Shown here piece by piece: positions 1 to 64,000 of a stretch of DNA of 64,000 nucleotides. The notes beneath the pieces were generated by a model, which made no database searches, had not been told where the DNA came from, and was given only the letters and a program-made list of their open reading frames with translations. Source of the stretch: Escherichia phage KarlGJung; sequence record MZ501089. One strand, given 5' to 3'. Numbering within the stretch: position 1 is the stretch's first letter; each line of letters opens with the position of its first letter. The position numbers and the translations under genes are program-made.

Positions 1-692
1 ACCGTGACCGTGTACGCATTAACGGTTCTGGATGGATTGCTAGACAACCGGGTGATTGGGGCAACCAATGGCGAGTAGAAGCTCCATTATTCGTTGATCA
101 TGGTTATGTTTCACAGGATTGTTATTATCCTATTCTTAAAGCAAGAAGCGTTATAACCAATCAAGGATATAGCACCGCTGTTGACTTTGGTATGCGTCGT
201 ATTCCATCACAGTGGGGGCAAGCAATCATTCGTGTCGGATCCACGGAGGCTTCTCCTGATGCTGGACACCCACAAGCTGTGTTTGAATTCCATCATGATG
301 GATTCTTTTATACACCAGGAAATGGTAGCTTTAGCGATGTGTATATTCGTTCTGACTCCCGTCTCAAGATTAATAAAGAAGAATTAGAATATGGAGCGGT
401 CGAAAAAGTTTGCCGACTGAAAGTTTATATTTACGATAAAGTTAAGTCTATTAAAGACCGTAGTGTTATTAAACGTGAAGTTGGTATTATTGCTCAGGAC
501 CTTGAAAAGGAATTACCGGAAGCTGTATCTAAAGTTGAAGTTGATGGATCTGATGTTCTGACAATTTCTAACTCTGCTGTGAATGCTCTTTTAATTAAGG
601 CTATTCAGGAAATGAGTGAAGAAATTAAAGAATTGAAAACGCCTCTCTTTACTAAAATTGCTCGCAAAATTAGTAAATATTTTAAATTCTAA
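1..692 (+). CDS. 37: Long tail fibre distal subunit gp37, C-terminal fragment (5' end outside window), ending in an intramolecular-chaperone-like domain
   Basis: Frame 3 open from nt 3 to TAA at 690-692; C-terminal motifs SDSRLKINKEELEYGAVEKV...GIIAQDLEKELPEAV...LLIKAIQEMSEEIKELK; followed by gene 38 and t. Confidence 0.7.
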   Translation, partial: RDRVRINGSGWIARQPGDWGNQWRVEAPLFVDHGYVSQDCYYPILKARSVITNQGYSTAVDFGMRRIPSQWGQAIIRVGSTEASPDAGHPQAVFEFHHDGFFYTPGNGSFSDVYIRSDSRLKINKEELEYGAVEKVCRLKVYIYDKVKSIKDRSVIKREVGIIAQDLEKELPEAVSKVEVDGSDVLTISNSAVNALLIKAIQEMSEEIKELKTPLFTKIARKISKYFKF

Positions 693-696
693 CAAC

Positions 697-715
697 AAGG
701 GGGAAATGCCCCCTT
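697..715 (+). other. G5/C5 stem-loop between genes 37 and 38, just 5' of the gene 38 Shine-Dalgarno
   Basis: Inverted repeat aagggggaaatgccccctt read directly. Confidence 0.45.
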
Positions 716-728
716 TGGAGTATAAATT

Positions 729-1511
729 ATGGCAGTAGTTGGTGTTCCTGGTTGGATTGGAAGTTCAGCCGCAAATGAAACAGGACAGCGCTGGATGAGT
801 CAAGCGGCTGGTCAATTAAGATTGGGTGTTCCTTGCTGGATGAGTCAATTTGCAGGTCGCTCACGAGAAATTATTCACACGCTTGGAGCAGACCATAACT
901 TCAATGGTCAATGGTTCCGAGATAGATGTTTTGAGGCAGGTAGTGCACCTATAGTGTTTAATATTACGGGTGATTTAGTATCATATTCTAAAGATGTTCC
1001 TTTATTCTTCATGTACGGAGATACACCAAATGAATATGTTCAGTTAAATATACATGGCGTAACGATGTATGGACGTGGCGGTAATGGTGGTAGCAATAGT
1101 CCTGGCTCAGCTGGAGGTCATTGTATTCAAAACGATATTGGTGGGAGACTAAGAATTAATAATGGTGGAGCTATTGCTGGCGGCGGTGGCGGCGGTGGCG
1201 GCGGATATTATTCTCCTTTTTCACAAATGAGATTAACCTTTGGCGGTGGTGGTGGGCGTCCGTTTGGTGCACCTGGCGGATCTATTGATATGCAATCAGG
1301 CGCAACTGCTGGTACTATTTCTGCACCTGGCTCAGGATCCGTGAATGGTATCTATAATGGTGGAAACGGTGGTGAAGTAGGTTCCGCGGGAGGTAGATGC
1401 AATATTCGCGGTCAAGGATCTGAATATAATGGCGGCGCTGCTGGTTATGCTGTCATAGGGTCTGCTCCAACGTGGCAAAATGTTGGAGCAATATATGGTC
1501 CAAGAGTATAA
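729..1511 (+). CDS. 38: Receptor-recognising adhesin gp38, T2/T6 type with glycine-rich motifs
   Basis: 260 aa track ORF; SD GGAG; several Gly-rich blocks including nine consecutive Gly (nt 1179-1205); position between 37 and t. Confidence 0.75.
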
Positions 1512-1541
1512 TGTGAATAAATACCCTTAAAAGGAGGGTCT

Positions 1542-2198
1542 ATGGCAGCACCTAGAATATCATTTTCGCCCTCTGATATTCTGTTTGGTGTTCTAGATCG
1601 CTTGTTCAAAGATAACGCTACCGGGAAAGTTCTTGCTTCCCGGGTAGCTGTCGTAATTCTTTTATTTATGATGGCGATTGTTTGGTATAGGGGAGATAGT
1701 TTCTTTGAGTACTATAAGCAATCAAAGTATGAAACATACAGTGAAATTATTGAAAAGGAAAGAAATGCACGCTTTGAATCTGTCGCCCTGGAACAACTCC
1801 AGATAGTTCACATATCATCTGAGGCAGACTTTAGTGCGGTGTATTCTTTCCGCCCTAAAAACTTAAACTATTTTGTTGATATTATAGCATACGAAGGAAG
1901 ATTACCTTCAACAATAACTGAAAAATCACTTGGAGGATATCCTGTTGATAAAACTATGGATGAATATACAGTTCATTTAAATGGACGTCATTATTATTCC
2001 AACTCAAAATTTGCTTTTTTACCAACTAAAAAGCCTACTCCCGAAATAAACTACATGTACAGTTGTCCATATTTTAATTTGGATAATATCTATGCTGGAA
2101 CGATAACCATGTACTGGTATAGAAATGATCATATAAGTAATGACCGCCTTGAATCAATATGTGCTCAGGCGGCCAGAATATTAGGAAGGGCTAAATAA
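1542..2198 (+). CDS. t: Holin T
   Basis: 218 aa; SD AAGGAGG; N-terminal cytoplasmic segment, one TM (VAVVILLFMMAIVWY), large periplasmic domain; matches T4 holin length and layout. Confidence 0.85.
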   Translation: MAAPRISFSPSDILFGVLDRLFKDNATGKVLASRVAVVILLFMMAIVWYRGDSFFEYYKQSKYETYSEIIEKERNARFESVALEQLQIVHISSEADFSAVYSFRPKNLNYFVDIIAYEGRLPSTITEKSLGGYPVDKTMDEYTVHLNGRHYYSNSKFAFLPTKKPTPEINYMYSCPYFNLDNIYAGTITMYWYRNDHISNDRLESICAQAARILGRAK

Positions 2199-2471
2199 TT
2201 ATTTGTTCGTATACATCTCTAGATATCGATATACACCCTCAAAACCCTCGTTGAATTCGTCGATGAGGGTTTTCTTATCTTCTTGAGTTAATTCAGAAAC
2301 AATTTTACGGAATGAATTCTGATTTAATTTTCTACCTTCATGCGTTACTCCAATCTCATTCAGAAATGCAATAAAATTAGCACGATTCTCAACAATATCT
2401 TCTCTGGAAAATTTAATCAAAATAGACGCAACAGTAATAATTTCACGAACTGTATCAATGTTTTTATTCAT
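2199..2471 (-). CDS. asiA: Anti-sigma-70 factor AsiA
   Basis: 90 aa MNKNIDTVREIITVASILIKFSREDIVENRANFIAFLNEIGV...; convergent with t with no intergenic nucleotides. Confidence 0.85.
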   Translation of the reverse strand: MNKNIDTVREIITVASILIKFSREDIVENRANFIAFLNEIGVTHEGRKLNQNSFRKIVSELTQEDKKTLIDEFNEGFEGVYRYLEMYTNK

Positions 2472-2483
2472 TAACTATACCAC

Positions 2484-2636
2484 TCAATTAGTTGACTTTG
2501 TTATAATATCATCAGACGTTTGATTTGTAAACTGGTCTGTGCTATTTTCTTCAAAAATTTTTTCTACGAATTCCTTGAACGACTTACGTTCCTGAGCTAC
2601 ATTATGCTCGATTACTTTTTCAAGATTATGACTCAT
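2484..2636 (-). CDS. Hypothetical 50 aa protein (below track cutoff)
   Basis: Hand-translated MSHNLEKVIEHNVAQERKSFKEFVEKIFEENSTDQFTNQTSDDIITKSTN; its ATG overlaps the upstream stop (ATGA). Confidence 0.3.
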   Translation of the reverse strand: MSHNLEKVIEHNVAQERKSFKEFVEKIFEENSTDQFTNQTSDDIITKSTN

Positions 2637-2911
2637 TCGAAATAATCTTCAATTTCATAATCATGGACATAAATCATTATAGTTTTTAATACATCATCAA
2701 TACTTTTTCCTGGAGCTGGAATTACGTAAAAATATCCTGCTTTTGAGAGGTCTTTATAAGTTCCAATCAAGAAATCATTATTCTCAAGATGTAACTCTTC
2801 AACTAATTCATTGACAATTGAATGGTATAGGTTTGGTAGAAACTTATATAGCTTTTCTAGAATATCAATTTTGATTGTGTATTGAACCACGGACTGAGAA
2901 TCAATAATCAT
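2633..2911 (-). CDS. arn: Arn-like acidic protein (candidate anti-restriction DNA mimic, McrBC inhibitor in T4)
   Basis: 92 aa, 16 Asp/Glu vs 7 Lys, SD AGGGGAAGG; size and position (after asiA) as T4 arn; sequence identity not verified. Confidence 0.5.
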   Translation of the reverse strand: MIIDSQSVVQYTIKIDILEKLYKFLPNLYHSIVNELVEELHLENNDFLIGTYKDLSKAGYFYVIPAPGKSIDDVLKTIMIYVHDYEIEDYFE

Positions 2912-2988
2912 AGACCTTCCCCTTATGTTTCTGTTTGCGATTAGATTCTTTAAACGCTTTCTTCTTATCCTTATGGACAGAAGCTTTA

Positions 2989-3213
2989 TTAAAATTGTGT
3001 TTTGCGACTAAATTGTTCATAGTGCTGAATTACCTCTCTCAAACACTTGCATGTGAATGAAAACTTTTTAGCTACACCACATTCAAATATATGTTCTCTT
3101 AAATCACGTGTGTCAGTATATCCCATCTCAACAATAAAATGTCTTATTAGATTTTTATCTTTATCATTGAGAGAATTAAAATAATCGGATTTTGAATTAA
3201 TTTCCCTGGCCAA
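2989..3213 (-). CDS. Hypothetical protein, 74 aa
   Basis: Track ORF on early strand in the arn-motA interval. Confidence 0.4.
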   Translation of the reverse strand: MAREINSKSDYFNSLNDKDKNLIRHFIVEMGYTDTRDLREHIFECGVAKKFSFTCKCLREVIQHYEQFSRKTQF

Positions 3214-3493
3214 ATTGAATCACCTTCAGTTGACGTTTTAGTTCTTTTATCATTTCTTCGTTCATCGCAATATAAAGATCGCGTAAAGCAGGTTTTAACA
3301 TTCCATTTACTGGAGAACTAAATGGACATACATAATCTTTTCCTACGAGCTTTTTGGTGAATTCCATATCACAGAACTGAAATGCCGGTTCATTGGCATA
3401 AATTCCCCAATTAGTTGACATCATTTTATTGGCATATTCCAACGCCTGGATTTGATTCTTAATTCCATCAATTTGAAACTTTTTAATATTCAT
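3197..3493 (-). CDS. Hypothetical protein, 98 aa
   Basis: Track ORF on early strand; stop overlaps next start. Confidence 0.45.
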   Translation of the reverse strand: MNIKKFQIDGIKNQIQALEYANKMMSTNWGIYANEPAFQFCDMEFTKKLVGKDYVCPFSSPVNGMLKPALRDLYIAMNEEMIKELKRQLKVIQFGQGN

Positions 3494-3954
3494 TAGTAAA
3501 GGTCCTCAGAGTAAAGTTCTTTTTCACTACCACCGCGTTCAATACGTACTTGTCCGGCGTAAGTTGCAATAATCATTGCTTCTTCACGTGTCCAGTAATT
3601 GCTATACTGATCAATAAACCCTTGGTCATCATCACAAACTTGCTGAGTAACTAATTGGGGTTTAACTACATCTAAAACTTCTGCCATATCTTTAGAATAA
3701 TGACGAGCACCTGGAATAACAAGAGTTCGTCCATCTTTTAATTTAAAACGGTTGGCGGCACAAACAATTCGTCGTTGATACTTTTGGTTTTCATCCCAGT
3801 ATGCGGTCTGCCAACAGATTTCAGGAACTTCTTTTAGAATATCTTCTTCTGTGCATTTATAACCATGCGCTTTAAATTTTTCAACAAGACTTTCTGGAGT
3901 TTCACGACATAAAGGAACATTCAGCATTTTTAAACGATTAATAAATGGGTTCAT
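3493..3954 (-). CDS. Hypothetical protein, 153 aa
   Basis: Track ORF on early strand; stop/start overlaps with neighbours. Confidence 0.5.
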
Positions 3955-4280
3955 TTAAACCATCCTTTAATACGTTGCCATAAAGTTTTCTGTTGAGCTT
4001 TGTTAACACCAATTGAACGAATAACTGGTTGAGATTCCTGAAATTCTTTATAATCAGCAAGGTAAATTTCGTAAGCTGCATCCGTAAATGAACTTATCGC
4101 TGCCATAAAATTATTGCGAATACCTACTGGAGCATCTTTACTTTCACGAATAATCATGTATTTACCAGTCTTAATCTTTACGATAGTTCCAAGATAAGCT
4201 CCATGGTACCAGATGTCCCAACCCTCTTGAGTAGGTTCTACACAACGACGAAGTTCATTGACAATTTCTAACTTGTTCAT
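3951..4280 (-). CDS. Hypothetical protein, 109 aa (immediately downstream of motA)
   Basis: Track ORF; stop overlaps next start. Confidence 0.45.
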
Positions 4281-4290
4281 TATTTATTCC

Positions 4291-4926
4291 TCACAGTTCA
4301 GATGCTACAGTGATTACAGCTTCAATGTTTTCTGCCGAGCGTTTAATGTCAAGATACACATTACCGTTTTTAGCGATTTTACATGACATTCCGATATCAG
4401 TAAATTTCTGAATATGATGTTCCATCATTTTGTATCCAAAAATTCGCATATTTCCATTATTGTTAATTTCAAAATTACGAATTCCGTGAGTGCGTTTTTC
4501 TAAAATGGCAAGATAATTACTACGATAAGTTTCAACCTTTTTAAGAACAAATCCATTTTCATCTAAAAGTTTTAACATGAGGTCTTTATCTTCTTCCATA
4601 TCAGAAGTAATCTCACGAGCTTTACGAGTTGCTCGTTTTTTCAGTAGTTCCGGAGCATTTTCCTGCGCGTATAAAGTTGCTGCGTTTGAAATAATATCTT
4701 GAGCTTCACCTGTAATGATTAATCCATCACCAGATTTCTCCACCAGGCCTTTTTTAATCAATACCCCAATATTACTATTAACTACTGCGTTACCTAAATC
4801 TGGATGCACCTCACGAACTTCTGCAGCTGTAATGAAATCTTTCTTAGCAATGGTAATTAAAATCGCAGCAGTTTTTTCATTCAGAACATCGTTAGAAGCT
4901 TTGATGATGTAAGTTACTTTAGACAT
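4291..4926 (-). CDS. motA: Middle-transcription activator MotA
   Basis: 211 aa MSKVTYIIKASNDVLNEKTAAILITIAKKDFITAAEVREVHPDLG...; ATG start checked. Confidence 0.85.
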   Translation of the reverse strand: MSKVTYIIKASNDVLNEKTAAILITIAKKDFITAAEVREVHPDLGNAVVNSNIGVLIKKGLVEKSGDGLIITGEAQDIISNAATLYAQENAPELLKKRATRKAREITSDMEEDKDLMLKLLDENGFVLKKVETYRSNYLAILEKRTHGIRNFEINNNGNMRIFGYKMMEHHIQKFTDIGMSCKIAKNGNVYLDIKRSAENIEAVITVASEL

Positions 4927-4963
4927 TTTAATCTCCGTTTCAGTTCATTTATTTGATAGGTCT

Positions 4964-4992
4964 ATAGTATCATGTTTAAAGCAGAAGTAAAC
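4964..4992 (-). promoter_or_regulatory. Early promoter upstream of motA (GTTTAC-N17-TACTAT)
   Basis: gtaaac at 4987-4992 and atagta at 4964-4969 on + strand, i.e. -35/-10 on mRNA strand; AT-rich upstream. Confidence 0.55.
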
Positions 4993-5031
4993 ACTTTTTT
5001 GCACTCTTTTTCAAGAGCTCTAATAAAGTAC

Positions 5032-5259
5032 TTACTTAATGTTCAGATTACGAACTTCGATTTCGTCTTCATGGGCAAAATCAAACTGTTTGAATTCTGT
5101 GTCACCTTTAAATTTAAAAATCATTGTGAAGAAAGTCAGAACACCAGGTTTTTCTTCACGAACTCCACAGATATCATATTCAATACCATCTACAACCAGT
5201 TTGTTAGCAGTCAGAGCATTTTTAGCTTTAACGATTTCGTTTTCGATTTTAAATTTCAT
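5032..5259 (-). CDS. Hypothetical protein, 75 aa
   Basis: Track ORF with own early promoter and ATG start. Confidence 0.45.
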   Translation of the reverse strand: MKFKIENEIVKAKNALTANKLVVDGIEYDICGVREEKPGVLTFFTMIFKFKGDTEFKQFDFAHEDEIEVRNLNIK

Positions 5260-5308
5260 TTTTTGTATCTCCGGGTTGTTTGTTTCAGTTCATTTATTTG
5301 ATAGTTGT

Positions 5309-5338
5309 ATAGTACCACAGTATGCTTTGGTTGTAAAC
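5309..5338 (-). promoter_or_regulatory. Early promoter (GTTTAC-N18-TACTAT)
   Basis: gtaaac 5333-5338, atagta 5309-5314; upstream AT-rich tract. Confidence 0.55.
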
Positions 5339-5368
5339 CGTTTTGTGAAAAAATTTTTGAAATAAAAA

Positions 5369-5390
5369 AGGGAGAGCCGAGGCTCTCCCT
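5369..5390 (-). terminator. Intrinsic terminator hairpin followed by U-run on mRNA strand
   Basis: gggagagc-cgag-gctctccc stem-loop; mRNA continues tttttatt. Confidence 0.6.
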
Positions 5391-5394
5391 AAAA

Positions 5395-5544
5395 TTACTG
5401 CATGACTGTGATAACTGTCATGATAACACGTTGAATTCCGAACGCAAGAAGACCTCCTGCTACGGCAGGAACAACACCTAAACCCGCCAGTAAAATGCCA
5501 CCAGATACTAATGCAGCGCTTGTGATACCAATGAATGGACTCAT
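5395..5544 (-). CDS. 49 aa glycine-zipper membrane peptide (below track cutoff)
   Basis: Hand-translated MSPFIGITSAALVSGGILLAGLGVVPAVAGGLLAFGIQRVIMTVITVMQ; ATG overlaps gp52 TGA (ATGA); terminator follows. Confidence 0.45.
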   Translation of the reverse strand: MSPFIGITSAALVSGGILLAGLGVVPAVAGGLLAFGIQRVIMTVITVMQ

Positions 5545-6869
5545 TTGATTTCCTCTAAATCTTTGGTGTATTCTGTAACTACATCAGTAGTTTTCCAATA
5601 TTCGTTTTCTTCTTTTTTGGCTTTAGCTTCTTCAGCAAGTTTCTTTGCTTCGTCGGAAGTCATATGAAAAATGTTCATTCCAACTAGTTTATCAACATAA
5701 GAAGAATACATATCAATTTTAGAAAGTTCTTCGGTCAGTTCTTTGCGAGTTTTACCTTGTACAACAATTTCACCTGAAATTACTTTCTTAATGAAATGTG
5801 CCTTGGCAAAAGCTAAACGAAATGCTGATTCAGTTTCTTTGATTTTGTTATCAATTCGTTTTTGGACATAAGTTTTACGAACTTCAACGAAGTCTTTGAT
5901 TAAATCAACTACATTATCGTAAACTTGCAGCTTTCCTTTCTCATTAATGACGGTAATATTCTGGGAACGACGCTCAATCAACCCGAAGTCTTTCATAATT
6001 TTTGCATGGCGTTCTTCTTCATTATCGCTCAAAGAGTATTCTTTTCGGAATTTAACTTTGAAGCCAAAGCCATGCTCACCACAAGCATCATCCCATGTAA
6101 TGAAGCCTTTATCTTCAAGCGGGTCTAAGATTTTACTCACATAAGTTTCACGATCATACTTATATGGAATCTCAGTGATATGCATTTGAGTTCGTGAAGT
6201 AAACTTATATGTTCCACGAATTTCATATTGCCCATCAATTTCAACGACTTCACCACGAAATTCTGGGAATTCTACCTTCGGTTTAGTTACTTTCTTTCCT
6301 TGAAGAGCTTGCAGTACAGCTTTCTTGACAGAAGAAACACTATGAGGAAGAATGTAAGTTGCATAACCAGTTGCAATACCGGAAACGCCATTAAGAAGAA
6401 CAGTAGGAATAATAGGCAAATAGAAAGCAGGCGGAATGTGTTCTTTATCTTGATGTACTGGAGCATATTCAGTATCTTTATATACGTTATAGAAATTTTT
6501 ACTTACACGAGCAAAAATATAACGACTTGCTGCTGCCTTTTGGACAGTACGAGAACCAAAGTTTCCTTGACCGTCTAACAGAGGAAAGTTATTATTCCAA
6601 GTGTTAGCCATCAAAGCACCTGCGTCTTGCGCAGAGTTTTCACCATGATGATATCCAAGGTCCGCTACACCGCCTGCGATAGAAGCGAGTTTGTGAAACT
6701 TATCTTTATTTCCTCGTGCCAAATCAAGAGCTCGAGCAATAACAAATCGTTGAACTGGCTTAAATCCGTCAATCATATTTGGAATGGCACGATTTTCAAC
6801 CGTGTACATAGCATAAGCCAATGCTTCATTATCAATGATACTTTTTAAATCACGATTATTCAGTTGCAT
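5541..6869 (-). CDS. 52: DNA topoisomerase II medium subunit gp52 (GyrA-like)
   Basis: 442 aa; MQLNNRDLKSIIDNEALAYAMYTVENRAIPNMIDGFKPVQRFV...; active-site region ASRYIFA. Confidence 0.9.
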   Translation of the reverse strand: MQLNNRDLKSIIDNEALAYAMYTVENRAIPNMIDGFKPVQRFVIARALDLARGNKDKFHKLASIAGGVADLGYHHGENSAQDAGALMANTWNNNFPLLDGQGNFGSRTVQKAAASRYIFARVSKNFYNVYKDTEYAPVHQDKEHIPPAFYLPIIPTVLLNGVSGIATGYATYILPHSVSSVKKAVLQALQGKKVTKPKVEFPEFRGEVVEIDGQYEIRGTYKFTSRTQMHITEIPYKYDRETYVSKILDPLEDKGFITWDDACGEHGFGFKVKFRKEYSLSDNEEERHAKIMKDFGLIERRSQNITVINEKGKLQVYDNVVDLIKDFVEVRKTYVQKRIDNKIKETESAFRLAFAKAHFIKKVISGEIVVQGKTRKELTEELSKIDMYSSYVDKLVGMNIFHMTSDEAKKLAEEAKAKKEENEYWKTTDVVTEYTKDLEEIK

Positions 6870-6873
6870 AAAT

Positions 6874-7014
6874 TTACCATACTAGTGAATGTAGTGCCAT
6901 AATAACATCAGAAATGAAAAGCACGACTTGAATTAATCCGAACATTATTCCGTAATATAATGCTATCAATAAAATAGCAAGGGCTAATGAATAGCCCAAG
7001 ATTTTCTTAATCAT
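6874..7014 (-). CDS. 46 aa membrane peptide (below track cutoff)
   Basis: Hand-translated MIKKILGYSLALAILLIALYYGIMFGLIQVVLFISDVIMALHSLVW. Confidence 0.4.
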   Translation of the reverse strand: MIKKILGYSLALAILLIALYYGIMFGLIQVVLFISDVIMALHSLVW

Positions 7015-7165
7015 TAGTAGATAACAACACAAATGTTAAATATGCACACATACCCTGAGCTAAAGCTTGCGAAAACACACTGCTGGCATCAATACAGATA
7101 GTTAAAACACATGCTACTATCCAACAAATAAATGAAATAACTCCTAATAATTTTGCGATATTCAT
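7007..7165 (-). CDS. 52 aa membrane peptide in the position of T4 ac (below track cutoff)
   Basis: Hand-translated MNIAKLLGVISFICWIVACVLTICIDASSVFSQALAQGMCAYLTFVLLSTND; SD GAGG. Confidence 0.4.
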   Translation of the reverse strand: MNIAKLLGVISFICWIVACVLTICIDASSVFSQALAQGMCAYLTFVLLSTND

Positions 7166-7172
7166 ATTTTCC

Positions 7173-7253
7173 TCACTGGCGTCCGAAGACGCCTTTAGTT
7201 TTAAGATTATTACGATAGAACTGCATCACGTGTTCGTTGTGGAAATTACTCAT
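7173..7253 (-). CDS. stp: Stp peptide (26 aa; activator of host PrrC anticodon nuclease in T4)
   Basis: Hand-translated [26 protein letters not shown], matching recalled T4 Stp; TAATG overlap with ndd stop. Confidence 0.7.
7178..7193 (-). other. UUCG-tetraloop hairpin spanning the 3' end of stp
   Basis: ggcgtc-cgaa-gacgcc on + strand (loop UUCG on mRNA). Confidence 0.45.
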
Positions 7254-7711
7254 TAATACGCCTGCAAAACGAATTTAAAATTATCAGCCAACATACGGTT
7301 CATTTCTTCAAGTGTTTGATACTCAGAATGATGATTACGAGTAAACGCTAAAGCTAACTGTCCTTTTCCAAATCCCGTCGTCAGAGGTTTCATCTTAGAA
7401 GCAGGCAGATAAAATACTGTGTATACCATATTGTTATTTGCAATAGTACATGCAAGCTGAGACCGACGTTGACGAATATGACTTAGAACTGCACTGAATC
7501 CTTGCTTAGAACGCTGATTACCTACATAAAATCGTGCAGACACACATGGATTACTAAATGGACGACCATCTAATTTACTTACTAAAAAATAAAATCCAGG
7601 TTTAGATAAAATATCTTTATGCGGAGTTCCCAAAAACCACTCACCACCCTTGATTGTACCAATAACAGTAGCGCCTGCATTATTCAGATCAGTAACAGTC
7701 ATGTATTTCAT
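7253..7711 (-). CDS. ndd: Nucleoid disruption protein Ndd
   Basis: Track ORF 7253..7759 trimmed to internal ATG with SD GAGGA: [43 protein letters not shown]... Confidence 0.7.
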
Positions 7712-7771
7712 ATTAATTTCCTCTAAATTATTTTCTACTCCAAGGCCGCATGAATACACGCGGCCATTAAA

Positions 7772-7987
7772 TTAATCGTCGCAGTCGACGCTCAATTCCC
7801 AAAACTCTTCTACGGTATAAGTTTCAGTATCATTTTCAATACAGAAACGTTCATTACTGTTATTTGCTAAAGTAGCATTAACTGTCATTTTTTCGCTAGT
7901 GCTCTTAAGAGGTGAAATACGAATTAACTGATCACCGTTATCTAAACAAAAAATTTCACCAACTTTTACATCTTTAAAACTTTTCAT
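7772..7987 (-). CDS. Hypothetical protein, 71 aa
   Basis: Track ORF on early strand. Confidence 0.4.
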   Translation of the reverse strand: MKSFKDVKVGEIFCLDNGDQLIRISPLKSTSEKMTVNATLANNSNERFCIENDTETYTVEEFWELSVDCDD

Positions 7988-8102
7988 AATTCACCTCAAG
8001 GAGTATAAAATCCAAACGCAGTTGTTGACCATCCCATCCAATATGGAAAATTTGCACCAATGTAAAACATAAGAATATAAAACCAACCGCTCAGCAAATT
8101 CA

Positions 8103-8321
8103 TCATTTTACACCATTCCAAATTGTTTCAACCACGGATTTTAAACCATTTTGATGAATATCAATTCCGACTACTGTCATCAAATAGATTCCAACTACAA
8201 CTGAACCTAAGGCAAAAATCAGCATGAAAATGAATAAAGCCGGAAAAATATTATCGAAAAACCATTCAATAAATGTAAAAGCACTGCGTTTACGCTTCAT
8301 ATTTTCCTCACATAAATCCAA
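8103..8321 (-). CDS. Hypothetical small membrane protein (start uncertain)
   Basis: Track ORF with hydrophobic core FPALFIFMLIFALGSVVVGIYLMTVVGI. Confidence 0.3.
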   Translation of the reverse strand: MDLCEENMKRKRSAFTFIEWFFDNIFPALFIFMLIFALGSVVVGIYLMTVVGIDIHQNGLKSVVETIWNGVK

Positions 8322-8421
8322 AGTAAGCGTTTAATACATCAATCATTAAAACGATTGGGAATATACTCAAAACTACTAGTATTATAACTACATTCCATAT
8401 AGCTTTAACAATCTTTTTCAT
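8308..8421 (-). CDS. 37 aa membrane peptide (internal ATG of track ORF 8308..8556)
   Basis: MKKIVKAIWNVVIILVVLSIFPIVLMIDVLNAYFGFM; SD GGAGG; early promoter just upstream. Confidence 0.3.
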   Translation of the reverse strand: MKKIVKAIWNVVIILVVLSIFPIVLMIDVLNAYFGFM

Positions 8422-8449
8422 TTTCTGTTCCTCCGTAGTTGATAGGGTA

Positions 8450-8479
8450 ATAGTACCACGGAAGAACAGTCTTGTAAAC
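8450..8479 (-). promoter_or_regulatory. Early promoter (GTTTAC-N18-TACTAT)
   Basis: gtaaac 8474-8479, atagta 8450-8455. Confidence 0.5.
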
Positions 8480-8664
8480 AACTTTTTTAAAAATATTCGT
8501 AATAAATGTGAATACCAACTACTACCGCTGAAACCTGTGCAACCAACCACGCACAAGCAATAAGTACAGAATTCAAAATTTTCATAATAACCTCATTACA
8601 AAAGTAAATGTTAAACAAATTAATGGAATACTAATTAACCAAACAAAACACCACCATAATGAAC

Positions 8665-8928
8665 TCATAGTTCAATCTCAGCGATTTTCATTTCATTATT
8701 GTTAATAGCATTTTTAAGACTATCCGAAAGAATTACATTCCAGTGGTCATTCATATGACCATTAACTAAGCGTGTAATTTCTTCGGGAGTTGAAAAATAA
8801 GGCGTATCAGACTCCCAATGCGATAATCCTAAGCGAGTATAAATCATGCCTTCATCATCGCTAGAATATTCAACTGACACAAACTCATCAGTTATTTTAT
8901 GTTTAACGTAAAAGAACTTAAATTTCAT
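8665..8928 (-). CDS. Hypothetical protein, 87 aa
   Basis: Track ORF; SD GGAGG; early promoter upstream. Confidence 0.45.
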   Translation of the reverse strand: MKFKFFYVKHKITDEFVSVEYSSDDEGMIYTRLGLSHWESDTPYFSTPEEITRLVNGHMNDHWNVILSDSLKNAINNNEMKIAEIEL

Positions 8929-8956
8929 TTTCTGTTCCTCCGTAGTTGATAGTTGT

Positions 8957-8986
8957 ATAGTACCACGGTCCTTGTGGTATGTAAAC
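8957..8986 (-). promoter_or_regulatory. Early promoter (GTTTAC-N18-TACTAT) with a small hairpin in the spacer
   Basis: gtaaac 8981-8986, atagta 8957-8962; spacer contains ccac..gtgg inverted repeat. Confidence 0.55.
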
Positions 8987-9003
8987 TGTTTTATGAAAAT
9001 TTT

Positions 9004-9561
9004 TTAAATGGAAAGATACCATCCGCTGTAGTTGCTTTTTCTTACAACTTTACGAAGGTCTTCTCTGTCACCGATGAACTTCGGAGTGTACTGGATGACA
9101 CCTGGATGAATTTCTTTAGTGTTGAATATAATTATACAGTCGGCGACTTGATGATTTAGAATGGGCCCTAGATTTATTCCAGAACCATATTGATACTCTC
9201 CGCTGCATCCCGTTGTTACCGAAATCCAACGCGAGTCAGTTTGATGTGTCTTAACTTCTACGCGAAGCCCACAGTATTTTGGATGTGCTAAAACATCCCA
9301 TGCATATGTGTACGGATCATCGACATCTTCTTGGCCTTTATTGACATATCCGCTTAGCCAATCTGCCACGAAAAACTCGGCGTACACAGCGATACGGCAT
9401 CTTTCGATAACTTCTGCCTTATCCTGATTTGGGTTTTGTTTTAAAGAGTATCTTGCAGTATCAGCAATTTTGACCTTCATTTCACTAGTCAAGTCACTGT
9501 TCGATAGGGTAAATGACGGAATCTGAAATAGTCTCTGCAAACCCGGATTCGTTTTCTGCAT
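9004..9561 (-). CDS. denB: Endonuclease IV DenB-like
   Basis: 185 aa track ORF; size and position (between ndd block and rIIB) as T4 denB; sequence identity not verified. Confidence 0.5.
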   Translation of the reverse strand: MQKTNPGLQRLFQIPSFTLSNSDLTSEMKVKIADTARYSLKQNPNQDKAEVIERCRIAVYAEFFVADWLSGYVNKGQEDVDDPYTYAWDVLAHPKYCGLRVEVKTHQTDSRWISVTTGCSGEYQYGSGINLGPILNHQVADCIIIFNTKEIHPGVIQYTPKFIGDREDLRKVVRKSNYSGWYLSI

Positions 9562-9628
9562 TTAAACTTTCCTTTTATGTCTGAATCACTGGTATTCATA
9601 TAATAAATCATAATTTCTCTTAAAACAA

Positions 9629-9644
9629 AAGGGCCGAAGCCCTT
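9629..9644 (-). terminator. UUCG-tetraloop hairpin / probable terminator
   Basis: aagggc-cgaa-gccctt, T-rich flank. Confidence 0.5.
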
Positions 9645-9647
9645 ATT

Positions 9648-9842
9648 TTATTTGAATTGTGCAATTCTTTTCTCTAGACATTCAGCATAAGATTTCATTG
9701 AGATGAACTGTGAAAGTAGCAGTTCTTGCTCAACTGCACTAACTGTTAGAAACTTTGCGCTTTCTAAAAATTTACTCAGTGCATTAATTTTGAGCATTAA
9801 TTGATCGTATTCTTCTTTTACTCGTGCTTGATAACCTAACAT
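9648..9842 (-). CDS. Hypothetical protein, 64 aa (rIIB-distal)
   Basis: Track ORF; SD AAGGAA. Confidence 0.4.
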   Translation of the reverse strand: MLGYQARVKEEYDQLMLKINALSKFLESAKFLTVSAVEQELLLSQFISMKSYAECLEKRIAQFK

Positions 9843-9856
9843 AATTTTCCTTAGTT

Positions 9857-9872
9857 AAGGGCCGAAGCCCTT
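9857..9872 (-). other. UUCG-tetraloop hairpin overlapping the rIIB stop codon
   Basis: aagggc-cgaa-gccctt. Confidence 0.5.
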
Positions 9873-10809
9873 ATTTAAATTGTTCAGTAACGTCTTCAAC
9901 TACTTCGTATTGGCAGGTACGCATTTTAGCATCGTTGTAATCAATCGGAATTGATACTACATCACGCGGATGTACTTTAACTTTTACGACTAGGCTGGTT
10001 GAACTGCCAAAGTGACGAATATAAGATTTAGAACACACATGCAGACCACGAGAACAAGTTTGTGTATCATCGTCATTCACACGAGTACGTGGCATTTTAA
10101 CTACTTTACCCGGACTGTTATCAAAGGTGTTTGAGTGACAGTCAAAGTAATTGCTGCGAACTACTTTCCAAGCATAGAAGTAACCATCTTCTGTAATTTC
10201 AATATCGTTTGCTACCAAGAAATCAAAGAGTCGAGATACCGCTTTTTGGCTTGGGTTTTCCAGCAGATTTTCCAAGAACGGAAAATAAAATTCAAAGTTT
10301 TCGCCTTTTTCCATCGAGTCAAGAATACGATCAACCAAACCAGACCGCAATTCGATATTTTGATAGAACAAGCTTCCACCTTCAATTCGAACATCGCCGG
10401 AAATATATTTTTCAACAGCACGGCGAACATTAATTTTTTGTGCAGCTTCTTCCAGCTTATCCGCTACAAGCAGATTAAGAATTTCCTGGAAGTTTGAATG
10501 AGTATTAGGAGTTGCGTTATAAGTTACACCGTCAACAGTAATTGAAATGAATTTTTTAGATGCATTCCAAATAATGTCAGATTTAGCAACTGGAGCAATA
10601 ACTGCATCGCTATTAACTTTAACTGTAATATCACCGCTAATAGTAACTTTAGGGCGTTTAGCTTCTTCAGCATTTTTCAAAACACGACGGATTGTGTCAA
10701 CCGATACATCCTTCCAATAAGCTAATTCCTGTTGGGTATAATTACCACTTGAATACAGTTTAACAATTTCAGCTTGTTCGTTTTTGGTCAGGCATTTAAT
10801 ATTGTACAT
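9871..10809 (-). CDS. rIIB: rIIB protein
   Basis: 312 aa MYNIKCLTKNEQAEIVKLYSSGNYTQQELAYWKDVSVDTIRRVLKN...; follows rIIA. Confidence 0.85.
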   Translation of the reverse strand: MYNIKCLTKNEQAEIVKLYSSGNYTQQELAYWKDVSVDTIRRVLKNAEEAKRPKVTISGDITVKVNSDAVIAPVAKSDIIWNASKKFISITVDGVTYNATPNTHSNFQEILNLLVADKLEEAAQKINVRRAVEKYISGDVRIEGGSLFYQNIELRSGLVDRILDSMEKGENFEFYFPFLENLLENPSQKAVSRLFDFLVANDIEITEDGYFYAWKVVRSNYFDCHSNTFDNSPGKVVKMPRTRVNDDDTQTCSRGLHVCSKSYIRHFGSSTSLVVKVKVHPRDVVSIPIDYNDAKMRTCQYEVVEDVTEQFK

Positions 10810-10820
10810 AATTTTCCTTA

Positions 10821-12998
10821 TTAGGCCGCAAGGGCCTTCATAGTTTTAGCGATTTGGGAAACTTCATCATCACTTAAAGAGTTGCGATAACCGATGAAGT
10901 CGGAAACAATACGGAATTTCTTGGTAAACTCAGCAACCATTTTATCACTATTTTTTGAAGCATTACGTGATAATTCATCAAAAAGATTAGTTACCGTCCA
11001 GATGTCATGACCGATGGTATCTTTTCCACCATTAAAATATACACCGCGCAATGAACTAACTATATTAGCGAGTCGTGTATATTCTTCAGAAACTTCATCT
11101 GTACTGAAGTACTTCATCATAAAATCTAGTTCAGGATGCTTGATAATTTTATCAATATATCGTTGAGCTGAACTTGAATAACCTACATACTTATCATAAT
11201 CTACATCATCAAAAGCATCTACATATAAATCACGCAAAGCTTCAAAAATACATTGGCACTGACCGAGCTCTTTTACCTTTTTCTGCAAAAGCGGACGAAT
11301 AACATAAAATTCATTAATGCCAATAAGATTAGCCATACGAATCAAAATATTCATAGATGGATGACAAAGCGATGTAGTACCATCCATAGAGAAAATATCA
11401 GAACGATGCATATACGCTACATAACCAGTAATTTCATCTGCTTCTGACGTAAGTGTAAATAGTTCCTCTTTTTCCCAGCGCCCGTCTTTAATTTCAAACT
11501 TAAATGCTGTAGCAGCTTTAGGACGAGGAGCTTTACTTTTAACTACCTTTGGAATATAACTTTTTACTAAAGCTTCAATTTCTGACAAATAGTGAATGTT
11601 AACTTCATCACTTTCAAACATCGCCATAATATCAGGGAGTAAATCAATCTGCGATTCTACTTCCGGATTAATAAACAGAAGACGCTCATTGTGATGAATA
11701 TTTAAAGTGTTATTAAATTCACTATCATCTAACGCATGTGCTAATCCACGGACAATATTAACACGATTTTTAATATTATCAATAACGATATTAATTTTTG
11801 TTGTATTAATACCAAACAGACGATAACTTGATGCAACGGCTGAAGTTTCATGACTTTGCTTAATACGCTTCAGTCGAGGGTCAAGATTTACTTCATACAC
11901 AACCCCTGCATTGCATAGCTTACTGTCAGGTTCAAACATGCTCTGCATTTTCTTATATGACAGATTTTTAGTCGTGAATTTGACTGAATTACTAATCATA
12001 TAATCTCGAGCAGAATACCCCATCTTCATCAATTCACGATATGTATGACGAGGAGATGTAGATTCTTTAAATCGTTTTACATCTTCATTAAATGCTTTCT
12101 CACTAAGCTCTTTAACTCGTTCAATAATATTTTTACGAGTACGATCATCCAATGAAAGAGCTTCACGTGATGGAGCAATATCAAGTGAACCCATTGGAAA
12201 CTTAATGTAATTTACTTCATTGCGAATGCTTAGCCAGTTACGGTCTCTAATAACACCATCGATAGGATAAACAATACCGCCATAGATAGCATATAATCCA
12301 CCACGATCTGGCCAGTATCTTTCTGGATTTACACCGTAATAGTCATCAAAATCCGGAAAATAATCAATTTCGCGGTCAAGACCATTAATGATAGCCAAAT
12401 CTTTGAACGGTCGCATGATATAAGAAACTTCATAAGCAAAGTTTCTAAAGTCTTTTTCTTCAACTGGAACTACGATTTCAATACCAGTTTTATCATCTGG
12501 ACCCATTTCTTTCACGAATGTAGGTTTAATTTGTGGACCATCGCCATCCATGTAAGCTACATAACCACGAATTTCACCTTTATGATACGAAGTAATACTA
12601 AATGTATCAGTATAACTAAACGGAGATTTAGAACCTAAACCAAATCCGCCAATGAAATCGTTAGATTCAGCCTTAGATGAACTGAAGTATGAATTATACA
12701 AACCAGGAGAATTATCATCACCCTGAATATCAAAATCACTCATACCCGGACCAAAATCTCGACAAACAAATCGCGGATCTAATCGTCCTGGAACTTGTAT
12801 GATAAATTTTTCAGGATTTCCATTAAGTGCATGGGCATCAATCATATTAGTAATTAATTCACGGACTACTGCACGAATCTTGTTTGTATACAAATCAGAT
12901 GACAGAATTTTAAATACTTTAGGAGATGCTGTGATGCTAAATGCTTTTGATTTAGAACCATTGCCAAGAATTGTTTCTTTTTCAGTGGTGATAATCAT
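10821..12998 (-). CDS. rIIA: rIIA protein
   Basis: 725 aa [56 protein letters not shown]... (GHKL-type ATPase-like N-terminus). Confidence 0.9.
10823..10837 (-). other. GC hairpin between rIIA and rIIB
   Basis: aggcc-gcaag-ggcct. Confidence 0.4.
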
Positions 12999-13008
12999 AA
13001 TTTCCTCA

Positions 13009-13212
13009 TTAATTCATATTACGCTTAATAACTTCAGCAACTTCTAGTAATTCATCTTTAGTTGCAGTGTCGGATTGAATTTTATCTCTAATATCTTTAA
13101 AGCGGTTTTTAAATTCTTCGGCTTCTCCCATATCGAAAAAGCGTTGAATGATTCTATATTCTCGATGAACTGCTTTATCAAAAAGTTCTAAATTTACTTT
13201 ATATGATTTCAT
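13009..13212 (-). CDS. rIIA.1-position hypothetical protein, 67 aa
   Basis: Track ORF with ATG start and early promoter upstream. Confidence 0.5.
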
Positions 13213-13237
13213 TTCAATATCCTCATTTGCCCAATTA

Positions 13238-13267
13238 ATTATACCACATCCTTGTGGTAAAGTAAAC
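13238..13267 (-). promoter_or_regulatory. Early promoter (GTTTAC-N18-TATAAT) with spacer hairpin
   Basis: gtaaac 13262-13267, attata 13238-13243; spacer accacatccttgtggt. Confidence 0.55.
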
Positions 13268-15084
13268 TACTGGCTCATCCATTCTTTACGAAGGTCAGCA
13301 TTATCTCCCATGAGCATTTCAAAAAGCTCTTTCCAGTTCTCAGGAAGTTTAACAACATCATATACTGGATTTTGAATCATCTCACGATATTCAGATTTTT
13401 CCAAAGAGCCAAGTCCTTTAATATAACGGATGCTATGTTTAGGTAGAGCATCTTTAGCACTCTCATATTCAGCGACTGTATAAAACCATTCTTGTTTTTT
13501 ACCGACCTGAGCGATGATTACAGGAGTTTTGACAAAACGAATTCTTCCTTGCTCAAACAGTTCTGGCCAATTACTAAAAAACCCGAGCAGAGAAGGATAA
13601 ATGCTTCCTAGACCATCATGGTCAGCATCAGTCATAATAGCAATATTATGATAATTCAAGTTTTCAGCTTTTTCACCGAGAACTAATCCAGTGATTGCGC
13701 AAATATCAAATAGTTCTTTGTTTTTAAGCATATCTGCATAAGACATACCCCAACTGTTGAGAACTTTACCGCGCAATGGATAACCACCGTGAAGTTCTTT
13801 ATCACGAACATCAATAAGATATCCGATAGCCGAATCACCCTCAGTCAAGAAAAGAGTAGTGTCAGCATCTTTACCACAAAGATTCGCTTTGATATGTTTA
13901 TGAACCTTAGCTTTAGAAGCCTTTTTAGCTGCTTTAGTTTCTGCTGCTTTTTCTGCCGCCAATTTACGAGCCAAAGCAGCTTCAATAATCGGCATTAGAA
14001 TTGCTTCATTATTTAGAATAGCGCGTGAAATCTTTTTAGCATCAAGTTGAATATGACTACGAATTTCGCCAAATGGAGAAGTCAAACGCTCTTTAGTTTG
14101 AGAATCAAATCGCATGTTTTTCATATCACGAACAAACATAACGATAGTCAAACATTCTTTAACACGCGCTTTAGTTACATCAATTTTGAACTTACGTTTG
14201 ATTTGTGGAATAAGGTCTTCACAAATATCATCCATAACACAGTCAATGTGATGGCCACCATTCTTAGTGTGAATGTTATTGACGTATGTTAATTGACGAA
14301 AACCATCCGGTGAACGACCAACCGCAATAGAACAATTTTCTTGTTCTTGAACAATAGCATGCTCATCATATTGGCGTGCATATTTCTTAAAATTGCCCTG
14401 AACCTTTTTACCATTAAAGGTAAATTGAATATCAGGATAAACTACTGCAAGTGTCTGGAGACGATCTAGTGTAATGTCAAGATAAACTTGGGACAGCTCA
14501 TTAGTTTCAAATGACATAAAATCAGGAATGAAAGTAACACGAGTTCCTTTCCATTTTCCAGGAATAGTTTCCCATGATTTATTTTCCATGCCATTTGAAC
14601 AACGAACTACAATATTATTTTGACCATCACCAGTTTCACCGACAAACATCACAGAAAAAATGTTTGTCAAACTAGAACCAACACCATTCATACCGCCAGT
14701 GACGCGTTCTTTATCATCACCGAAGTTACCACCTGCTTTTGGAATAGTCCATGCAGCAACAGGACCAGGAATTTCTTCACCGGTAGGTGTTTTAACCATC
14801 GCCTGCGGAATACCACGACCGTTATCTTCAACTGTTACTTGATTGTTTTTAATAGTAACATTAATTTTATTTGCGAATTTAAACTTAGTACGAATACCTT
14901 CATCTACTGAGTTATCGATAATTTCATCAATAAGCTTAACAAGACCAGGTACATACTGAACACTTTCCCATTTACCAAACAGAAAGCGCTCATGCATTTC
15001 ATTAGCAGAAGAGCCAATATACATGCCGCTACGCTTTTTGATATGTTCAATATCGCTCAGAATTTTAATTTCATTCTTAATCAT
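13267..15084 (-). CDS. 39: DNA topoisomerase II large subunit gp39, contiguous GyrB-like ATPase plus Toprim (no gene 60 split)
   Basis: Track ORF 606 aa from GTG; ATG one codon in gives 605 aa; GHKL motifs (VEDNGRGIP), Toprim (LFLTEGDSA), C-terminal region continuous. Confidence 0.9.
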   Translation of the reverse strand: MIKNEIKILSDIEHIKKRSGMYIGSSANEMHERFLFGKWESVQYVPGLVKLIDEIIDNSVDEGIRTKFKFANKINVTIKNNQVTVEDNGRGIPQAMVKTPTGEEIPGPVAAWTIPKAGGNFGDDKERVTGGMNGVGSSLTNIFSVMFVGETGDGQNNIVVRCSNGMENKSWETIPGKWKGTRVTFIPDFMSFETNELSQVYLDITLDRLQTLAVVYPDIQFTFNGKKVQGNFKKYARQYDEHAIVQEQENCSIAVGRSPDGFRQLTYVNNIHTKNGGHHIDCVMDDICEDLIPQIKRKFKIDVTKARVKECLTIVMFVRDMKNMRFDSQTKERLTSPFGEIRSHIQLDAKKISRAILNNEAILMPIIEAALARKLAAEKAAETKAAKKASKAKVHKHIKANLCGKDADTTLFLTEGDSAIGYLIDVRDKELHGGYPLRGKVLNSWGMSYADMLKNKELFDICAITGLVLGEKAENLNYHNIAIMTDADHDGLGSIYPSLLGFFSNWPELFEQGRIRFVKTPVIIAQVGKKQEWFYTVAEYESAKDALPKHSIRYIKGLGSLEKSEYREMIQNPVYDVVKLPENWKELFEMLMGDNADLRKEWMSQ

Positions 15085-15136
15085 CACTTATCCTCGTTTG
15101 GTTTCGGGAATATTATACTCCAGTAATCATAAAGCT

Positions 15137-15154
15137 AAAGGCCCGAAGGCCTTT
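15137..15154 (-). other. UUCG-tetraloop hairpin upstream of gene 39
   Basis: aaaggcc-cgaa-ggccttt. Confidence 0.5.
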
Positions 15155-15424
15155 TTATTTAAAACGAATAGTTGAATCCTTAAAGAACAGCCCAGAACAT
15201 ACTGTTCCTTCTACTTTCTGCCCGGTAGGTCCAACAGCACGAAATCCAGTATGTTGGAAATCATTTTCAGAGCAACCAAACCAGTTATATCCAGTGATTT
15301 CAATATTCGTAAAACCACTTGATGATAAAATTTTAGTTGCATTATCAGCATCAGTACATCCTACTAAAGATACTGCTAATACTAATGCTGCGATAGAACG
15401 ATTAACATATTTCATAATTTTCAC
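15155..15424 (-). CDS. Putative lipoprotein, 89 aa
   Basis: Signal peptide plus lipobox: MKIMKYVNRSIAALVLAVSLVGC. Confidence 0.5.
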   Translation of the reverse strand: MKIMKYVNRSIAALVLAVSLVGCTDADNATKILSSSGFTNIEITGYNWFGCSENDFQHTGFRAVGPTGQKVEGTVCSGLFFKDSTIRFK

Positions 15425-15792
15425 TTAAATTTAATGGCTTGAAGGAGACTAATAATTCTTAAACGGCTTCTTTCATCTTTAACTGTAAAAGAAAGAGGAT
15501 CGCCAGATTTCATAGTGATAGTGCATTCAAAATCAAAATCTTCGGAAACTTCTTTGAAGAAGTCAAATTCTTCATCATAAATTAGAACATTACTCTGACA
15601 ACTATGAAGAATTTTTCCATCATTTCCAGATGCTGTACTAATCATTGTAACATTATGACCTTTCATATCTTCAACGATAAATTCACTAGTCAATATTACA
15701 GCATTAATAGAACTATTCCTATTACTAGCAGAAAGTAGATATTTCTGTTCTTCACCTTCACGAATGCAATATTTCTTACCGATTTTAAACAT
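15421..15792 (-). CDS. Hypothetical protein, 123 aa
   Basis: Track ORF; ATG start. Confidence 0.45.
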   Translation of the reverse strand: MFKIGKKYCIREGEEQKYLLSASNRNSSINAVILTSEFIVEDMKGHNVTMISTASGNDGKILHSCQSNVLIYDEEFDFFKEVSEDFDFECTITMKSGDPLSFTVKDERSRLRIISLLQAIKFK

Positions 15793-15794
15793 AA

Positions 15795-15971
15795 TTACCC
15801 TTTAAGTAAGTCGTAAAATCCACCATTCACATGCTTAGGAGCAGAAGGCCGACGAGTAGACAAACGATGACATTTAGGGCAAACATCATTTTCTCGTTCA
15901 GAAATCTTTTTAATTTTTTCATATTCATGCCCGCAATCTTCGGATTGGCATTTATAATCATACATTGGCAT
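15795..15971 (-). CDS. FmdB-like CxxC zinc-ribbon protein, 58 aa (below track cutoff)
   Basis: Hand-translated MPMYDYKCQSEDCGHEYEKIKKISERENDVCPKCHRLSTRRPSAPKHVNGGFYDLLKG; SD AAGGAA. Confidence 0.5.
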   Translation of the reverse strand: MPMYDYKCQSEDCGHEYEKIKKISERENDVCPKCHRLSTRRPSAPKHVNGGFYDLLKG

Positions 15972-15973
15972 AA

Positions 15974-16393
15974 TTATTCCTTAAAGTGTGCTTTCAGCAT
16001 TTGATACAAGGACCATGCCTGTTCATTATTTTCAATAGTAACTTTCATGACAGGAAATTCTGTGAAATCTTCTATTTGTTCTTGCTCTTCCTGCTCTTGT
16101 TCTTCAGCTGCCTGGTATGGATTTTCCACTTCATCAAAGAATTCAGCTTCGCTAGTAGAAAGCCAAATAAAATCTTCATCCAAAATATCTTTACCGGAGG
16201 ATAATGCCAATCTTCCAGTAGATGTCACAATTTTAGTAGGACGACCAAGATAGTCAATATCTATAACTTTAAAAGGTTCCATACCTAAACGTCGTGCATA
16301 AATTCCGTTTTCAGTATGGTCTTTAATAAAAGCTTCTTGAGCTTGTTTATTTTTAAATTGATACCATTTATTAACTTCAAATTTAATAGCCAT
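15974..16393 (-). CDS. Hypothetical acidic protein, 139 aa
   Basis: Track ORF; [10 protein letters not shown] acidic tract. Confidence 0.45.
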
Positions 16394-16608
16394 TAATAAA
16401 TTTCCTTCCAGTAAGTTGTTCCATCTTCAGTAATTTCACGAAATACACCATAAATTGGTTGTTTATCACCAACCTTTTCATACACATAAACCGAAGTCAA
16501 GTGAGTAAACTTGATGGTGTGTTCCTTTTGAACTACTACCAAATCTGGATTGAATAATACATCTTCAAATTCGTCATTAGTGCAGTTCTGAACAATTTTA
16601 CGTTTCAT
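16393..16608 (-). CDS. Hypothetical protein, 71 aa
   Basis: Track ORF; start overlaps upstream stop. Confidence 0.4.
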
Positions 16609-16621
16609 TACAATTTCCTCA

Positions 16622-16891
16622 TTAATTGAACAGTGGAGCGATGCGTTTCAGAAGAGTAGCAGCACCTTTGGCAAATTTTACATCATGAAAAACAGTTTCT
16701 TCTTCCGTTACAACACGAGCTTTAATGTTTTCACAATCCCAATTTTTGCGAACAATCTTCAAAAGCTGCAGTAAATCTTTACATTCAGCAATATCGATAA
16801 CACATCCACGAGAATCTTCCATTATCGCACGATAACCGTAAGCCATACCATAATCATTAAAAGATTGCTCGATGATAATTAAGTTTTCCAT
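16622..16891 (-). CDS. Hypothetical protein, about 89 aa
   Basis: Track ORF 16622..16903 trimmed to internal ATG behind the shared leader ggagaataaaATG. Confidence 0.4.
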   Translation of the reverse strand: MENLIIIEQSFNDYGMAYGYRAIMEDSRGCVIDIAECKDLLQLLKIVRKNWDCENIKARVVTEEETVFHDVKFAKGAATLLKRIAPLFN

Positions 16892-16988
16892 TTTATTCTC
16901 CAAGTTATTTTCTGTATCAGTAGTTGATATTGATATAGTACCATAATCAACTACTGATGTATATAGTTTTATGAAAAAATTTTAAACT

Positions 16989-17480
16989 TTATGCATAGCG
17001 AGCTTTGCTGTAGTGTTTAATCCAACTTTCAGGAATGACTTTGTATGTTCCTAAAAATACCGCGTTGTATAACTTAACGCCATCTTCTACCCATTGATCG
17101 GTAATGTATGCACACATAGCGCGAGTACGGTTAACAACACCTTCCTCACCTTCAGTAAATTCAAACTCATAAGGAGCAACGAACTTGATAGCTTGACCGA
17201 GTTTCCACTTAAAGTCTACACCTACATGCGAAGTATCAATCGTTTCAATTCCTTTAGCGGGAACAGCTTTCAAAAACGCAGGCTCAAGAAATTTCCATCG
17301 AACATAACCAAACTGAGGTTTAGACATTCCATCTTTAGGAATGATACGCACTTTTACTTCAGAATCTTCATCTTTAACACCATGTTTAAGCTGAATGCTT
17401 ACGACTTCAACCAATTTTCCTGCTGCCTTAGAACGGGATTTATCAGATACACGAGCAATTTCACCGATATTAATATTCAT
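16989..17480 (-). CDS. motB: MotB-like protein
   Basis: 163 aa; size and position between the 39 block and dexA as T4 motB; sequence identity not verified. Confidence 0.5.
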   Translation of the reverse strand: MNINIGEIARVSDKSRSKAAGKLVEVVSIQLKHGVKDEDSEVKVRIIPKDGMSKPQFGYVRWKFLEPAFLKAVPAKGIETIDTSHVGVDFKWKLGQAIKFVAPYEFEFTEGEEGVVNRTRAMCAYITDQWVEDGVKLYNAVFLGTYKVIPESWIKHYSKARYA

Positions 17481-17553
17481 AATTATCTCTCACTTGTTAA
17501 AAAGATTTTATACTCCGCAGGACCATTATACTCTGGTCCCAAGAGTTTGTAAA

Positions 17554-18054
17554 CTAGCTTACACGAACATTAATCACTGCGCTGCGAGGAACTACAGAGT
17601 ACTCTCCAGCATGAACTACATTAAGAAGTTCAACGCCATCTTCAACCCACTGGTCAGTTACCCAACCGCCAACCGGATTCGCGAATGGACGACGAATATA
17701 AACTGCCTTACACAACAAATCAGTCGGGTCTTCAATTTTTTCAACTGGTGTTACATACATAGAAACTAAATCCATATCAATATGGGATTTTTCTTGTTCT
17801 TCTTTTTCAATTTCTGTCAATAAATTGAAATCTTCTTCATAGATGATGAATGATGATACCCTTCCATAATAGTTTCTAATTTCCATGTACACTGTACCAA
17901 TGAGAATTCCGCTATTAACACTAATAACAGTAAAAGGATATCCGCCAGTTGTACCAAGAAGTTCCCAAAACTTGCTATCAGTCGTATTCGACATTGTCTG
18001 GAAATCAATTTCAGATGGTTTTTTCATTTGATACGTAGTATTAATTTTAATCAT
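17554..18054 (-). CDS. MotB paralog (shared C-terminal domain)
   Basis: 166 aa; C-terminal WVTDQWVEDGVELLNVVHAGEYSVVP matches MotB YITDQWVEDGVKLYNAVFLGTYKVIP. Confidence 0.5.
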   Translation of the reverse strand: MIKINTTYQMKKPSEIDFQTMSNTTDSKFWELLGTTGGYPFTVISVNSGILIGTVYMEIRNYYGRVSSFIIYEEDFNLLTEIEKEEQEKSHIDMDLVSMYVTPVEKIEDPTDLLCKAVYIRRPFANPVGGWVTDQWVEDGVELLNVVHAGEYSVVPRSAVINVRVS

Positions 18055-18064
18055 AATTTTCTCT

Positions 18065-18568
18065 TTAGTCTAAGGTAATAAAGCCTTTTAGTTCGGCATG
18101 AGATTTGCGGAACATTACTTGATGCCCGCCAACGATAACTTGGTCATCTGGTACTTCGTATACAGCGAGATAAAATCCTTTAGAAGATAATTCTTCCCGC
18201 TCTTCTCGTGTGAACCATCTCATCATATCATATTCGCTAGCGAAAGCAAAATGATAAAGAGCTATAAACCATCCGGGAATATAATGATCTACGCCTACAT
18301 ATTCTTCTTTCTCAAAGTTAGTATTAATTGCTATATTAGCATTTTTAACTAATAATTTGTCTTCGCGCGGAAGAGGAATTCTTTTATTATCATTACTATG
18401 ATGCATAAAATTAGGTCTGTCATAACCTACACGTAATAACCACTCTTCACTCCATGAATCTATTATACTTCTATATGGCGTTATTTGAACACAAAGATCT
18501 CGACGTATTGTTATAGCATCTTCATAATTAAGAATACTAAATGATGATTCAACACGATAAATTTTCAT
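18065..18568 (-). CDS. Hypothetical protein, about 167 aa
   Basis: Track ORF 18065..18607 trimmed to internal ATG with SD GAGGA. Confidence 0.45.
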   Translation of the reverse strand: MKIYRVESSFSILNYEDAITIRRDLCVQITPYRSIIDSWSEEWLLRVGYDRPNFMHHSNDNKRIPLPREDKLLVKNANIAINTNFEKEEYVGVDHYIPGWFIALYHFAFASEYDMMRWFTREEREELSSKGFYLAVYEVPDDQVIVGGHQVMFRKSHAELKGFITLD

Positions 18569-18595
18569 TTTATTATCCTCAGTAGCTATGGTGTT

Positions 18596-18625
18596 ATAAT
18601 ACCACAACTAACCGAGGAAGTAAAC
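18596..18625 (-). promoter_or_regulatory. Early promoter (GTTTAC-N18-TATTAT)
   Basis: gtaaac 18620-18625, ataata 18596-18601. Confidence 0.5.
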
Positions 18626-18631
18626 AACTTT

Positions 18632-19315
18632 TTATCGTTTTGTTGGAAGAGATAGAGGATCGCACTCTTCCTCTGACGGAGCATCTTCAAGACCCATAGC
18701 ATAGCGCAAAGCATACTTCATCATCAGGATGTCTTTCGCACAGTCATGAATAGAATCATGCGCAACGAATCCATCTAAAGTTCCTTTTGGAAGAGGACAC
18801 GTGGTCATATCACGAACAAGGAGAAGTGCTTCAATTCTGGTACGAATATCACGCTGATTCCAAAATTTACAAGGTTCTAACTTAAATGTATCAAGCTCAT
18901 TCTCGGAAACGCCGTTAAGACGTTGAATATCGCGAATGAGATCGACTAAAATTGGAAAATCAAACGACATTCCACGGCACCAGCCTTGAGATTTCCAAGG
19001 ATCGATATTATGCGCATTGATGTAATCATTAAATTTTGCAATACCATCGATAGTGCTTACATCTTCATCTGATGGCGCAATATTTTTTCGAGCTTCAGGA
19101 GATTGATTCTTCCACCATTCGATAGTGCTTTTAGTAAAAAGACGATGTCCTTTTTGGCTTTTTAAATCAAATTTGATTTTAATGCCACGTGAAACTAATT
19201 CATCAAATGTTTCAACGACTTCTGGATTAGGGTCAAAAGCAATTACAGCCAAATCAATAACAGCTGCTTTTTCACCGCTTCCCATTGTTTCAAAATCTAT
19301 AATAAAATCAAACAT
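18632..19315 (-). CDS. dexA: Exonuclease A (DexA), DnaQ-like 3'-5' exonuclease
   Basis: 227 aa MFDFIIDFETMGSGEKAAVIDLAVIAF... (DEDD exonuclease motif I). Confidence 0.8.
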   Translation of the reverse strand: MFDFIIDFETMGSGEKAAVIDLAVIAFDPNPEVVETFDELVSRGIKIKFDLKSQKGHRLFTKSTIEWWKNQSPEARKNIAPSDEDVSTIDGIAKFNDYINAHNIDPWKSQGWCRGMSFDFPILVDLIRDIQRLNGVSENELDTFKLEPCKFWNQRDIRTRIEALLLVRDMTTCPLPKGTLDGFVAHDSIHDCAKDILMMKYALRYAMGLEDAPSEEECDPLSLPTKR

Positions 19316-19590
19316 TAAATTTTCCTTGCTAAATCGCGAATTTGACCTACAGTATAATCTTGGATATAAACTTTATTAATAGGCTCATCAATAAATTTTG
19401 CCATAGATTCAATATCTTTTTGTATCTCTTCAAGACTGTATACTATCTTTAAAGCTTTTTCGCGAATAGTAATATTTTCAGGACTAGAATTTTCCTCAAT
19501 GACAGCTTTAACATTTGTCATAAGAGATTTAAACTGATGCAAACTTAATTCAATCATTAATAACCGCCTTATAAAGATGGCTAATTTCAC
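19315..19590 (-). CDS. Hypothetical protein, 91 aa (paralog of next ORF)
   Basis: Track ORF; shares L-EEI-+D...V-I-DY--G-I motif with 19550..19810. Confidence 0.4.
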   Translation of the reverse strand: MKLAIFIRRLLMIELSLHQFKSLMTNVKAVIEENSSPENITIREKALKIVYSLEEIQKDIESMAKFIDEPINKVYIQDYTVGQIRDLARKI

Positions 19591-19810
19591 CTAAAGCATA
19601 ATCACTGATTGTGACAGTTTTCACTTCACCACAAAAGAATTCTAACGCAATCAAATCTCGTTCAATTTCTTCCAATTGAAGCATTAACTTACCAGATTCA
19701 ATTTTTACATTTCTACGATTTTTACTATAAGCTATTTCATAAATTTCGCTCACTTTATCTTGAAGAAGATAAAACTGATCTTTAGTTATTTCCACGAATA
19801 GCTTCCTCAA
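19550..19810 (-). CDS. Hypothetical protein, 86 aa (paralog of previous ORF)
   Basis: Track ORF; tandem paralog. Confidence 0.4.
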   Translation of the reverse strand: MRKLFVEITKDQFYLLQDKVSEIYEIAYSKNRRNVKIESGKLMLQLEEIERDLIALEFFCGEVKTVTISDYALGEISHLYKAVIND

Positions 19811-20042
19811 ATTTAATTAGTAATTTACAGACACTTTCATCTAATGTAATTACTGTATCTGTATTACTATGATATGATTGTTTTTCAATTCGTTTAATTG
19901 CTAATATAGTATCACTTATAAGATAAAGCTTATGAAGGAGCTCAGCTCCTGTTACCATAACATTAAGATTATCTTGCTTATTAGTATGCTTCCTTATACC
20001 ATCTATTAGACGATTTAAATATTTTGAATTGATGTTAATCAT
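19782..20042 (-). CDS. Hypothetical protein, 86 aa
   Basis: Track ORF immediately upstream of the dexA.x paralogs. Confidence 0.4.
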   Translation of the reverse strand: MININSKYLNRLIDGIRKHTNKQDNLNVMVTGAELLHKLYLISDTILAIKRIEKQSYHSNTDTVITLDESVCKLLIKFEEAIRGNN

Positions 20043-20048
20043 ATATCC

Positions 20049-21368
20049 TCACACATAAAATACGTCATAACGACCACGGGTAACACCAACATAAAGAAGT
20101 TGTTGAGCTAATTCAGCATCTGCATAATGAATGCAAGGCGTATAAATGAAAGCACGGTCTACAGACATACCCTGAGCTTTATGGAATGTTGATGCAGGAA
20201 GTGCTTTCACTTTACTAAACTGTGATTTAGCATCCCAAAAATCACTCCATGGAGCTTTTCCGCCTTTGTTCCAATTTTTATAAGTTTCTGCCGTTTTACC
20301 TAAAAATAGGTTAAACTTATACAGTTCTTCATCAGATGAAATTATTTTAATCTTTTCACGATAATATTCATCATCGCCATAAGTTTCTACTGTTAAATCC
20401 CAATGACGAATTAGATATTCTCCAGGAACACCACGAGCTTTAACAAACGTCGATGTATACTCTGCTTCTATAATACGAACTAATTGTCCGTTATTAAAAA
20501 TAATTTCTGACACAGGCTTTCCATCAATTTTATATGTTTTAATTAATGGTTCCTGCATTACAATAATTTCACCGACAATAAAATCTTTATCAGTTTCAAA
20601 AATCTTTTTACGAATAATGCTATTTAACTTGTCAACAGATTTATTCGTAAATGCCATTACGCGATTTTCAAACAAATCATCTAGTGATTTGACGATTGAA
20701 AAATAATTTACCATAAAATCGCGTAAAGCGGTATCACCAGTAAATCCACGTACTCCATGACCGTCAACAACTTTATCATAAATCCACTTACCGTTGCGAA
20801 CATCAGTAGCTACATCAATAATAGGAGCATTACTGCGTTTAACTTCAGTAAGTTCACACTGATAAAAATCTTTGTGTGTAAAGAATGGACTGATATAAGC
20901 AGTATTTTCTCCTGGATCAACAGGTCTAATTTGCTTATTATCACCTATTCCAATTATAGTACACCAAGGTGGAATAGTTGAAAGCAGAATTTTAAATAGC
21001 TTTCTATCATACATTGACACTTCGTCGCAGATTAATACCCTGCATTTAGCTAAATCTGGTACTTCCTTCTGTTCAAAAAGAACGTTTTCTTCATACGTAA
21101 CTGGGTTAATTTTAAGAATACTATGAATAGTACTTGCTTCTTTCCCTGATAGTTTTGAAAGAATCTTTTTAGCTGCATGAGTAGGAGCTGCTAAAATAAT
21201 ACCAGTTTCACCCGTAGATATTAAAGCTTCAATGATGAACTTAGTAAGAGTAGTCTTACCGGTACCGGCAGGTCCATTAATAGTTACATGGTGTTTCTTT
21301 TCTTTAATAGCCTTCATAACAGTGTTAAAGGCATTTTTCTGGCCTTCGGTCAAATCATCAAATGTCAT
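20049..21368 (-). CDS. dda: Dda DNA helicase (SF1B)
   Basis: 439 aa MTFDDLTEGQKNAFNTVMKAIKEKKHHVTINGPAGTGKTT...; Walker A GPAGTGKT. Confidence 0.9.
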   Translation of the reverse strand: MTFDDLTEGQKNAFNTVMKAIKEKKHHVTINGPAGTGKTTLTKFIIEALISTGETGIILAAPTHAAKKILSKLSGKEASTIHSILKINPVTYEENVLFEQKEVPDLAKCRVLICDEVSMYDRKLFKILLSTIPPWCTIIGIGDNKQIRPVDPGENTAYISPFFTHKDFYQCELTEVKRSNAPIIDVATDVRNGKWIYDKVVDGHGVRGFTGDTALRDFMVNYFSIVKSLDDLFENRVMAFTNKSVDKLNSIIRKKIFETDKDFIVGEIIVMQEPLIKTYKIDGKPVSEIIFNNGQLVRIIEAEYTSTFVKARGVPGEYLIRHWDLTVETYGDDEYYREKIKIISSDEELYKFNLFLGKTAETYKNWNKGGKAPWSDFWDAKSQFSKVKALPASTFHKAQGMSVDRAFIYTPCIHYADAELAQQLLYVGVTRGRYDVFYV

Positions 21369-21676
21369 CGTAAATTCCCTGCAATTGGTATACTAACAAT
21401 ACGCCCAGTATCTAAAATTCGCTGATATAATCTTTGCGTGTCTACGTCAGGCTTAACATGTTTAACTTCTATTTTATTAAACCAAAATTTACGTGGAGTC
21501 TCAACTAATCTTGGAATTCCCTTACCTAAAGCTAGTCGATACTGCTCTTTAAGAGTAGTAAATACTTTATCAGCAATATTCCATTCAAAAAATACAGCAG
21601 GACGATGTTCATCAAGCGGAACTGGCGCCGTAAATCCGTCTTTGTCTCGGTAAACTATCGCGTATACATAAACCAT
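21365..21676 (-). CDS. dda.1-position hypothetical protein, 103 aa
   Basis: Track ORF; stop overlaps dda start. Confidence 0.5.
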   Translation of the reverse strand: MVYVYAIVYRDKDGFTAPVPLDEHRPAVFFEWNIADKVFTTLKEQYRLALGKGIPRLVETPRKFWFNKIEVKHVKPDVDTQRLYQRILDTGRIVSIPIAGNLR

Positions 21677-21677
21677 A

Positions 21678-22424
21678 TTATCCTCGGATAAGTTTAAAAA
21701 TTGAACAATTTAGCGGGTATCCTCTTTTCAGTTTAAGTTTATCAATAAAAGACAAGTTTTGATACCGCTCTACACCTTGAATAATTTTATCACACATATC
21801 ATATTGCATTTCTGCTTCTGACAACTTTTTCACAATTTTCCAATCCGAGCCTTTAAGAAGAACGTTCAATTTAACAACTTCAGCACCTTCTGCTATGCGA
21901 GAACCATCAATACGAGCTTTGAGTGCTATAATCCTTAGCTTAATGTCAGATGTCTGTTTTGATTTAGAAAGCTGAGAAATGTGTTCAATTCGGTTTTCAC
22001 GTTTTTTCTGTATAGCTTTAATTTGATTATAAGTCTTTTTGATTTTAGCCCATTTCTTTTCATCTAAATTTAGTTTATGAACTTTTTTCGCAGATGAATG
22101 ACCAATTCGCAAAGCAAATAAATCACGCTTTTCAATCAACTCTTCTAAAGTATAATCAGAACGAAATGTATTATACTTTTTCTTTACTGCAATAACATTC
22201 CCTTTAATGTATCCAACGTTATTATCAAAACGTTCTAATGATAATTTCTCTCCTTCAATACGATTATCAAAAGGTTCTCCCGAGTAAGCACAAACTTTTT
22301 GATCTAAAATGTTCTTAATGTAATTGAAGTCTAAGTTAAAATCTTTAGAACGTCTTTTTGCAGATGCCTGAGTATGCTCTAGACGACGTTTAATTTTACG
22401 AATTTGGTTATTAGACAGCTTCAT
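21678..22424 (-). CDS. Hypothetical basic protein, 248 aa, in the position of T4 srd
   Basis: Track ORF; position between dda.1 and modA; Lys/Arg-rich; identity with Srd not verified. Confidence 0.4.
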   Translation of the reverse strand: MKLSNNQIRKIKRRLEHTQASAKRRSKDFNLDFNYIKNILDQKVCAYSGEPFDNRIEGEKLSLERFDNNVGYIKGNVIAVKKKYNTFRSDYTLEELIEKRDLFALRIGHSSAKKVHKLNLDEKKWAKIKKTYNQIKAIQKKRENRIEHISQLSKSKQTSDIKLRIIALKARIDGSRIAEGAEVVKLNVLLKGSDWKIVKKLSEAEMQYDMCDKIIQGVERYQNLSFIDKLKLKRGYPLNCSIFKLIRG

Positions 22425-22460
22425 ATTTTTCTCACATCTTACGGACGGTTAACTACTTAT

Positions 22461-22490
22461 ACTATAACATTTTTACCTTAACTTGTAAAC
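22461..22490 (-). promoter_or_regulatory. Early promoter (GTTTAC-N18-TATAGT)
   Basis: gtaaac 22485-22490, actata 22461-22466. Confidence 0.5.
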
Positions 22491-22546
22491 AACTTTATGA
22501 AAAATGCTTTAAAACTTTCATGGTATAATGAATCTAAGTCCTTCCA

Positions 22547-23149
22547 TTATAGATTAAATCCTTCAAAATCAAGAGTATAGATAGTGTATGTTGAATACTT
22601 TTTATACTCGTATCTATCCGCAATTCTAAATACACTTCCAGCTGGTATCATTACTTCTTGTTCATCTGAAACTAATTCCATATTACGATAGCGATGGCTA
22701 TCCGGAAACTTAAAACTCGGACTATATTCTTTACAACGTAGAGCTTTTATAGCATACTCCTGGAAATTGAATACCATAGGAGCTTTGAATTCAAAAATAA
22801 CTTGTGTGTTATACTCTAAACCGGAAGCAAAATGTAGAGCTATATTTTTATCATATGAAGCTGATACGACTTTATCAAATGTAATAATATCAATTCCTTG
22901 ATTTAATACTTGCTTAGTCTCAGCTGGAACACCTCTCCAAAGAGGTTTATCGTTTGGTTCCAAACGAGATTTGATTATTTCATTTAACCAAGTATGGTCA
23001 TCTGGTTTATTAGTAATACAATGAATTAAAAGTTCAATTTCAGATAAATTAAACCCTTCAGAAAGTAATTCTTCACGAATAGAAGCACGCACCGATGCAT
23101 CCATTGATTTGATTTTAAAATCTTTTAATTGCATTGCTGAATATTTCAT
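22547..23149 (-). CDS. modA: ADP-ribosyltransferase ModA
   Basis: 200 aa; R (LWRGV), S-x-S (SAS) and EQEVMIP catalytic signature; ATG start. Confidence 0.65.
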   Translation of the reverse strand: MKYSAMQLKDFKIKSMDASVRASIREELLSEGFNLSEIELLIHCITNKPDDHTWLNEIIKSRLEPNDKPLWRGVPAETKQVLNQGIDIITFDKVVSASYDKNIALHFASGLEYNTQVIFEFKAPMVFNFQEYAIKALRCKEYSPSFKFPDSHRYRNMELVSDEQEVMIPAGSVFRIADRYEYKKYSTYTIYTLDFEGFNL

Positions 23150-23769
23150 TCAACTACCTCAATATCATACACTTTAAATGTTCCAAATGAATCGTGTAAT
23201 TTTTCTTTTGAAATAGAAGTTATTCTATACTTTCCAATTGGAATCATCCATTCTTGTTCACGCACAATCATCATTAAGTTATCAGTACGCTCTGAATCTA
23301 ATCCATCAGTATCTTCATATGTATACTTAAATTCAGTATTAGGAGAAGAAAGTATAATATCGCTGATATGGTCAGAATAATTAAAAGCTTTATCAGTTTT
23401 TAAGCGAAATATTATTTCAGTGAAATACTCAACATAAGAAAAACCACATGCTGTGTGCAAACTAGTAGTAAATGAATCTACTCTGTTCGTTGAAAACACT
23501 TCTCCGACTTGTAAATCTTTAATGAGTTCTTTTGTCGATTTTGATATACCACGATATAGCTGATAAGGCGATTTAGTTAAATGCTTTTTAACGATTTTAT
23601 TCAACTGCCGATGAAGAGCTTCATTCTTTTTGGCTTCCATACACTGCCAAAGAACTGACTGTTCAAAGTCAGTAAATTTTTCACAGACCTTTTTGTACAT
23701 ATCATATTGAAAATCAACACTTTCAGCTTTTATAGATAACTGTTCAACATCTGCGAGATTAATAATCAT
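23146..23769 (-). CDS. modB: ADP-ribosyltransferase ModB
   Basis: Track ORF 23146..23781 trimmed to internal ATG with SD GGAGG (207 aa); LYRGIS, STN, EQEWMIP motifs; stop overlaps modA ATG. Confidence 0.65.
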   Translation of the reverse strand: MIINLADVEQLSIKAESVDFQYDMYKKVCEKFTDFEQSVLWQCMEAKKNEALHRQLNKIVKKHLTKSPYQLYRGISKSTKELIKDLQVGEVFSTNRVDSFTTSLHTACGFSYVEYFTEIIFRLKTDKAFNYSDHISDIILSSPNTEFKYTYEDTDGLDSERTDNLMMIVREQEWMIPIGKYRITSISKEKLHDSFGTFKVYDIEVVE

Positions 23770-23795
23770 GATAGCCTCCATATACTTCAGAAGCT

Positions 23796-23825
23796 ATCAT
23801 ATCATTGTTAGGAAGGAAAGTAAAC
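23796..23825 (-). promoter_or_regulatory. Early promoter (GTTTAC-N18-TATGAT)
   Basis: gtaaac 23820-23825, atcata 23796-23801. Confidence 0.45.
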
Positions 23826-23836
23826 AACTTTTTGAA

Positions 23837-24019
23837 TTATTTTGCCCAGGGAGCCCAAGGCGGAGGGTCAAGATGGTATGAAGCTAGTTCTTCTAGAAGA
23901 GCATCTGGGGCTTCAATTCCATAATTCTGTAATACTATACGGTACTCTTTCTTATAATCACTAGAATCATTCTGGATATTCGTAGAATGATTATCTTCTA
24001 ACATCTCAAATAAATCCAT
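23837..24019 (-). CDS. Hypothetical acidic protein, 60 aa
   Basis: Track ORF. Confidence 0.3.
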   Translation of the reverse strand: MDLFEMLEDNHSTNIQNDSSDYKKEYRIVLQNYGIEAPDALLEELASYHLDPPPWAPWAK

Positions 24020-24027
24020 ATTAATTC

Positions 24028-24510
24028 CTAGCGATAAAAACCAAAATAACGATTAGCTTCAATAATCTTTCTTTCTTCTTCAGATATTCTCCAGCGTAGT
24101 CCAACATCAAAATGAGCCCAGACCATCTTAACAAATGCATTTATATCTTTAATATCTTCAATAATGAATGTTTTACTTTTAGAAGGTTGACCTGCTAAAT
24201 TAAGTGCTAATTTAACTTTATCGTCTTCAAACAGGGCAAAAAGACCATATTCATGAGCTCTTTTATAGCCTTTAATAGTTAAAGCTTCAGAAGAAGAAAA
24301 CGGTGAATCAGTATTCTGTAAAATATCTTCAGTATGCTTTATAATTAGAATAACATTTTCTGGATATTTTCTTTCTTTTATATCTTTAATTAAAAGATCC
24401 GGATTTTCTGCTAAAGGAATAATTAATGAGCATTTTTTATCAAGTGCATTTACTGATTTACCTTCTTTAGACATAAATTCTATTGAATAATGTTTTGCTA
24501 CTTCAATCAT
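24028..24510 (-). CDS. Hypothetical protein, 160 aa (mrh region)
   Basis: Track ORF; ATG start. Confidence 0.4.
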
Positions 24511-24667
24511 GTGATTTCCTTTTGCCTACTAATGGGCCGTCAGGAATTTTGTTTTCCTGGATATATTTCTCATTTTCTTCCATCATTTTACTGCCAATTT
24601 TAAGAAGCAAATCCAGTGCTTCATTTGCTTTAGCCTTGGCCTCTTCTAGCGTCATATCTCTGTTCAT
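24503..24667 (-). CDS. Hypothetical 54 aa protein (below track cutoff)
   Basis: Hand-translated [54 protein letters not shown]; ATGA overlap upstream. Confidence 0.3.
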
Positions 24668-24867
24668 GATTTATCCCCATAGATATCTCTCATCAATTTA
24701 AGCGCTGAGCGTTCTAATTTCTTTTCTTTCTCAGCACTAATCATTGATTTCATCCATTCTTCTGATTCGTTCTGCATTTCTTTATTTGCTTGTTCAACCC
24801 AACCATCATCAATATACATCGAGTTTGGTCTATTGAACCATTCAAGCATCTTCTTCAGAGCTTTCAT
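24664..24867 (-). CDS. Hypothetical protein, 67 aa
   Basis: Track ORF. Confidence 0.4.
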
Positions 24868-25339
24868 TTGTTTTACCTAAAACAACAGTAGGAGCATCAT
24901 CAAATTCATGAATTTTGAGCAAATTTGGATGTAAACTATTCCATACAGAAGAAATAAAGTATGATAAAGCATCTTCACTCGCAATTATAAATTTATTTCC
25001 TTTATCTATTTTCCAACTATATACTGAATCGTACGAATAAAAAGATAAAGGTTTATCATTATATTGTTCTGCGCTAACATTAATGTATTCTGATTTAGTA
25101 AATGCTTCAATTGCTCTAAACGGAATATTTGGTACAGTTTCAATAATACCAATCTTTTTAAGTTTTATTTCAGCATCTTCTGGAACTGGCATTGAAACGA
25201 AATTTTCTACGAGATACATTGGGTCACAATAACCCTTATCAATCATTACTGCTACAGTAATTGGAACATCTTTAGCAAATGACAAACTATTACTGCTAAT
25301 ATACATTTCAAACAAAATCGCTTCCATAATTTTCCTCAA
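24842..25339 (-). CDS. Hypothetical protein, 165 aa
   Basis: Track ORF. Confidence 0.45.
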
Positions 25340-25677
25340 TCACAAGATGTAGATGAACAACTAGAATCACAAGAACTTCCACATGAATCGCCCGTCCACA
25401 CATGAACAGGAACATTAGTATCATATGAATCAGAACTAGACTGTGTATTCTGCGTATTAGATGATGTAGTAGGTGTTGACCAGCGCCAAGGATTTTTATA
25501 ATATTCTTGGGCTTCTTCATAAGTCATAGTAACTGCTTCTACTGTTCCATCTCCCATATAAACATACTCAACTACAGTTAAAGGAAGGTAGTCATTTGAA
25601 ATAGGAACTACACCTTCTCCGGGAGTTGTAGAGAAAAAATCTGTAAAGAAACTTTTAAACCAATTAAAGATAAACAT
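25336..25677 (-). CDS. Hypothetical protein, 113 aa, with Ser/Cys/Asp-rich C-terminal tail
   Basis: Track ORF; tail [19 protein letters not shown]. Confidence 0.45.
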
Positions 25678-25883
25678 TACAAAAAGCCTTTCTTGAATTC
25701 GACTTGCTTCTCACCATAATCATATCGAATTTCTGCATTAAATTCGACAGAACCATCTGCGTACATCATAAATGAATGCACAACAACTTCTGTAGACCAT
25801 GGTTGTAGTTCATATTTCTTCATTACGTGTCGTGAAATGATAATATCTAAATCTTCATTCGGTTTAATCCAACGATTTAACAT
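25677..25883 (-). CDS. Hypothetical protein, 68 aa
   Basis: Track ORF with early promoter upstream. Confidence 0.4.
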   Translation of the reverse strand: MLNRWIKPNEDLDIIISRHVMKKYELQPWSTEVVVHSFMMYADGSVEFNAEIRYDYGEKQVEFKKGFL

Positions 25884-25909
25884 AGCGCTCTCCTCTATAA
25901 GATAATTCT

Positions 25910-25939
25910 ATTATACCATACTCATTTTGGAAAGTAAAC
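25910..25939 (-). promoter_or_regulatory. Early promoter (GTTTAC-N18-TATAAT)
   Basis: gtaaac 25934-25939, attata 25910-25915. Confidence 0.5.
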
Positions 25940-25953
25940 CATTTAAATGAAAA

Positions 25954-25975
25954 AAGGACTCCCGAAGGAGTCCTT
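25954..25975 (-). terminator. Intrinsic terminator downstream of soc
   Basis: aaggactcc-cgaa-ggagtcctt; mRNA continues ttttcattt. Confidence 0.6.
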
Positions 25976-25981
25976 GAATTA

Positions 25982-26227
25982 TTAACCACCAGTTACTTTC
26001 CACAAATCTTCGTTTGCAGCAATCCATTCAGTACGCTGATTTTCTTCATATACAGTAGTATATGCTGCTTTTTCTGAAGGGAACGTCTGGTAATGAGCAC
26101 CAGAAATTTTGTGAACGTCAGAATAAAGAGGGAAAGCTACTGAAATTTCCTTTCCTTCAATTTTCTTATTTCCATCTAATTTCTGCTCAAATGTTTTGAT
26201 ATTAACATAACCGCGAGTACTAGCCAT
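25982..26227 (-). CDS. soc: Small outer capsid protein Soc
   Basis: 81 aa MASTRGYVNIKTFEQKLDGNKKIEGKEISVAFPLYSDVHKISGAHYQTFPSEKAAY... Confidence 0.9.
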   Translation of the reverse strand: MASTRGYVNIKTFEQKLDGNKKIEGKEISVAFPLYSDVHKISGAHYQTFPSEKAAYTTVYEENQRTEWIAANEDLWKVTGG

Positions 26228-26257
26228 GTAATTCTCCTTTTATTTAAATTACATGAT

Positions 26258-26265
26258 TATTTATA
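26258..26265 (-). promoter_or_regulatory. Late promoter TATAAATA for soc
   Basis: tatttata on + strand = TATAAATA on mRNA strand, about 30 nt upstream of the soc ATG. Confidence 0.6.
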
Positions 26266-26295
26266 ATAAATTCTCGCGGCTTTTAAGACGAGCTG

Positions 26296-26814
26296 TTAAT
26301 AACCTCGGTCTTGACGAACGAAATTTTCAGCATTTTTCAGATAATAAAGTTTAAAGATTTCTTCTGCTGTAAGACCAAGACCTTGAAACATGTTCAGAAC
26401 AAAATGGAGAATATCAATCATTTCGAATTTGATTTCTAACTGGTCCTGTGGAGACAAATCAGTAATCAGAGTTTCACGACGTTCACCATGCTGAGCTTTC
26501 CACGGCTTCCATACAGCAGATGCATCTTTTTCGCCATTGCTCATACCACCAAGAGAAGTCAGAAGTTCGCGGAATTCATCATCAATATAATCTTTCTGAT
26601 TACGCAGCCAATCAACAACTTCACCTGCAGTAGCCAAATCATCAGGATGACGGTTATATTCAGGTTTATCTTTAGCTAAACGAATCTGCAGAGATTTCTG
26701 CATGTCAAGCATTACCTGCAGCGGGTCTTTTTCATCACCGAGAATATCCCAATATTCATTTTGAGCTTTATCAGCGCCTTCGATCAGTTGACTACATTCG
26801 TTAAAGTAAGCCAT
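26296..26814 (-). CDS. 56: dCTP pyrophosphatase gp56
   Basis: Track ORF 26296..26829 (TTG) trimmed to ATG: MAYFNECSQLIEGADKAQNEYWDILGDEKDPLQVMLDMQ... Confidence 0.85.
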   Translation of the reverse strand: MAYFNECSQLIEGADKAQNEYWDILGDEKDPLQVMLDMQKSLQIRLAKDKPEYNRHPDDLATAGEVVDWLRNQKDYIDDEFRELLTSLGGMSNGEKDASAVWKPWKAQHGERRETLITDLSPQDQLEIKFEMIDILHFVLNMFQGLGLTAEEIFKLYYLKNAENFVRQDRGY

Positions 26815-26874
26815 TATTTTTCCTTTCAATTCATTAATAAGTTAAATAATTATATCATTTGAGTATGTAAGCAA

Positions 26875-27663
<789 letters not shown>

Positions 27664-27667
27664 TCAT

Positions 27668-27862
27668 TTATTGCAGCAAAAAAAATGAATTATACAATTC
27701 ATCATCATATGTATTTGATAGTAATACTAACACGTTTTGCGATTTAGCATATTCATTAAACCTCGCCTGAATAGTTGGATTATCAGTAAATGATTCTCTT
27801 TTTGTCCATTTATTACGTGGATAATATCCGCATGGTAAAAAATCTAATATCATCCTCAGCAA
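27668..27862 (-). CDS. Hypothetical protein, about 61-64 aa (start uncertain)
   Basis: Track ORF begins at TTG; ATG three codons in; early promoter upstream. Confidence 0.3.
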   Translation of the reverse strand: MLRMILDFLPCGYYPRNKWTKRESFTDNPTIQARFNEYAKSQNVLVLLSNTYDDELYNSFFLLQ

Positions 27863-27880
27863 TTTATTTTATAATACCAT

Positions 27881-27910
27881 AACAAGCTGAAAAAGTAAAC
27901 AAATTTATGA
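27881..27910 (-). promoter_or_regulatory. Early promoter (GTTTAC-N18-TATTAT)
   Basis: gtaaac 27905-27910, ataata 27881-27886. Confidence 0.5.
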
Positions 27911-27944
27911 AATTTGTGATAAATATTAATTTAAAGGAGGACAT

Positions 27945-28145
27945 ATGGTACAAAAATTAATGGCACTTGTTAATGCCATAAAAGGTAATAAAAAACGTAT
28001 AGCTTTTACTATTTCTGCTATGGTAGGAATTTTACTCTGGAATTTTGTTTTATCGCCAATTGCTATTGCTCACGGCGTTAATATTCCAGTAATTACTCTT
28101 GATACATTCGTAGATTTAGCATTTGCTTTGGTTGGGTTAATTTAA
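27945..28145 (+). CDS. Plus-strand small membrane protein, 66 aa
   Basis: Strong SD AAAGGAGG 4 nt before ATG; two hydrophobic segments; stop shares TTAA with the gene 61 stop. Confidence 0.45.
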   Translation: MVQKLMALVNAIKGNKKRIAFTISAMVGILLWNFVLSPIAIAHGVNIPVITLDTFVDLAFALVGLI

Positions 28146-29170
28146 ATCTTGGCATATTTAGATAGCCTCATTTTAGCCATCAACCCTTGGGCAATATTAT
28201 TTTTCATATATTCCATAATTTGTTCAGGGGTTGCACCTTCCTTTCTAATCATATCATTAACATCTTTTGATTTCCAGGGAGATTTATCCCAAAACATAAC
28301 CCTTTCTCCTGCATCAACTAATTTAGTCATTCGCTTAATTGTATCAGGGTGACGAGGTTCATTATCTAAGACCCACACTCGTCTATCTTTAAATGGAACA
28401 ATTTCTAGGTCTAATTGACCACCCGTAATAGCTATACCATTTTCAATAAAAAGTGAATCTATAGGTCCTTCTAGAACATATACATCGCCATCTTTAACTC
28501 GTTCGACTCCATAGATTTTTGTTGCCTCAGGATAAGCTTTGATGGTGATATATTTTTGAGGAGCATCTTTCTTTAATGCACGTCCTTGAAAAGACTCAGC
28601 TTTTCCATTAGCATTATAAATTGGAATAACAAGACGAGGCTCAGAAATTTCCTTTTTGTATGTTCCCGGTGCTATGCTATTAACTAATTTAGGCCATTCG
28701 GTTGTAAACCAAAGATATTTCCATTTATCCTTTGGAATACAACGAGCTTTTACATATTTTATAATTGGATGGTCTTCCGCCAGTTTATCTAATCTAACGC
28801 ATGACGGAAGAGATTTAATTATTTTCTTCTCAGGTTGTTTAGGAAGTTCTTTAGGTTTTTCTACTGGACGACTTTTACCTTTTTCTTTTCTTATTTCAAA
28901 GATATACTCACGATATAAATCAGGTTCAAACTCCTTTAAATATATTCCGATTGGTGCATGATAGTTACAGTTATAACAATGAATATTTCCTTCATTATTA
29001 TCGCCATAATACCATCCACGAGCTTTATTCTGGTCGGTTTTTGAATCTCCACAAACAGGGCATCTAAACCGTAATTTAAAAGTTGAACTATTATTTACTT
29101 GTGTGAATTTAGGTAAATGAGCTAATGCACGGTATGCAAACTCATTATCAATCCAAGGTATTGATGACAT
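28142..29170 (-). CDS. 61: DNA primase gp61
   Basis: 342 aa MSSIPWIDNEFAYRALAHLPKFTQVNNSSTFKLRFRCPVCGDSKTDQNKARGWYY... (zinc ribbon plus Toprim). Confidence 0.9.
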   Translation of the reverse strand: MSSIPWIDNEFAYRALAHLPKFTQVNNSSTFKLRFRCPVCGDSKTDQNKARGWYYGDNNEGNIHCYNCNYHAPIGIYLKEFEPDLYREYIFEIRKEKGKSRPVEKPKELPKQPEKKIIKSLPSCVRLDKLAEDHPIIKYVKARCIPKDKWKYLWFTTEWPKLVNSIAPGTYKKEISEPRLVIPIYNANGKAESFQGRALKKDAPQKYITIKAYPEATKIYGVERVKDGDVYVLEGPIDSLFIENGIAITGGQLDLEIVPFKDRRVWVLDNEPRHPDTIKRMTKLVDAGERVMFWDKSPWKSKDVNDMIRKEGATPEQIMEYMKNNIAQGLMAKMRLSKYAKI

Positions 29171-29172
29171 TT

Positions 29173-29337
29173 TTACTCTTCTTTTTCTTTAGATTCCTCT
29201 TTTTTCTTTTTAGGAATCTGTTCAGGACCTTTATTTACTACAGCGCCTGATGTTGTTCCAGTAGAGATATTTTCAGGATTACCACCTGAATCTCCAGCGA
29301 CCATATCTTCTTTGATAAATTCTTTATATGTTTTCAT
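29173..29337 (-). CDS. Hypothetical 54 aa protein with Lys/Glu-rich tail (61.1 position; below track cutoff)
   Basis: Hand-translated MKTYKEFIKEDMVAGDSGGNPENISTGTTSGAVVNKGPEQIPKKKKEESKEKEE. Confidence 0.35.
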   Translation of the reverse strand: MKTYKEFIKEDMVAGDSGGNPENISTGTTSGAVVNKGPEQIPKKKKEESKEKEE

Positions 29338-29338
29338 A

Positions 29339-29695
29339 TTAACCTCTATTCATAAAAGCATTAAAAATTTGGTCATCAATAGATGGTGCAGTAATATTTT
29401 CTGCATCATTTAGCAAATCATTAATTTCATCAGATAGCATAACACATGTACCTTTATTTCCTGTAATTGTTACTGCGCAATTACGAACGTTTTCTTTATT
29501 AAATTTTAGGTTAATATTTTCGTAATGAAAATCCTTTAATGCCGAATATATCTTTAAAATGAAATTGTCTTTTACTACAATAAACCCAACCTCACTATTA
29601 AAACGTGGTTCATGGAAACTGTAATAAACCTTTTCATCTATAAAATCGTATGAAATTTTTTCCATTTTTAAATATGAAAATTCAGAACTATACAT
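29339..29695 (-). CDS. Hypothetical protein, 118 aa
   Basis: Track ORF. Confidence 0.45.
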   Translation of the reverse strand: MYSSEFSYLKMEKISYDFIDEKVYYSFHEPRFNSEVGFIVVKDNFILKIYSALKDFHYENINLKFNKENVRNCAVTITGNKGTCVMLSDEINDLLNDAENITAPSIDDQIFNAFMNRG

Positions 29696-29707
29696 ACTAA
29701 CCTCTAA

Positions 29708-30001
29708 TTACTCACCTACCACTTCAGCGATGATATTTTTGTTATTAAAGTTTTTATCGCAATACAGAACATAATTATACTGCATTACACCACCAGACTT
29801 AAGCTGTTTTTGCACTTCGGCTTTCATTTCAGGACGATCGCGCTCAACGATATTCATAATATCTGCTTCAATTTGAGTTTCAACCTCAGTCTGATCCGCA
29901 GTCATAGACCATTCGCACAAATCTTTATCATAGCCTGCCATAGCAGGCTGAGCAGCACAAGAAGATAAAGCAAAAATTGTAGCAAAGATAAATTTTTTCA
30001 T
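29708..30001 (-). CDS. sp: Spackle-like periplasmic protein
   Basis: 97 aa with signal peptide MKKFIFATIFALSSCAAQPAMA; position 61.3; size as T4 Sp. Confidence 0.6.
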   Translation of the reverse strand: MKKFIFATIFALSSCAAQPAMAGYDKDLCEWSMTADQTEVETQIEADIMNIVERDRPEMKAEVQKQLKSGGVMQYNYVLYCDKNFNNKNIIAEVVGE

Positions 30002-30059
30002 GATAATCTCCTCAGTAGTTTATGTTTATAGTATCTCAATTTCCAACAAAAGTAAACAG

Positions 30060-30317
30060 TTATTTTAAAACTTCTGCATAATCACATGTTACAAACTGTT
30101 TCTCTAGCTTAACGATCTTACGAAAATACCTTTTACACTGACGAATCTGCCGCTTCGTAGGACGTACAGCAAACTTAATAAATTCCACTCGACCAGATGG
30201 AGGACTTTCTTCTGGTGGAATATCTAATACCAATTCCCACGTATCTGCAATAAGTGCTTTGAATTGTGTATTTTTCCTGACGTTATACGGAGTAGGTTTA
30301 AATAAAACAATATGCAT
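30060..30317 (-). CDS. Hypothetical protein, 85 aa (61.4 position)
   Basis: Track ORF. Confidence 0.45.
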   Translation of the reverse strand: MHIVLFKPTPYNVRKNTQFKALIADTWELVLDIPPEESPPSGRVEFIKFAVRPTKRQIRQCKRYFRKIVKLEKQFVTCDYAEVLK

Positions 30318-30318
30318 A

Positions 30319-30501
30319 TTATCCTCGGCAATCTACTTCACACACTTTCTTGTCATCAATGAAAGCTTTAACTAATGCTTTATTAACTTCAGCATACTGA
30401 GTAGTAGCCCATTGAACGTCATCTTTCATCATTGTGGTTTCTTTAGTAAACATGCTTTCATTCTTAAACCACCCCATAAAAACTACCTTTAGCAATTCCA
30501 T
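30319..30501 (-). CDS. dmd: Dmd-like antitoxin (inhibitor of host RnlA/LsoA toxins in T4)
   Basis: 60 aa MELLKVVFMGWFKNESMFTKETTMMKDDVQWATTQYAEVNKALVKAFIDDKKVCEVDCRG; position 61.5 next to gene 41. Confidence 0.6.
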   Translation of the reverse strand: MELLKVVFMGWFKNESMFTKETTMMKDDVQWATTQYAEVNKALVKAFIDDKKVCEVDCRG

Positions 30502-30530
30502 AACAATCTCCTCATTTAACCAACAAGACT

Positions 30531-30560
30531 ACTATACCATAGTCTTGTCAGCTTGTAAAC
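30531..30560 (-). promoter_or_regulatory. Early promoter (GTTTAC-N18-TATAGT), -35 overlapping the gene 41 stop
   Basis: gtaaac 30555-30560, actata 30531-30536. Confidence 0.5.
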
Positions 30561-31987
30561 TAAAATTTTAATTCATTTGCCAAAGCATCTAACTGAGCTC
30601 GAGTCGATTCGTTTCTTTGATAGCGATTCTGCTCAGCTTGTATCTGTTGTGAACCTGCTACCTCACTCACTTCAGTTGGAGTAGAATCTTGTTCAATTTC
30701 TACCCATTTCTGATTTCCTTTTTGAACACCCATCAAAAACTTATTCCATTTGTTCTTATCGCCATATCGTGATTTGATTTGCTTAATGAGTTGTTGTTCA
30801 GCAGCTGCTAGCTCCTCGGTTTCAATGACCGCAAGCATAAAATCAGCTGTTGCTGGAAGACCGGCAGATTCTGCAATATCGCTCATGTTAACATCAGAAG
30901 AATCCCAAGCTTGTTTACCAACCTGTGCTGCAGTCCAAAGAACAGTTTCGGTTTCAACAGCAAGAGCACGTAATTCCTCTGCAATGGCTTTAACAGTTGT
31001 GTAACTATTTTCTGAGTAAACTCTAATGCGGCAAGATTTACAAATACCCAGATAGTCGACAATAATGATTGTTGGAACAAAATTCTTCTTGAGCTTTAAT
31101 TCGTTTAAAAGCGATCGAAATGTATTAGCATCTGCTCCACCAGTAGGATACTGTTTAACTATTAAACGACCGAGAGTAGATTTCTCGCGCCATTTTTCCA
31201 TTTTTCCTTTATACTCAGCGTAAGAAATATGCCCGTCATCAATGTCATCAAGAGAAACATCAAGCATATTAGCATCAATACGCTTAGCACAGACTTCTTC
31301 TGCCATTTCCATGGAAATGTAAAGAACATTATGTCCGAGCTGCAAATAATCTGCTGCCAATGAACACAGACCTAATGACTTACCGACGTTAACACCAGCC
31401 ATTAAAACGTTCAGTGTTCCAGTTTCAGCTCCACCTTTAGTAATTTTATTTAGAATTTTGAGTCTAAATGGAACCTTACGAGCTTTATTCATATAAGATA
31501 GCCAACGTGCTTCGTAGTCATCCATCCAATCATGACCAACGTAACTATCAAATGAAATTGATAATGCTTGGCGCATGATGTCAGGAATAGCACCTACATC
31601 TGGCATTTTCTTATTTCGTTTTTCCGGAGGAAGCTCAGCATTAGTTTGAATTTCAATTATTTTAGACGTAGCATTAAACATCGCCCTTTGCTGAACATAT
31701 TTTTCTGTTTCTTTTACTAACCAGCTATGGTCTTCTGGAGAATCGGCTAGTTTCGAAATAAGTGTTTTTACACCAGAATATTCTGTTTCAGTAAATGAAC
31801 TATTTTCTAATGCAACATTTAACGCATTAATAGATGGAACGCTATGGTACTCATTAACATGAGATTTAATTAATTTGAACGTATTTTTAGCTGGACCACT
31901 TTCAAAATATTCTGAATCCATATATGGCCAAACTTTTGAAAAATAAGCTTGATCAAATATGAGATGAGAAAGAATAATTTCTACCAC
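30560..31987 (-). CDS. 41: Replicative DNA helicase gp41 (DnaB-like)
   Basis: 475 aa MVEIILSHLIFDQAYFSKVWPYMDSEYFESGPAKNTFKLIK...; Walker A GVNVGKS; apparent GTG start. Confidence 0.9.
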   Translation of the reverse strand: MVEIILSHLIFDQAYFSKVWPYMDSEYFESGPAKNTFKLIKSHVNEYHSVPSINALNVALENSSFTETEYSGVKTLISKLADSPEDHSWLVKETEKYVQQRAMFNATSKIIEIQTNAELPPEKRNKKMPDVGAIPDIMRQALSISFDSYVGHDWMDDYEARWLSYMNKARKVPFRLKILNKITKGGAETGTLNVLMAGVNVGKSLGLCSLAADYLQLGHNVLYISMEMAEEVCAKRIDANMLDVSLDDIDDGHISYAEYKGKMEKWREKSTLGRLIVKQYPTGGADANTFRSLLNELKLKKNFVPTIIIVDYLGICKSCRIRVYSENSYTTVKAIAEELRALAVETETVLWTAAQVGKQAWDSSDVNMSDIAESAGLPATADFMLAVIETEELAAAEQQLIKQIKSRYGDKNKWNKFLMGVQKGNQKWVEIEQDSTPTEVSEVAGSQQIQAEQNRYQRNESTRAQLDALANELKF

Positions 31988-31996
31988 ACTTACTCC

Positions 31997-32341
31997 TTAA
32001 AAGAATTTAAATTTTTTCTTTGACCTTTTATTAAATGCATCTTGTAGTTGCATTGTAATACATTTTTCTACATGAGGAGCTAACTCAGCTTTTCTTTCTT
32101 GGTCAAGAACAGCAAAGTCCATTACGACTTTTCCATCAACCCAATCTAATTTTGTCACATACACAATGTGTGTAGAACCGTCTTCTAGTTTAATGACAAT
32201 CTCCTGGATAACATTTTCCATGGCAGATTTAATTATCTTAAGAGATTCATTAAAAAGACGTTCTTTTCTTTCTTCTTCCCCCTCCGAAGAGGGGGATTCA
32301 TCGATAATTTCTAGATCTAAATCTAAATCATCTTTATTCAT
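31997..32341 (-). CDS. 40: gp40 (head-assembly-associated protein)
   Basis: Track ORF 31997..32359 (GTG) trimmed to ATG overlapping the uvsX stop; 114 aa MNKDDLDLDLEIIDESPSS... Confidence 0.55.
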   Translation of the reverse strand: MNKDDLDLDLEIIDESPSSEGEEERKERLFNESLKIIKSAMENVIQEIVIKLEDGSTHIVYVTKLDWVDGKVVMDFAVLDQERKAELAPHVEKCITMQLQDAFNKRSKKKFKFF

Positions 32342-33515
32342 TAAATTCTTCCATATCACTTAGCTGATCTAGGTCAGTTTCTAAATCAGCAGCTGATTTA
32401 CTTTTACTTTCTGGAGATTTAAATTTTTCAACCTTTGAGTTAATCAATTCATCAACTTCAGCTTCAACAATTTCATTACTATCAATAGCACCTAACTGAT
32501 AAGCACGTTTAATAGCATCTCGGAATGGTTGATGCTTAAATAAAGGACCCCAGAATGTAGTGCAGTTGGTATCTTTTGCACGCCAAGATTTTTCTTCGCG
32601 AATCATCTCACCGGTTTCTTCATCAAGAAATTCACGGGCATACCAGCCATTTTTAGGTTTTACTACAAATCCTAATTCTAGAGCCATATCTAACAATCCA
32701 GAATAAGGATCGATACCACCGTCAAATTTAACATCAATAAAGAATTTACTTTTTTCTTTAACGGTACGAGATTTTTCTACATTTAGAACAAATTGATACC
32801 CCTGAAGATCAGAACCATCTTTAATTTGACGTTTACCGATAATGAATACAGTATCAGCCGAATACATTACGCCTGTACCGCCTGTCATCACGGTTTTACT
32901 AAACATTTCAATTGTTTCAATTGTATGGTTAACCGCAACGCACGGAATATTTTTAATGCTAAAGTAAGGAGTAACAATACGGAATAATGACTTCAGTGAT
33001 TTAGCACGAGTCATATCTGCCACAGATTTTTCATTCAAGGCATCTTCCGTTTCTTTCTTAGAAGCCATATTACCAATTGAGTCGATGAATACTATAACCT
33101 TTTCACCACGCTCAATAGCTTCAAGCTGATTCACCATATCAATTTTCAGCTGTTCAACTGATTGAATTGGCGTATGAATTACACGTTCCGGGTCAACTCC
33201 CATGGATCGCAAATAAGCTGGAGTAATACCAAATTCGCTATCATAGAATAGACAAACCGCGTCAGGATATTTGTTCAAATATGCCGCAACCATAGTCAAA
33301 GACATATTTGATTTAAAGTGTTTAGAAGGCCCTGCGAAAATAGTTAAACCAGACTGCATACCGCCATCAATCGCACCAGAAATAGCAATATTAAGCATTG
33401 GAATTTTTGTACGAATTACATCCTTTTCATTAAAGAATTTAGATGTAGTCAGTTCAGCAGTCATTTTAGAAGTGGAAGCTTTAATCAAACGGGATTTTAA
33501 ATCTGCAATAGACAT
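32334..33515 (-). CDS. uvsX: UvsX recombinase (RecA-like)
   Basis: 393 aa MSIADLKSRLIKASTSKMTAELTTSKFFNEKDVIRTKIPMLNIAISGAIDGG...; Walker A GPSKHFKS. Confidence 0.9.
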   Translation of the reverse strand: MSIADLKSRLIKASTSKMTAELTTSKFFNEKDVIRTKIPMLNIAISGAIDGGMQSGLTIFAGPSKHFKSNMSLTMVAAYLNKYPDAVCLFYDSEFGITPAYLRSMGVDPERVIHTPIQSVEQLKIDMVNQLEAIERGEKVIVFIDSIGNMASKKETEDALNEKSVADMTRAKSLKSLFRIVTPYFSIKNIPCVAVNHTIETIEMFSKTVMTGGTGVMYSADTVFIIGKRQIKDGSDLQGYQFVLNVEKSRTVKEKSKFFIDVKFDGGIDPYSGLLDMALELGFVVKPKNGWYAREFLDEETGEMIREEKSWRAKDTNCTTFWGPLFKHQPFRDAIKRAYQLGAIDSNEIVEAEVDELINSKVEKFKSPESKSKSAADLETDLDQLSDMEEFNE

Positions 33516-33592
33516 TCATTTTTTCCATAGGCATCATTATATTTTCCTCACTGGTTAAAGATAGAGTAATTATAACACAATAAATTTAGGCA

Positions 33593-34435
33593 TTAATCAA
33601 CTGCTATTGGATGAATAGCATTAAACTTATGAAATGCTTCTGATTTTTCTTTGCGCGAAACACACATGCGAAGAACCTTTAATGGCTCGTCTTCTTCACC
33701 CAACGATTTTCGTTTTTCGATATTAGAAGTTTTCCAACGAGCTTGCTCTGGAAACTCTCTATTGATTTGCTCAAGCGCTCTATTATGTTTAGAATTACTA
33801 CGAATTGAACTGCACCCGCCAGGAGCTTGTGCTTTTCCAGATACAACCAGATATTTGAACAAGGCCAAATGCGGATAACCTTGATTAATTAAATTGAGAA
33901 ATGCATACATATCTTCGCATAAATCAATTTTTCCATACCCAATTTGTTCTGTCGTAAGTTTTCCAAGGTCATACCATGTATTCGTGAATCCATATGAATT
34001 TTCACGATAATTACCCCAAGATGAAGTAATTTTAAAAATTGGTAGGCGAGCATGACCGTGATAATACCCACAATCCATGGCATCTTCGACGTATTGAATC
34101 AATTCATAGAACTGTTCACGAGTCAATTGATTGACTTTATCCACACAACGACGATCATCTCTTTTTCGCATTGAACTCATACGAATAGTAGTATCATCGT
34201 CAATCATCCAGATTCGTTGACCTGCATACATATCAGTAATTGCTTTACGAGTACCGGCAATTCCGTTTACATCATCAGGAATAGTTATAATTTTAGCTCT
34301 AGACCCATAGGCATCATAATAAGCTTTTTCTTCATGTTCACGCACTACAATATGGGGTTCATAATCAGTCGGAAACATATCAAGGGCAGAAACTGCCCCG
34401 ACACGCTGATAACTTGGAATTACGAATTGAATCAT
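33593..34435 (-). CDS. GT-A-fold glycosyltransferase in the beta-gt locus (candidate hmC-DNA sugar transferase)
   Basis: Track ORF 33593..34441 (GTG) trimmed to ATG overlapping the gp42 stop (ATGA); VIPSYQR N-terminal motif and IWMIDDDTTIR DxD motif; 280 aa. Confidence 0.55.
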   Translation of the reverse strand: MIQFVIPSYQRVGAVSALDMFPTDYEPHIVVREHEEKAYYDAYGSRAKIITIPDDVNGIAGTRKAITDMYAGQRIWMIDDDTTIRMSSMRKRDDRRCVDKVNQLTREQFYELIQYVEDAMDCGYYHGHARLPIFKITSSWGNYRENSYGFTNTWYDLGKLTTEQIGYGKIDLCEDMYAFLNLINQGYPHLALFKYLVVSGKAQAPGGCSSIRSNSKHNRALEQINREFPEQARWKTSNIEKRKSLGEEDEPLKVLRMCVSRKEKSEAFHKFNAIHPIAVD

Positions 34436-35172
34436 TTCCACTCACCTTTATAGTCTTTTTTCACAATATGAGTTTCGCCAGTATTCCACCAATGATCAAC
34501 CAAGTAAAAATGACGAGAATATACATGAAGACTTCCAACATTCCATATAATAGAACCTGCTTTATACTGACGAGTTGAATCGCCTGCATTCAAATCAGAT
34601 ACTAATTTATCTAATACGTATTTTTGCCATGCATAATCATTACGGAATCCGAAGACCACGTCATTTGAGCGCATGCTTACTACTGCATTGACTTTCTTAT
34701 CACGAATCAGGTACTGTACTGTATTAGTACACATGAAATCTGACATACCATCTTTATTGTAGTCAAATTGCATGGATGGACGAGTATAAATCATGATACC
34801 ACGTCGAGAATCAGGATTTTGACCAAGTTCAGCTAAACACATATCATACTGGGCATAGTTATCTTCTGACCAGATAGCCCAGCCATAATTCGAGTTAATT
34901 TCACCTTTAGAAGATGCTACTTGTTGCCAAATCTTCGGTGTTTCACCCGGAATATCTTTAACGAACAAGCTCTTAGATTTATACCATTCAAGTTCACGCT
35001 GAATGTATTCATCATTAAGAGCGCCAAAAATAAACGGTTCATCTGCTATAAATGATGCGCCAATAATTTCAATAGTTTTAACGCCAGTTTTATCAACTAC
35101 GAAATCTTTTTCTTTTAATGCAAGCCCCAAATAAAGACGGATTTCTTCAACTGTCATAGAGTCACTAATCAT
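34432..35172 (-). CDS. 42: dCMP hydroxymethylase gp42
   Basis: 246 aa MISDSMTVEEIRLYLGLALKEKDFVVDKTGVKTIEIIGASF... Confidence 0.9.
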   Translation of the reverse strand: MISDSMTVEEIRLYLGLALKEKDFVVDKTGVKTIEIIGASFIADEPFIFGALNDEYIQRELEWYKSKSLFVKDIPGETPKIWQQVASSKGEINSNYGWAIWSEDNYAQYDMCLAELGQNPDSRRGIMIYTRPSMQFDYNKDGMSDFMCTNTVQYLIRDKKVNAVVSMRSNDVVFGFRNDYAWQKYVLDKLVSDLNAGDSTRQYKAGSIIWNVGSLHVYSRHFYLVDHWWNTGETHIVKKDYKGEWK

Positions 35173-35325
35173 TTAAACCTCAATTGATACATTCATATTT
35201 AACTTGTAACAGTAATAAACCCCAGCCTAAAATAATAGTTGGAATCATAAGAGGAACCGTTACACTATAGTATATACTTATTATAATCATCAAGATTAAA
35301 AGCAACACTGCTATAATTTTGCTTT

Positions 35326-35577
35326 TCATTCCTTCTCTCTGATGATAATTACCTGATTTGGTTGTGCAGACTTTTTAGTTTCACCCGCAATTGACCAAAT
35401 AAATGTAATAAACCAACCAATAATTGACCAGTTAAACAGTAAAGATGTGAAAAAGATTCCTATTGTCGATTTTGACCCACGCATCAAGGCGATAAACCAT
35501 GGAAGCATGTATATAATAATAGCCAACACACCTGAAACTAAAACCATAAAAATTGAACCTGCTACTAAAGTTTCCAT
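35326..35577 (-). CDS. imm: Superinfection immunity protein Imm
   Basis: 83 aa two-TM protein METLVAGSIFMVLVSGVLAIIIYMLPWFIALMRGSKSTIGIFFTSLLFNWSIIGWF... Confidence 0.8.
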   Translation of the reverse strand: METLVAGSIFMVLVSGVLAIIIYMLPWFIALMRGSKSTIGIFFTSLLFNWSIIGWFITFIWSIAGETKKSAQPNQVIIIREKE

Positions 35578-35584
35578 GTTTTCC

Positions 35585-35965
35585 TCACTTAGTCAAATTT
35601 TTTACACATGAATTATAAGAATTCACTACATACTCCATCGGAGCATTTTTACCGGTACGCCATTGGTAATTATTAGCCCAATTAGCCCAAATTTCGGCGC
35701 AGTAGTTTTCAATTTTTTCTTCGCGTGTAATTACATCAGAATTACGATATGCTTGAGCAGATTCATCTGGACGAATAGCTTCGTCAAAATTCGCCTGCAT
35801 TTGTTCTACTGTCTGTTTTGGAGCTTCTTTATAACACTTGACATTAGGATTATAAAATTTGCTTGAACAATTTACAATTTTTCCTACATCAGACTGATTT
35901 ACTACCGGTCCTTGAGCTACACAACCAGTAAGACCTAATGCAATAACCAAAATAGCGATTTTCAT
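35585..35965 (-). CDS. Putative lipoprotein, 126 aa (imm.1 position)
   Basis: Signal peptide/lipobox MKIAILVIALGLTGC. Confidence 0.5.
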   Translation of the reverse strand: MKIAILVIALGLTGCVAQGPVVNQSDVGKIVNCSSKFYNPNVKCYKEAPKQTVEQMQANFDEAIRPDESAQAYRNSDVITREEKIENYCAEIWANWANNYQWRTGKNAPMEYVVNSYNSCVKNLTK

Positions 35966-35975
35966 AATAATTTCC

Positions 35976-36212
35976 TCAAATGCAAGTAGTAATTACTCCA
36001 GTAGTGCTTATGCAGGTATTACCCATTTGCACACCTAAAGATCCATTTGTATTCACATGAAGATTATCATCAATTTTAACTGATATTTTACCATTAGTGT
36101 GAATAACGGTGCTAGATTCAATCACAGGTTGAGTATCATTTTCAACACTAACAAATGGAACTGCTGCTAATGCAACTAAACAAACTGCTAAGCATCCCAT
36201 AACAATTTTCAT
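35976..36212 (-). CDS. Small secreted/membrane protein, about 78 aa
   Basis: Track ORF 35976..36224 (TTG) trimmed to ATG; signal-like MKIVMGCLAVCLVALAAVPFVSV. Confidence 0.4.
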   Translation of the reverse strand: MKIVMGCLAVCLVALAAVPFVSVENDTQPVIESSTVIHTNGKISVKIDDNLHVNTNGSLGVQMGNTCISTTGVITTCI

Positions 36213-36246
36213 TTTATTCTCCAAATCCGTATTAGTTGATAGTTGT

Positions 36247-36276
36247 ATAGTACCATGGAAGAACAGTCTTGTAAAC
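36247..36276 (-). promoter_or_regulatory. Early promoter (GTTTAC-N18-TACTAT)
   Basis: gtaaac 36271-36276, atagta 36247-36252. Confidence 0.55.
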
Positions 36277-36362
36277 AGTTTTGTGAAAATTTTTTAGGGA
36301 ATTCTAAAGGTCCAGAATCATCTGTTTTTCATAAGTATAGATTTATATTACTTGTATGAAAA

Positions 36363-36380
36363 AGGGACCCGGAGGTCCCT
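36363..36380 (-). terminator. Hairpin/terminator downstream of gene 43
   Basis: agggacc-cgga-ggtccct; mRNA continues ttttcat. Confidence 0.55.
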
Positions 36381-36392
36381 AGATTTATTCTA

Positions 36393-39089
36393 TCAGCCAA
36401 ACAGGAAGTCTAACGAAGCTTTTTCTTCATAGTCCATGCCAGCCGATTCACACATACCCGCAAGCGGTTTAACAAACGATTTTTGGAACAAAGTTGAGTA
36501 GTCAATCCAAGACAGTACGTCAGAACGAATTTCTTTTGGAAGTTCTGTACCCGACGGCCAAGCAATGCATTTGTCACCAAATGGATTTCCTTCACGCAAT
36601 GGAAGAACCATTACTTTATTTCCATCCAAAATTGGAGCTACACCTAAACCGCTAACAGCTCGACGATAAGTTAGCACACCACGAATATGGAACGGACATT
36701 TAAATCCTGGCCAACCTTTATCATCATATTTCGCTATATCGTTCGCAGTTTTTACTTCAGCAATAACTTTATAGTCAAGTTGACGATATTCTTTCTCGAA
36801 GTTCTTGTAATATTCTTGGACAGACTCTTCACCTTCCTGAAGAATACGACGAATACTTTCTTCGAGAGCTTCTTGGACCGCTTTAGGCGTTGAACTCTGC
36901 TGAGTTTCCATACCCATGATTTTTAGATGTGGTTCAGCAAAACGCTTATCTTCCATATCATAAACGTTCAGAGCATAACGCTTTTTCGCTTTCCAAAATC
37001 CACCAACGCCCTTTGAACCAAGTGGAGGGCAAGAAATAGCTTCACGGTCCATATGCATCAGATGCTCGCGGTTATTCATATAATCACATAACTCACGATA
37101 TGCAACATCAATCATAGGTTCCATCTTTTTCTTACCGAACTGATTCATAAATTCAACCAAATCGTTCTGCTCTTTGAATCGGTCAAGACCAACTTTTTCA
37201 ATAACTTTATCTACACAAACATATACCGAATCAGTATCACCTGCTGCGATGAAATCTTCGCCATTAGTTCCACATACTTTATTCAGATACTCATTAATTT
37301 TACGAGCAATCCACTGAATACCAACTTGGCCGAAAATTGTGATAGCAGTAGCATTTCGCAAATCATAGTAACGGAAATGAATATTACCAAGAGCACCATA
37401 AAGGCTGTTAATAAGAATTTTACGGTTCAGCTGATTTGTATTAGCAAGTGTAGCCGCTTTTTCACATTCTTCAATCAAACTATTGAGAACAGATTCAGTA
37501 TAATTCGATAGTTCATTTAAGAAATCATCACTGAACTTAACATATCGTTTAACTTCAGGTTTAGTTGAACAAGACCCTGCGCCTTTCATAATAATCTTTT
37601 TAATAGCTTCGGCATTCATTTCTTCAGCGAACATTTTCTTTTTCCAATCTTTACGCTGGAAAAATACTTTAGCGATTTCCTTTGGAATGATACCTTCTTG
37701 ATGCTTATCATACATCCATCCATTCGGAGAACAAGAATATTCATCACTCGGTTTAGGAGCTGTTCCTGCGATATATTCATGAATTGGATGAACTTTAAAC
37801 TGACCACGAATAGTCTCAGGACTAATGTTAACCTGACGAATAATGCTAGGATACAGAGACGTCAAGTCAAAACTCATAATATATCGACGAGCAATTGGTT
37901 TAGGTTCAAACACAAATGCACCCGGAAAACTTTGTTTAACGTGCGAACCTTGTTGAGGAATAACCTTATGTTCACCTTTCAATGAGTTAAAAATAATAGC
38001 ATCCCAAGTTTTAATAGGACTCATTACACCGGAAAAAGGCATTTTAGCGTAATAAGACATACTTAAAACTAGATCGATAAACCCGCGAATTTTATCAATT
38101 GCTTGAACTGATTCTACGTCAATGATGTTATAACTGATATATCGTTGATGATTAGTCTCACGAAGTTTATTAATAGGACCATCGTACGGTAATTTACCTT
38201 TTTTGGTTTCATGCTGAGCAACTGATTCCAAAGAGAATGACGGCAAATTAGTAAATGCGAATTTCTTATACAAATCTAAATAATCAAGAATAGATACGCC
38301 ATCAATAGAATAAATTTCTTTGCTACCGTACATATTTTGAATTAGTTTAGATTTTACTCGACCGATTGGAGAGAAGCGTTTCATACTACGTTCACCGAGA
38401 ACCATTTTAACACGATTCATGATATACGGAACGTCAAATCCCTCAATATTCCAACCAGTAAAAATAGCAGGTCGTTTCTGTTCCCAGAGATTAATATATT
38501 CCATGAGCATATCACGCTCATTATCAAATGGCATATAAATTACTCGGTCAAGAATTTCTTGAGGAACTTCATCACCACCTTCACAGTCAAGCTTAGCAGC
38601 TAACTTTGCATCCCATTTTGATACTGAACCGTACATTGAATTCAAAAGGTCGAAAACATAAAAACGATCATCAATTGAATCGTAATGAGTGATAGCATCA
38701 ATTTCATATTCAGCTTTCATTGGGTCAGGAAATTTATCACCAGTAACCTCAATGTCACAGTTAGCTACACGAACAAATTTTCGGTCATAAACAATTTCTG
38801 AACCATACGTATCACTGATATAAGCGAGTTTAAAATCGTTCATACCGAGAGCTTCGAGACCGATGTCTTCCATTCGCTTCATCCAATCTCGAGCATCTTT
38901 CATTGATGGAAATTTTTGAGGAGCGCAATTTTTACCATAGATGTCTTTGTACTTTGACTCTTCCTTACAATGTCTAAACATAGTTGGAAGATATTCTACT
39001 TCGCGAGTACGTTCCTTTCCATTTTCATCAATATAACGTTCAACAATGTTATTTCCGACTGTTTCGATAGAGATATAAAATTCTTTCAT
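36393..39089 (-). CDS. 43: DNA polymerase gp43 (family B)
   Basis: 898 aa MKEFYISIETVGNNIVERYIDENGKERTREVEYLPTMFRHCKEESKYKDIYG...; exo motifs FDIET-like, pol motifs DTDS. Confidence 0.95.
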   Translation of the reverse strand: MKEFYISIETVGNNIVERYIDENGKERTREVEYLPTMFRHCKEESKYKDIYGKNCAPQKFPSMKDARDWMKRMEDIGLEALGMNDFKLAYISDTYGSEIVYDRKFVRVANCDIEVTGDKFPDPMKAEYEIDAITHYDSIDDRFYVFDLLNSMYGSVSKWDAKLAAKLDCEGGDEVPQEILDRVIYMPFDNERDMLMEYINLWEQKRPAIFTGWNIEGFDVPYIMNRVKMVLGERSMKRFSPIGRVKSKLIQNMYGSKEIYSIDGVSILDYLDLYKKFAFTNLPSFSLESVAQHETKKGKLPYDGPINKLRETNHQRYISYNIIDVESVQAIDKIRGFIDLVLSMSYYAKMPFSGVMSPIKTWDAIIFNSLKGEHKVIPQQGSHVKQSFPGAFVFEPKPIARRYIMSFDLTSLYPSIIRQVNISPETIRGQFKVHPIHEYIAGTAPKPSDEYSCSPNGWMYDKHQEGIIPKEIAKVFFQRKDWKKKMFAEEMNAEAIKKIIMKGAGSCSTKPEVKRYVKFSDDFLNELSNYTESVLNSLIEECEKAATLANTNQLNRKILINSLYGALGNIHFRYYDLRNATAITIFGQVGIQWIARKINEYLNKVCGTNGEDFIAAGDTDSVYVCVDKVIEKVGLDRFKEQNDLVEFMNQFGKKKMEPMIDVAYRELCDYMNNREHLMHMDREAISCPPLGSKGVGGFWKAKKRYALNVYDMEDKRFAEPHLKIMGMETQQSSTPKAVQEALEESIRRILQEGEESVQEYYKNFEKEYRQLDYKVIAEVKTANDIAKYDDKGWPGFKCPFHIRGVLTYRRAVSGLGVAPILDGNKVMVLPLREGNPFGDKCIAWPSGTELPKEIRSDVLSWIDYSTLFQKSFVKPLAGMCESAGMDYEEKASLDFLFG

Positions 39090-39147
39090 AGATATTCCTT
39101 AGTTTATAGCCCGAGTTATTAGGCTCTTGATATATTATACTCCAAAT

Positions 39148-39165
39148 AAGGGGCCGAAGCCCCTT
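39148..39165 (-). other. UUCG-tetraloop hairpin between regA and gene 43
   Basis: aaggggc-cgaa-gcccctt. Confidence 0.5.
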
Positions 39166-39167
39166 GC

Positions 39168-39536
39168 TTAATTACCAATCGTATATTTAGGAACGAGTTT
39201 CCATTCATGTTTTTGTTTAAAAGAAATAACTCGGAAGTTATTAGTTAAATCTTTCATAAAAGTTCTTTGTCCAGGAACGATTTCAATCAGTCCCCAATCT
39301 TCTAACAGCCATGCAATCGAATCACGACGAACTTCATCTTCTTCTGTCATTTCAACTTGACGGCCATCCATACGAAGCATTTCTTTAAAATGAACGATAT
39401 AGTATAGTCCTTTTTTCTGAAGAATATGACAGGACTGATACAGAACTTTATCTTTATTATTAGCAATTCCCATACGAGTCAAAGTTTCTTTTACTTTCAG
39501 AAAATCTTCAGGTTTTTTAAGAGTAATTTCAATCAT
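39168..39536 (-). CDS. regA: Translational repressor RegA
   Basis: 122 aa MIEITLKKPEDFLKVKETLTRMGIANNKDKVLYQSCHILQKKGLYYIVHFKEMLRMDGRQ... Confidence 0.9.
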   Translation of the reverse strand: MIEITLKKPEDFLKVKETLTRMGIANNKDKVLYQSCHILQKKGLYYIVHFKEMLRMDGRQVEMTEEDEVRRDSIAWLLEDWGLIEIVPGQRTFMKDLTNNFRVISFKQKHEWKLVPKYTIGN

Positions 39537-39537
39537 T

Positions 39538-40101
39538 TTACCATTCCAATGCTAGTTTTTTGAGTTGTTTCTGTTCTTTTACGTTCTTAGTCACTTCTTT
39601 CAAAAAATCATCCGTGACTAATCCTTTAAGTTCTTTTAATACTAAAGGTAGTTTTCCATTTTTAGTAAGAATTGATTTATAGTTAATTGCATCATTTGTA
39701 TTAACTTGATACCGTTTAGCAAGTAACTTAATAATCAATACTTCGGTAGAATCTTCAACCAGTTTTGCCCATTTACCATATCTTTTACCACGAGGAACTG
39801 CAGCCATTAGATAATTAAAATGGGCTTCATCACTTAAGCCTGATCCAATTAAATTCATAGCATATACAGCTGGCATGCACTCTGGAAATTGTGATAATGC
39901 ATTTTCAACCATGAATTTTGAATAATCTTTTTGAGCAATAGAGCATTTAGTTTTATTATTAATAGCTCCAATTATTTCAAAAAACTCATTTTCAGCTTTT
40001 TCTTTAAAAGAATCAGCAGCGGATTGGACAGCTGTCCAATCTTTTGAATACCAAGCAACTTGATGCTCGTTTAATTGAATATCATCTTCAAATAAGCTCA
40101 T
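39538..40101 (-). CDS. 62: Clamp loader small subunit gp62
   Basis: Track ORF 39538..40122 (GTG) trimmed to ATG: [45 protein letters not shown]... 187 aa. Confidence 0.85.
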
Positions 40102-40102
40102 A

Positions 40103-41062
40103 TCACTTCCACTGCATTTCACATGCTAACTGAATGAAAAGATAAGCTAGATGCAATTCAGTATTAGCTGCAATACCATGATACTGGTTATTTTCACCAA
40201 CAATTTCATACATACGAATAATACTTTGCGGAGTTACGCGTGTATAGATTTCTTCGGCAAGTTTACCCACGAACCACGAATAATCAGCTGCATATTTTGG
40301 TGCTAAAGCTCTGAGTTGTTTAACATCTTTATTTTTGAGAGACTCAAGAACATCATCAATAGCACCACGATCGTTAGTAACCAGTGATAAAATACCAGCA
40401 TCCAAAACACCTTTAGATGAATAACTATCGAGCTCGCCAATAGTTTTACGAAAATCAGGAAAATTCTTTTTAACCAAAGCTGCTACAACTTTCATATCAG
40501 CTATAGCAATACCTTCATGTTTACAGATTTCGGTCAACCGACGAATCATCTGCTTCATCATTTCAATTTTATCTTCATCGGTCGGTTGACCGAATGTGAT
40601 AACTCGGCAGCGTGACTGAAGCGGTTTAATAATACCATCAATATTGTTAGCAGTAATAATAATACTACAGTTTGAGCTGTAAGCTTCCATAAAGGAACGA
40701 AGATGTCGCTGAGATTCTGCTAAACCTGAACGGTCAAATTCATCAATAACGATTACTTTTTGACGACCATCAAATGAAGCGGCGCTGGCAAAATTAGTCA
40801 AAGGACCACGAACGAAATCAATTTTACAATCTGACCCATTCACAAACATCATATCAGCATTTACATCATGACACAATGCTTTTGCTACAGTTGTTTTACC
40901 TGTTCCTGGAGAAGGAGAATGAAGAATAATATGTGGAATCTTACCTTTACTTGTAATAGATTTAAAGGTTTCTTTATCAAAGGCGGGAAGAATACATTCA
41001 TCGATAGTAGATGGACGATATTTCTGTTCAAGAATGTGTTCTTTTTCATTTACGGTAATCAT
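40103..41062 (-). CDS. 44: Clamp loader ATPase gp44 (AAA+)
   Basis: Track ORF 40103..41077 (TTG) trimmed to ATG: [58 protein letters not shown] 319 aa. Confidence 0.9.
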
Positions 41063-41096
41063 AATTTCCTCATTCAAGTTTTAGTGTAAATTATAA

Positions 41097-41110
41097 AGGG
41101 CCGAAGCCCT
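41097..41110 (-). other. UUCG-tetraloop hairpin between genes 45 and 44
   Basis: agggc-cgaa-gccct. Confidence 0.5.
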
Positions 41111-41113
41111 CTA

Positions 41114-41800
41114 TTAAAAATCGTGGGTAGAATCAGCTTCAAGAGCTACTACATAATTCGCATGTTCACCTTCAAATTTAGCAGCGCCTTGTTTACCTTT
41201 TGCCCAGAGCAGAAGTTTATAATTTCCTGGTTGCATTTTCATATTTGCCATATTGATAATGAAATTAAATGTGTTTTCACCATCATAATCACCAAGAGTC
41301 AAAGAATATTTAACACGAGTCAAAGCAGAATCTTCTACTTTATTAAAACCGTTAATTACGATTTTACCTTCTTTTACTGTGATAGCAATTGTATCAATCT
41401 GCAGACCGCGAGATACACGCAACAGCTGTTGAAGGTCTTCAGCTTTAATTTCGGTAACAACAGATGCTACCGGGAATGGAATTGGTTTATTAGGAGCAAC
41501 TACTGTACTCGGATCGGCTGCTGGCCAAAAAATTGTTGAACGGGCATCAGCAATTTTAATATTTCCATCTTCTGACTGGGAAATTTCTGCATCATCATTA
41601 ACTAGAGACAGAATACCGAGAAAACCGTTCAAATCGTAAATTGCTACATCAAAATCAATAGTGTCAGAAATATTTGCTTCCGCGTAAGTTGTACCATTAA
41701 CTGCGCGAGTCATAATAAATTGACCGGATTTAAGCATAATACCAGAGTTAATAGTAGCGAAATTTTTGAGCAGAGCAGTAGTATCTTTAGACAGTTTCAT
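41114..41800 (-). CDS. 45: Sliding clamp gp45
   Basis: 228 aa MKLSKDTTALLKNFATINSGIMLKSGQFIMTRAVNGTTYAEANISDTIDFDVAIYDLNGFLG... Confidence 0.9.
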   Translation of the reverse strand: MKLSKDTTALLKNFATINSGIMLKSGQFIMTRAVNGTTYAEANISDTIDFDVAIYDLNGFLGILSLVNDDAEISQSEDGNIKIADARSTIFWPAADPSTVVAPNKPIPFPVASVVTEIKAEDLQQLLRVSRGLQIDTIAITVKEGKIVINGFNKVEDSALTRVKYSLTLGDYDGENTFNFIINMANMKMQPGNYKLLLWAKGKQGAAKFEGEHANYVVALEADSTHDF

Positions 41801-41855
41801 GTAATTTCCTTCAATTCAAATGAGATTTAATTTTATAACTAATTTAATAAAGCAA

Positions 41856-42245
41856 TTAACGATTAAAATCAGCCGCAATTGTTTCCGCAACAATTTGAGC
41901 AGCAACAATTAGACGTTCATCTGCATTACCGCAATAATCATCTTCAAGACGTTCACCACATGAAGTCATAATAAATTTAGCACCGGCGTTTAGGGATTCT
42001 GTAGTATGTTTGCGCATTAGTTCAATCCATTTATTACTTACTTCACGATCGATAGCTTCATAATATGCATGACGAGCAGGTGCAGATTTAATTTTGTTCT
42101 GAATAACTTCCATTGCGTTATCAGAAAGAGACAAAACCCATGCTCGACGAATTTTATTTTGGTTTTGTGGATTTGATTCAGAACGCACGTGTTTTGGCTG
42201 AATATCTTTTACATCAACAGTATAATTCACAGTAATTTTAGTCAT
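41856..42245 (-). CDS. rpbA: RNA polymerase-binding protein RpbA-like
   Basis: 129 aa; size and position between 45 and 46 as T4 rpbA; identity not verified. Confidence 0.5.
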
Positions 42246-42254
42246 AATACACCT

Positions 42255-42443
42255 TTAGTCATAATAATCAGTAACAGTCCAAGCTTCATTTCTATTGGAC
42301 ATTATTTTTGTATATTCTGCTTTAAATGCATTCCTAAGCATAGATTCAGTAACTATATGCTCTTCATTAGAAAAATTATTTCTCAGAATATATCGTTTTA
42401 TTTCAGGAATAGTTAATAGATGCTGTCCGGTTGAATATTCCAT
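42255..42443 (-). CDS. Hypothetical protein, 62 aa
   Basis: Track ORF. Confidence 0.4.
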   Translation of the reverse strand: MEYSTGQHLLTIPEIKRYILRNNFSNEEHIVTESMLRNAFKAEYTKIMSNRNEAWTVTDYYD

Positions 42444-42498
42444 GTTTTTCCTCCATAGAGATTATACTCTAATAAATTAAAGCATAATCTCTTATAAA

Positions 42499-44181
42499 TT
42501 AAACCATTACAGTAAATCGACCAACTTTCTTCATTTGAAGATGCTGACCATATGCTTGTGGGTCATGGTCTCTATGCGAAATAACAAAAACATTAGTATT
42601 TTTTAAACTATCTAAAATAGTTGAAATAGCTTTTACACCTTCAACATCGGTCGCTGAATCAAAAACTTCGTCAAGAATTAACGTGTTTATTTTAACACCT
42701 GAAACTTTTTCAGCAATATCACGCCAAGTAAATAAAAGAGCAATATCAATTCGTGCTTTTTCACCTTGACTGAATGAAGCATAACTAAAATCTTCACGAC
42801 CACGGGATTTAATTGTCTCATTAAATTCTTCATCTAATGTAAACACATAATCCGCTTCCATTATTTTAAGATAATGGTTAATCTGCTTATTAAATAATGG
42901 AATGTACTTTTTAATAATAGCACCTTTAATACCAGAATCTTTGAGCATATCAGTCAAAATTCCTCGGTGGTATTTTTCCATTACTAAATTAGTTTTTGTC
43001 TTAACAATTTTATCAAGTTCTTCTTGAAGCAGTGCTATTTCATCAGCATGGTCAATAAACTCAGAAGATGCTTTTTCTATAGCCGCTTTAACTTTTTTAG
43101 CTTTATCTACCGTCGTGATTAGAGATTGCTTTTTATTGCGAATATCATTTGCCAACGACTGTTGGGTTTTAATATTATCTCGGTATTCATCAACAAGAAC
43201 TTTTAAATTATCACGATGTGTTGAAAGCTGTTCAAACGAATGCGTACATTCAGAAACTTTATCTTTAATTTTAGAAACAACTTTATCACCGGAACTCAAT
43301 TGTGACAAACAGGTTGGACATAATCCACCTTCGTGATACATATTAATGACTTTATTATACGAGTCAATTTTTGATTTAATTAAAACTGCTTCTTGACCGA
43401 TTTTATTAAATGCATCAGTCGGGTCTTCATCTAAAACAATATTAACTAATCTTTCGTTAGCTTCTTCTATTTCCGATTTTAGCGTTCTAGCTTCTTTTGC
43501 CAAATCATCATACATATTTTGCAGACGAGTAAGGTTGTCACCAGTTAATTTTTTCTGGCGTTCAACATTATCATTATATATTTTAATTTGTTGAATAATA
43601 CTATCTTTTTTAACATCAAGCACTTGATTCTGCGAATTTAATTCACGTATTAGTGCTTTATTAAGCTTATCCATTTCAGCTAATGTTCCTACCTCAAGCA
43701 GGTCTTCTACAAGCTTTCTTCGCGCAGGGGTCGACAAACCCATGAAAGGGGTATACCCTGCTGTACCAAGGACAACAATCTGCTTGAAACTGGCATATGA
43801 CATTCCGATAAGCTGTTCAAATTCTGCTTGGAAATCTTTACTGCTGGCAGATTCATTAAGACGTGTACCGTTAACGGTGATTTCGAAAACGTTTGGTTTT
43901 TGTCCTCTTTTGATATAGTACTTTTTCTCATCATATTCCATCCACAGTTCAACTAAAAGTTCTTTCTTATTTGTGCTGTTTATTAATTGACCTTTCTTTA
44001 CATCGCGAAATGGCTTGCCAAAAAGCCCAAATGTGATGGCTTCTAGCATAGTAGACTTACCACCGCCATTTCGTCCAGTAATAAGAGTTTTTTGAACCTT
44101 ATCTAATTGAATGTCAATAGGATTTCCACCTACTGACATTATATTTTGATACCTAACTCGGTTTAGTTTAAAATTCTTCAC
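42499..44181 (-). CDS. 46: Recombination/repair ATPase gp46 (Rad50/SbcC-like)
   Basis: 560 aa; Walker A GRNGGGKST, coiled-coil middle with CPTC zinc hook, C-terminal ABC signature; apparent GTG start overlapping upstream TGA. Confidence 0.85.
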   Translation of the reverse strand: MKNFKLNRVRYQNIMSVGGNPIDIQLDKVQKTLITGRNGGGKSTMLEAITFGLFGKPFRDVKKGQLINSTNKKELLVELWMEYDEKKYYIKRGQKPNVFEITVNGTRLNESASSKDFQAEFEQLIGMSYASFKQIVVLGTAGYTPFMGLSTPARRKLVEDLLEVGTLAEMDKLNKALIRELNSQNQVLDVKKDSIIQQIKIYNDNVERQKKLTGDNLTRLQNMYDDLAKEARTLKSEIEEANERLVNIVLDEDPTDAFNKIGQEAVLIKSKIDSYNKVINMYHEGGLCPTCLSQLSSGDKVVSKIKDKVSECTHSFEQLSTHRDNLKVLVDEYRDNIKTQQSLANDIRNKKQSLITTVDKAKKVKAAIEKASSEFIDHADEIALLQEELDKIVKTKTNLVMEKYHRGILTDMLKDSGIKGAIIKKYIPLFNKQINHYLKIMEADYVFTLDEEFNETIKSRGREDFSYASFSQGEKARIDIALLFTWRDIAEKVSGVKINTLILDEVFDSATDVEGVKAISTILDSLKNTNVFVISHRDHDPQAYGQHLQMKKVGRFTVMV

Positions 44182-44441
44182 AAAAGATTCCTTTTAATGT
44201 ATCTTTTAGACCATTCTATCATATCATCATAATCTAAAAAGTATTCATCAAATTCAGCCATGCAAACAACGCCTTGTGCTGTTTTTGATGTAATATAAAT
44301 TATTCCAACATATCTAGAATCTTCTTCGGTATAATCAATGTTTGCTATGAATTCATCATTAATGTTAAATGTCGAAAACTTCACAGTATGCATCCTTAAT
44401 ACAAGATACAGCCATATCTCGTAATGATTTAGGTGTGTCAT
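44178..44441 (-). CDS. Hypothetical protein, 87 aa
   Basis: Track ORF between 47 and 46. Confidence 0.45.
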   Translation of the reverse strand: MTHLNHYEIWLYLVLRMHTVKFSTFNINDEFIANIDYTEEDSRYVGIIYITSKTAQGVVCMAEFDEYFLDYDDMIEWSKRYIKRNLL

Positions 44442-44628
44442 TATCTAAAATGTTGAAGTTAAAAGATACAGCCCAGTCAGTGCAGACAGTAACCTTTTTA
44501 ATACAATTATCTTCAACCTCTAACGGTTCAAACCAATATTCAATAATTTCTTTATGCCCAATATCATCTTTTACTTCGCATTCAAAATGTTGACTCATCA
44601 TAACATTTTTAAATTCATCAAAAGTCAT
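44365..44628 (-). CDS. Hypothetical protein, 87 aa (start may be internal)
   Basis: Track ORF; overlaps downstream ORF. Confidence 0.4.
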   Translation of the reverse strand: MTFDEFKNVMMSQHFECEVKDDIGHKEIIEYWFEPLEVEDNCIKKVTVCTDWAVSFNFNILDNDTPKSLRDMAVSCIKDAYCEVFDI

Positions 44629-45644
44629 TGTGTTGCCTCTACATATAACTGATTTGCATATTGAATAAGTGCTTCACGGTCAGAATCAGTGATGTCTGGA
44701 ATTGCATTAATATACTCTTCCATTAATGTCTGAAGCGATTGAACTTCAACTTCTTCACTGTCATCTGACTCGACAGAGTTATCAATCTTTGACACAACTC
44801 GTAATGAATGCACAACTTTTTCTAGTTCAGATTCGAACTTCGTTAGATTTTTGTCTACTTCAGTTACTATAACACGTACTGATAGATTTGTAAAATCTTT
44901 ATAGTCAATTTTTCCTTTAAATGGATAATGAATTCTGCGATGCCAAGTAGTGTTGTTTGGAATAAATTCCATTCGTTCTGTTTCTGTATCAAACATCCAG
45001 AACCCGCGAGGGTCATTCTCGTCACCTGCAGTTAGTGTCCATGGTGTCCCAATATATCTGACATTTGCAGCCTCAGAGATAGTATGGAAGTGACCAGACC
45101 ACACCTCTTTATAAGTCTTAAGGAAATCAGGTTCAAGACCGTGAGATTTCATTCCTTTATAAAAATAAAATCCATTCAGCTCCCAGTGACCAACACAAAA
45201 AGAAGCAGATGAAGTTTTGATGTGTTCAAGAATTTCACCAGTATTTTCTTCACACATCCAAGGAATTAAATCAATCAAACATCCGTCAAAATCTACTGTA
45301 GTAGGCTTATCATATACTTTAACATTATGATATTTAGCCAAAAGCTCAGTAGAGGCATTTGGAGTTAAAGTATTTTTAAAGTGCATATCATGGTTTCCTA
45401 CAACAGTATGTAGGGTAATACCAGCATCATCAAGCATTTGAACTATTTCACGAGCGAACTCCATAGTTTTATGCGTGATTGCTTTTCGCACATCAAAAAT
45501 ATCGCCGTATTGAATCCAGGTAGTAATTCCATTTTTCTTAGAATATTCTATCGCTTGCTTAATTCCATCCAACTGAATGGATTGAACCCACTCATCATCG
45601 GCTTTAACGCCTAAATGCCAATCACCTAAATTTAAAATTTTCAT
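44625..45644 (-). CDS. 47: Recombination nuclease gp47 (Mre11/SbcD-like)
   Basis: 339 aa MKILNLGDWHLGVKADDEW...; phosphoesterase motifs GDWH, GDIFD, GNHD. Confidence 0.85.
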   Translation of the reverse strand: MKILNLGDWHLGVKADDEWVQSIQLDGIKQAIEYSKKNGITTWIQYGDIFDVRKAITHKTMEFAREIVQMLDDAGITLHTVVGNHDMHFKNTLTPNASTELLAKYHNVKVYDKPTTVDFDGCLIDLIPWMCEENTGEILEHIKTSSASFCVGHWELNGFYFYKGMKSHGLEPDFLKTYKEVWSGHFHTISEAANVRYIGTPWTLTAGDENDPRGFWMFDTETERMEFIPNNTTWHRRIHYPFKGKIDYKDFTNLSVRVIVTEVDKNLTKFESELEKVVHSLRVVSKIDNSVESDDSEEVEVQSLQTLMEEYINAIPDITDSDREALIQYANQLYVEATQ

Positions 45645-45781
45645 ATATCAAGAACCGTCATTGAAATGCAAAATAAAATTATTGAAATAAATCCATCTGG
45701 AGTGCTAAAGAACCCAATCCAACATGCTCTAGTGAATAGATAAAATGCAAGAAAAAGTATCACATATCCAAGAAATATCAT
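45641..45781 (-). CDS. 46 aa membrane peptide translationally coupled to gene 47 (below track cutoff)
   Basis: Hand-translated MIFLGYVILFLAFYLFTRACWIGFFSTPDGFISIILFCISMTVLDI; ATGA overlap. Confidence 0.4.
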   Translation of the reverse strand: MIFLGYVILFLAFYLFTRACWIGFFSTPDGFISIILFCISMTVLDI

Positions 45782-45804
45782 TATATCAAACTCCGTATAA
45801 AGCT

Positions 45805-45822
45805 AAAGGGCCGAAGCCCTTT
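45805..45822 (-). other. UUCG-tetraloop hairpin overlapping the agt stop codon
   Basis: aaagggc-cgaa-gcccttt. Confidence 0.5.
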
Positions 45823-47023
45823 ATTTTGTAATAATGTCAAACTGTTCTTTAAAGCAGAAGCTTGAATCTTGATGCTGATACAAAAATTCATATGCTTTTT
45901 CACGCTCACGGTCATAAAGAGCTCGGTCAGATGACAGTTCTTTAATACGTTCAAATGTTGATTCCATATCATTTTCATCAAACCAAATGATACCGCTATC
46001 ATGCGAGGTCAAAGGAGTATTATCAACACGGAATTTTAAATTTTCGCCAGTAGATTTCCAAAATACCGGAATTGTTCCACATGCACCAAGCTCGAGATGA
46101 GTATATTCTAAAGAGCGCTGTAGATATTTTTTATCCAACTTACTCAACTGATAACCAAATCCGGATTTACTCATACGTTCAAGCATTTCGCTATTTACAT
46201 AACGATCGAGAATTTGCGTTGGTAAATTAGGAGCAATTTTAATTTGGTCTACTTGATGAAGACGATAATACTCGTATGGAATTCCTTTTTCTTTAATAGG
46301 AATGAACGCTGGAGAACGTTCCAGACCTTCCATAATAGTACTTAGTCCTGCAGGTTTAAGATGTTTTTCGTGAAAATCAAACATCTGATAAAAACCTTTC
46401 CATGTAGTCGTACGACCAATCCAACGGTTGACATTCATGTTAATTTCAGAAACATCTTTCCAGTAGGTTGACCGAACCTTCGCAATATCCATAGGAGGCT
46501 GAAAGTTATATACGGTCGGCGCTTCTTCAATATCATCAAACAGAGAAACAGTTTCTGGATACCATTCTTTCATCAGAACTTTATTAAAATCACCATTATC
46601 AGAATGGCTAAAAATAACATCAGCTCGACTAACAGTTTCTTCTAATCCCAAATTTCGACGCAAAGAAAGAGAAGAATGGTCATGTTGATAAACTACAACA
46701 CGAACCGAAGGTTTAATGTTATCAATAATTTTTTTATAGTTATTAATAGTGTCTTCTTCAACTGAAGTAGCAGGAACTGAATTGATAATTAGAATATCAC
46801 AATCATTTACCAGCTTAAGTGTTTTATCGTATTCTTTTGCCAATAAAACCGGAATTGAAAATGATTTATAATCATGTGCACAGTTACGAGTAAATGATTT
46901 ATCTTTAGCATAAACCAAAGTTACTTCATGACCATTTTTAATAAACCAATCACGTTGCTCGAGCGAGAATTTTGTTACACCACAACCTTCAAGACCTCGA
47001 GCCATAAAAATACATACTTTCAT
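45821..47023 (-). CDS. agt: DNA alpha-glucosyltransferase (hmC alpha-glucosylation)
   Basis: 400 aa MKVCIFMARGLEGCGVTKFSLEQRDWFIKNGHEVTLVYAKDKSFTR... Confidence 0.9.
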   Translation of the reverse strand: MKVCIFMARGLEGCGVTKFSLEQRDWFIKNGHEVTLVYAKDKSFTRNCAHDYKSFSIPVLLAKEYDKTLKLVNDCDILIINSVPATSVEEDTINNYKKIIDNIKPSVRVVVYQHDHSSLSLRRNLGLEETVSRADVIFSHSDNGDFNKVLMKEWYPETVSLFDDIEEAPTVYNFQPPMDIAKVRSTYWKDVSEINMNVNRWIGRTTTWKGFYQMFDFHEKHLKPAGLSTIMEGLERSPAFIPIKEKGIPYEYYRLHQVDQIKIAPNLPTQILDRYVNSEMLERMSKSGFGYQLSKLDKKYLQRSLEYTHLELGACGTIPVFWKSTGENLKFRVDNTPLTSHDSGIIWFDENDMESTFERIKELSSDRALYDREREKAYEFLYQHQDSSFCFKEQFDIITK

Positions 47024-47074
47024 TTAATATCCTCTTTGTTTTGGTTTATTTTACCAAAAATTTATAAAGCAATA

Positions 47075-47092
47075 TAGGAGCCGAAGCTCCTA
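47075..47092 (-). other. UUCG-tetraloop hairpin upstream of agt
   Basis: taggagc-cgaa-gctccta. Confidence 0.45.
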
Positions 47093-47263
47093 TCCGCATA
47101 ATACGCCATACAGAGGCTCGTTAGAACTTTTAAATTTTATGCGCTTATATGTTATAGTTCCTTCTGCTTTAGCTTTATCATGAGACTCTTTAAAGCGTCT
47201 CAGCATTTCCTCTTTAGAGGAATGAATTTTATTATAATCTATTTCAGAAGTCTGGGTGTTCAT
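47090..47263 (-). CDS. Hypothetical 57 aa protein (below track cutoff; weak SD)
   Basis: Hand-translated MNTQTSEIDYNKIHSSKEEMLRRFKESHDKAKAEGTITYKRIKFKSSNEPLYGVLCG. Confidence 0.3.
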   Translation of the reverse strand: MNTQTSEIDYNKIHSSKEEMLRRFKESHDKAKAEGTITYKRIKFKSSNEPLYGVLCG

Positions 47264-47266
47264 CTT

Positions 47267-47473
47267 TCACAGTTGCCACCATTTTTTAACTTGATAAGAA
47301 TCAACCCACACTTTCATATTAGGGTCTGCTCTTACAATAGGAGGATTAACTTCTTTAATTGAACTATCATGGTATTCTTTTTCAGAAATTTTCACACAAA
47401 GATGACCATTCAAAGATTCAGTAAATCCTGCATTAATTTTAAGACGCTTGAATTTTACGTGTGTAAGCATCAA
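47267..47473 (-). CDS. Hypothetical protein, 68 aa
   Basis: Track ORF. Confidence 0.4.
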   Translation of the reverse strand: MMLTHVKFKRLKINAGFTESLNGHLCVKISEKEYHDSSIKEVNPPIVRADPNMKVWVDSYQVKKWWQL

Positions 47474-47756
47474 TCATATCCTCAATTTGCGATCTAGTAG
47501 TCTTCCAAAGAATACTGATAAGTTCATCGTTATATGGCTGTTTTAGAATATCCCGACTTTTCTTGATAGCATATTCGTATTGAGCAAAATTATTATTTTC
47601 AGCTGCGATCTGAGCGTGCTTATAAAGACGATTCAGTTCGCGTTTGTTTTTAGACAATAACTTATTTGCTTTTCTTTCTGCTTCAAGACGGTTCTTTTCT
47701 TCAATAGAAGAAATAAGCTTTTCCACTTCATCATTAATTTCGGGTTTATCAGTCAT
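47439..47756 (-). CDS. Hypothetical protein, 105 aa
   Basis: Track ORF. Confidence 0.45.
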   Translation of the reverse strand: MTDKPEINDEVEKLISSIEEKNRLEAERKANKLLSKNKRELNRLYKHAQIAAENNNFAQYEYAIKKSRDILKQPYNDELISILWKTTRSQIEDMIDAYTRKIQAS

Positions 47757-47757
47757 A

Positions 47758-47976
47758 TTATTTCTCTAATATAAAATAAAAATCATCATCTGTTAAATGA
47801 TACCGATAGTTTAATTCTACACCATTAGATTTAAAAGCGGTATCATACGGATTTTCTGGATCAATATCAATGTCAAGAGCTAAAACTTCCCTGAGATACA
47901 TTTTAAGTAAATAGGGAATAGCTTCAACTTCAGGTATTTCTTCCAAGAATCCGGAGAGGTTAATCGTTAGCCTCAT
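47758..47976 (-). CDS. Hypothetical protein, 72 aa (55.1 position)
   Basis: Track ORF. Confidence 0.4.
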
Positions 47977-48517
47977 ATAAAAAATCCAAACTAGGAGAAT
48001 CGTCTACAACACTTTTCTTTTCAGCCCCCGGTGTTCTATAGGTTGATTCTTCGTAATGCGTCATTTTATCGTAGATGTCTTGAATAAAAGTTTCATCTAC
48101 TAACGCAACCATATCGTCGTCACGACTGTCATAGACATTGTGAACGAAGTAACTATATTTCTTTGCAACTTCCTTACGTTCTTTTTTAATACGCTGGACG
48201 AATGCATTAAAACAAGCTTGAGTTATATACGCATGTGGGTTTTTATATTTCGTTTCATCAAAATTATGAAGCCCCTTAATAGAAGCTTCTATACCATCTG
48301 CAATCATTTCTTGTTTCCAAGACTGGGTGTATCCTGAAAAGTTGAAACGTTTAGATAAGCCTTCTGCAATAAGCATAATGGCTAATCCAATAGTATCATT
48401 TTGACGAACTACTTTATTTGGGTCTTTATTATTTGCTAATTCTGTTTTCCAATCAATAATAGCTTGTAAAAGCTCTTTATTGTTTACGTAATTATATTTA
48501 GGCTTAGTTTCTGACAT
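47960..48517 (-). CDS. 55: Late-transcription sigma factor gp55
   Basis: Track ORF 47960..48523 (GTG) trimmed to ATG with SD AGAGGTG: [53 protein letters not shown]... 185 aa. Confidence 0.85.
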
Positions 48518-48595
48518 TTTCACCTCTTAGCTCAATTCATAGATCTATTATATCATAATATTTGAAGATCTATCTTAAAGCATAGAGGATATCAG

Positions 48596-48865
48596 TTATC
48601 TAAGTAAACAGTATGCTTGGAATACTTTTTCCATCATCTTTTTAAATTCATGAATATCTATATAATGACTAGTTAAATCAGCATGATATAAAAAGTCTAA
48701 AAACTTTTCATGTGTACTAACATATTCACTTTCATTTAATTCAGAAACATGACTTTCCCAATATCCAACACCAGTTTTATTTGGGAAAAATGAAATTTTC
48801 ATGTATTGGTCAACATAGAAAATGCCATAATTTTCAATAGTAATAGAAATATTAATAAATTTCAT
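48596..48865 (-). CDS. Hypothetical protein, 89 aa
   Basis: Track ORF. Confidence 0.4.
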   Translation of the reverse strand: MKFINISITIENYGIFYVDQYMKISFFPNKTGVGYWESHVSELNESEYVSTHEKFLDFLYHADLTSHYIDIHEFKKMMEKVFQAYCLLR

Positions 48866-49077
48866 ACATTCATCAACTTAGCCGCTTCAAGAGCTGCATC
48901 TAGTGAATCAAATTGGTCAACATATTCAATCAATTCGCCATAATTGGCATATAACCACCATTGGCTAAATTCATACTCAAGGATGAATCCATTTCCTTCA
49001 ATTTGAGTTAAACCATTGCCGTTTGTATTTACTTCATACCCAGCGAGACGTAAATCGTTAATAAGAGCTTCGTTCAT
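48862..49077 (-). CDS. Hypothetical protein, 71 aa
   Basis: Track ORF; ATGA overlap. Confidence 0.4.
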   Translation of the reverse strand: MNEALINDLRLAGYEVNTNGNGLTQIEGNGFILEYEFSQWWLYANYGELIEYVDQFDSLDAALEAAKLMNV

Positions 49078-49079
49078 AA

Positions 49080-49406
49080 TTATACCTTAGTAATTTTCAG
49101 GTCTGCAAATTTTTTCTTGCGTTGATTTTTCATGCGACGAATAGTTTTATCGGAAATTTCATGCTTTTGATAAGCTTTAGATTCTACACCAAAAGCTTTA
49201 ACATCAAATTCTGACAAGATATATTGAACCAACAATTCACGGATAGTATTACGTCCAATCTTCTGATCATTCTGTTTCATCGTCTGATGAAGCTCTTTTT
49301 CCCATTTATCCAAAATTTGAGGAGTTACAATATCGCCTTTTTCTAGCAAAGAAACTACTTTATCATATGCGTAAGAATTAATGACGTTTTTAATTTGAAT
49401 AGTCAT
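49080..49406 (-). CDS. Hypothetical protein, 108 aa
   Basis: Track ORF. Confidence 0.45.
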   Translation of the reverse strand: MTIQIKNVINSYAYDKVVSLLEKGDIVTPQILDKWEKELHQTMKQNDQKIGRNTIRELLVQYILSEFDVKAFGVESKAYQKHEISDKTIRRMKNQRKKKFADLKITKV

Positions 49407-49444
49407 ACATTATCCTCAATTACGTTAAAATTTTATTATCCAAA

Positions 49445-49460
49445 AAGGGCCGAAGCCCTT
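49445..49460 (-). other. UUCG-tetraloop hairpin
   Basis: aagggc-cgaa-gccctt. Confidence 0.5.
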
Positions 49461-49659
49461 AGCTAAACTTTTTGGCACCCTTCCAGCCTTCATACATCAT
49501 TGCGGCTGATATTAATATTGCTCCTGAGCAACTTGAATATTTGTGATTCCAAAACCAGTTTAGAAAAACTTCATCATTAATACCTTGGGCTATCATATTT
49601 TCAAAGAACTGACGACGAGATTCGGCAATTCGTTGTGATAATTTAGATTCAGGATTCAT
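49459..49659 (-). CDS. Hypothetical protein, 66 aa
   Basis: Track ORF. Confidence 0.4.
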   Translation of the reverse strand: MNPESKLSQRIAESRRQFFENMIAQGINDEVFLNWFWNHKYSSCSGAILISAAMMYEGWKGAKKFS

Positions 49660-49791
49660 TTAAATTTTCCAGTTACCGTTTTCATCAATAAATTTAATCC
49701 AGTCATTTACTGACCACTTAGTTGTATCACCTTTTGGAGTAACATTTAAAGTGTATAACCCCTGCTTAAAAAGCATTCGTTTGATATTCAT
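49660..49791 (-). CDS. Hypothetical 43 aa protein (internal ATG of track ORF 49660..49875)
   Basis: MNIKRMLFKQGLYTLNVTPKGDTTKWSVNDWIKFIDENGNWKI; SD GAGGAA. Confidence 0.3.
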   Translation of the reverse strand: MNIKRMLFKQGLYTLNVTPKGDTTKWSVNDWIKFIDENGNWKI

Positions 49792-49798
49792 AATTTCC

Positions 49799-50092
49799 TC
49801 AGCTGTAACGATAACACTCGTTTGATTTACGTTTAGCAACTCGTTGAGAAGTATTATAATCAAAATCATCGTCAATGTAAACTGATTTTTTCAACTTTCT
49901 TACTTCACCACGTAATTGGCGATTTAGCTCATCTTTAACTTCTGAATCAATACCTTTCATTCTACGCCATTTATCTGAGCGAAAAATGTTTTCAACCATA
50001 TCTTTATGACTTACACCATCAGGAGCTTTACGCTTTCCGAAATAGTCATAATCACGCACTTTTAAGTCTTTACGACGATACGTTTTACCCAT
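49799..50092 (-). CDS. Hypothetical basic protein, about 97 aa
   Basis: Track ORF 49799..50131 trimmed to internal ATG with SD AAGGAAA: MGKTYRRKDLKVRDYDYFGKRKAPDG... Confidence 0.35.
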   Translation of the reverse strand: MGKTYRRKDLKVRDYDYFGKRKAPDGVSHKDMVENIFRSDKWRRMKGIDSEVKDELNRQLRGEVRKLKKSVYIDDDFDYNTSQRVAKRKSNECYRYS

Positions 50093-50267
50093 AGAGTTTA
50101 ATTTCCTTAGCAACTGAACTAAATGCAGCACGATCGCAAATCATGCGTTTATGTAACTTGAGTATAATATAGCAAACTTCAAAACTATTTACATGAGTAA
50201 CACGAACAGCATTACCATTAATGAGATAATACTGTCCCTTTTTAATTTCTTTATCAACCATAACCAT
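50085..50267 (-). CDS. Hypothetical protein, 60 aa
   Basis: Track ORF with early promoter upstream. Confidence 0.35.
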   Translation of the reverse strand: MVMVDKEIKKGQYYLINGNAVRVTHVNSFEVCYIILKLHKRMICDRAAFSSVAKEIKLYG

Positions 50268-50297
50268 ATCAATTCCTCAAAGGTAATTCATATGTTA

Positions 50298-50327
50298 ATA
50301 ATACCACGGTTTGAACTTATTGTAAAC
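50298..50327 (-). promoter_or_regulatory. Early promoter (GTTTAC-N18-TATTAT)
   Basis: gtaaac 50322-50327, ataata 50298-50303. Confidence 0.55.
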
Positions 50328-50408
50328 AACTTTGTGAAAAATATTTTAGGGAATGACAAGAAGGGAACGATAGCTTAGAATGGTAATATACAGAATGTAA
50401 GAAAGAAA

Positions 50409-50421
50409 GGCCCAGAGGGCC
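50409..50421 (-). other. GC hairpin just downstream of nrdH
   Basis: ggccc-aga-gggcc. Confidence 0.4.
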
Positions 50422-50425
50422 CGCC

Positions 50426-50734
50426 TTAGTCTTCTATGATATCTCTATCGTATCCAAGTGAAATGAGAGTTTCTTTGAAGTGTTTAATGTTCTTTTGTCT
50501 AGAATCATTGATGAAAATGACTGGATAACGAATGTTAAGAGATGTGAATCCAGCGCGTTTAGCAAGAGATACAATCAGTGGACGATCATACTCAATCTTA
50601 CCATTATTTGTAAGAACTTTATAGAAAGTAAAAGGAGCATTGAGCTCCTTTAGAAGTTTTGTAACTGATTGACATCCAGGACAACGACCTACTTCATCTG
50701 GAATTCCATAGACTTCAATCTTATTTTGTTTCAC
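50426..50734 (-). CDS. nrdH: Glutaredoxin-like protein NrdH
   Basis: 102 aa with CPGC redox motif (EVGRCPGCQS); apparent GTG start with SD AAGGAA; upstream of nrdG/nrdD. Confidence 0.55.
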   Translation of the reverse strand: MKQNKIEVYGIPDEVGRCPGCQSVTKLLKELNAPFTFYKVLTNNGKIEYDRPLIVSLAKRAGFTSLNIRYPVIFINDSRQKNIKHFKETLISLGYDRDIIED

Positions 50735-50736
50735 AA

Positions 50737-50949
50737 CTATTCCTTACTAAGAGCAGCATTCAGCTTGTTAGTAATTTTATCCAGACGCTCATTGAACTCA
50801 CTAGAAGATAAGCCCTTTTCTGGAGAAATCAAACTAATCACGAAAAATATAGCAATAAAAGGAATAAGGAAAATAGCTCCAACTGCCATAAACAGAAAGA
50901 ATGTTACAGTTGTAAGAAAATCAGCTAAACCTTTACGAAATTTATACAT
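50737..50949 (-). CDS. Small membrane protein, 70 aa
   Basis: Hydrophobic TFFLFMAVGAIFLIPFIAIFFVISLI. Confidence 0.4.
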   Translation of the reverse strand: MYKFRKGLADFLTTVTFFLFMAVGAIFLIPFIAIFFVISLISPEKGLSSSEFNERLDKITNKLNAALSKE

Positions 50950-51064
50950 ATTTTACCCTTAATTGATTAACCAAGCATTGATAAGCACTAAACTATATTG
51001 AGAATAAAATTCTGGACCAAAATGAAAAATCATATCATTTATAGTATCCATAATGCAATTCAAT

Positions 51065-51535
51065 TTAATCATGTTTCCACACCCCATCGGTATTTGACCA
51101 AAGTCGCTGATTATCTGATCCTCGCCACAGCTTTTTAGTCGGAAGATTTTTCTCATACTTCCCATCAATAATAACATCAACATATTTAAGCATTTCTAGT
51201 TGTTTAATATCTTCAAACTTATATCCTGTCCATAACCAAATGCTTTTATTGGGATAAAGATTTTTTACTGTTTGAACAATGCAATGAATAACATCTCGAT
51301 TATCCGGATAGAGAGGGTCTCCTCCAGTTATAGTCAATCCTTCTATATAATCATTATTCAAACATTCAATTAATTGTTCTAGTGTTTCACCAGTGAATGG
51401 AATACCATTTCTAGCATTCCATGTTGATTTATTATAACACCCTTCGCATTTATGCAAACAACCTGTAACGAAAAGAACGACCCTGCAACCAGGGCCATTC
51501 ACAAAATCGCAAGGATAAAATCTATCATAATTCAT
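51065..51535 (-). CDS. nrdG: Anaerobic ribonucleotide reductase activating protein NrdG (radical SAM)
   Basis: 156 aa MNYDRFYPCDFVNGPGCRVVLFVTGCLHKCEGCYN; ATGA overlap with nrdD stop. Confidence 0.85.
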   Translation of the reverse strand: MNYDRFYPCDFVNGPGCRVVLFVTGCLHKCEGCYNKSTWNARNGIPFTGETLEQLIECLNNDYIEGLTITGGDPLYPDNRDVIHCIVQTVKNLYPNKSIWLWTGYKFEDIKQLEMLKYVDVIIDGKYEKNLPTKKLWRGSDNQRLWSNTDGVWKHD

Positions 51536-53349
51536 TGATGCTTAACCCTATGCATGATTTCTTTATTTTTGCCGAGATTAAATCCACGTTCGTTCGGATT
51601 TCCCAAATAACCACATGTTCTTCTTATTGTGTTCATCTTTTTAGGATCAGTTTCTCCACAAATAGAACAAACAAATCCGTTTTCAGTAGGAGTCATTTCA
51701 TGGGTACTTCCACATGTAAAACATTTATCTACTGGCATATTAACACCAAAATAATCTAAATGTTGTGCAGCATAATCCCATACGGCCTCAAGACCCTTTA
51801 AGTTATTTTTCATATCAGGAAGTTCAACATAAGAAATGTGACCACCTGTCGCAATGAAATGATATGGCGCTTCACGAGAAATCTTTTCAAACGGAGTAAT
51901 ATTTTCTTCTACTGAAACGTGGAAACTGTTAGTGTACCAGCCTTTATCGGTAACATCTTTTACACTTCCATATTTTTCTGTATCAAGTTTACAGAAGCGA
52001 TAACAAAGGTTTTCAGCAGGAGTCGAATATAAACTAAAAGCAAATCCAGTTCTTTCAGTCCACTGTTTAAGATGAGCATTCATCTTAGTTAAAATTTCTT
52101 GTCCAATATCACGACCTACAAGAATATTCAATTCGTGAATACCAATGTATCCTAGAGACACTGAACTTCTGCCATTTTTAAATAACTCAATTATATCGTC
52201 ATCAGGTTTAAGACGAACCCCGAATGCACCTTCTTGGTAAAGAATAGGAGCAACAGTCGCTTTAACTCCTTTTAAGGAACTAATTCTACACATCAATGCT
52301 TCAAAACATAAATCCATTCGTTCATTGAACAATTCAACAAATTTCTGTTCATTGAATTGTGTTCCAATATAAGAATCTAACGCGATACGAGGAAGATTCA
52401 GTGTTACAACACCGAGATTATTACGTCCATCAAGAATTTCATTGCCAGTCGAATCTTTCCATACGCCCAAGAAACTACGACAACCCATTGGAGAAACAGG
52501 AATAGATGAGCCGGTGATAGCTTTATTGTTCTTAGCTGAAATAATGTCAGGATACATCCTTTTGCTTGCGCACTCTAGAGCAAGCTGCTTAATATCATAG
52601 TTCGGATCGTCTTTATAAAGATTAACACCTTCTTCAACGAACATAACAAGCTTAGGGAAAATAGGAGTTATCCCATCACGACCAAGACCTTTAATACGAT
52701 TTTTCAGAATTGCTTTCTGAATCATTCGTTCAGTCCAGTCAGTTCCCGTACCAAATGTAATTGTTACAAAAGGAGTCTGTCCGTTTGAACTAAAGAGAGT
52801 ATTTACTTCATATTCATAAGCTTGGAATGCATCGTATACGTCTTTTTCTGTTTTAGATTGAGCATAATTCAACGCATCGGCGATTTGCCATTTTTCTGCA
52901 TCCTCAATATGTTTTGCATAGGTGCGTTTAACATAAGGAGAAAGTACTTTATCTACATTCGCAAAAGTCGTTCCGCCGTATTGGTGAGAAGCAACCTGTG
53001 CGGTAATTTGTGCCATAATTGCAGTAGCAACACCGATTGATTTAGGAGTTTCAATCTGTGCATTACCAAGCTTAAATCCATTCTCAAGCATTCCTTTTAA
53101 ATCTACTAAACAACAATTAGTAAATGGAAGAGCAGGGGAATAATCAATATCGTGGAAATGGATAATTCCGCTTTCATGCGCTTTCATAATAAAAGACGGG
53201 ACCATATTTTTGGCAATGTGTTTAGACACAATACCAGCCATAAGGTCCCGTTGAGTTGGAAAAACACGAGAATCTTTATTAGCATTCTCGTTTAAAAGGT
53301 CTTTATTAGTTTTATGAATCAATCCTTCAATTTCTTTTTCAATTGTCAT
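51532..53349 (-). CDS. nrdD: Anaerobic ribonucleoside-triphosphate reductase NrdD (uninterrupted)
   Basis: 605 aa continuous ORF; C-terminal zinc ribbon CFTCGSTHE...CSICGE and glycyl-radical motif RTCGYLG. Confidence 0.9.
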   Translation of the reverse strand: MTIEKEIEGLIHKTNKDLLNENANKDSRVFPTQRDLMAGIVSKHIAKNMVPSFIMKAHESGIIHFHDIDYSPALPFTNCCLVDLKGMLENGFKLGNAQIETPKSIGVATAIMAQITAQVASHQYGGTTFANVDKVLSPYVKRTYAKHIEDAEKWQIADALNYAQSKTEKDVYDAFQAYEYEVNTLFSSNGQTPFVTITFGTGTDWTERMIQKAILKNRIKGLGRDGITPIFPKLVMFVEEGVNLYKDDPNYDIKQLALECASKRMYPDIISAKNNKAITGSSIPVSPMGCRSFLGVWKDSTGNEILDGRNNLGVVTLNLPRIALDSYIGTQFNEQKFVELFNERMDLCFEALMCRISSLKGVKATVAPILYQEGAFGVRLKPDDDIIELFKNGRSSVSLGYIGIHELNILVGRDIGQEILTKMNAHLKQWTERTGFAFSLYSTPAENLCYRFCKLDTEKYGSVKDVTDKGWYTNSFHVSVEENITPFEKISREAPYHFIATGGHISYVELPDMKNNLKGLEAVWDYAAQHLDYFGVNMPVDKCFTCGSTHEMTPTENGFVCSICGETDPKKMNTIRRTCGYLGNPNERGFNLGKNKEIMHRVKHQ

Positions 53350-53819
53350 TTTAAACTCTTTCTAAGCTGCTTCTTGAATGAAGCTATTAATTGTGTTTTG
53401 GTGTCAGATTCATTATATTCAAATCCTCTTTGAAGCATCTCGGCCATCATTTCCTCTTTTCCTAAACGAGAAAATTCCTTTGATTTATCTCCAACAAAGT
53501 TAGGGTGAATATTATTTTGGGTGTAATCGGATTTTAAATAAGTAAGTAAATTTTCTAACCATTCAAGATAATCAACACCTTGTCCCTTTAAGCCAGAACG
53601 ATTAAATTTATGCTTCATTTGACCTTCTGCGGCATTGCATAGATTACAAAGCAATCCACGTACCTTTCCTGCTTTTGGTCCATTTAATTCATGGTCATGA
53701 TCAAGATGATTAGCTTGAACATCAGGATTTAGTTCTCGTTGGCAAATTAAGCATTTACCGTTTTGTGCATTATAAAATTTTTGTTTTTCTTCTTTGTATA
53801 ATTTGCCAGTCAATAACAT
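53346..53819 (-). CDS. 49: Endonuclease VII gp49 (Holliday junction resolvase)
   Basis: 157 aa MLLTGKLYKEEKQKFYNAQNGKCLICQRELNPDVQANHLDHDHELNGPKAGKVRGLLCNLCN... Confidence 0.85.
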   Translation of the reverse strand: MLLTGKLYKEEKQKFYNAQNGKCLICQRELNPDVQANHLDHDHELNGPKAGKVRGLLCNLCNAAEGQMKHKFNRSGLKGQGVDYLEWLENLLTYLKSDYTQNNIHPNFVGDKSKEFSRLGKEEMMAEMLQRGFEYNESDTKTQLIASFKKQLRKSLK

Positions 53820-53861
53820 AATAAAACCCTTACCTTAAATAGATAAGGGTATTTATTATTT

Positions 53862-54038
53862 TTAAGTATTGTAAAACATTCGATGCAATCGTTTATACTG
53901 TCGAATCATCTTTTTAGTAGGACGAGAATAAGTTCCTACGCAAGTGGTCATATGAGGGTCCGTAGAATGTCCTTTAATAAAAAGTTTCCAAACCTTACCG
54001 CCATTTAACTTTTCAGTATAAACCAATTCGGTTTTCAT
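53862..54038 (-). CDS. Hypothetical 58 aa protein whose C-terminus duplicates that of the next ORF (below track cutoff)
   Basis: Hand-translated MKTELVYTEKLNGGKVWKLFIKGHSTDPHMTTCVGTYSRPTKKMIRQYKRLHRMFYNT. Confidence 0.3.
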   Translation of the reverse strand: MKTELVYTEKLNGGKVWKLFIKGHSTDPHMTTCVGTYSRPTKKMIRQYKRLHRMFYNT

Positions 54039-54074
54039 TAAAATGTCCTGTCAGAAAAAGAATTTTGAGTTTTT

Positions 54075-54578
54075 TCAAGTATTATAAAACATTTGATGCA
54101 ATCGCTTATATTGCCGAATCTTTTGGTCAGAAAAAGAAATTTGAGTTTCAAGCCATTCAATGTACTCTGCGGCAGCTTGCATCAGGTTACCTTCATAGCC
54201 ATCGTTATTTTCTTGTGCAGCTAATTTAGCTAATGCGTATGAAATACGTTCACCTTGAAAACCGGCTTTAGGCTTCTGAACAACTTGATTAGTTCGCTCT
54301 ACAACTTCTTCAATTTCGCCATTTTCGACTGATTCAGTATTCCACAAGCACCAATACGTAATTGGCTTATCGTAGATGTTAATAATCTTTCCGTCGGAAA
54401 GTTCAATTTCAATAATTCCAGTGTCAGGCTCTATATCATCTTCACATTCTTTTACAAGTTCACGAACTTTAAAGACAGTACCTGCACTAAGTTCCGGCCA
54501 GTAATTACATAGCCCTGTATCAACACGATTAATTCTAAACCACTTATCTACTGTAATCATGTCCCATCTCCATATCAA
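54075..54578 (-). CDS. Hypothetical protein, 167 aa (49-nrdC interval; start uncertain)
   Basis: Track ORF; C-terminus KIRQYKRLHQMFYNT. Confidence 0.4.
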   Translation of the reverse strand: MIWRWDMITVDKWFRINRVDTGLCNYWPELSAGTVFKVRELVKECEDDIEPDTGIIEIELSDGKIINIYDKPITYWCLWNTESVENGEIEEVVERTNQVVQKPKAGFQGERISYALAKLAAQENNDGYEGNLMQAAAEYIEWLETQISFSDQKIRQYKRLHQMFYNT

Positions 54579-54855
54579 TTAAGTCATTTATCGTTGGTTC
54601 ATTATATACTGTTTCTTCATCAGTGTAAACCGGTTCTTCCGGCTCTGGCTCTACAGTTTCCCATCTAGCCGCCCACCAAGGTTTAACCCCGAAGCTTATT
54701 AAGTTCTTCATAATCAATCCAGGATTCTAATCCTGATGGCAAATCAGATTCAATTTCCCAAAGAAGCTCTTCAATTTTCTGAAGACGATCTAGTTCTTCG
54801 GCTGGAATAGTAACCATTGACGGAGCTCGTGATACATTAATATCGTAAATCATAT

Positions 54856-55071
54856 TTACCCCAATTTAACCATACAATCGCCGTATTTCCACTTAGAAAT
54901 AGACTTTTCACCATTAGAATAATAAACTTCGAGTTTAGCACGATTATTTTTAATTTGAATAACCTTGGCTGTCATCAAAGTTCCATACCCATAATAAACT
55001 GCAACTTCATCACCTACATATACCGCGCTTCCGCGGTAATCATGAATATAGTCAGTTCCTTCGAGCATCAT
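54856..55071 (-). CDS. Hypothetical protein, 71 aa
   Basis: Track ORF. Confidence 0.4.
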   Translation of the reverse strand: MMLEGTDYIHDYRGSAVYVGDEVAVYYGYGTLMTAKVIQIKNNRAKLEVYYSNGEKSISKWKYGDCMVKLG

Positions 55072-55331
55072 TTAAAATATTCTCGCAGTTGGTCAAATCC
55101 ACCAATATGACTTCCATCAGGAGCAAATACCTGGGGCATTGTCAAGCCGATTTGAGTATCACGACCTAGTTTAGTCAGAAGCTCAGCAATTTTCTCATCA
55201 TCAAAAACACCTTTTTCCGGCATAATGTTGATAAATTCAAACGGCTGTTTCTTCACGGTCAAAAGACGTTTTGCATTATCGCAATACACACATTTATGAA
55301 TGTTGCTATCATAACCATATACTTTAAACAT
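55068..55331 (-). CDS. nrdC: Thioredoxin/glutaredoxin NrdC
   Basis: 87 aa MFKVYGYDSNIHKCVYCDNAKRLLTVKKQPFEFINIMPEKGVFDDEKIAELLTKLGRD...; CVYC active site. Confidence 0.85.
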   Translation of the reverse strand: MFKVYGYDSNIHKCVYCDNAKRLLTVKKQPFEFINIMPEKGVFDDEKIAELLTKLGRDTQIGLTMPQVFAPDGSHIGGFDQLREYFK

Positions 55332-55332
55332 A

Positions 55333-55575
55333 TTATTCCTTAATTCCTAGTACTTGTTTAAAAGTCTCGTCGTAATCAAGACTTTGGCCCGTTTGTTCTT
55401 TATGTTTGTATATAATATCACTTACTTCTGATAGCATATTTTTATATGAACGAGTTAAAGCAGATTTAAGCACGCTGTATCTATCAGGAAATTTACCGTG
55501 TTCATTATAATAAGCTATTGCTAATTCACGGACTGCCTTTTCAGCAGCCTCCATATATTCTTTACGCTTGGTCAT
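55333..55575 (-). CDS. Hypothetical protein, 80 aa
   Basis: Track ORF. Confidence 0.45.
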
Positions 55576-55577
55576 TT

Positions 55578-55967
55578 TTAATCCAAAATATTATTAGGCA
55601 TTGGTTGAACACTCACAAGTTCTTTAAAGAACTCAGTAGAGTCAGGCAATTTAACCATTTCCGGAGCATGCTTACTGAATTTATGTTTACATTGACGGCA
55701 TTTATATTCAAGCTCTGGTTTACGCCAGTTAATCAATTGAACTTGTTCAGTACCGCATTCAGGGCAATTAGGAACGTTTTTAGAAGCTCTTTCACGTCGT
55801 TCAACCATAGCCATAATAGCATCCCATGCTGGAGGTTTAAAATCTAAATCGTCGCAGCCGTGAATCTTTCCACGCATTTCCATATCATCTTCCTCACCAG
55901 CCATAATAATTTTAATTAAACTGGAATTACTTGAAGCTGCAATGTCTTCTAATAAACGCTTTTTCAT
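55578..55967 (-). CDS. Hypothetical protein, 129 aa, with CxxC...CxxC zinc ribbon
   Basis: Track ORF; CPECGTEQ...CRQCKHKF. Confidence 0.45.
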
Positions 55968-56893
55968 TTCAATACCTCAATAGCATTACGTAAACCATTT
56001 GCTTTTGCATTAAGAGCTTTTAACAATTTGGTGTGTTCTGCAATTTGGGCTTCAACTTCAGTCAAACGGGCATTGAGATATTCACGTTCTTCACTCAGAT
56101 TATCAACCTTTTCTACTTTAGGCTCTTTTACAACTGTCTTATATGTATTAGGGTTCTTCAGTTTAATTAGAATGCGTGAACTGTATAACATTGAACCATT
56201 ATCTTCGGTTTCGTCATACATTTCCACTACGTCCATAATTTTTAACATCATGCGGAGTTTATAAGACAACGAACGAATAGTTTTGTTGTGCTTATTAATT
56301 TCTTTAGCTGTCATGGTGCCAAGATTACGTGAGTAATAATAAGGAACCTGGATATTAATTAATACTGATGAACCACCTGGCTTGTGTGTTACTTCATCAG
56401 CAATAACCCAGTCCTTAACATGAACTGTATTTGTACGGTCATCGCCCGCGGTAAATAGTTTGCGAGCATGCTTAAAAAGCATATTCACTTGGGTATTGAA
56501 TTGACAAGCAAATTTATCAGCAAATTTAGTTTCAGGAATGGTAGATAACCAATCAGCCAAATGGGTCTTTTTAACATCGTTAACAATAGTAAATTGAACC
56601 AAATCGGTTATAGATGTCTCAGATTTAATGAAGCTCGGCTTCATAAAGTTTTTAATGTTATCACGAGCTACAGTAGAAGATAACATACGAGAACGTTTAA
56701 ACCATTCAAGCAAATTGCCTAACGAATGAGAATAAGCGTTTTGAGTATCTTTACAGATATGATTTTCCTGGCCAACATATTGAAGGAAATCACGAAGAAT
56801 ATTATTGATTACTGCTCTGTGTCCGATTTGATAATTACGGTGTTTAGTAATAAGACTGTCAAAATAATCAATATAATGTTTACGAGTTTTCAT
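55964..56893 (-). CDS. Paralog-family protein A (309 aa): unique N-domain plus C-terminal PVE/coiled-coil module
   Basis: Track ORF; tail [54 protein letters not shown]. Confidence 0.5.
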   Translation of the reverse strand: MKTRKHYIDYFDSLITKHRNYQIGHRAVINNILRDFLQYVGQENHICKDTQNAYSHSLGNLLEWFKRSRMLSSTVARDNIKNFMKPSFIKSETSITDLVQFTIVNDVKKTHLADWLSTIPETKFADKFACQFNTQVNMLFKHARKLFTAGDDRTNTVHVKDWVIADEVTHKPGGSSVLINIQVPYYYSRNLGTMTAKEINKHNKTIRSLSYKLRMMLKIMDVVEMYDETEDNGSMLYSSRILIKLKNPNTYKTVVKEPKVEKVDNLSEEREYLNARLTEVEAQIAEHTKLLKALNAKANGLRNAIEVLK

Positions 56894-56945
56894 GTTCTTC
56901 TCACTTGGTTAATGGTTTATACTCCGAGCCATCCTTGGCTTTAAA

Positions 56946-57947
56946 TTACTTAATTAACTGTAAAGCTTGTTCAAGACGATCCAGGCGATTAACAGATTCT
57001 TCCCAAATCCTTTTAGCCTGCTCATATTCTTTCTGTGCTTTATTAGAAATTTCTAGAACTTCTTTATAAGCTTTTTCTAGTGCAATAACTTCTGGACGAA
57101 TTTCTACCGGTTCAGGTGAATCGTCAAGATTATCCATTAGTTCCTCAAGGGTAGTTTCTTCTTTAGGAGTATTCACAATTTCATCACATTTTTGTTGATA
57201 AATTTCTTTATCAGTAGGTGAGTACGCGCACTTTACTTCACGAAGACTAATTACAATTTTATATCCTTCCCAACCACCCATATTTTTGAAAGGATATGTA
57301 TGAATACTTTTTACAGTTTCCATACAATCCAAAGCCGTCTCTAATTGATGAGTTATAGTGCTAGCAATTGAGAAAAATTTATTAATATTCTTTTGGTTAG
57401 CTTCTGGTGTAAAAAATTCGTAATTCACAAAAACAGCTACTTTATTTTTATCAAGCTCATATTCTTTTACGATAATCATATCAGAAGCCAAAGGATGAAT
57501 TTGACGATAATCGCCATAACATAATTTAGAAGCTGATTTTAGAATTTGTCCTTTAAAAAGTCTGAAATTACTAATCCAACGACGAGTAAAAATATTCTTA
57601 GGGTCTTCTTTGATATTAAGATGATAAGAATTAACATCACCGAACCAATTGTATCCTATTACACCTTTAGTTCGTTTAATTTCTTTCCCAAAATTACCAA
57701 GAATATCCCGATTAACCAAATATGAAAGAAGACGAGACCCTTTAAAGATTATCTTAATATCATCTTTATCTACACGGCTAGAAATTTCACGAACTTCATG
57801 AATAAATTTACTGGAAGAAACAATACTTGCATCAATACTGCTGAGCCATTGATTGATAATAGAAAGAACAGCGTTCTGACTAGACATGGGTTTAACTTTA
57901 TCATCAATAACGCTATTGAATGATTTGATATATTCGTTACGAGTCAT
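56946..57947 (-). CDS. Paralog-family protein B (about 333 aa)
   Basis: Track ORF 56946..57977 trimmed to ATG with SD GAGGAG; tail SPEPVEIRPEVIALEKAYKEVLEISNKAQKEYEQAKRIWEESVNRLDRLEQALQLIK. Confidence 0.5.
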   Translation of the reverse strand: MTRNEYIKSFNSVIDDKVKPMSSQNAVLSIINQWLSSIDASIVSSSKFIHEVREISSRVDKDDIKIIFKGSRLLSYLVNRDILGNFGKEIKRTKGVIGYNWFGDVNSYHLNIKEDPKNIFTRRWISNFRLFKGQILKSASKLCYGDYRQIHPLASDMIIVKEYELDKNKVAVFVNYEFFTPEANQKNINKFFSIASTITHQLETALDCMETVKSIHTYPFKNMGGWEGYKIVISLREVKCAYSPTDKEIYQQKCDEIVNTPKEETTLEELMDNLDDSPEPVEIRPEVIALEKAYKEVLEISNKAQKEYEQAKRIWEESVNRLDRLEQALQLIK

Positions 57948-57975
57948 ATTAATCTCCTCAGTAGAAAGTAAGAAC

Positions 57976-58005
57976 ATTATACCACATCCTTGTGGTAAAG
58001 TAAAC
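57976..58005 (-). promoter_or_regulatory. Early promoter (GTTTAC-N18-TATAAT) with spacer hairpin
   Basis: gtaaac 58000-58005, attata 57976-57981; spacer accacatccttgtggt. Confidence 0.5.
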
Positions 58006-59024
58006 TAGTTTAGTGCGTTTAGTGCGTTGTTCAGTTTAGAACGTTGCTTCGTGAGATTTTTGACTTTTTCTTGTGCTTTTTCTAGCATCTTTTCAGCTTC
58101 TAACACTTCATTGGTCGCTTTAACGAGTTCATCATCTACTGCCTTAAGGGACTTCTCAATCGCATCCGCGTGCCATTTTTCAACAGGTTTAAGACTCGGA
58201 TTTTCAATAGGAAGAAAATTCACTTTATTGAATTTCCATGCATCCTTATTACCTGAGCTATACATCCAAAATTTAGGATCGTTTGATGAGCAATTAGATA
58301 AATTTAAGTTATCTTGCACTTCCTGCTTTTTCTCTTGCGGGACTTCATCCTTTCTCAAAAAATCGTATTTAAATGAAACGATCATATCAAGTTCATACGT
58401 TGTTGTATGTTCCCAATTTCGCTCAAAATGAGGTAAAATCTTAGACTGAACAGCGGCAACAACATCCATATACTTAAATGCTTCTGTCAACTGTGATTTA
58501 AGGCATTCACAAATTGAAAGAGAATTTTTTGTATTAGGTTTAAAGCTAATTCGTGCAGTTCTATTATTTTCTTTTAATGGTCTTACTTCCATCTGAAGAG
58601 TATAACCATCAAATTTCAGGTTCTTTAAGTTAATGTCAGAACCTTTTAATCGACTAGCCGTCGACAAAATTTGCTTTAATTGTTTACGGAATAGAGCAAT
58701 AAATCTCCATTCAAGACGGTAATGATTTGGATTAAAAAATCCTGTTGATAAATCAACCTTACTCTGACCAACGCCTTGAACAAATAGAGGATTTTTATAA
58801 TCAATAGTTTTACAGAAATCGGTGAGCTGTTCGCGAGCAGTCATTTGCGTAATATATCCAGCTTTATCAAAATGTCGCAGCCATTCACTGCTATTCATAT
58901 ACTTAAAGTGAATGGAACTATTAACTCTATCAGGGTCTAAATTATTTTGGCACAAAAATGTCATAACATTACGGGTATAGCTGGCATTACGAACCATATC
59001 TTCAATTTGAGAACGAGTTTTCAT
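58005..59024 (-). CDS. Paralog-family protein C (339 aa)
   Basis: Track ORF; tail SLKPVEKWHADAIEKSLKAVDDELVKATNEVLEAEKMLEKAQEKVKNLTKQRSKLNNALNALN. Confidence 0.5.
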   Translation of the reverse strand: MKTRSQIEDMVRNASYTRNVMTFLCQNNLDPDRVNSSIHFKYMNSSEWLRHFDKAGYITQMTAREQLTDFCKTIDYKNPLFVQGVGQSKVDLSTGFFNPNHYRLEWRFIALFRKQLKQILSTASRLKGSDINLKNLKFDGYTLQMEVRPLKENNRTARISFKPNTKNSLSICECLKSQLTEAFKYMDVVAAVQSKILPHFERNWEHTTTYELDMIVSFKYDFLRKDEVPQEKKQEVQDNLNLSNCSSNDPKFWMYSSGNKDAWKFNKVNFLPIENPSLKPVEKWHADAIEKSLKAVDDELVKATNEVLEAEKMLEKAQEKVKNLTKQRSKLNNALNALN

Positions 59025-59032
59025 AGTGTTCC

Positions 59033-59935
59033 TTAAGATTTAAGTAAATCAACAATTTTAATTAATTTTTCACGCTCAGATTTAGCTTTACTACTCAATC
59101 CAGATAGTCTGAAAATTTCATCGTCATACTGTTGAATAGAAATATTTAGCTCTTCAATTTGCTTATTAAAATAATCAATTTGCTCAGAATGTTTTTCATT
59201 ACTGCGAACTGGTACAGGTTTTGTAGGCAATTTAGTTAAACTGGATTCATCCGGGCGATAAATTAAAATACAACTTGAACCAATCGGGCATTTAGCACCA
59301 GACACATATTCTAATGTTCCGGCTTCTTTTAAAACTTCAAAAGCTAAACAGAGATGATGCCCCATATTAACATAATCTGTAGAGCGAGCTCTGACGTAAT
59401 AATCATCGCCGCGAATACTAAATTTAAAGCATTTAAGGTCTTCTGTATTATTGGTCTTAAAAATCATTTGTTTATCTAGACCTTTAGCTAATCGAGCGCC
59501 TAATGCTAATAATCGTCGTTGATTTTCCCACAAATCTGCGATCATTTGGTCAAATGATAATTTCGGCATTAGTCGACCATAAAGGTCATATCCTTTATTA
59601 TAATTGCGAAGAATTTCACTTGCATTAATACGAGACAATGCTCCAATTTTATTAAGGGCTTTCATAATGCGATTAGATAAACCCATTCCAGACCCGTTTG
59701 TTCGCTGTAAATGTTTTTCTAATCCAAATCCAATATCAACTTTAAATTTATCTAAAATTTCAGCATGAACATCTCTGTCAATAACATTCAAATCCAAAGT
59801 TGGGTTAAATCTATGAAAAAATTTATCTGGCTCTCCACGACGAAGTACAGTCCATTCATTCAATTTTTTATTAACTAAAGATTTAATTACTGCATTGACA
59901 TTATTAATTACTACTGACATATTTTCCTCACTCAA
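59033..59935 (-). CDS. Paralog-family protein D (300 aa)
   Basis: Track ORF; tail PTKPVPVRSNEKHSEQIDYFNKQIEELNISIQQYDDEIFRLSGLSSKAKSEREKLIKIVDLLKS. Confidence 0.5.
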   Translation of the reverse strand: MSEENMSVVINNVNAVIKSLVNKKLNEWTVLRRGEPDKFFHRFNPTLDLNVIDRDVHAEILDKFKVDIGFGLEKHLQRTNGSGMGLSNRIMKALNKIGALSRINASEILRNYNKGYDLYGRLMPKLSFDQMIADLWENQRRLLALGARLAKGLDKQMIFKTNNTEDLKCFKFSIRGDDYYVRARSTDYVNMGHHLCLAFEVLKEAGTLEYVSGAKCPIGSSCILIYRPDESSLTKLPTKPVPVRSNEKHSEQIDYFNKQIEELNISIQQYDDEIFRLSGLSSKAKSEREKLIKIVDLLKS

Positions 59936-59947
59936 TTTTCAATTTTA

Positions 59948-60337
59948 CTAAATACGCAGAATATGATGGAAAAGACTAATATAAGCACCGCATACAGATT
60001 GAACTAATACCATTCCAAAGAACCAAACAATATTATCAAACAATGTCTGTTTTACGTCGAAAGGACGTAAACTTACAGTAATATTATCACCTTTTTCTAT
60101 TGAAGAATACATCTCCGGTGAAATATATTCGCTAAATCTATAACCGTCATTTAGTTCATATACGGCAATAAACGATAAACTAGACCCCTTTCCTTGAGTT
60201 CCTGTAAAGGTATTAACTACAGTAACATCATAATCTTTATAATGCATATAATCATTAATTGCGTAATAACCATATGCAATTACTATACATAAACAACATA
60301 TCAATAAATTCAATCTTTTAATTATCAACTGTTTCAT
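59948..60337 (-). CDS. Membrane-anchored protein, 129 aa
   Basis: N-terminal TM LLICCLCIVIAYGYYAI and C-terminal hydrophobic segment. Confidence 0.45.
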   Translation of the reverse strand: MKQLIIKRLNLLICCLCIVIAYGYYAINDYMHYKDYDVTVVNTFTGTQGKGSSLSFIAVYELNDGYRFSEYISPEMYSSIEKGDNITVSLRPFDVKQTLFDNIVWFFGMVLVQSVCGAYISLFHHILRI

Positions 60338-60392
60338 AATAATCTCAATTAAAAGGGCTTAGAACCATTATACCATCCTTGGTATAAAGCGG

Positions 60393-60920
60393 TTATGCGA
60401 GTACCGTCTTTAACCGTTCTTCAAACTTCCGAAGAGTATTCTGGCGTTCGGCTCTTTGCTTTTTGTAAGTTTCAATACGCTCTGAAATGAGAGTGTATCG
60501 TTCATTTACTGATTCTTTCATAAAATCAGGAATTTCACGAGAAGCTTTAATCTCATTAAATTTATCAATAACAGCTTGCTCTTCAGCAATTAAGTTATCA
60601 TACATCAAAATATCTTTCTTGATGAACTCAATATCTTCTTGAGTTACACGAGATAACTTAGATGCTTTATCCTTTTTGTACTGTTCATTAGTATCACGAG
60701 ACCAGTGTAATGTACGATTTTTATTCGTATTCTTATAAATTTCTACAATACCAATCTCATCAATAATAACGATCCAATTCCAACGGGATTTGTAAATTTG
60801 TCCTCCATCAACTGTGATTTCACCTCCGATTGAGATGTCATTAAAGAACTTGCTTTGTGCTTCAGATTTAAATTTACCATCGTTGTAATTTACCAAGTTG
60901 AAAATATCTTTAGCGTTCAT
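60393..60920 (-). CDS. Hypothetical protein, 175 aa, with coiled-coil C-terminus
   Basis: Track ORF; ATG start; SD GGAGG. Confidence 0.45.
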   Translation of the reverse strand: MNAKDIFNLVNYNDGKFKSEAQSKFFNDISIGGEITVDGGQIYKSRWNWIVIIDEIGIVEIYKNTNKNRTLHWSRDTNEQYKKDKASKLSRVTQEDIEFIKKDILMYDNLIAEEQAVIDKFNEIKASREIPDFMKESVNERYTLISERIETYKKQRAERQNTLRKFEERLKTVLA

Positions 60921-60948
60921 TTTCTGTTCCTCCGTAGTTGATAGTTGT

Positions 60949-60978
60949 ATAATACCACAGAGGAACAGTCTTGTAAAC
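60949..60978 (-). promoter_or_regulatory. Early promoter (GTTTAC-N18-TATTAT)
   Basis: gtaaac 60973-60978, ataata 60949-60954. Confidence 0.5.
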
Positions 60979-60980
60979 CA

Positions 60981-61295
60981 CTAAAAGAAACTTCTTTCAC
61001 AATTTTTTCCACTGAACCAAGCGCTCACTGCTTTCTTAGTCTCAGGAGCAGTGTTATCCATAAACCATTCAAAGGCAGCCTTTTTATGATTCTGGAGGGC
61101 TTCTCGGGCTTTAATCTGTTCACGGTCTATTAACACTAACATATGAGCCTTTCTTGTCACCAAGGGCTTCTTATGATTTTTTGAATACTCCCAATCATTT
61201 GTCCATCGCATCGTTGTTGCGAACTGAAATACTGCTTCTTTAATTTTAGTTTCGTAAATTTCACGAGCCTTTGAGTATAACATCATTACCTCCAT
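60981..61295 (-). CDS. Hypothetical protein, 104 aa
   Basis: Track ORF; ATG start. Confidence 0.4.
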   Translation of the reverse strand: MEVMMLYSKAREIYETKIKEAVFQFATTMRWTNDWEYSKNHKKPLVTRKAHMLVLIDREQIKAREALQNHKKAAFEWFMDNTAPETKKAVSAWFSGKNCERSFF

Positions 61296-61384
61296 TTACC
61301 AGTTTAATTCTAGTCATCTTTTTGATGGCAGTCCATATAATCTATTTCTGAACTGCCTTTTTATCTTAGAAGGCCTCTTATGAA

Positions 61385-62353
61385 TTATTTCAGAAGAGTA
61401 ACCTCAGCGATTTCTTCCCAACCGTTTTTGTCGGTCATAATAAAGTCAGCAAGATAAAGAGCAGTACGCAGTGAAACATTGCGTAAACGATTAACATTGA
61501 CTTTCATCCATGATAATGCTTTATAAGTTTCTTCATCAGAAAGACCACGCTTTTGCATCATGTCAGTTGAAAGAATAACATCTTCAACCCTGACCATAAT
61601 TTCTTCATTAGTGTGAACACCCAAATCCAAATAAACTGAGCGGGACACTAATGCTTGTAAATGTGGAGCAAGTTTAGTACCACGGTCTAATTCGCGGTCA
61701 ATGTCAACGTTTGTGATAAAAACAATCGTTCCTTTAAATTCAAACTCACGCTCAATGCCTTTTTCTTCTAAGTAAGAAGATGCGGTGCTCCAGCAGACTT
61801 TACGGGTCTCTCCAGTGTCCAGAGCAGCTTTCAGAAGATTAAGAATGTCCATATCAGAGAAAACATCCACATCATCAATCAAAAGGACAGAATTCTCTTC
61901 ACGATTATTCCAAAGCTGCTCATAAAGACCAATACCAGAGATTTTACCATTAATGCTTTTATATTCAATGTATCCAATATCATTTGCTTTATTTAAAGCT
62001 TTATCTAAAGAATACGTTTTACCAATACCTGCTGCACCAGAGATAATTAATGAACGAATGTTTCCGTTAATAATACCATTCGTCATCATTCCCATAACAT
62101 TAAATCTTTTATTAATGCGGGTTTTCATATCTTCATACGATTCTTTAACTTCTTCAACTTTTACACCATCATATGAAATGTCTGATTTGTAAACCCAAAC
62201 ACCGCGACGTTTACCGTCAATTTCAACAAAAACTTTACCATCTCCTTGTGCATCTACCGGAGCATTATCTGGGAACCATTCGCCTAAGAGCTCAAAAGTT
62301 CCAGAGATTTCTTTACCGAAGTAGATACCCTTATTGATAGTTACAGTTTTCAT
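61385..62353 (-). CDS. P-loop NTPase (AAA-like), about 322 aa
   Basis: Track ORF 61385..62365 (TTG) trimmed to ATG; Walker A GAAGIGKT, Walker B VLLIDDVD. Confidence 0.55.
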   Translation of the reverse strand: MKTVTINKGIYFGKEISGTFELLGEWFPDNAPVDAQGDGKVFVEIDGKRRGVWVYKSDISYDGVKVEEVKESYEDMKTRINKRFNVMGMMTNGIINGNIRSLIISGAAGIGKTYSLDKALNKANDIGYIEYKSINGKISGIGLYEQLWNNREENSVLLIDDVDVFSDMDILNLLKAALDTGETRKVCWSTASSYLEEKGIEREFEFKGTIVFITNVDIDRELDRGTKLAPHLQALVSRSVYLDLGVHTNEEIMVRVEDVILSTDMMQKRGLSDEETYKALSWMKVNVNRLRNVSLRTALYLADFIMTDKNGWEEIAEVTLLK

Positions 62354-62387
62354 TTTATTCTCCAAATCCGTATCAGTTGATAGTTGT

Positions 62388-62417
62388 ATAGTACCATAAA
62401 GCTTTATGCTTGTAAAC
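62388..62417 (-). promoter_or_regulatory. Early promoter (GTTTAC-N18-TACTAT)
   Basis: gtaaac 62412-62417, atagta 62388-62393. Confidence 0.55.
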
Positions 62418-62446
62418 AGTTTTGTGAAAAATTTTTGAAATAAAAA

Positions 62447-62466
62447 AGGGAGCCCGAAGGCTCCCT
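62447..62466 (-). terminator. Intrinsic terminator (UUCG hairpin plus U-run)
   Basis: agggagcc-cgaa-ggctccct; mRNA continues tttttatttc. Confidence 0.6.
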
Positions 62467-62467
62467 A

Positions 62468-63481
62468 TCATTTATAATAACTTCGGTGGTTTTCAAGATA
62501 GACCTTCTCAAGGAAGTCATCCCAGAAACTCATGTCTACTGTTTTAGGCATACCATTCTTAGAAGCTTCAGTAGATGCTGCTTCTACTTGATCGACCACA
62601 TCTTCCAAAAACTCTTGAACTGTTTTAAATGGATGTTTACCCAACTTCACGTCGAGAATAAATGGAGCATCTTGGAGTGGATAAATCAAGTCGCCAGTTT
62701 TGTAAATTTCCAATAGTTGAAGTCCACCACGACAAGCATGACTTAGTGCTTTCCAATCAATACCTTCATTAGCTTCGGCCTTACGAGCACGTTCACCATA
62801 TTCAGCATCTAATTTGTTCAGTGACTGCTTAAGCTCAATAAGAGAAAGCGTTGTCTGATATTTACGACCCAACACTGTGTAAAACGTCTGTGGGCCTGTT
62901 TTCTCATGATTATGGAACACCCATTCACAGAATTCGTTTTCTGGAAGACGATGCTTAATATCTTCAACTTTAGTACGACGCTGCTTAATGGAACCGTCTT
63001 CTTGGTAATCAACCCATTGCTCAGGGATTTGATTAACTACTTTCAATACATCACGTAATGCAGCCAAACGAGAACCCTTGACACCGTATTTAGAAGCTTG
63101 CTTGCGGACATATCCTAAATAGGATTTCATGTTAGTCGTATAAAAACGAGAACGGTTGTCTTGAATAAACTTCCACACATCAGGCAAATCAGATTTAACC
63201 ACTAGTTCAGGTGGAGTGTGAAGCATATCCAATGCTACAGTTTCACCATCTGCTGCTAATTTAAAGAAATATTTAAGACTGTATAGTTCATGGTCAATAT
63301 CATCTTTAGTGTTTTTAGATGATGTGTTGTTAGTGTTTTTACTCATGTGCTCTTTGACATTTCCGACAAGAATATCGCGAGCAGGAGGAACAAAGATTTC
63401 TTTAAAATCTACATCAGATTCTGGGGTAGAAGTTCCATAAAGATGACTACCAAAATAGCTTTTCATTACTGTTTTCATCAT
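62468..63481 (-). CDS. Predicted pol-beta-superfamily nucleotidyltransferase, 337 aa
   Basis: N-terminal YFGSHLYGTSTPESDVDF (G-S ... D-x-D signature). Confidence 0.5.
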   Translation of the reverse strand: MMKTVMKSYFGSHLYGTSTPESDVDFKEIFVPPARDILVGNVKEHMSKNTNNTSSKNTKDDIDHELYSLKYFFKLAADGETVALDMLHTPPELVVKSDLPDVWKFIQDNRSRFYTTNMKSYLGYVRKQASKYGVKGSRLAALRDVLKVVNQIPEQWVDYQEDGSIKQRRTKVEDIKHRLPENEFCEWVFHNHEKTGPQTFYTVLGRKYQTTLSLIELKQSLNKLDAEYGERARKAEANEGIDWKALSHACRGGLQLLEIYKTGDLIYPLQDAPFILDVKLGKHPFKTVQEFLEDVVDQVEAASTEASKNGMPKTVDMSFWDDFLEKVYLENHRSYYK

Positions 63482-63939
63482 TCAGCCTTATATTCAATAA
63501 CAGGACATACTTTAGCTTTACGAGCTTTTAAAAATTCAACGATAATCGATTTCTTGGGTTGAATAGGAGGTAAACCTTTATTTTTCCTATCAATGTTTTC
63601 TACGTGTAAAGCATAATCCTTTTTCCATTTATAATCTTTATATTTTTCACGCAAATGTACAGGAATAACAAATGAACCAATAATAAGTAAAATAAGCAAA
63701 ATGGCAAGTATAAATGCTGATGGAATAAGAGTCCATAAACTACCAAAAATAAGCCATTTCTGTATGATTTCTGCACAGATAATAGTTAGACCTGCGAGTA
63801 TAGTACATCCGAAAAAAGAAACGAAAAATGTAGGGATAACAATAGACCAAAAGTATGCACACAGTGTCTTAGGTCGTTTCCATTCGTCGTTAAACAGTTT
63901 GAATAATTTATAGTGCCAAGAGTTTTCATTAATAATCAT
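63478..63939 (-). CDS. Multi-pass membrane protein, 153 aa
   Basis: Track ORF; hydrophobic segments FWSIVIPTFFVSFFGCTILAGLTIICA and LIPSAFILAILLILLIIGSFVIPV. Confidence 0.45.
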   Translation of the reverse strand: MIINENSWHYKLFKLFNDEWKRPKTLCAYFWSIVIPTFFVSFFGCTILAGLTIICAEIIQKWLIFGSLWTLIPSAFILAILLILLIIGSFVIPVHLREKYKDYKWKKDYALHVENIDRKNKGLPPIQPKKSIIVEFLKARKAKVCPVIEYKAE

Positions 63940-64000
63940 AATTATCCTTTCATTGAAGGTGTAACAGTTGTTAAATACTTAATCATAGCTTCAGCTTCTG

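Follow-up and report, generated by a model that had tools for sequence, protein, structure and literature searches.

A nine-glycine run in the T6-type gp38 adhesin of Escherichia phage KarlGJung: a structural element with natural in-frame length variants

The tail-fibre adhesin gene of Escherichia phage KarlGJung (sequence record MZ501089) encodes nine glycines in a row directly before a predicted receptor-binding loop, which raises the question of whether the run is a purely structural part of the protein or whether its codons are also a source of length variants that bear on host range. A first-pass annotation, made from the letters of the analysed stretch (64,000 nucleotides, hereafter the window), had described the run as a perfect trinucleotide-repeat-like tract prone to slippage, whose expansion or contraction could change a loop scaffold and shift host range. 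In this study, the run was followed through the protein, the DNA, near-identical relatives and published host panels.

[quoted passage not shown] An identical protein is found in Yersinia phage fPS-65 and Escherichia phage APTC-EC-2A, and on 19 contigs altogether. T6 gp38 is 93% identical to it, and the alignment proposed as a check gave the same layout in both: five GRMs alternating with four HVSs, which in the window protein occupy the C-terminal half, with GRGGNGG as the first GRM and GGAAG as the last, as read from the sequence. Across 74 homologues the Gly columns of the GRMs were invariant and the intervening segments variable. The first-pass annotation had assigned the protein to the Gly-rich receptor-binding type of T2 and T6, and the Pfam, PDB and homologue matches were all of that adhesin type, so that the T4-type gp38, an assembly chaperone absent from the virion, was rejected. 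The two types are separated here on the basis of the S16 literature, according to which their sequences are very different. By every sequence-level measure, the window gp38 belongs fully to the T2/T6 family of gp38 adhesins. Minus-strand ORFs that overlap gene 38 (45-54 aa) had no support.

[quoted passage not shown] Location at the tip and binding of the host receptor are known for gp38 of T6, PST, S16 and PP01. The window protein probably sits as a monomeric adhesin on the end of the long tail fibre after self-cleavage of the gp37 chaperone.

The surroundings of the gene are those of its relatives. The first 2.4 kb of the window are 99.3-99.7% identical to a Tequatrovirus set that includes PYps15T, fPS-65, JK23 and Paracelsus; gene t (holin; 1542..2198, plus strand; Pfam Phage_holin_T, E = 1e-116) lies downstream of gene 38, and asiA follows on the opposite strand. 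This g37-g38-t-asiA order is canonical and is annotated in all of those relatives. The T6-like (Tsx-type) adhesins of PST, RB3/RB5, RB14 and fPS-65 have the same five GRMs and four HVSs and the same gene order (Trojet et al., 2011; Salem et al., 2021). They also share the core of HVS2, in which the window has the T6-type Q/M and PST has R/I; at the level of the window allele, nothing separates it from the T6-like adhesins. [quoted passage not shown]

The nine-glycine run (aa 151-159; 1179..1205, plus strand) had been located and counted correctly in the first-pass annotation, and it forms part of GRM2, as described by Trojet (2011). A phmmer alignment placed it exactly on residues 151-GGGGGGGG-158 of S16 gp38. 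The S16 structure contains ten polyglycine-II (PGII) helices in a three-layer "polyglycine sandwich", and "helix 3; 151-GGGGGGGG-158" is its long central helix, with the backbone hydrogen-bonded to the neighbouring helices; since the run aligns onto this published helix, the object itself is already known. The AlphaFold2 model of the window gp38 (74 homologues) reached pLDDT 87.2 and pTM 0.80, with pLDDT 97 in the blocks covering residues 141-160, and Foldseek matched it to 9v85_C (E = 7e-27, TM 0.88, target-length normalised) and 6f45_D (E = 5e-22, TM 0.75), so that the structure prediction proposed as a further check agreed with the homology. The fold is predicted to be a beta-helix plus a PGII sandwich, and the three-domain architecture with this sandwich, as in our predicted model, has been described for gp38 of S16 (6F45; Dunne, 2018) and PP01 (9V85; mBio, 2026). 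The run is one residue longer in the window (9 Gly) than in S16 and PP01 (8 Gly each), and the HVS loops of those two adhesins differ from those of the window gp38, as probably do the receptors (OmpC for both).

The PGII assignment of residues 151-159 rests on the alignment to S16 and PP01, and homology and the predicted model give good support to a structural role, in which the run is the central PGII helix and presents loop B; the run is therefore a helix carrying a loop, and not the loop scaffold that had been proposed. In a PGII (3-1) helix, three glycines make one full turn with a rise of about 9 Å, so that a 9-nt step would be expected to keep the helical register.

Directly after the run lies HVS2, or receptor loop B (aa 160-171; 1206..1241, plus strand), for which AlphaFold2 predicted a beta-hairpin. 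Loop B of PP01 gp38 is essential for adsorption, and in T6 x PST crosses two HVS2 substitutions led to efficient plating on Yersinia. T6 does not survive the deletion of a GRM or of an HVS, HVS2 included (Trojet, 2011). The first-pass annotation had linked host-range variants to the tract, and the evidence divides on this point: the experimental host-range changes in published mutants map to residues of the HVS loops and not to the Gly run, whereas natural gp38 length variants, described below, lie at the Gly tracts.

At the DNA level, codons 151-159 read ggc ggc ggt ggc ggc ggt ggc ggc gga, the last being GGA and not GGT. Tandem Repeats Finder reported the unit TGGCGGCGG with a period of 9, 3.0 copies and a 100% match at 1178-1204, whereas a period of 3 gave a match of only 82%. 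The true period is hence 9 nt, and the reading as a perfect trinucleotide repeat was rejected. Given the 24% Gly content of gp38 itself, 6e-4 nine-Gly runs would be expected by chance, and the run is more than an accident of chance or composition. GGC makes up 6 of its 9 codons, compared with 13% of the Gly codons in the 48 other long ORFs of the window (binomial P = 2.8e-4), and exact repetition of the 9-nt unit has P ~1.4e-4 under independent codon choice. The GGC bias fits a tract that was built through duplication of one unit. A second tract, GGGGG at the start of GRM3 (1242..1256, plus strand), lies 36 nt downstream of the first and shares Gly-codon microhomology with it, as a microhomology partner in the HVS2 duplications considered below.

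The length of the tract was surveyed by direct comparison of near-identical records and by searching a phage collection with synthetic locus queries of five units and one unit, which were designed to rank any allele without three units first. Among the matches listed, three units (9 Gly) were present in nearly all of about 120 T6-like gp38 records (>95%). Four units, that is TGGCGGCGG x4 encoding 12 residues, occur in PYps14T and AV121. In PYps32T, 9 nt were likewise gained, in another synonymous background (GCA GGC x5 ...) and with an extra unit, TGGCGTCGG, that encodes Gly>Val; because this background differs from that of PYps14T and AV121, at least two independent +9 events took place. The expansion predicted by the first-pass annotation was thus seen, as one 9-nt unit in these three phages, and the invariance across isolates that it had named beforehand as speaking against the proposal was not what we found; the contraction that it had also foreseen did not appear. 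No allele with one, two or five units was present in the approximately 125 records covering the query, and neither a contraction nor a tract longer than 12 residues was seen in the relatives among the matches listed. With a single step (3 to 4 units) observed, the repeat does not vary freely.

The 9-Gly lineages carry many GGC/GGT patterns, and because nine glycines were kept despite so much synonymous change, the length of the tract is constrained. Perfect 9-nt periodicity is limited to the sub-lineage of the window, and the expansion in PYps14T and AV121 took place in the same sub-lineage. Among 120 cluster representatives, run length was specific to the HVS2 class: T6-like and "NRG" adhesins have 9 glycines, most "IAY" adhesins have 8 and "AVS" adhesins 6, and exceptions within a class are rare. 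A metagenome scan for the tract with a gapped pattern returned three matches, all with 9 Gly and without further variants, and a protein-guided scan of IMG/VR gave 13 loci, of which only one (L008, corresponding to ZN18) was informative. In D5505, the second tract (GRM3) is one Gly shorter.

Whole copies of loop B have been gained as well. PYps47T carries a 54-nt duplication (18 aa: GGGGGG plus the 12-residue HVS2), and ZN18 a 51-nt duplication of the HVS2 region (17 aa), with the junctions of both falling within the two Gly tracts that flank HVS2. Junction-specific queries at a strict E-value matched only PYps47T and ZN18, each junction being unique in the phage collection; as the two junctions also differ, the duplications are independent events. 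In the AlphaFold2 model of the PYps47T allele, the first HVS2 copy had pLDDT <50, and how the extra loop is accommodated is not readable from it. Three gp38 sequences assembled from public read sets (P0021, P0023 and P0026) are devoid of HVS2, and judged from their sequences they look like reciprocal deletion products. GRMs have been described as recombination sites (Trojet, 2011).

Some of these variants occur in phages that are otherwise almost the same. Four complete genomes (PYps14T, PYps15T, PYps32T and PYps47T) were compared base by base. PYps14T and PYps15T (166,935 and 166,925 nt) have three differences and zero substitutions: one additional TGGCGGCGG in the gp38 Gly tract, an AAT (Asn210) in gp38, and, in the thymidine kinase gene, an indel of TT within a run of T. 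The window carries the common 9-Gly/N210 allele, from which PYps14T and PYps15T are each one step away. PYps32T and PYps47T (165,733 and 165,778 nt) also have three differences: AGC>AGT in the capsid vertex gene, which is synonymous, and two gp38 indels, with PYps32T carrying the 9-nt unit and PYps47T the 54-nt duplication, so that gp38 is the sole protein that differs between them. Over both pairs, 4 of the 6 differences fall in gp38, a gene that accounts for 0.5% of genome length (P ~8e-9). This clustering points to extreme local mutability, to selection on the adhesin, or to both.

Host ranges of these phages were determined by Hammerl et al. (PMC8762354, Table 1) on 128 Y. pseudotuberculosis and 9 Y. 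pestis strains. PYps32T lysed 87/128 Y. pseudotuberculosis and 8/9 Y. pestis strains, and PYps47T 52/128 and 4/9; the corresponding numbers were 78/128 and 9/9 for PYps14T and 85/128 and 8/9 for PYps15T (PMC8762354). On the Y. pseudotuberculosis panel, PYps32T and PYps47T differ (Fisher P = 1.8e-5), whereas PYps14T and PYps15T showed no significant difference on the same 128 strains (P = 0.44). Since PYps32T and PYps47T are alike in every protein but gp38, a change at the gp38 locus very probably causes their difference in host range, with tract length and loop duplication confounded in this comparison. The first-pass annotation had proposed that tract length shifts host range; that gp38 and host range differ together in PYps32T and PYps47T agrees with this, whereas the effect of 12 glycines in place of 9 is not isolated by either pair. 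The available part of Hammerl et al. (PMC8762354) noted the gp38 indels and their possible relevance, and it makes no mention of the repeat structure or of the otherwise identical genomes. Two features of these comparisons should be added: PYps32T and PYps47T each carry a different variant, the unit in PYps32T also bringing Gly>Val, and the comparison of PYps14T with PYps15T is confounded by the N210 indel.

The distribution of the variants is uneven. Y. pseudotuberculosis was the isolation host of four of the five phages with length variants, and the variants are found in 4/7 distinct Yersinia phages with this adhesin class compared with 1/~100 others, a host association that is not an independent sample because 3 of the 4 Yersinia variants came from one zoo study in one laboratory. 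The variants could have been selected on the indicator strain during isolation, rather than in nature.

Considering the above results, we regard it as likely that the run is a structural PGII helix encoded by a slippery 9-nt repeat, which yields in-frame variants and is held at nine glycines by selection. What is observed comprises the identity of the gene and its fold, the way in which the repeat is built, the length variants in natural phages and the two near-isogenic pairs. From the junctions and the repeat structure, we infer slippage or recombination as the mechanism. Replication slippage or unequal recombination inside the repeat would add one 9-nt unit and give 12 residues, and recombination between the GRM2 and GRM3 tracts would duplicate or delete loop B. 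In-frame changes in gp38 would then arise fast relative to point substitution, with selection for the fold holding most lineages at nine glycines. The length variants, which are mainly from phages isolated on Y. pseudotuberculosis and accompany differences in host range, would survive and probably matter on some hosts; selection would be the cause of the clustering in gp38, and 12 glycines in place of 9 may have an effect of their own. More tentatively, it is possible, if short of probable, that in its Gly-codon tracts T6-type gp38 has an inherent supply of in-frame length variants of the adhesin, which outpaces point mutation and is picked by selection when a T6-like coliphage meets Yersinia. 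If true, conserved "structural" glycine motifs would double as a device for host-range diversification.

A simpler reading takes the run as purely structural, with HVS residues alone setting host specificity and the rare length variants being neutral, slightly harmful or passengers. The predominance of nine glycines (>95% of T6-like genes among the matches listed), the HVS substitutions behind the known host-range mutations, the lethality of GRM or HVS deletions in T6 and the lack of a significant difference in host range between PYps14T and PYps15T all suit it. We nevertheless consider it unlikely, since gp38 indels as 4/6 of the genome-wide differences fit neutral noise poorly unless there are extreme hot spots, since the host ranges of PYps32T and PYps47T differ with gp38 as the only differing protein, and since the variants are concentrated in Yersinia isolates, with the caveat of dependence given above. 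Errors of sequencing or assembly in a GC-rich repeat are hardly credible as the source of the length variants: GGC/GGT repeats are difficult to assemble and the TT homopolymer indel between PYps14T and PYps15T resembles a sequencing error, but all the gp38 variants are in frame and comprise whole units (+9, +51, +54, -3) with intact ORFs, and they come from complete genomes of at least three laboratories (PYps, AV121, ZN18).

The Gly tracts might instead serve mainly as homology patches for the exchange of HVS modules between co-infecting phages, with expansions and duplications as by-products. Crossovers in GRMs have been described (Tetart, 1998; Trojet, 2011), both duplications have their junctions in the tracts of GRM2 and GRM3, and the assemblies without HVS2 resemble reciprocal deletion products. 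Such exchange would explain the HVS2 duplications, but not a +9-nt step within a single tract, and the RB5 x RB32 crosses of Trojet et al. suggested that conserved sequences on either side of the specificity domain may be much preferred over single GRMs as the site of exchange. As the main account it is improbable, and it is compatible with a structural helix encoded by a slippery repeat.

That preferred explanation has parallels in two known systems. Like the bacterial contingency loci, gp38 has a tandem repeat in a surface-interaction gene with a copy number that differs between near-identical genomes, with three units in PYps15T and four in PYps14T, which differ at 3 sites in 166.9 kb, and one additional unit also in PYps32T. 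Unlike the on/off switching of contingency loci, the in-frame unit of gp38 changes the length of the protein, and one step (3 to 4) was observed here. In T4, duplications in gp37 are reported to expand the host range (Tetart et al., 1996). The duplications at the gp37 His boxes are reportedly likewise in frame and involve a small receptor-binding segment between short conserved repeats in a T-even adhesin; they concern the gp37 tip and its His boxes and were selected and tested in the laboratory, whereas the gp38 cases concern Gly tracts in natural isolates known from their genomes. The new host of the T4 duplication mutants was reportedly Y. pseudotuberculosis, and the gp38 HVS2 duplications in PYps47T and ZN18 were also found on Y. 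pseudotuberculosis. In PYps47T the duplication accompanies a narrower panel, unlike the extension of host range reported for T4 gp37.

The gene, the fold, the GRM/HVS logic and the gp37 chaperone have all been published, and in this sense the finding is already known; that this gene determines host range is textbook knowledge and the allele is already public, so that the window adds no new biology. In the literature covered, the 9-nt periodicity, the recurrent events of one additional unit or loop duplication at the Gly tracts and the near-isogenic pairs seem unreported, the classical papers on K3 and Ox2 host-range mutants (Riede, 1987; Drexler, 1989, 1991) lying outside that scope. For a T-even phage this is ordinary biology, to which one small and testable point is added: published genomes already include two natural near-isogenic pairs, two of the three differences in each are gp38 indels, the indels appear to be generated at glycine-codon repeats, and one pair has clearly different published host ranges. 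This suggests a specific and inexpensive hypothesis for host-range prediction and for the engineering of therapeutic phages, namely that GRM2 length and the number of loop-B copies should be varied as well as the residues of the loops.

Upstream of gene 38, the window opens within the 3' end of gene 37, encoding the distal subunit of the long tail fibre (3..692, plus strand, read from translation; open at the left end of the window, stop at 690-692), and an equivalent annotation is found in more than 30 near-identical phage records. Its C-terminus had been said to carry a self-cleaving chaperone-like domain, which was borne out by a match to the intramolecular chaperone Peptidase_S74, the "chaperone of endosialidase" domain (PF13884, E = 1.3e-10; 351..527, plus strand; residues 117-175 of the 229-aa fragment) and by a DVYIR-SD motif found by motif search (336..356, plus strand), with predicted autocleavage between R (348-350) and S (351-353). 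The same cleavage site was predicted in fPS phages through alignment with S16 gp37 (PMC7917993), and gp37 of KarlGJung may, judging from the motif, be cleaved at this site. Cleavage would free the chaperone and expose the face on which gp38 docks. Rfam and tRNA scans of the whole window gave no matches. The spacer between genes 37 and 38 is 36 nt long and contains a G/C-rich hairpin, GGGGGG-aaaug-CCCCCU (698..715, plus strand), with a folding energy of -14.8 kcal/mol and a modest z of -1.75; the Shine-Dalgarno sequence of gene 38, GGAG at 717-720, lies just 3' of it. The hairpin was also flagged on the opposite strand by a terminator-like scan.

Asn210 of the T6-type tail-fibre tip adhesin gp38 (window 1356-1358, + strand), which is situated within IYNGGNGG at the border between the hypervariable segment HVS3 and the glycine-rich motif GRM4, is a second site of in-frame indels within the specificity domain, because precisely its AAT codon is missing in PYps15T and this loss is one of only three genome-wide differences between PYps15T and its near-isogenic relative PYps14T. 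In Escherichia phage D5505, a 3-nt deletion leaves the GGGGG tract at the start of GRM3 (window 1242-1256) with four Gly, not five; therefore, the length of the second Gly tract is also variable.

The helix-3 tract, the nine-Gly run of GRM2, showed a restricted codon usage. In all lineages (window 1179-1205 and loci L001-L024, the corresponding tracts in relatives), the internal codons were solely GGC or GGT, with GGA and GGG confined to the first or last codon; outside this tract, GGA made up 30% of the Gly codons of the window. The interior restricted to GGC and GGT may reflect either avoidance of G-runs and of the Shine-Dalgarno-like GGAGG, or homogenisation through repeated slippage.

Three gp38 homologues of 216-242 aa from Logan/ENA assemblies (P0021, P0023, and P0026) lacked HVS2, the segment forming receptor loop B, with RPFGAPGG directly following the Gly run. 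They resemble products of a deletion reciprocal to the duplications in PYps47T and ZN18, phages in which HVS2 is duplicated between two Gly tracts. Since T6 with HVS2 deleted was non-viable (Trojet, 2011), these homologues could also be defective alleles or assembly collapses. Among other homologues, the representative of the 90% cluster containing the window gp38 (P0001) is named "receptor-recognizing protein [Bacillus cereus]" at NCBI (PJZ22119.1) and lies on a 171.5-kb contig that almost certainly derives from a T4-like coliphage and entered a Bacillus assembly as contamination. Another entry, labelled E. coli (P0034, 303 aa), is a single ORF matching Peptidase_S74, GP38, and Gp38_N, which suggests a fusion of the gp37 chaperone with gp38, or a g37-g38 junction that was frameshifted or misassembled.

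A TT indel in a T-run of the thymidine kinase gene tk (132030 in PYps14T, 132018 in PYps15T), by which tk is split or shifted in one of these two otherwise identical genomes, is either a genuine tk frameshift or an error in sequencing the homopolymer. PYps32T (MT515753) and PYps47T (MT515755) are filed in the GenBank taxonomy lines as Tequatrovirus cm8 and Tequatrovirus sf21, respectively, and thus form separate species entries despite only three differing sites.

The g37-g38 spacer, from the stop of g37 at 692 to the start of g38 at 729, contains a G6/C5U hairpin (698-715, + strand) that lies just 5' of the Shine-Dalgarno sequence for g38. The minimum-energy fold (-14.8 kcal/mol, with a z-score of only -1.75 against shuffles) also includes an outer stem, in which 686-692 pairs with the Shine-Dalgarno region. 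The fibre tip carries one gp38 per gp37 trimer, and this hairpin might adjust how much gp38 is translated compared with gp37 or act as a stability element. Downstream, a terminator-like hairpin with a 14-bp stem and a T-rich tail (2241-2273, + strand) is present 3' of gene t, within the 3'-terminal coding region of asiA, a convergent gene (2199-2471, minus strand).

Follow-up and report, generated by a model that had tools for sequence, protein, structure and literature searches.

The closest described systems are the promoter-early stem-loops (PeSLs) of T4/PST phages, whose consensus is TTTACW-N17-TAYWAT and for which the ndd region served as one of the worked examples (Comeau, Arbiol & Krisch 2014, PMC4122927). 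The DNA analyzed here, a 64,000-nt stretch of Escherichia phage KarlGJung (MZ501089; hereafter the window), belongs to the same genus and carries the same motif. It also shares the architecture of an AT-rich region, a promoter and an SD with its ATG, as well as the association of such modules with indels and swapped genes in the hyperplastic regions. The remaining part of the architecture, a stem-loop just upstream, is present at only 3-5 of 20 window promoters. The window is an instance of PeSL-type modular shuffling, a concept already published for the genus (Comeau 2014, PMC4122927); the text of that paper mentions neither ORF75 at motA, nor its distribution over three loci, nor the link between GGAG and RegB described below.

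A second set of PeSLs, in RB49 and phi1, consists of tandem similar promoter modules around small ORFs, as in the window (Arbiol et al. 2010, PMC2839356). The crossovers mapped in those phages fell either downstream of the -10, before the start codon, or within the AT-rich region, positions that match the window junctions, and their commonest stem-loop lies between -35 and -10 or over the -10, comparable to the TACCAC..GTGGTA spacer repeats found here (PMC2839356). By contrast, RB49 promoters have near-perfect TTGACA/TATAAT hexamers and G/C-rich stems, whereas those in the window are GTTTAC-type T4 promoters; and mini-circles, promoter activity and terminator activity are experimental findings in RB49/phi1 (PMC2839356), whereas in KarlGJung they are deduced from sequence. 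Lambdoid morons (Hendrix et al. 2000, via PMC2839356) are likewise single accessory genes that bring a promoter and a terminator of their own to a place between resident genes. They lack conserved flanks, however, and are often antisense, while the window cassettes are co-oriented and surrounded by homologous promoter blocks. Finally, T4 early promoters are of the UP/-35/TGn/-10 type with additional consensus (Hinton 2010, PMC2988021) that reaches beyond the hexamers (PMC2988021; Nolan et al. 2006, PMC1524935). The window promoters, which likewise lie upstream of early genes, share with them the A-rich UP-like region, GTTTAC at -36 to -31 and a TAnnAT preceded by a GT-rich stretch. There is no difference in kind, although subsets of the window promoters additionally have common spacers and leaders that extend beyond the consensus.

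The window is from a Tequatrovirus (T4-like) and is 99.4% identical to Yersinia phage PYps14T. A search for GTTTAC-N17-19-TAYWAT returned 18 matches, all on the minus strand, compared to 0.13 expected from shuffles. A preliminary description of the sequence had proposed the form GTTTAC-N18-TA(C/T)(T/A)AT, and 17 of the 18 strict matches indeed have N18, the one at 4964-4992 having N17. Altogether the window holds about 20 minus-strand T4-type early promoters. From 5' to 3', a module runs from an UP element through GTTTAC, a spacer of 18 nt and TAYWAT to a short leader with its SD, the SD and ATG lying 25-60 nt downstream of each promoter. Most sites have aaaaWtttttCACAAAAc upstream of the -35, 13 of 20 have GTGG or ATGG directly before the -10, and a TG before the -10 was flagged at P5338, P8479 and P8986. 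For 16 of 19 window promoters there is a near-identical T4 counterpart ahead of the same downstream gene; across four genomes orthologous promoters are almost identical, and their differences are scattered point changes. A generic sigma-70 scan of 4000-10000 gave 19 matches versus 21.4 in shuffles, an uninformative absence of enrichment because TTGACA/TATAAT matching fails to discriminate in AT-rich DNA; the T4-specific pattern was the sole informative one in the promoter scans. No Rfam family reached its gathering score anywhere in the window, indicating that the leaders do not belong to any known RNA family. The modules are T4-type early (sigma-70) promoters with predicted activity in KarlGJung.

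Strong upstream terminators, each a hairpin followed by a T-run with a dG of -12.7 to -16.7, precede 3 of the 20 promoters (P5338, P25939 and P62417), and weak or distant ones precede P27900 and P50327. Five of the 20 have an inverted repeat of at least 5 bp within the spacer. Since about 10 of 20 have neither a terminator nor a spacer repeat, about half of the set are, as judged from their sequence, plain early promoters.

The locus on which we focused lies at 4291-5392, in the motA/motA.1/52 region. All features are on the minus strand and are listed in the direction of transcription.

5370-5389, minus: intrinsic terminator hairpin GGGAGAGCC-tcgg-GGCTCTCCC; top terminator match, dG -16.7, conserved in T4
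5360-5369, minus: T-run of the terminator
5309-5369, minus: early promoter P5338, with T-run/UP at 5339-5369, -35 GTTTAC at 5333-5338 and -10 TACTAT at 5309-5314
5260-5308, minus: ORF75 leader, SD GGAG; the initial 27 nt lie within direct repeat D7 (5282-5317)
5032-5259, minus: ORF75, cargo gene, 75 aa, PHROG 10955
4964-4992, minus: early promoter P4992, GTTTAC-N17-TACTAT without TG motif, ahead of motA and within the inserted segment
4927-4972, minus: motA -10 and leader with SD GGAGATTAAA; includes the D7 copy at 4937-4972
4291-4926, minus: motA coding sequence, 211 aa

The hairpin at 5370-5389 is a predicted terminator and would end the gene 52/motA.1 transcript. In T4, T2 and RB32, the region corresponding to 4925-5392 consists of one terminator and a promoter leading into motA. 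In the window it reads promoter-ORF75-promoter, bracketed by the two copies of D7, and then motA. P5338 has an 18-nt spacer and is the ortholog of the promoter that precedes motA in T4, yet here it stands ahead of ORF75. P4992 has, by way of a stem-loop, only a weak AGAGCTCT palindrome. The two 36-nt copies of D7, 4937-4972 and 5282-5317, are 92% identical and lie 345 nt apart. ORF75 is missing from T4, T2 and RB32 and was found in ~137 phage records, compared to ~500 that cover the motA region. Its homologs are found at three different positions in three T4-like phage groups, with promoter-leaders around each: in Karamvirus CkP1 the homolog sits between nrdC.11 and nrdC.10, and in a Klebsiella phage it adjoins an ORF89-like gene, in both cases with promoter-leaders on both sides. 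A search of 50,697 phage records for the exact product of D7 x D7 recombination yielded no single-piece match of at least 99%. The best empty alleles reached 95.5% and had a T4-type motA leader. Because the empty alleles differ in this leader, the records give no support to simple integration or excision of ORF75 relative to a known empty site.

Similar modules stand ahead of other genes in the window, again on the minus strand.

8419-8479, minus: P8479 with leader 1, ahead of a 37-aa ndd.4-type gene
8926-8986, minus: P8986 with leader 1 and a 6-bp spacer inverted repeat, ahead of ORF87 (8665-8928)
13238-13267, minus: rIIA.1 promoter with a 7-bp spacer palindrome, TACCACA/TGTGGTA; 32 nt identical to 57976-58007
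16891-16997, minus: promoter whose -35 is degenerate (ATATAC), with a leader resembling leader 2, ahead of ORF89 (16622-16891)
27871-27900, minus: early promoter upstream of dam, inside a 170-nt segment missing from T4
36210-36309, minus: P36276 with leader 2, ahead of ORF78 (35976-36212)
57976-58005, minus: nrdC.4 promoter with a 7-bp spacer palindrome
60918-60978, minus: P60978 with leader 1, ahead of a 175-aa nrdC.8-type gene
62351-62465, minus: full PeSL upstream of nrdC.10, with hairpin at 62448-62465, T-run/UP at 62418-62447, promoter with palindromic spacer CATAAAGCTTTATG at 62388-62417 and leader 2 at 62351-62372

All coordinates given in the preliminary description held up. It had reported that two leaders recur, and we found exact copies of both: leader 1 (27 nt) at 8419-8445, 8926-8952 and 60918-60944, and leader 2 (22 nt) at 36210-36231 and 62351-62372. 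Allowing up to 3 mismatches revealed no further copy of either in the window; leader 2 has, in addition, an incomplete third copy at 16873-16903 (repeat family D9). Two of the leader 1 modules form a longer direct repeat, D2 (8417-8483 and 8924-8990), with copies 507 nt apart, and the spacer of P60978 is common to P8479 and P36276. It had also been stated that the module at 5275-5392 recurs nearly verbatim at 62370-62466. The recurrence stands, but identity is ~83% over 95 nt: the T-run, UP block, -35, -10 and the next 14 nt are identical, and the divergence lies in the stem of the terminator and in the 18-nt spacer. The ccac..gtgg hairpins noted in several spacers proved longer than described (6-7 bp), with TACCAC/GTGGTA (6 bp) at 8957-8986 and the 7-bp form at both 13238-13267 and 57976-58005, two promoters that are 100% identical over 32 nt.

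One reading of this similarity is functional convergence, in which selection exerted by RNA polymerase, ribosomes and RegB favors one optimal sequence at every site and the modules play no part in recombination. A T4 early promoter consensus that extends past the hexamers (PMC2988021, PMC1524935), the strong GGAG enrichment in leaders reported below and the high conservation of orthologous promoters in four phages, which indicates purifying selection, are all in its favor. We compared the modules with a column shuffle that preserves the promoter consensus and leaves the composition of each column intact. Near-identical pairs far exceeded this null in the spacer (4 observed versus 0.04 expected), in the 14-nt stretch that follows the -10 (18 versus 1.0) and in the 20 nt before the ATG (8 versus 0.4), indicating that the repeats reach well beyond the hexamers into spacers, flanks and leaders. 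The modules also share their blocks in mosaic combinations. These results argue against convergence, as do indel and swap junctions within the common blocks and inserted genes bracketed by direct repeats, and we regard it as quite unlikely. Comparison of orthologs in four genomes for concerted evolution of the paralogous leaders did not demonstrate ongoing conversion; the exceptions to the scattered point differences are one suggestive patch, in the T2 ndd.4 promoter, and one mosaic promoter, on an IMG/VR contig. Since orthologs are almost identical in these genomes, much of the identity between paralogs could reflect old duplication maintained by selection and not ongoing exchange.

We called rearrangements against T4, T2 and RB32. 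Gene order in these relatives breaks at promoter modules: 4972/5295, 8693-8944, 16884, 17555, 27847-27934, 36199-36206 and 62401-62450. Within the window as well as from phage to phage, one and the same promoter-leader stands ahead of unrelated genes. The P8986 slot holds leader 2 and no ORF in T4, and an unrelated 68-aa ORF in T2 and RB32. ORF78 is inserted before imm.1; T4 and RB32 lack it, and T2 has an unrelated 83-aa ORF instead. In these two slots, P8986 and P36276, unrelated proteins are swapped between phages, with the resident promoter retained and the leader and gene exchanged. ORF89 has an internal deletion in T4 and RB32, and T2 and RB32 junctions fall within or adjoin the dam promoter module. 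At 62401-62450, T2 carries an inserted 568-bp cassette with its own promoter core and terminator, and a 50-nt terminator-tail/UP block is duplicated. IMG/VR scans with the exact leaders returned 4 and 7 loci; these numbers do not permit statistics but confirm three cargos per leader.

In total, 8-9 of 20 modules have a junction relative to T4, T2 or RB32. Among 26 events, from which those of homing endonucleases were left out, 9-10 end in a promoter module, although modules make up 3.8% of bases (P ~7e-5 to 9e-6). A fairer null uses equal-sized intervals at all 117 gene boundaries: 9 of 20 promoter-bearing boundaries are rearranged versus 27 of 97 others (OR 2.1, p=0.11), and removal of homing-endonuclease events gives an OR of 3.15 (p=0.026). 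Compared with the other gene boundaries, those with promoters show a modest enrichment. Of the 26 events, about 16 fall at promoter-less boundaries with 5-9-nt microhomology (e.g. AATTATG, ATTAA) or inside genes. By contrast, homology at promoter junctions is 36-50 nt, far longer than elsewhere. Where the junction falls differs from event to event: in some it lies in the UP/T-run or the post-10 block, in others at the SD/ATG or the -35. A part for homing endonucleases in the promoter-associated junctions was rejected: the cargo ORFs are 75-89 aa and match only PHROGs of unknown function and none of the homing-endonuclease families; the true homing-endonuclease indels (mobA, segF, segA, mobB, mobC and I-TevII) are located elsewhere.

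We think it likely that the modules are paralogous T4-type early-expression cassettes and that recombination within their common blocks shuffles accessory genes. Shared flanks, breakpoints in relatives and unrelated cargo bear out the proposal in the preliminary description that the PeSL-like repeats fit mobile cassettes and modular shuffling, and the junction positions suggest that the cassettes drive it. Each module combines an A/T-rich UP element with GTTTAC at -35 and TAYWAT at -10, separated by 18 nt that often end in GTGG, and a leader of 25-50 nt whose SD is of the GGAG type; in a minority, the predicted intrinsic terminator of the upstream unit stands directly in front and would insulate the cassette. 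The promoter would fire at once upon infection, and the GGAG leader would supply translation and, probably, RegB shut-off. As paralogs with long common blocks, the modules would provide 15-50-nt homology patches at many gene boundaries. Recombination inside the UP/T-run, -10/post-10 or SD/ATG blocks, presumably homologous and with or without mini-circles, could then insert, delete or swap small accessory genes and leave expression intact. At 4925-5392, one such event would have separated motA from its ancestral promoter by ORF75 and a second promoter-leader.

An alternative is moron-type accretion, according to which genes arrive with their own promoter by illegitimate recombination at any boundary, selection retains only non-disruptive insertions and the promoters are passengers. 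The many window indels at promoter-less boundaries with short microhomology, the weak enrichment over other boundaries, the T2 insert with its own promoter core and terminator, and the failure to find an exact ORF75 empty site in the phage records are consistent with this possibility. It accounts poorly for the much longer homology at promoter junctions, for the exchange of leader and gene alone at P8986 and P36276, and for ORF75 homologs that, at each of three loci, lie between matching promoter-leaders, and we consider it unlikely. Site-specific recombination by a dedicated recombinase acting on the stem-loop or a fixed core, like att sites or integron cassettes, is highly improbable: the stem-loop has been speculated to be a protein target (Arbiol 2010, PMC2839356) and two of these leaders are labelled attL/attR in the GenBank record of T2, but junction positions differ between events, most promoters have no stem-loop, the T4, T2 and RB32 gene tables list no integrase-like gene in the region, and the T2 "att" sites are a 20-nt shared leader, TATCAACTACTGATACAGAA. 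We rejected the leader repeats as att sites; a practical point is that prophage tools mis-annotate them as such.

GGAG is in the SD of 13 of 19 promoter-led genes versus 5 of 99 others (p=2.5e-9). GGAG in the SD of early genes is likewise where RegB/S1 sites are found, and it is necessary, not sufficient, for RegB cleavage; such a site is an unpaired GGAG in a translation initiation region followed by an A-rich 3' context, and the strong-site consensus is GGAGRAYARAA (Uzan & Miller 2010, PMC3014915). Leader 2, GGAGAATAAAA, fits this consensus at every position. The window sites are predicted targets, and the GGAG leaders probably confer RegB-mediated shut-off.

Together, the window offers a quantified example of how T4-like phages gain or exchange small accessory genes, many of them probably host-takeover or anti-defence factors, without disturbing the expression of neighbors: promoter and leader, sometimes with a terminator, would act as expression unit and homology patch at once. 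Beyond the published concept, it adds an effect size, with about one-third of non-homing-endonuclease rearrangements involving a promoter module (OR 2-3), a traceable cargo in ORF75, present at three loci in three T4-like phage groups, and a portable leader that also bears a candidate RegB shut-off signal.

T4 early promoters are shut off 2-3 min after infection, and it is distinctly improbable that the spacer palindromes are operators for the factor responsible, as opposed to PeSL-like stem-loops or chance occurrences. The perfect palindromes at 8957-8986, 13238-13267, 57976-58005 and 62388-62417 overlap the extended -10.

Over the 5.5 kb around the locus at 4925-5392, identity is 99.4% with Yersinia phage PYps14T and 95-99% with hundreds of Tequatrovirus (T4-like) genomes. 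Relative to T4, the window runs colinear with 160.2-168.9 kb and then 1-56.4 kb. It is the long early- and middle-gene region, transcribed from the minus strand, and 4925-5392 is the motA.1/motA interval within it. The motif GTTTAC-N17-19-TAYWAT had 18 matches in the window, all on the minus strand, compared to 0.13 from shuffles. A degenerate site (ATATAC at 16964) and a relaxed match bring the total to ~20 sites, each followed by an SD and ATG 25-60 nt downstream.

A preliminary description of this DNA reported that such promoters and their leaders are reused in front of unrelated genes. Its observation was confirmed, and all of its coordinates were exact. Leader 1 (27 nt) is present at 8419, 8926, and 60918 and leader 2 (22 nt) at 36210 and 62351; we found no extra copies of either with up to 3 mismatches. 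The module at 5275-5392 does recur at 62370-62466, but "nearly verbatim" was an overstatement because identity is ~83% across 95 nt, with the terminator stems and spacers differing and the T-run, UP block, -35, -10, and next 14 nt identical. The spacer hairpins were also confirmed; they are perfect inverted repeats of 6-7 bp, TACCAC(A)..(T)GTGGTA, overlapping the -10.

T4, T2, and RB32 each have just one unit in the motA.1/motA interval, which drives motA and comprises a terminator hairpin, T-run, UP, promoter, and leader. In the window that terminator and promoter are retained; the leader after them differs and precedes an additional ORF.

Features of the motA.1/motA interval
5309-5389, minus strand: retained terminator and promoter (upstream unit)
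5282-5317: first copy of the 36-nt direct repeat D7
5032-5259, minus strand: ORF75 (75 aa)
4964-4992, minus strand: second promoter, 3' of ORF75, followed by a leader and motA (downstream unit)
4937-4972: second copy of D7 (92% identity)

The extra segment, 345 bp, is bracketed by the D7 copies, which span the -10 and the start of the leader, and the motA leader in the window matches that of ORF75 over the first 27 nt. None of the sequenced phage genomes searched had the exact product of D7 recombination, and the alleles lacking ORF75 have a different motA leader. ORF75 is polymorphic for presence, occurring in ~137 phage records at ≥95% identity where the motA region is covered by ~500. A distant homolog in Karamvirus CkP1 (64% amino acid identity) sits between nrdC.11 and nrdC.10, the interval that holds the look-alike module 62370-62466 in the window, and another distant one in a Klebsiella phage (70%) adjoins an ORF89-like gene. 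In both phages, similar promoter-leaders flank the homolog on either side.

T4 early promoters have an unusually long consensus, comprising a UP element, -35, TGn-like stretch, -10, and "additional regions" (PMC2988021, PMC1524935). For this reason, we compared the 20 promoters to a null in which each alignment column was shuffled among them, preserving the consensus, and scored pairs with at least 75% identity as near-identical. Such pairs were far in excess of the null.

Near-identical promoter pairs, observed and expected
18-nt spacer: 4 observed, 0.04 expected
14 nt after the -10: 18 observed, 1.0 expected
20 nt before the ATG: 8 observed, 0.4 expected

Moreover, blocks are shared as a mosaic: one spacer is common to the promoters at 8479, 36276, and 60978, leader 1 to those at 8479, 8986, and 60978, leader 2 to those at 36276 and 62417, and a T-run/UP block to those at 5338 and 62417. 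The excess and the mosaic blocks mark the modules as paralogs and not merely convergent sites. Orthologous promoters are nearly identical across four genomes, and therefore old duplication and purifying selection could explain much of the paralog identity. There were only two hints of ectopic exchange. The T2 ndd.4 promoter contains cctctgtggTATTAT, a patch characteristic of the nrdC.8 promoter, which lies 50 kb away, and an IMG/VR contig (L017:179-250) has nrdC.8 behind a mosaic promoter whose post-10 block is of the ndd.4 type. Both resemble short exchanges between paralogous promoters.

Comparison of the window with T4, T2, and RB32 placed breakpoints at several promoters.

Breakpoints at early promoters (minus strand)
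8986: leader 2 and no gene in T4; leader 1 and ORF87 in the window; an unrelated 68-aa ORF in T2 and RB32
36276: straight into imm.1 in T4 and RB32; ORF78 in the window; an unrelated 83-aa ORF in T2
27900: entire promoter an indel relative to T4; T2 and RB32 also break within or beside it
17554: a 980-bp deletion in T2 begins at the -35
62401-62450: a 568-bp insertion in T2, with a 50-nt overlap

At 8986, the left junction falls immediately after the common post-10 block ACAACTATCAACTAC and the right at the SD/ATG. The T2 insertion duplicates the nrdC.11 terminator tail and UP block on either side of a 161-aa ORF that comes with its own promoter core and terminator. Experiments on RB49 mini-circles had mapped crossovers to these same zones, the AT-rich block and the stretch between -10 and ATG (PMC2839356). 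All four cargo ORFs (ORF75, ORF78, ORF87, and ORF89) belong to PHROG families of unknown function. The T2 161-aa ORF (EcT2_00098, L009:1789-2274, nrdC.11/nrdC.10 interval) is weakly similar to window 23233-23655 (25% over 142 aa, E=1e-8), which appears, by collinear position only, to lie within the modA/modB ADP-ribosyltransferase region. Separately, window 27743-27800 and T4 17650-17711 contain a UP-like TCGCAAAAC and GTGTTAG fused directly to TATTACTATCAAATA without a spacer; this looks like a collapsed promoter, resembling the "half PeSL" remnants of PST.

To gauge the association, we removed nine junctions attributed to homing endonucleases or an intron (mobA, segF, segA, mobB, mobC, I-TevII, others). 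Among the 26 distinct events remaining, 9-10 had an end within a promoter module, and modules make up 3.8% of bases (P ~7e-5 to 9e-6). This base-coverage null is too easy because viable indels are confined to gene boundaries anyway. A stricter null placed windows of equal size at each of the 117 called gene starts.

Junctions at promoter-bearing and other gene boundaries
All junctions: 9/20 promoter-bearing, 27/97 others; OR 2.1, p=0.11
Homing-endonuclease events removed: 9/20 promoter-bearing, 20/97 others; OR 3.15, p=0.026

The other events were gene-boundary insertions with 5-9-nt microhomology (e.g. AATTATG), in-frame indels, or a 50-nt repeat of the 3' end of a gene. Promoter modules are a real but not dominant rearrangement route, and the proposal that mobile cassettes drive modular shuffling was supported, with caveats on the size of the association. 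A study of T4 and its Yersinia relative PST had already published the motif, architecture, and indel link, with the ndd region among its examples (PMC4122927), after work on RB49 and phi1 (PMC2839356); the preliminary description correctly recognized a known phenomenon, so little is new here. A small additional ORF at 53850-54140, located between genes 49 and pin, is missing from T4 and T2. A direct repeat (~50 nt) of the 3' end of a gene (…CAATATAAGCGATTGCATCAAATGTTTTATAATACTTGAAAAA…) flanks it, and it is a promoter-independent, repeat-mediated insertion.

Among minus-strand genes in window 2300-63900, 13/19 promoter-led genes had GGAG in their SD window vs 5/99 others (OR ~41, p=2.5e-9). T4 RegB endoribonuclease targets GGAG in early translation initiation regions, with the strong-site consensus GGAGRAYARAA (PMC3014915). 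Leader 2 (GGAGAATAAAA) agrees with this RegB/S1 consensus throughout, and the motA leader does so at 6/7 positions after GGAG. The portable unit therefore probably provides insulation and immediate-early transcription as well as translation and rapid shut-off by RegB. RegB is mentioned in neither PeSL paper (PMC2839356, PMC4122927); the general early-gene/GGAG link is already established.

Only the promoters at 5338, 25939, and 62417 have a strong hairpin and T-run directly upstream; those at 27900 and 50327 have weaker or more distant hairpins. Spacer inverted repeats of ≥5 bp, in the usual position of the RB49 stem-loop, occur in 5/20 promoters vs 1.1-1.5 expected (P ~0.005), three of the five from one sequence family. 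Thus, about half of the sites are plain early promoters. The upstream unit at 5309-5389 is a complete PeSL and the downstream unit at 4964-4992 is not. Rfam had no match in the window.

The T2 record (AP018813.1) annotates "attL" and "attR" at 6093-6112 and 158300-158319 (L010:5301-5320). We discounted these attachment sites as a prophage-finder artefact; the sequence is the 20-nt leader block TATCAACTACTGATACAGAA common to the motA and ORF89 (cef-upstream) leaders. A terminator hairpin family, D4 (AAAGGGCCGAAGCCCTT), is found at 9612-9645, 15121-15154, 45789-45822, and 49428-49461, and its copy at 9629-9644 has a terminator score on either strand. On the minus strand, D6, a 46-nt direct repeat (12965-13010 and 41029-41074, 83% identity), covers the SD, ATG, and initial codons of two different genes and has no early promoter near it. 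The T4 homing endonuclease genes mobA, segF, segA, mobB, and mobC and the I-TevII intron are missing from the window (sites 13602-13667, 26265-26296, 33503-34450, 47014-47039, 51515-51535, and 52811-52814). Alignment to T4 ends at 63482, exactly at the mobD start, and mobD is probably also absent. As in T2 and RB32, genes 39 and 60 would form a single gene (39+60) in the window, and the missing mobA/60.1 segment lies inside it.

Follow-up and report, generated by a model that had tools for sequence, protein, structure and literature searches.

What does the short reading frame at the 3′ end of phage gene 52 encode, and what might its product do? We addressed this question in a window of 64,000 nucleotides from Escherichia phage KarlGJung (sequence record MZ501089), to which all coordinates below refer unless another locus is named. 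The ORF (5395–5544, minus strand) starts with ATG, ends in TAA (5397–5395), and specifies 49 residues, exactly the peptide that an initial annotation of the window had quoted from the ORF listing. The window is that of a Tequatrovirus: over 2.2 kb surrounding the ORF, several T4-like phages have the identical sequence (100%), and 496 records reach at least 95% identity there. The ORF is the already catalogued T4 gene motA.1 (protein NP_049874.1, UniProt P39512, PHROG 3487, Pfam PF26886 Phage_T4_Y16H). The window peptide is 98% identical to the T4 protein (48 of 49 residues, the sole difference being G16S) and matches phrog_3487 over positions 1–49 of 49 (E = 7e-31), a full-length profile match, and all 16 homologue clusters carry a precomputed PF26886 assignment. 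Synteny agrees with this assignment, as the ORF overlaps the gene 52 stop and lies upstream of motA, an arrangement also found at loci L004, L077, and L078. The gene is annotated in T4, T2, T6, RB33, vB_EcoM_112, and hundreds of relatives. The initial annotation had called the ORF unannotated, a label that fails and that arose because the track it was read from had a length cut-off. In public records motA.1 widely carries a wrong label ("transcriptional regulator", "flagellar motor protein MotA", or "flap endonuclease"), apparently spread through the name of the gene and not through any similarity. A literature search met the name motA.1 in the main text of a single, unrelated paper and found no paper discussing the gene.

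The gene is tightly joined to its upstream neighbor. Gene 52, for the topoisomerase protein gp52 (5541–6869, minus strand; 442 aa, from the ORF listing and the annotation of relatives), ends in a TGA (5543–5541) that overlaps the motA.1 start codon (5544–5542) in an ATGA junction (5541–5544, minus strand; read from the sequence). A Shine-Dalgarno sequence, GAGG (5552–5555, minus strand), stands 7 nt upstream of the motA.1 ATG within the last gp52 codons (..L-E-E-I-K), and this context is repeated in nearly all loci surveyed. An identical 4-nt overlap appears in the annotation of 10 further Tequatrovirus records, T4 included, was called likewise in the divergent homologues at L077 and L078, and is kept even in homologues that are ~40%–60% identical (L004, L077, and L078). 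With overlapping stop and start codons and a Shine-Dalgarno sequence inside the upstream gene, gene 52 and motA.1 have the layout of a coupled gene pair, so that the translational coupling to gp52 predicted in the initial annotation is well founded; its statements on the sequence of the ORF are all correct. Membrane micro-protein genes flank gene 52 on both sides, with 52.1 and ac upstream (6874–7165, minus strand; 46–52 codons each, mutually overlapping). Nearby, directly after ndd, lies stp (7173–7253, minus strand; 26 codons), whose product activates host PrrC. It is a further functional gene below any length cut-off, and it is without annotation in RefSeq NC_054920.

The transcription unit closes just past motA.1. 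An intrinsic terminator (5363–5390, minus strand) begins 4 nt beyond the motA.1 stop codon and consists of a 9-bp GC-rich stem with a UCGG loop (5390–5369), followed by a U6 tract (5368–5363). The terminator scan counted six GC pairs in the stem and then T6, and the fold is strong (−20 kcal/mol, z = −5.6; none of 200 shuffles was as stable). A GC-rich hairpin followed by a U tract is the form of a Rho-independent terminator, one is annotated here in NC_054920, LR215724, and NC_024125, and the strong terminator that had been placed at 5369–5390 is confirmed by both scan and folding. A promoter-like site (5309–5337, minus strand; TTTACA, 17 nt, TG-TACTAT), identified by consensus match only, opens the next unit, which comprises a 75-aa ORF and then motA; the site delimits the gp52–motA.1 unit at its end, and its counterpart in Yersinia phage fPS-65 is labelled "predicted early promoter". 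The 75-aa ORF (MKFKIENEIVKAKNAL...; 5032–5259, minus strand), with this promoter-like site of its own, lies between motA.1 and motA. There is no gene there in the T4 reference, and vB_EcoM_G9062 has a hypothetical protein at this position; the ORF is an indel polymorphism among Tequatroviruses.

Several lines of comparison indicate that motA.1 is a genuine protein-coding gene under strong purifying selection. It was found at full length in 458 phage records by tblastn, and the region in 493 by blastn. We examined 10 Tequatrovirus sequences, picked to include the most divergent (RB33, CrRp10, fPS-65, T2, and T4), and the frame is intact in all 10; variable sites are distributed 6/6/19 over codon positions 1, 2, and 3. 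The initial annotation had named conservation in T-even genomes as a check and a frame broken in close relatives as grounds for dropping the gene; conservation holds, and no broken frame was encountered among these 10. Residues 1–41 are near-invariant (the changes are I5V, G16S/A, L22V, and one R39H), and the last eight residues are variable. Beyond the genus, Kanagawavirus has clear 49-residue homologues with ~40% identity (PHROG 3487 at E = 2e-19). In pairs of these homologues, synonymous changes outnumber nonsynonymous ones by 23 to 5, 17 to 1, and 12 to 3, with omega (dN/dS) of 0.01–0.11. Two divergent metagenome homologues (P0017 and P0018) keep both MSPFxGITxAAL...QRV and the 4-nt overlap with gp52. 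The ORF has a GC content of 45%, compared to 34.5% for the window, which is explained by its Gly and Ala codons. A frameshift fusion of gp52 and MotA.1 was considered and rejected: reading back from the ATG, the motA.1 frame stays open over just 13 codons, and it has no slippery heptamer, making a frameshift extension of gp52 unlikely.

Published T4 data bear on when the gene is expressed and whether the phage needs it. In a time-resolved transcriptome and proteome, motA.1 mRNA falls in the early class, and the protein has the entry "NA", that is, not detected in the T4 proteome by mass spectrometry (PMC9697503, Table S2). This absence is only weak negative evidence, because tryptic mass spectrometry is ill suited to a protein that contains one Arg and lacks Lys. 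A literature search for a T4 ribosome-profiling dataset found none. CRISPRi-ART knock-down of motA.1 with six guides gave a score of −0.09 (KS p = 0.33, "Not Fit"), versus 2.17 (p = 3e-4, "Fit") for gene 52 (PMC11879866, source data of Fig. 5). The sole "Semi-Fit" motA.1 guide covers the ribosome-binding site and the end of gene 52 (PMC11879866), and we read its behavior as an effect on gene 52.

The predicted product is almost wholly hydrophobic. MotA.1 (4.8 kDa) has a single charged residue, Arg39, a mean Kyte-Doolittle hydropathy of 1.61, and 17 small residues (Gly, Ala, or Ser) among its 49. An AF2 monomer model, built on a shallow alignment, is one continuous helix over residues 3–48 (pLDDT 86), in line with the small-residue-rich helical peptide described in the initial annotation. 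A 46-residue helix is about twice the thickness of a bilayer, and the center of the sequence is rich in Gly and Pro in all homologues (GLGVVP, GQPVA, GVSMP, GIGVGG); on these two grounds MotA.1 would probably form a two-helix hairpin, with short helices at about residues 4–20 and 27–47, although AF2 itself gives a single helix and not a hairpin. By the positive-inside rule, Arg/Lys39, which is conserved, would face the cytoplasm together with the C-terminus, which varies and in some cases is charged. The peptide had also been described as a glycine zipper, and this did not survive a strict test. The T4-type sequence contains no GxxxG pair, and homologues contain none or one. Small-xxx-small pairs number eight, against 5.3 ± 1.6 in 10,000 composition-preserving shuffles (P = 0.08); for triples the P value is 0.22, and for homologues it lies at 0.17–0.72.

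To place the gene in a wider context, we surveyed the position directly after gene 52 in 67 T4-like loci. A scan of IMG/VR with the 49-aa peptide had given only five loci, and the 67 were instead retrieved through alignment of gp52; ORFs at the gp52 stop were then called by a scan restricted by start position. We treated as enterobacterial the 44 loci whose gp52 C-terminal half is at least 57% identical. In 39 of these 44, an ORF of 22–59 aa with a mean hydropathy of 1.2–2.7 starts between −7 and +9 nt from the gp52 stop, mostly at ATGA or TTGA. The slot is filled by at least eight families without recognizable mutual similarity, three of which are distinct PHROGs. These include MotA.1 itself (Tequatrovirus, Kanagawavirus, and locus L029), a 59-aa family in Klebsiella phages, a 45/46-aa family in Gelderlandvirus and others (PHROG 13762), a 29–34-aa family in Dhakavirus and Gaprivervirus (PHROG 16377), a 26-aa family with a TTG start in Mosigvirus (unannotated in the record examined), and families of 23, 22, and 24/26 aa. 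When MotA.1 was compared by hhalign with three sets of these (the 59-aa family, the 45/46-aa family, and the 29–34-aa and 26-aa families pooled), the probability was ~2%, that is, no detectable homology. Three of the other families are themselves under purifying selection (omega 0.03–0.2). A hydrophobic small ORF starts within such a 28-nt interval at 1.6% of random positions, and among the 49 long-ORF stops in the window that of gp52 alone has one (none of the other 48). The slot ORF is absent from L028, from a clade comprising L043–45 and L048, and from the more distant T4-like loci L050–L058, where a terminator or another gene follows gp52 directly; gp52 is intact in L050–L058. Distant aquatic T4-like phages have soluble genes at the slot position.

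Some individual loci give a glimpse of how the slot may change. L028 and L029, whose gp52 C-terminal halves are 73% and 72% identical to that of the window, are related phages that differ in the slot: in L029 a 46-aa MotA.1-like ORF starts 2 nt past the gp52 TAA, and in L028 the terminator comes directly after gp52. This looks like a recent gain or loss of a micro-ORF. The metagenomic contig L078 encodes a MotA.1 homologue (120–269) followed by a second, ATGA-coupled hydrophobic ORF of 26 aa (266–346, plus strand; MSPLAIGFLGTVAVLVALLYVVDFYM) that resembles the Mosigvirus 26-aa peptide, which is coupled directly to gp52; the chain suggests that loss of the first micro-ORF would leave the second adjoining gp52. 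Slot ORFs have also been overlooked in records. In Mosigvirus TU01 (L003) a 26-aa hydrophobic ORF with a TTG start (1854–1934, plus strand) overlaps the gp52 stop and is unannotated, a 29-codon ORF on the opposite strand being annotated instead, and in Gaprivervirus VR25 (L007) a 32-aa hydrophobic ORF overlapping the gp52 stop (1854–1952, plus strand) is likewise unannotated in the record.

Taken together, these observations make it somewhat probable, in our judgment, that motA.1, a real early gene, encodes an integral inner-membrane micro-protein that is accessory, non-essential, and co-expressed with gp52. The gene lies on the same transcript as gene 52, in a unit that closes at the terminator 4 nt past its stop. 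Ribosomes that finish gp52 may re-initiate at the motA.1 AUGA, so that the peptide would be made together with gp52, at the same time and place. It would then insert into the inner membrane, probably as a two-helix hairpin around the Gly/Pro-rich center, where its small-residue-rich helices would most likely pack against a larger host or phage membrane protein, a role against which the lack of significant enrichment in small-xxx-small spacing counts; it probably would not form pores. It would occupy a slot that different T4-like lineages fill with hydrophobic micro-proteins without recognizable similarity in sequence. The non-essential status is supported by the "Not Fit" knock-down and by the absence of the ORF from L028, L043–45, and L048.

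Other readings of the locus can be weighed against this one. That the ORF is non-functional and is kept for reasons at the RNA level (the spacing between gp52 and the terminator, the stability of the mRNA 3′ end, or a frameshift extension of gp52) might seem to follow from a protein never detected (PMC9697503), a neutral knock-down (PMC11879866), and a terminator that in some lineages comes directly after gp52. This reading is scarcely credible, however, in view of the third-codon-position bias (6/6/19), an omega of 0.01–0.11 with up to 23 synonymous changes, and the persistence of hydrophobic ORFs at this position across dissimilar families; the short upstream open frame speaks against a gp52 fusion, and Rfam offers no family match. 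We regard as very unlikely an exported peptide whose N-terminal half is a cleavable signal sequence and whose product is periplasmic, as implied by the label "predicted periplasmic protein" in the T4 record. That label dates from an old automated prediction. The N-terminus (MSPF...) lacks a positively charged n-region, what would remain after cleavage (VVPAVAGGLLAFGIQRVIMTVITVMQ) is hydrophobic too, and conservation is highest in the first 41 residues, unlike the case of typical signal peptides. The initial annotation had likened the peptide to type I toxins and other pore-forming or depolarizing peptides, which would oligomerize via small-residue faces and dissipate the proton-motive force in host shut-off or lysis timing. 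The small size of MotA.1, its nearly uniform hydrophobicity and richness in Gly, Ala, and Ser, and its early expression fit such a role, and many peptides of this size are toxic if over-expressed. Yet there is no similarity to a toxin family: searches of Pfam (a local copy without PF26886), NCBIfam, and PADLOC returned no families at E up to 10, and a PDB profile search returned chance matches only (E above 1). A profile HMM search of 1.84 billion representatives yielded four proteins, all MotA.1-like phage-type relatives, with no bacterial homologue; the contigs of two of them were checked, and both proteins follow a gp52 gene. Nor did an Rfam scan for antisense or structured RNA find any at gathering score (best E = 0.52), and promoter-like sites occur at the chance level (8 found, 8.9 expected). 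Of the features of a type I toxin, MotA.1 has that of a small hydrophobic membrane peptide (49 aa, hydropathy 1.61, predicted helix 3–48); an antisense RNA antitoxin was not found by these computational scans, and neither was homology to a described toxin. The absence of strict GxxxG, small-xxx-small spacing that does not exceed chance, and the neutral knock-down also argue against the proposal. In addition, T4 needs an energized membrane until holin triggering, and early depolarization would be self-defeating, as it would deprive the infection of its energy supply and trigger the holin prematurely. The resemblance to toxins is unsupported, the idea rests solely on size and hydrophobicity, and we consider it improbable.

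A more specific alternative is that MotA.1 is a dedicated partner of gp52, tethering newly made gp52, or the T4 topoisomerase II/replication-origin complex, to the inner membrane. This would account for the coupling of a transmembrane peptide to gp52 in so many T4-like genera. In the survey, 39 of the 44 enterobacterial loci have a hydrophobic micro-ORF, from one or another of at least eight families, joined to the gp52 stop, and the 48 remaining long-ORF stops in the window all lack one. Fractionation work attributed to Huang in 1975, and to Takacs and Rosenbusch in the same year, reportedly recovered gp39 and gp52, which are DNA-delay proteins, with the membranes; our own literature search on membrane association of gp39 and gp52 found nothing. 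Against a tether, the families have no recognizable similarity, so that no common gp52-binding surface is visible, and just a few residues of MotA.1 would protrude from the bilayer. The ORF is also missing in L028, L043–45, and L048, and in L050–L058, where gp52 is intact, and knock-down of motA.1 is neutral where that of gene 52 is costly (PMC11879866). We would call this alternative unlikely.

An accessory membrane protein, as favored here, can also be seen as one instance of a broader pattern. On that reading, T4-like phages would share a conserved slot at the 3′ end of gene 52, where translationally coupled transmembrane micro-proteins with unrelated sequences are variously retained, lost, or replaced. 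These might share a sequence-tolerant function tied to gp52, such as bringing gp52 mRNA, gp52, or the origin-replication machinery to the membrane, or they might reflect repeated de novo birth, hitch-hiking on a well-expressed gene and then fixed by selection. We put this forward as a speculation that is more probably wrong than right by a wide measure; if it were true, motA.1 would be the entry point to a general principle and not a single orphan gene. The gene itself is not a discovery, given that it is already in the T4 reference record, Pfam, and PHROGs. It offers a clear case, under strong constraint, of the many uncharacterized membrane proteins of fewer than 50 residues in the model phage T4. 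The one fresh point is the gp52-coupled micro-ORF slot, a modest comparative observation that is possibly new. Dissimilar micro-ORFs recurring at the gp52 stop across T4-like genera provide a tractable comparison for studying how membrane micro-proteins are acquired, traded, and put to use by phages, and whether it matters that they are expressed along with the topoisomerase.

Comparison with known systems helps to place MotA.1 among small membrane proteins. T4 MotA.1 has the same position (overlapping the gene 52 stop and upstream of motA), the same terminator, and the same length; at this locus KarlGJung differs from T4 in nothing of substance, save that an extra 75-aa ORF (5032–5259) stands between motA.1 and motA. 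The neighboring early T4 genes ac (7007–7165) and 52.1 (6874–7032) are like motA.1 in having 46–52 codons, predicted membrane helices, and overlapping junctions, and like it they are "Not Fit" on knock-down. Their products belong to other sequence families, however, and are rich in Ile, Leu, and Cys, whereas MotA.1 is rich in Gly and Ala and its gene relatively GC-rich (45%). The type I toxins Hok, TisB, Ibs, Ldr, and ShoB are similar to MotA.1 in size and hydrophobicity, but MotA.1 has no homology to them, no detected antisense RNA antitoxin, and none of their usual polar or charged tail; in contrast to these repressed toxins, motA.1 is expressed constitutively with an important replication gene. 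A parallel for the proposed role is offered by AcrZ, MgrB, CydX, and KdpF, small inner-membrane proteins that modulate larger membrane proteins; packing against a larger partner is the way in which AcrZ, MgrB, and CydX work. MotA.1, with at most 50 residues and a predicted transmembrane helix, has the build of such a modulator. Like it, these proteins have 50 residues or fewer and amount to little more than a single hydrophobic helical unit; they can be dispensed with under standard conditions, and their genes often stand at the end of, or beside, the operon of the larger protein. MotA.1 differs from them in having no sequence relationship to any of them, and in having as its neighbor gp52, a soluble DNA enzyme and not a membrane complex.

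Follow-up and report, generated by a model that had tools for sequence, protein, structure and literature searches.

The ndd-to-52 segment of a T4-like phage: genes stp, ac and 52.1, and a C(UUCG)G hairpin within the stp coding sequence

The locus described here is part of a 64-kb stretch of phage DNA (hereafter, the window), for which all open reading frames (ORFs) of at least 20 aa were listed. Three micro-ORFs are found between gene 52 and ndd, all of them on the minus strand and with the coordinates and lengths given in an initial annotation made from the sequence alone; as that annotation had also remarked, they are missing from an ORF track limited to 60 aa, each of the three being shorter than 60 aa. 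The features of the locus, as assigned in this work and listed in the direction of the genes, are the following:

7253 to 7711, minus strand: ndd (nucleoid disruption protein), the upstream neighbour, 152 aa; Pfam PF06591.
7173 to 7253, minus strand: stp, 26 aa, ATG start; T4 identity, PF08133 and phrog_6763.
7178 to 7193, minus strand: C(UUCG)G hairpin, GGCGUC-UUCG-GACGCC, with a 6-bp stem, within stp; read from the sequence.
7163 to 7175, minus strand: stp-ac junction UGAGGAAAAUAUG, with the stop codon TGA at 7175-7173, the Shine-Dalgarno sequence GAGG at 7174-7171 and the ac ATG at 7165-7163.
7007 to 7165, minus strand: ac, 52 aa, ATG start; T4 orthology and phrog_2501.
6874 to 7014, minus strand: 52.1, 46 aa, ATG start; PF24129 (DUF7396) and phrog_3595.
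5541 to 6869, minus strand: gene 52 (DNA topoisomerase II medium subunit), the downstream neighbour, 442 aa; Pfam PF00521.

Alignment to the T4 reference genome (NC_000866) displayed an identity of ~96.6% over a 3.4-kb stretch around stp-ac-52.1, and a search of phage records with a 1.1-kb query around the micro-ORFs revealed 99.9% identity to several Tequatrovirus isolates, with 493 records covering at least 80% of the query. Judging from these similarities, the window evidently belongs to a T4-like phage of the genus Tequatrovirus, closely related to T4 itself. In the reference genome, genes 52, 52.1 (46 aa), ac (51 aa), stp (26 aa) and ndd are arranged on the same strand, and their order in the window is identical. 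Considering the identity or near-identity of the products, the T4 gene order, the matches to family models, the coding-type substitutions and the coupling signals described below, the segment almost certainly corresponds to ndd-stp-ac-52.1-52 of the T4-like early region, the micro-ORFs being the orthologues of T4 stp, ac and 52.1; no evidence against this identification was met. The two overlapping membrane peptides of 52 and 46 aa, previously described as lying in an ac-like position, thus turn out to be the T4 genes ac and 52.1 themselves. Furthermore, since the family-model matches reach E = 2e-21 (stp), 3.7e-25 (ac) and 4.8e-22 (52.1), the three frames are evidently not chance ORFs. None of these genes is new: the T4 reference genome carries annotations for all of them, and T4 stp and ac have both been subjects of experimental study.

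Codon changes with respect to T4 were distributed, as synonymous to non-synonymous, 2:0 in stp, 5:0 in ac, 1:3 in 52.1 (a ratio that is uninformative when taken alone) and 38:1 in gene 52, whose product differs from T4 gp52 by a single amino acid and matches PF00521, the gyrase/topoisomerase IV subunit A family, with E = 9.1e-77. On the other side of the micro-ORFs, the ORF list begins ndd with a GTG (7759), whereas its true start is the ATG at 7711: the PF06591 match (E = 3.1e-93) covers residues 17-168 of the GTG-start ORF, and the T4 protein, of 151 aa against 152 aa in the window, starts with MKYMTV.

The 26-aa peptide had been matched in the initial annotation to T4 Stp, and the alignments to T4 stp and ac bore this out, with 26 of 26 residues identical to NP_049878 in NC_000866; a difference at functional residues was looked for, and none was found. 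At the nucleotide level, the two stp genes differ by only two bases, both synonymous, in the codons of His5 and Asn15, and in both phages stp directly follows ndd with a TAATG overlap and leads to the same downstream junction to ac. Residues 1-26 align to model positions 1-26 of PF08133 (Nuclease_act, 'Anticodon nuclease activator family'; 75.3 bits with a cut-off of 25, E = 2e-21), and phrog_6763 is matched as well (E = 4.4e-21). The peptide is hydrophilic and basic (GRAVY -1.03, net charge +3), and a tblastn search with it retrieved 422 phage records at an identity of at least 99%. A sequence search of the PDB with Stp retrieved zero matches even at E = 10, i.e., no solved structure among its relatives.

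Stp is both required and sufficient for the activation of PrrC, the latent tRNA-Lys anticodon nuclease; it acts via EcoprrI, the type Ic restriction-modification complex that holds PrrC inactive, and it relieves the restriction exerted by EcoprrI and EcoR124I, not that of type Ia enzymes (PMC3014915; PMC1484252). Its functional and conserved part resides in the N-terminal 18 residues, with suppressor (loss-of-function) mutations clustering at residues 4-14, and removal of the 8 C-terminal codons leads to only a moderate drop in activity (PMC3014915). In the window, the N-terminal 18 residues, including positions 4-14, are unchanged from T4. Since the whole peptide is identical to that of T4, the Stp of this phage is expected to display the same activity. 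Following the T4 literature, Stp, produced as a delayed-early protein, would bind the host type Ic complex (EcoprrI, EcoR124I), with the consequent block of DNA restriction; in prr+ hosts, this binding would release latent PrrC from the complex, the released nuclease would cut tRNA-Lys in the anticodon loop, and the cut tRNA would be repaired by the phage polynucleotide kinase and RNA ligase 1. The Stp, PrrC and EcoprrI system is a textbook example in which a suicide nuclease of the host senses an anti-restriction factor of the phage, and the exact identity of Stp predicts that PrrC would be triggered by this phage in prr+ hosts; if so, the phage would need its own tRNA repair enzymes, which may be relevant to host-range work.

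The hairpin is located at about codons 20-25 of stp, i.e., its last six codons (GGC GUC UUC GGA CGC C). Its stem consists of 6 pairs, 5 of them G-C, and the UUCG loop is closed by a C:G pair, with a minimum free energy of -11.5 kcal/mol in a 34-nt context. The location first given for it, 7178-7193, stands, whereas the accompanying claim that it spans the stp stop and the next Shine-Dalgarno sequence does not: the structure ends at 7178, 2 nt before the stop codon, and both signals lie outside it. In the predicted fold of the 34-nt context, the ac ribosome-binding site, the stp stop and the ac start are all unpaired, and in a 121-nt fold the stp stop and the first G of GAGG take part only in a weak 4-bp stem; as modelled, the hairpin does not mask the ac ribosome-binding site. 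For the 121-nt stp context, the fold was no more stable than those of shuffled sequence (z = -0.37), so that only the local 16-nt stem-loop is notable, and a larger regulatory structure masking the ac ribosome-binding site was rejected on this value. An Rfam scan of positions 6400-7900 on both strands (E <= 1) produced only a sub-threshold match to TarB (20.1 bits against a gathering threshold of 80, E = 0.69), which was judged to be due to chance, leaving no Rfam family over the region.

C(UUCG)G hairpins of T4 mRNAs were reportedly described as 'extraordinarily stable' by Tuerk and co-workers in 1988, where the stability of this tetraloop is said to have been first recognised. They are also the subject of a commentary (PMC4371310). 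The stp hairpin resembles them in its UUCG loop, its C:G closing pair, its G+C-rich 6-bp stem and its position on the sense strand of early genes; it lies inside a coding sequence, thereby doubling as protein code, and no U-tract follows it. Under a criterion of C(UUCG)G with a stem of at least 4 bp, the 64-kb window contains 13 such hairpins on minus-strand RNA versus 2 on the plus strand, further minus-strand cases being those at 9644-9629, 9873-9856, 15154-15137, 25975-25954 and 62466-62447. As the bare hexamer CTTCGG occurs almost equally on the two strands (20 and 18 times), the strand bias is a property of the hairpins rather than of the hexamer. Such an abundance on one strand is a classic trait of T4 mRNAs. 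From its sequence, the structure within stp belongs to these numerous, highly stable T4 mRNA hairpins, and it most likely acts as a local folding or 3'-exonuclease-barrier element.

An alternative, which we regard as unlikely, is that conservation of the Stp C-terminus (GVFGR) is due mainly to its encoding the RNA hairpin, rather than to a need of the peptide. The moderate reduction in activity upon loss of the 8 C-terminal codons would agree with it (PMC3014915), as would C3, C6, A12 and C15, the four paired stem bases at synonymous third positions, which are fixed or wobble-compatible in T4-, VR7-, L022- and L009-type phages. The variants in other Tevenvirinae are limited to U in place of C3 or of C16 and to a UUUG loop, pairing being preserved in each, in a comparison comprising a small number of independent lineages, none of them with a true compensatory double change; together, these patterns hint, albeit weakly, at selection on the RNA structure within T4-type phages. 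Conversely, the siphovirus homologues (Rtp, K1ind2 and L018-L023) keep KGVFGK with other codons and no hairpin (-1.3 to -1.9 kcal/mol), which points to a constraint on the peptide itself in those phages, and T2-type phages have lost both the hairpin and the C-terminus, yet are viable. The hairpin is absent from both T2-type and siphovirus stp genes; the Stp C-terminus differs in T2 (…KNFGILGFKK) and in TOPO13 (…GSKNS), neither of which carries it. The small sample of independent lineages in the C-terminus comparison also speaks against this alternative. From these sequences, the Stp C-terminus appears to be conserved in its own right as well, and it is doubtful that the CUUCGG hairpin in the last stp codons constitutes a selected RNA element. 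Were it selected, it might represent an mRNA 3'-end barrier or a processing punctuation between ndd-stp and ac-52.1-52, or else a stop for antisense transcription, and it would constrain the otherwise dispensable Stp C-terminus in T4-type phages.

Less probable still is a function of the 7178-7193 hairpin as a terminator, whether between ndd-stp and ac-52.1-52 on the gene strand or for antisense transcripts of the plus strand. In the G9062 record, the same 16 nt bear the gene-strand annotation 'putative transcriptional terminator, -10.30', and a consensus scan found a terminator-like arrangement on the plus strand (7178-7203), where the hairpin folds with -10.3 kcal/mol and the stem is followed by TTTAGTTTTA. 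On the gene strand, however, the sequence after the stem is AGUGAGGAAAAU, which lacks a U-tract, and the hairpin is situated within a reading frame whose translation is linked to that of the following gene; on the plus strand, the U-tract after the hairpin is interrupted and no gene end lies nearby. Moreover, the terminator scan is a pattern match only, its 9 sites versus 2.0 expected in 4.4 kb being an overall enrichment that constitutes no proof for the hairpin site. A Rho-independent terminator carries a U-tract directly after the stem, and here the T-rich tail is present on the antisense side only; because no U-tract follows the stem, the hairpin does not appear to be a typical intrinsic terminator on the gene strand.

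The genes around this hairpin leave almost no space between them. The stop codon of ndd (TAA) and the ATG of stp (7253-7251) overlap as TAATG, base 7253 being common to both genes; the stop codon of stp overlaps GAGG, which is separated by 5 nt from the ATG of ac; the ac and 52.1 frames share 8 nt (7007-7014) in the form of ATGATTAA, so that the 52.1 ATG falls within the last ac codons, with no Shine-Dalgarno sequence found upstream of it; and the 52.1 stop is 4 nt apart from the gene 52 ATG. Such an arrangement indicates that ndd-stp-ac-52.1-52 are packed for coupled expression, as far as can be read from the DNA. A promoter scan yielded 15 sites versus 16.5 expected, i.e., no enrichment over shuffled sequence, and no convincing sigma-70-type promoter on the gene strand between ndd and gene 52, which fits co-transcription from upstream early promoters; this result likewise fits the delayed-early expression reported for stp (PMC3014915).

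The Ac peptide of the window (52 aa) is MNIAKLLGVISFICWIVACVLTICIDASSVFSQALAQGMCAYLTFVLLSTND. It comprises all 51 of the 51 residues of T4 Ac (NP_049877) plus one in-frame Thr (codon 50), so that its C-terminus reads …LLSTND in place of the …LLSND of T4; the five other base differences in ac are all synonymous, and the gene occupies the same position in both phages, with the same 8-nt overlap with 52.1. The 52-aa version is identical in JK08, G9062, TOPO13 and IMG/VR loci and represents the common form among sequenced relatives, and in near-identical phages the gene is annotated as 'acridine resistance'. Ac matched phrog_2501 (E = 3.7e-25) and no Pfam family. The peptide is strongly hydrophobic, with a GRAVY of 1.42 and a 19-residue Kyte-Doolittle maximum of 2.74 (values from a hydropathy calculation, not a topology prediction). 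In T4, infection with Ac is acriflavine-sensitive and deletion of ac results in resistance (bioRxiv 10.1101/2025.06.30.662393; PMC13250531); a 2025 preprint proposes that Ac inserts in the membrane and impairs AcrAB-TolC efflux (bioRxiv 10.1101/2025.06.30.662393). By extension from T4, the Ac of this phage would insert into the inner membrane and raise the intracellular concentration of acriflavine.

Diversity was observed at the ac position among relatives. In the phage T2 record PV958097 (L004, 899-1057), ac codon 11 is changed from TCA to the nonsense codon TAA, in keeping with a dispensable gene that frequently acquires mutations in laboratory stocks. In other Tevenvirinae (L005, L009, L012, L013, L019, L022 and L024), the slot is occupied by unrelated hydrophobic peptides of ~49-55 aa, such as MTSVFSFIYLV…, MQTVFTFIWLV…, MVILVFIELIM… and MNILQGFAAG…. 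The 13-nt UGAGGAAAAUAUG junction is kept in Tevenvirinae despite the unrelated gene that follows stp, and 52.1 is kept in VR7-type loci with an unrelated gene in the ac slot (L005, L012, L013 and L019).

The mechanical ORF list extends 52.1 upstream to a TTG at 7032 (6874-7032, 52 aa); taken from its first ATG, at 7014, the 46-aa peptide is MIKKILGYSLALAILLIALYYGIMFGLIQVVLFISDVIMALHSLVW. It is identical at 43 of 46 residues to T4 gp52.1 (NP_049876), with the same length, position and start/stop context, and the differences, from window to T4, are I14A, I17V and I23V, all of them conservative and with Ile in the window. The JK08 and G9062 versions are identical to that of the window, and the one of Gaprivervirus VR7 has the same length and 38 of 46 residues in common. 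Residues 1-46 align to positions 1-46 of the Pfam model PF24129 (DUF7396; 78.3 bits with a cut-off of 27, E = 4.8e-22), and phrog_3595 is also matched (E = 8e-25). The peptide is strongly hydrophobic (GRAVY 1.80, 19-residue Kyte-Doolittle maximum 2.50), and no described function for gp52.1 or DUF7396 was found in a literature search crowded by the number '52.1'. We infer that gp52.1 is a putative conserved membrane peptide, probably translated by coupling to ac; its translation is argued from conservation and family membership. That 52.1 is no gene, i.e., a frame of hydrophobic appearance that stays open fortuitously or owing to an overlapping signal upstream of gene 52, is hardly credible, for the missing Shine-Dalgarno sequence, the unproductive literature search, with neither function nor experiment, and the three non-synonymous changes among four changed codons relative to T4 are set against a length of exactly 46 codons with the same start/stop context in T4, T2, TOPO13, JK08, G9062 and the more distant VR7 group, changes among relatives that are all aliphatic-to-aliphatic, a score well over the DUF7396 gathering threshold (78.3 versus 27 bits), and an overlap with ac, ATGATTAA, that is a typical translational-coupling arrangement.

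The practical value of these results lies in annotation, as the scan recovers known genes missed by an ORF track with a 60-aa cut-off. Being only 26 codons long, stp is unannotated in most deposited Tequatrovirus records, where ndd is the only feature under the Stp match, by virtue of the 1-nt overlap. At least one deposited record, that of JK08, lacks gene 52.1, and in the T2 record PV958097 (L004) the feature annotated as CDS 1032-1187 turns out to be 52.1 with an upstream extension to a TTG, as in the ORF list of the window. Upstream of ndd, a run of minus-strand micro-ORFs at 7772-9000, many of them hydrophobic, corresponds to T4 ndd.1 to ndd.6; most are under 60 aa, and the same ORF track would miss them.

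Three other stretches of the window differ from T4. The distal tail-fibre gene 37/38 area (1-1517) does not align to the corresponding part of T4, variability being expected there, and neither does 4972-5295, in the motA/motA.1 intergenic area, which contains a 75-aa ORF on the minus strand (5032-5259). The segment 8697-8939, between the ndd.x cluster and denB, with an 87-aa ORF on the minus strand (8665-8928), has no counterpart in T4 NC_000866 and is present in Shigella phage JK08, annotated as hypothetical.

Unrelated siphoviruses (Drexlerviridae, Kagunavirus) likewise encode homologues of Stp, in which the N-terminal 18-25 residues are conserved. Their stp loci include 1483-1575 in phage Rtp (L007), 1501-1578 in K1ind2 (L008) and 226-450 in L017; in Rtp, stp is found two genes downstream of a polynucleotide kinase gene, and in L017 it is fused in frame to the next ORF.
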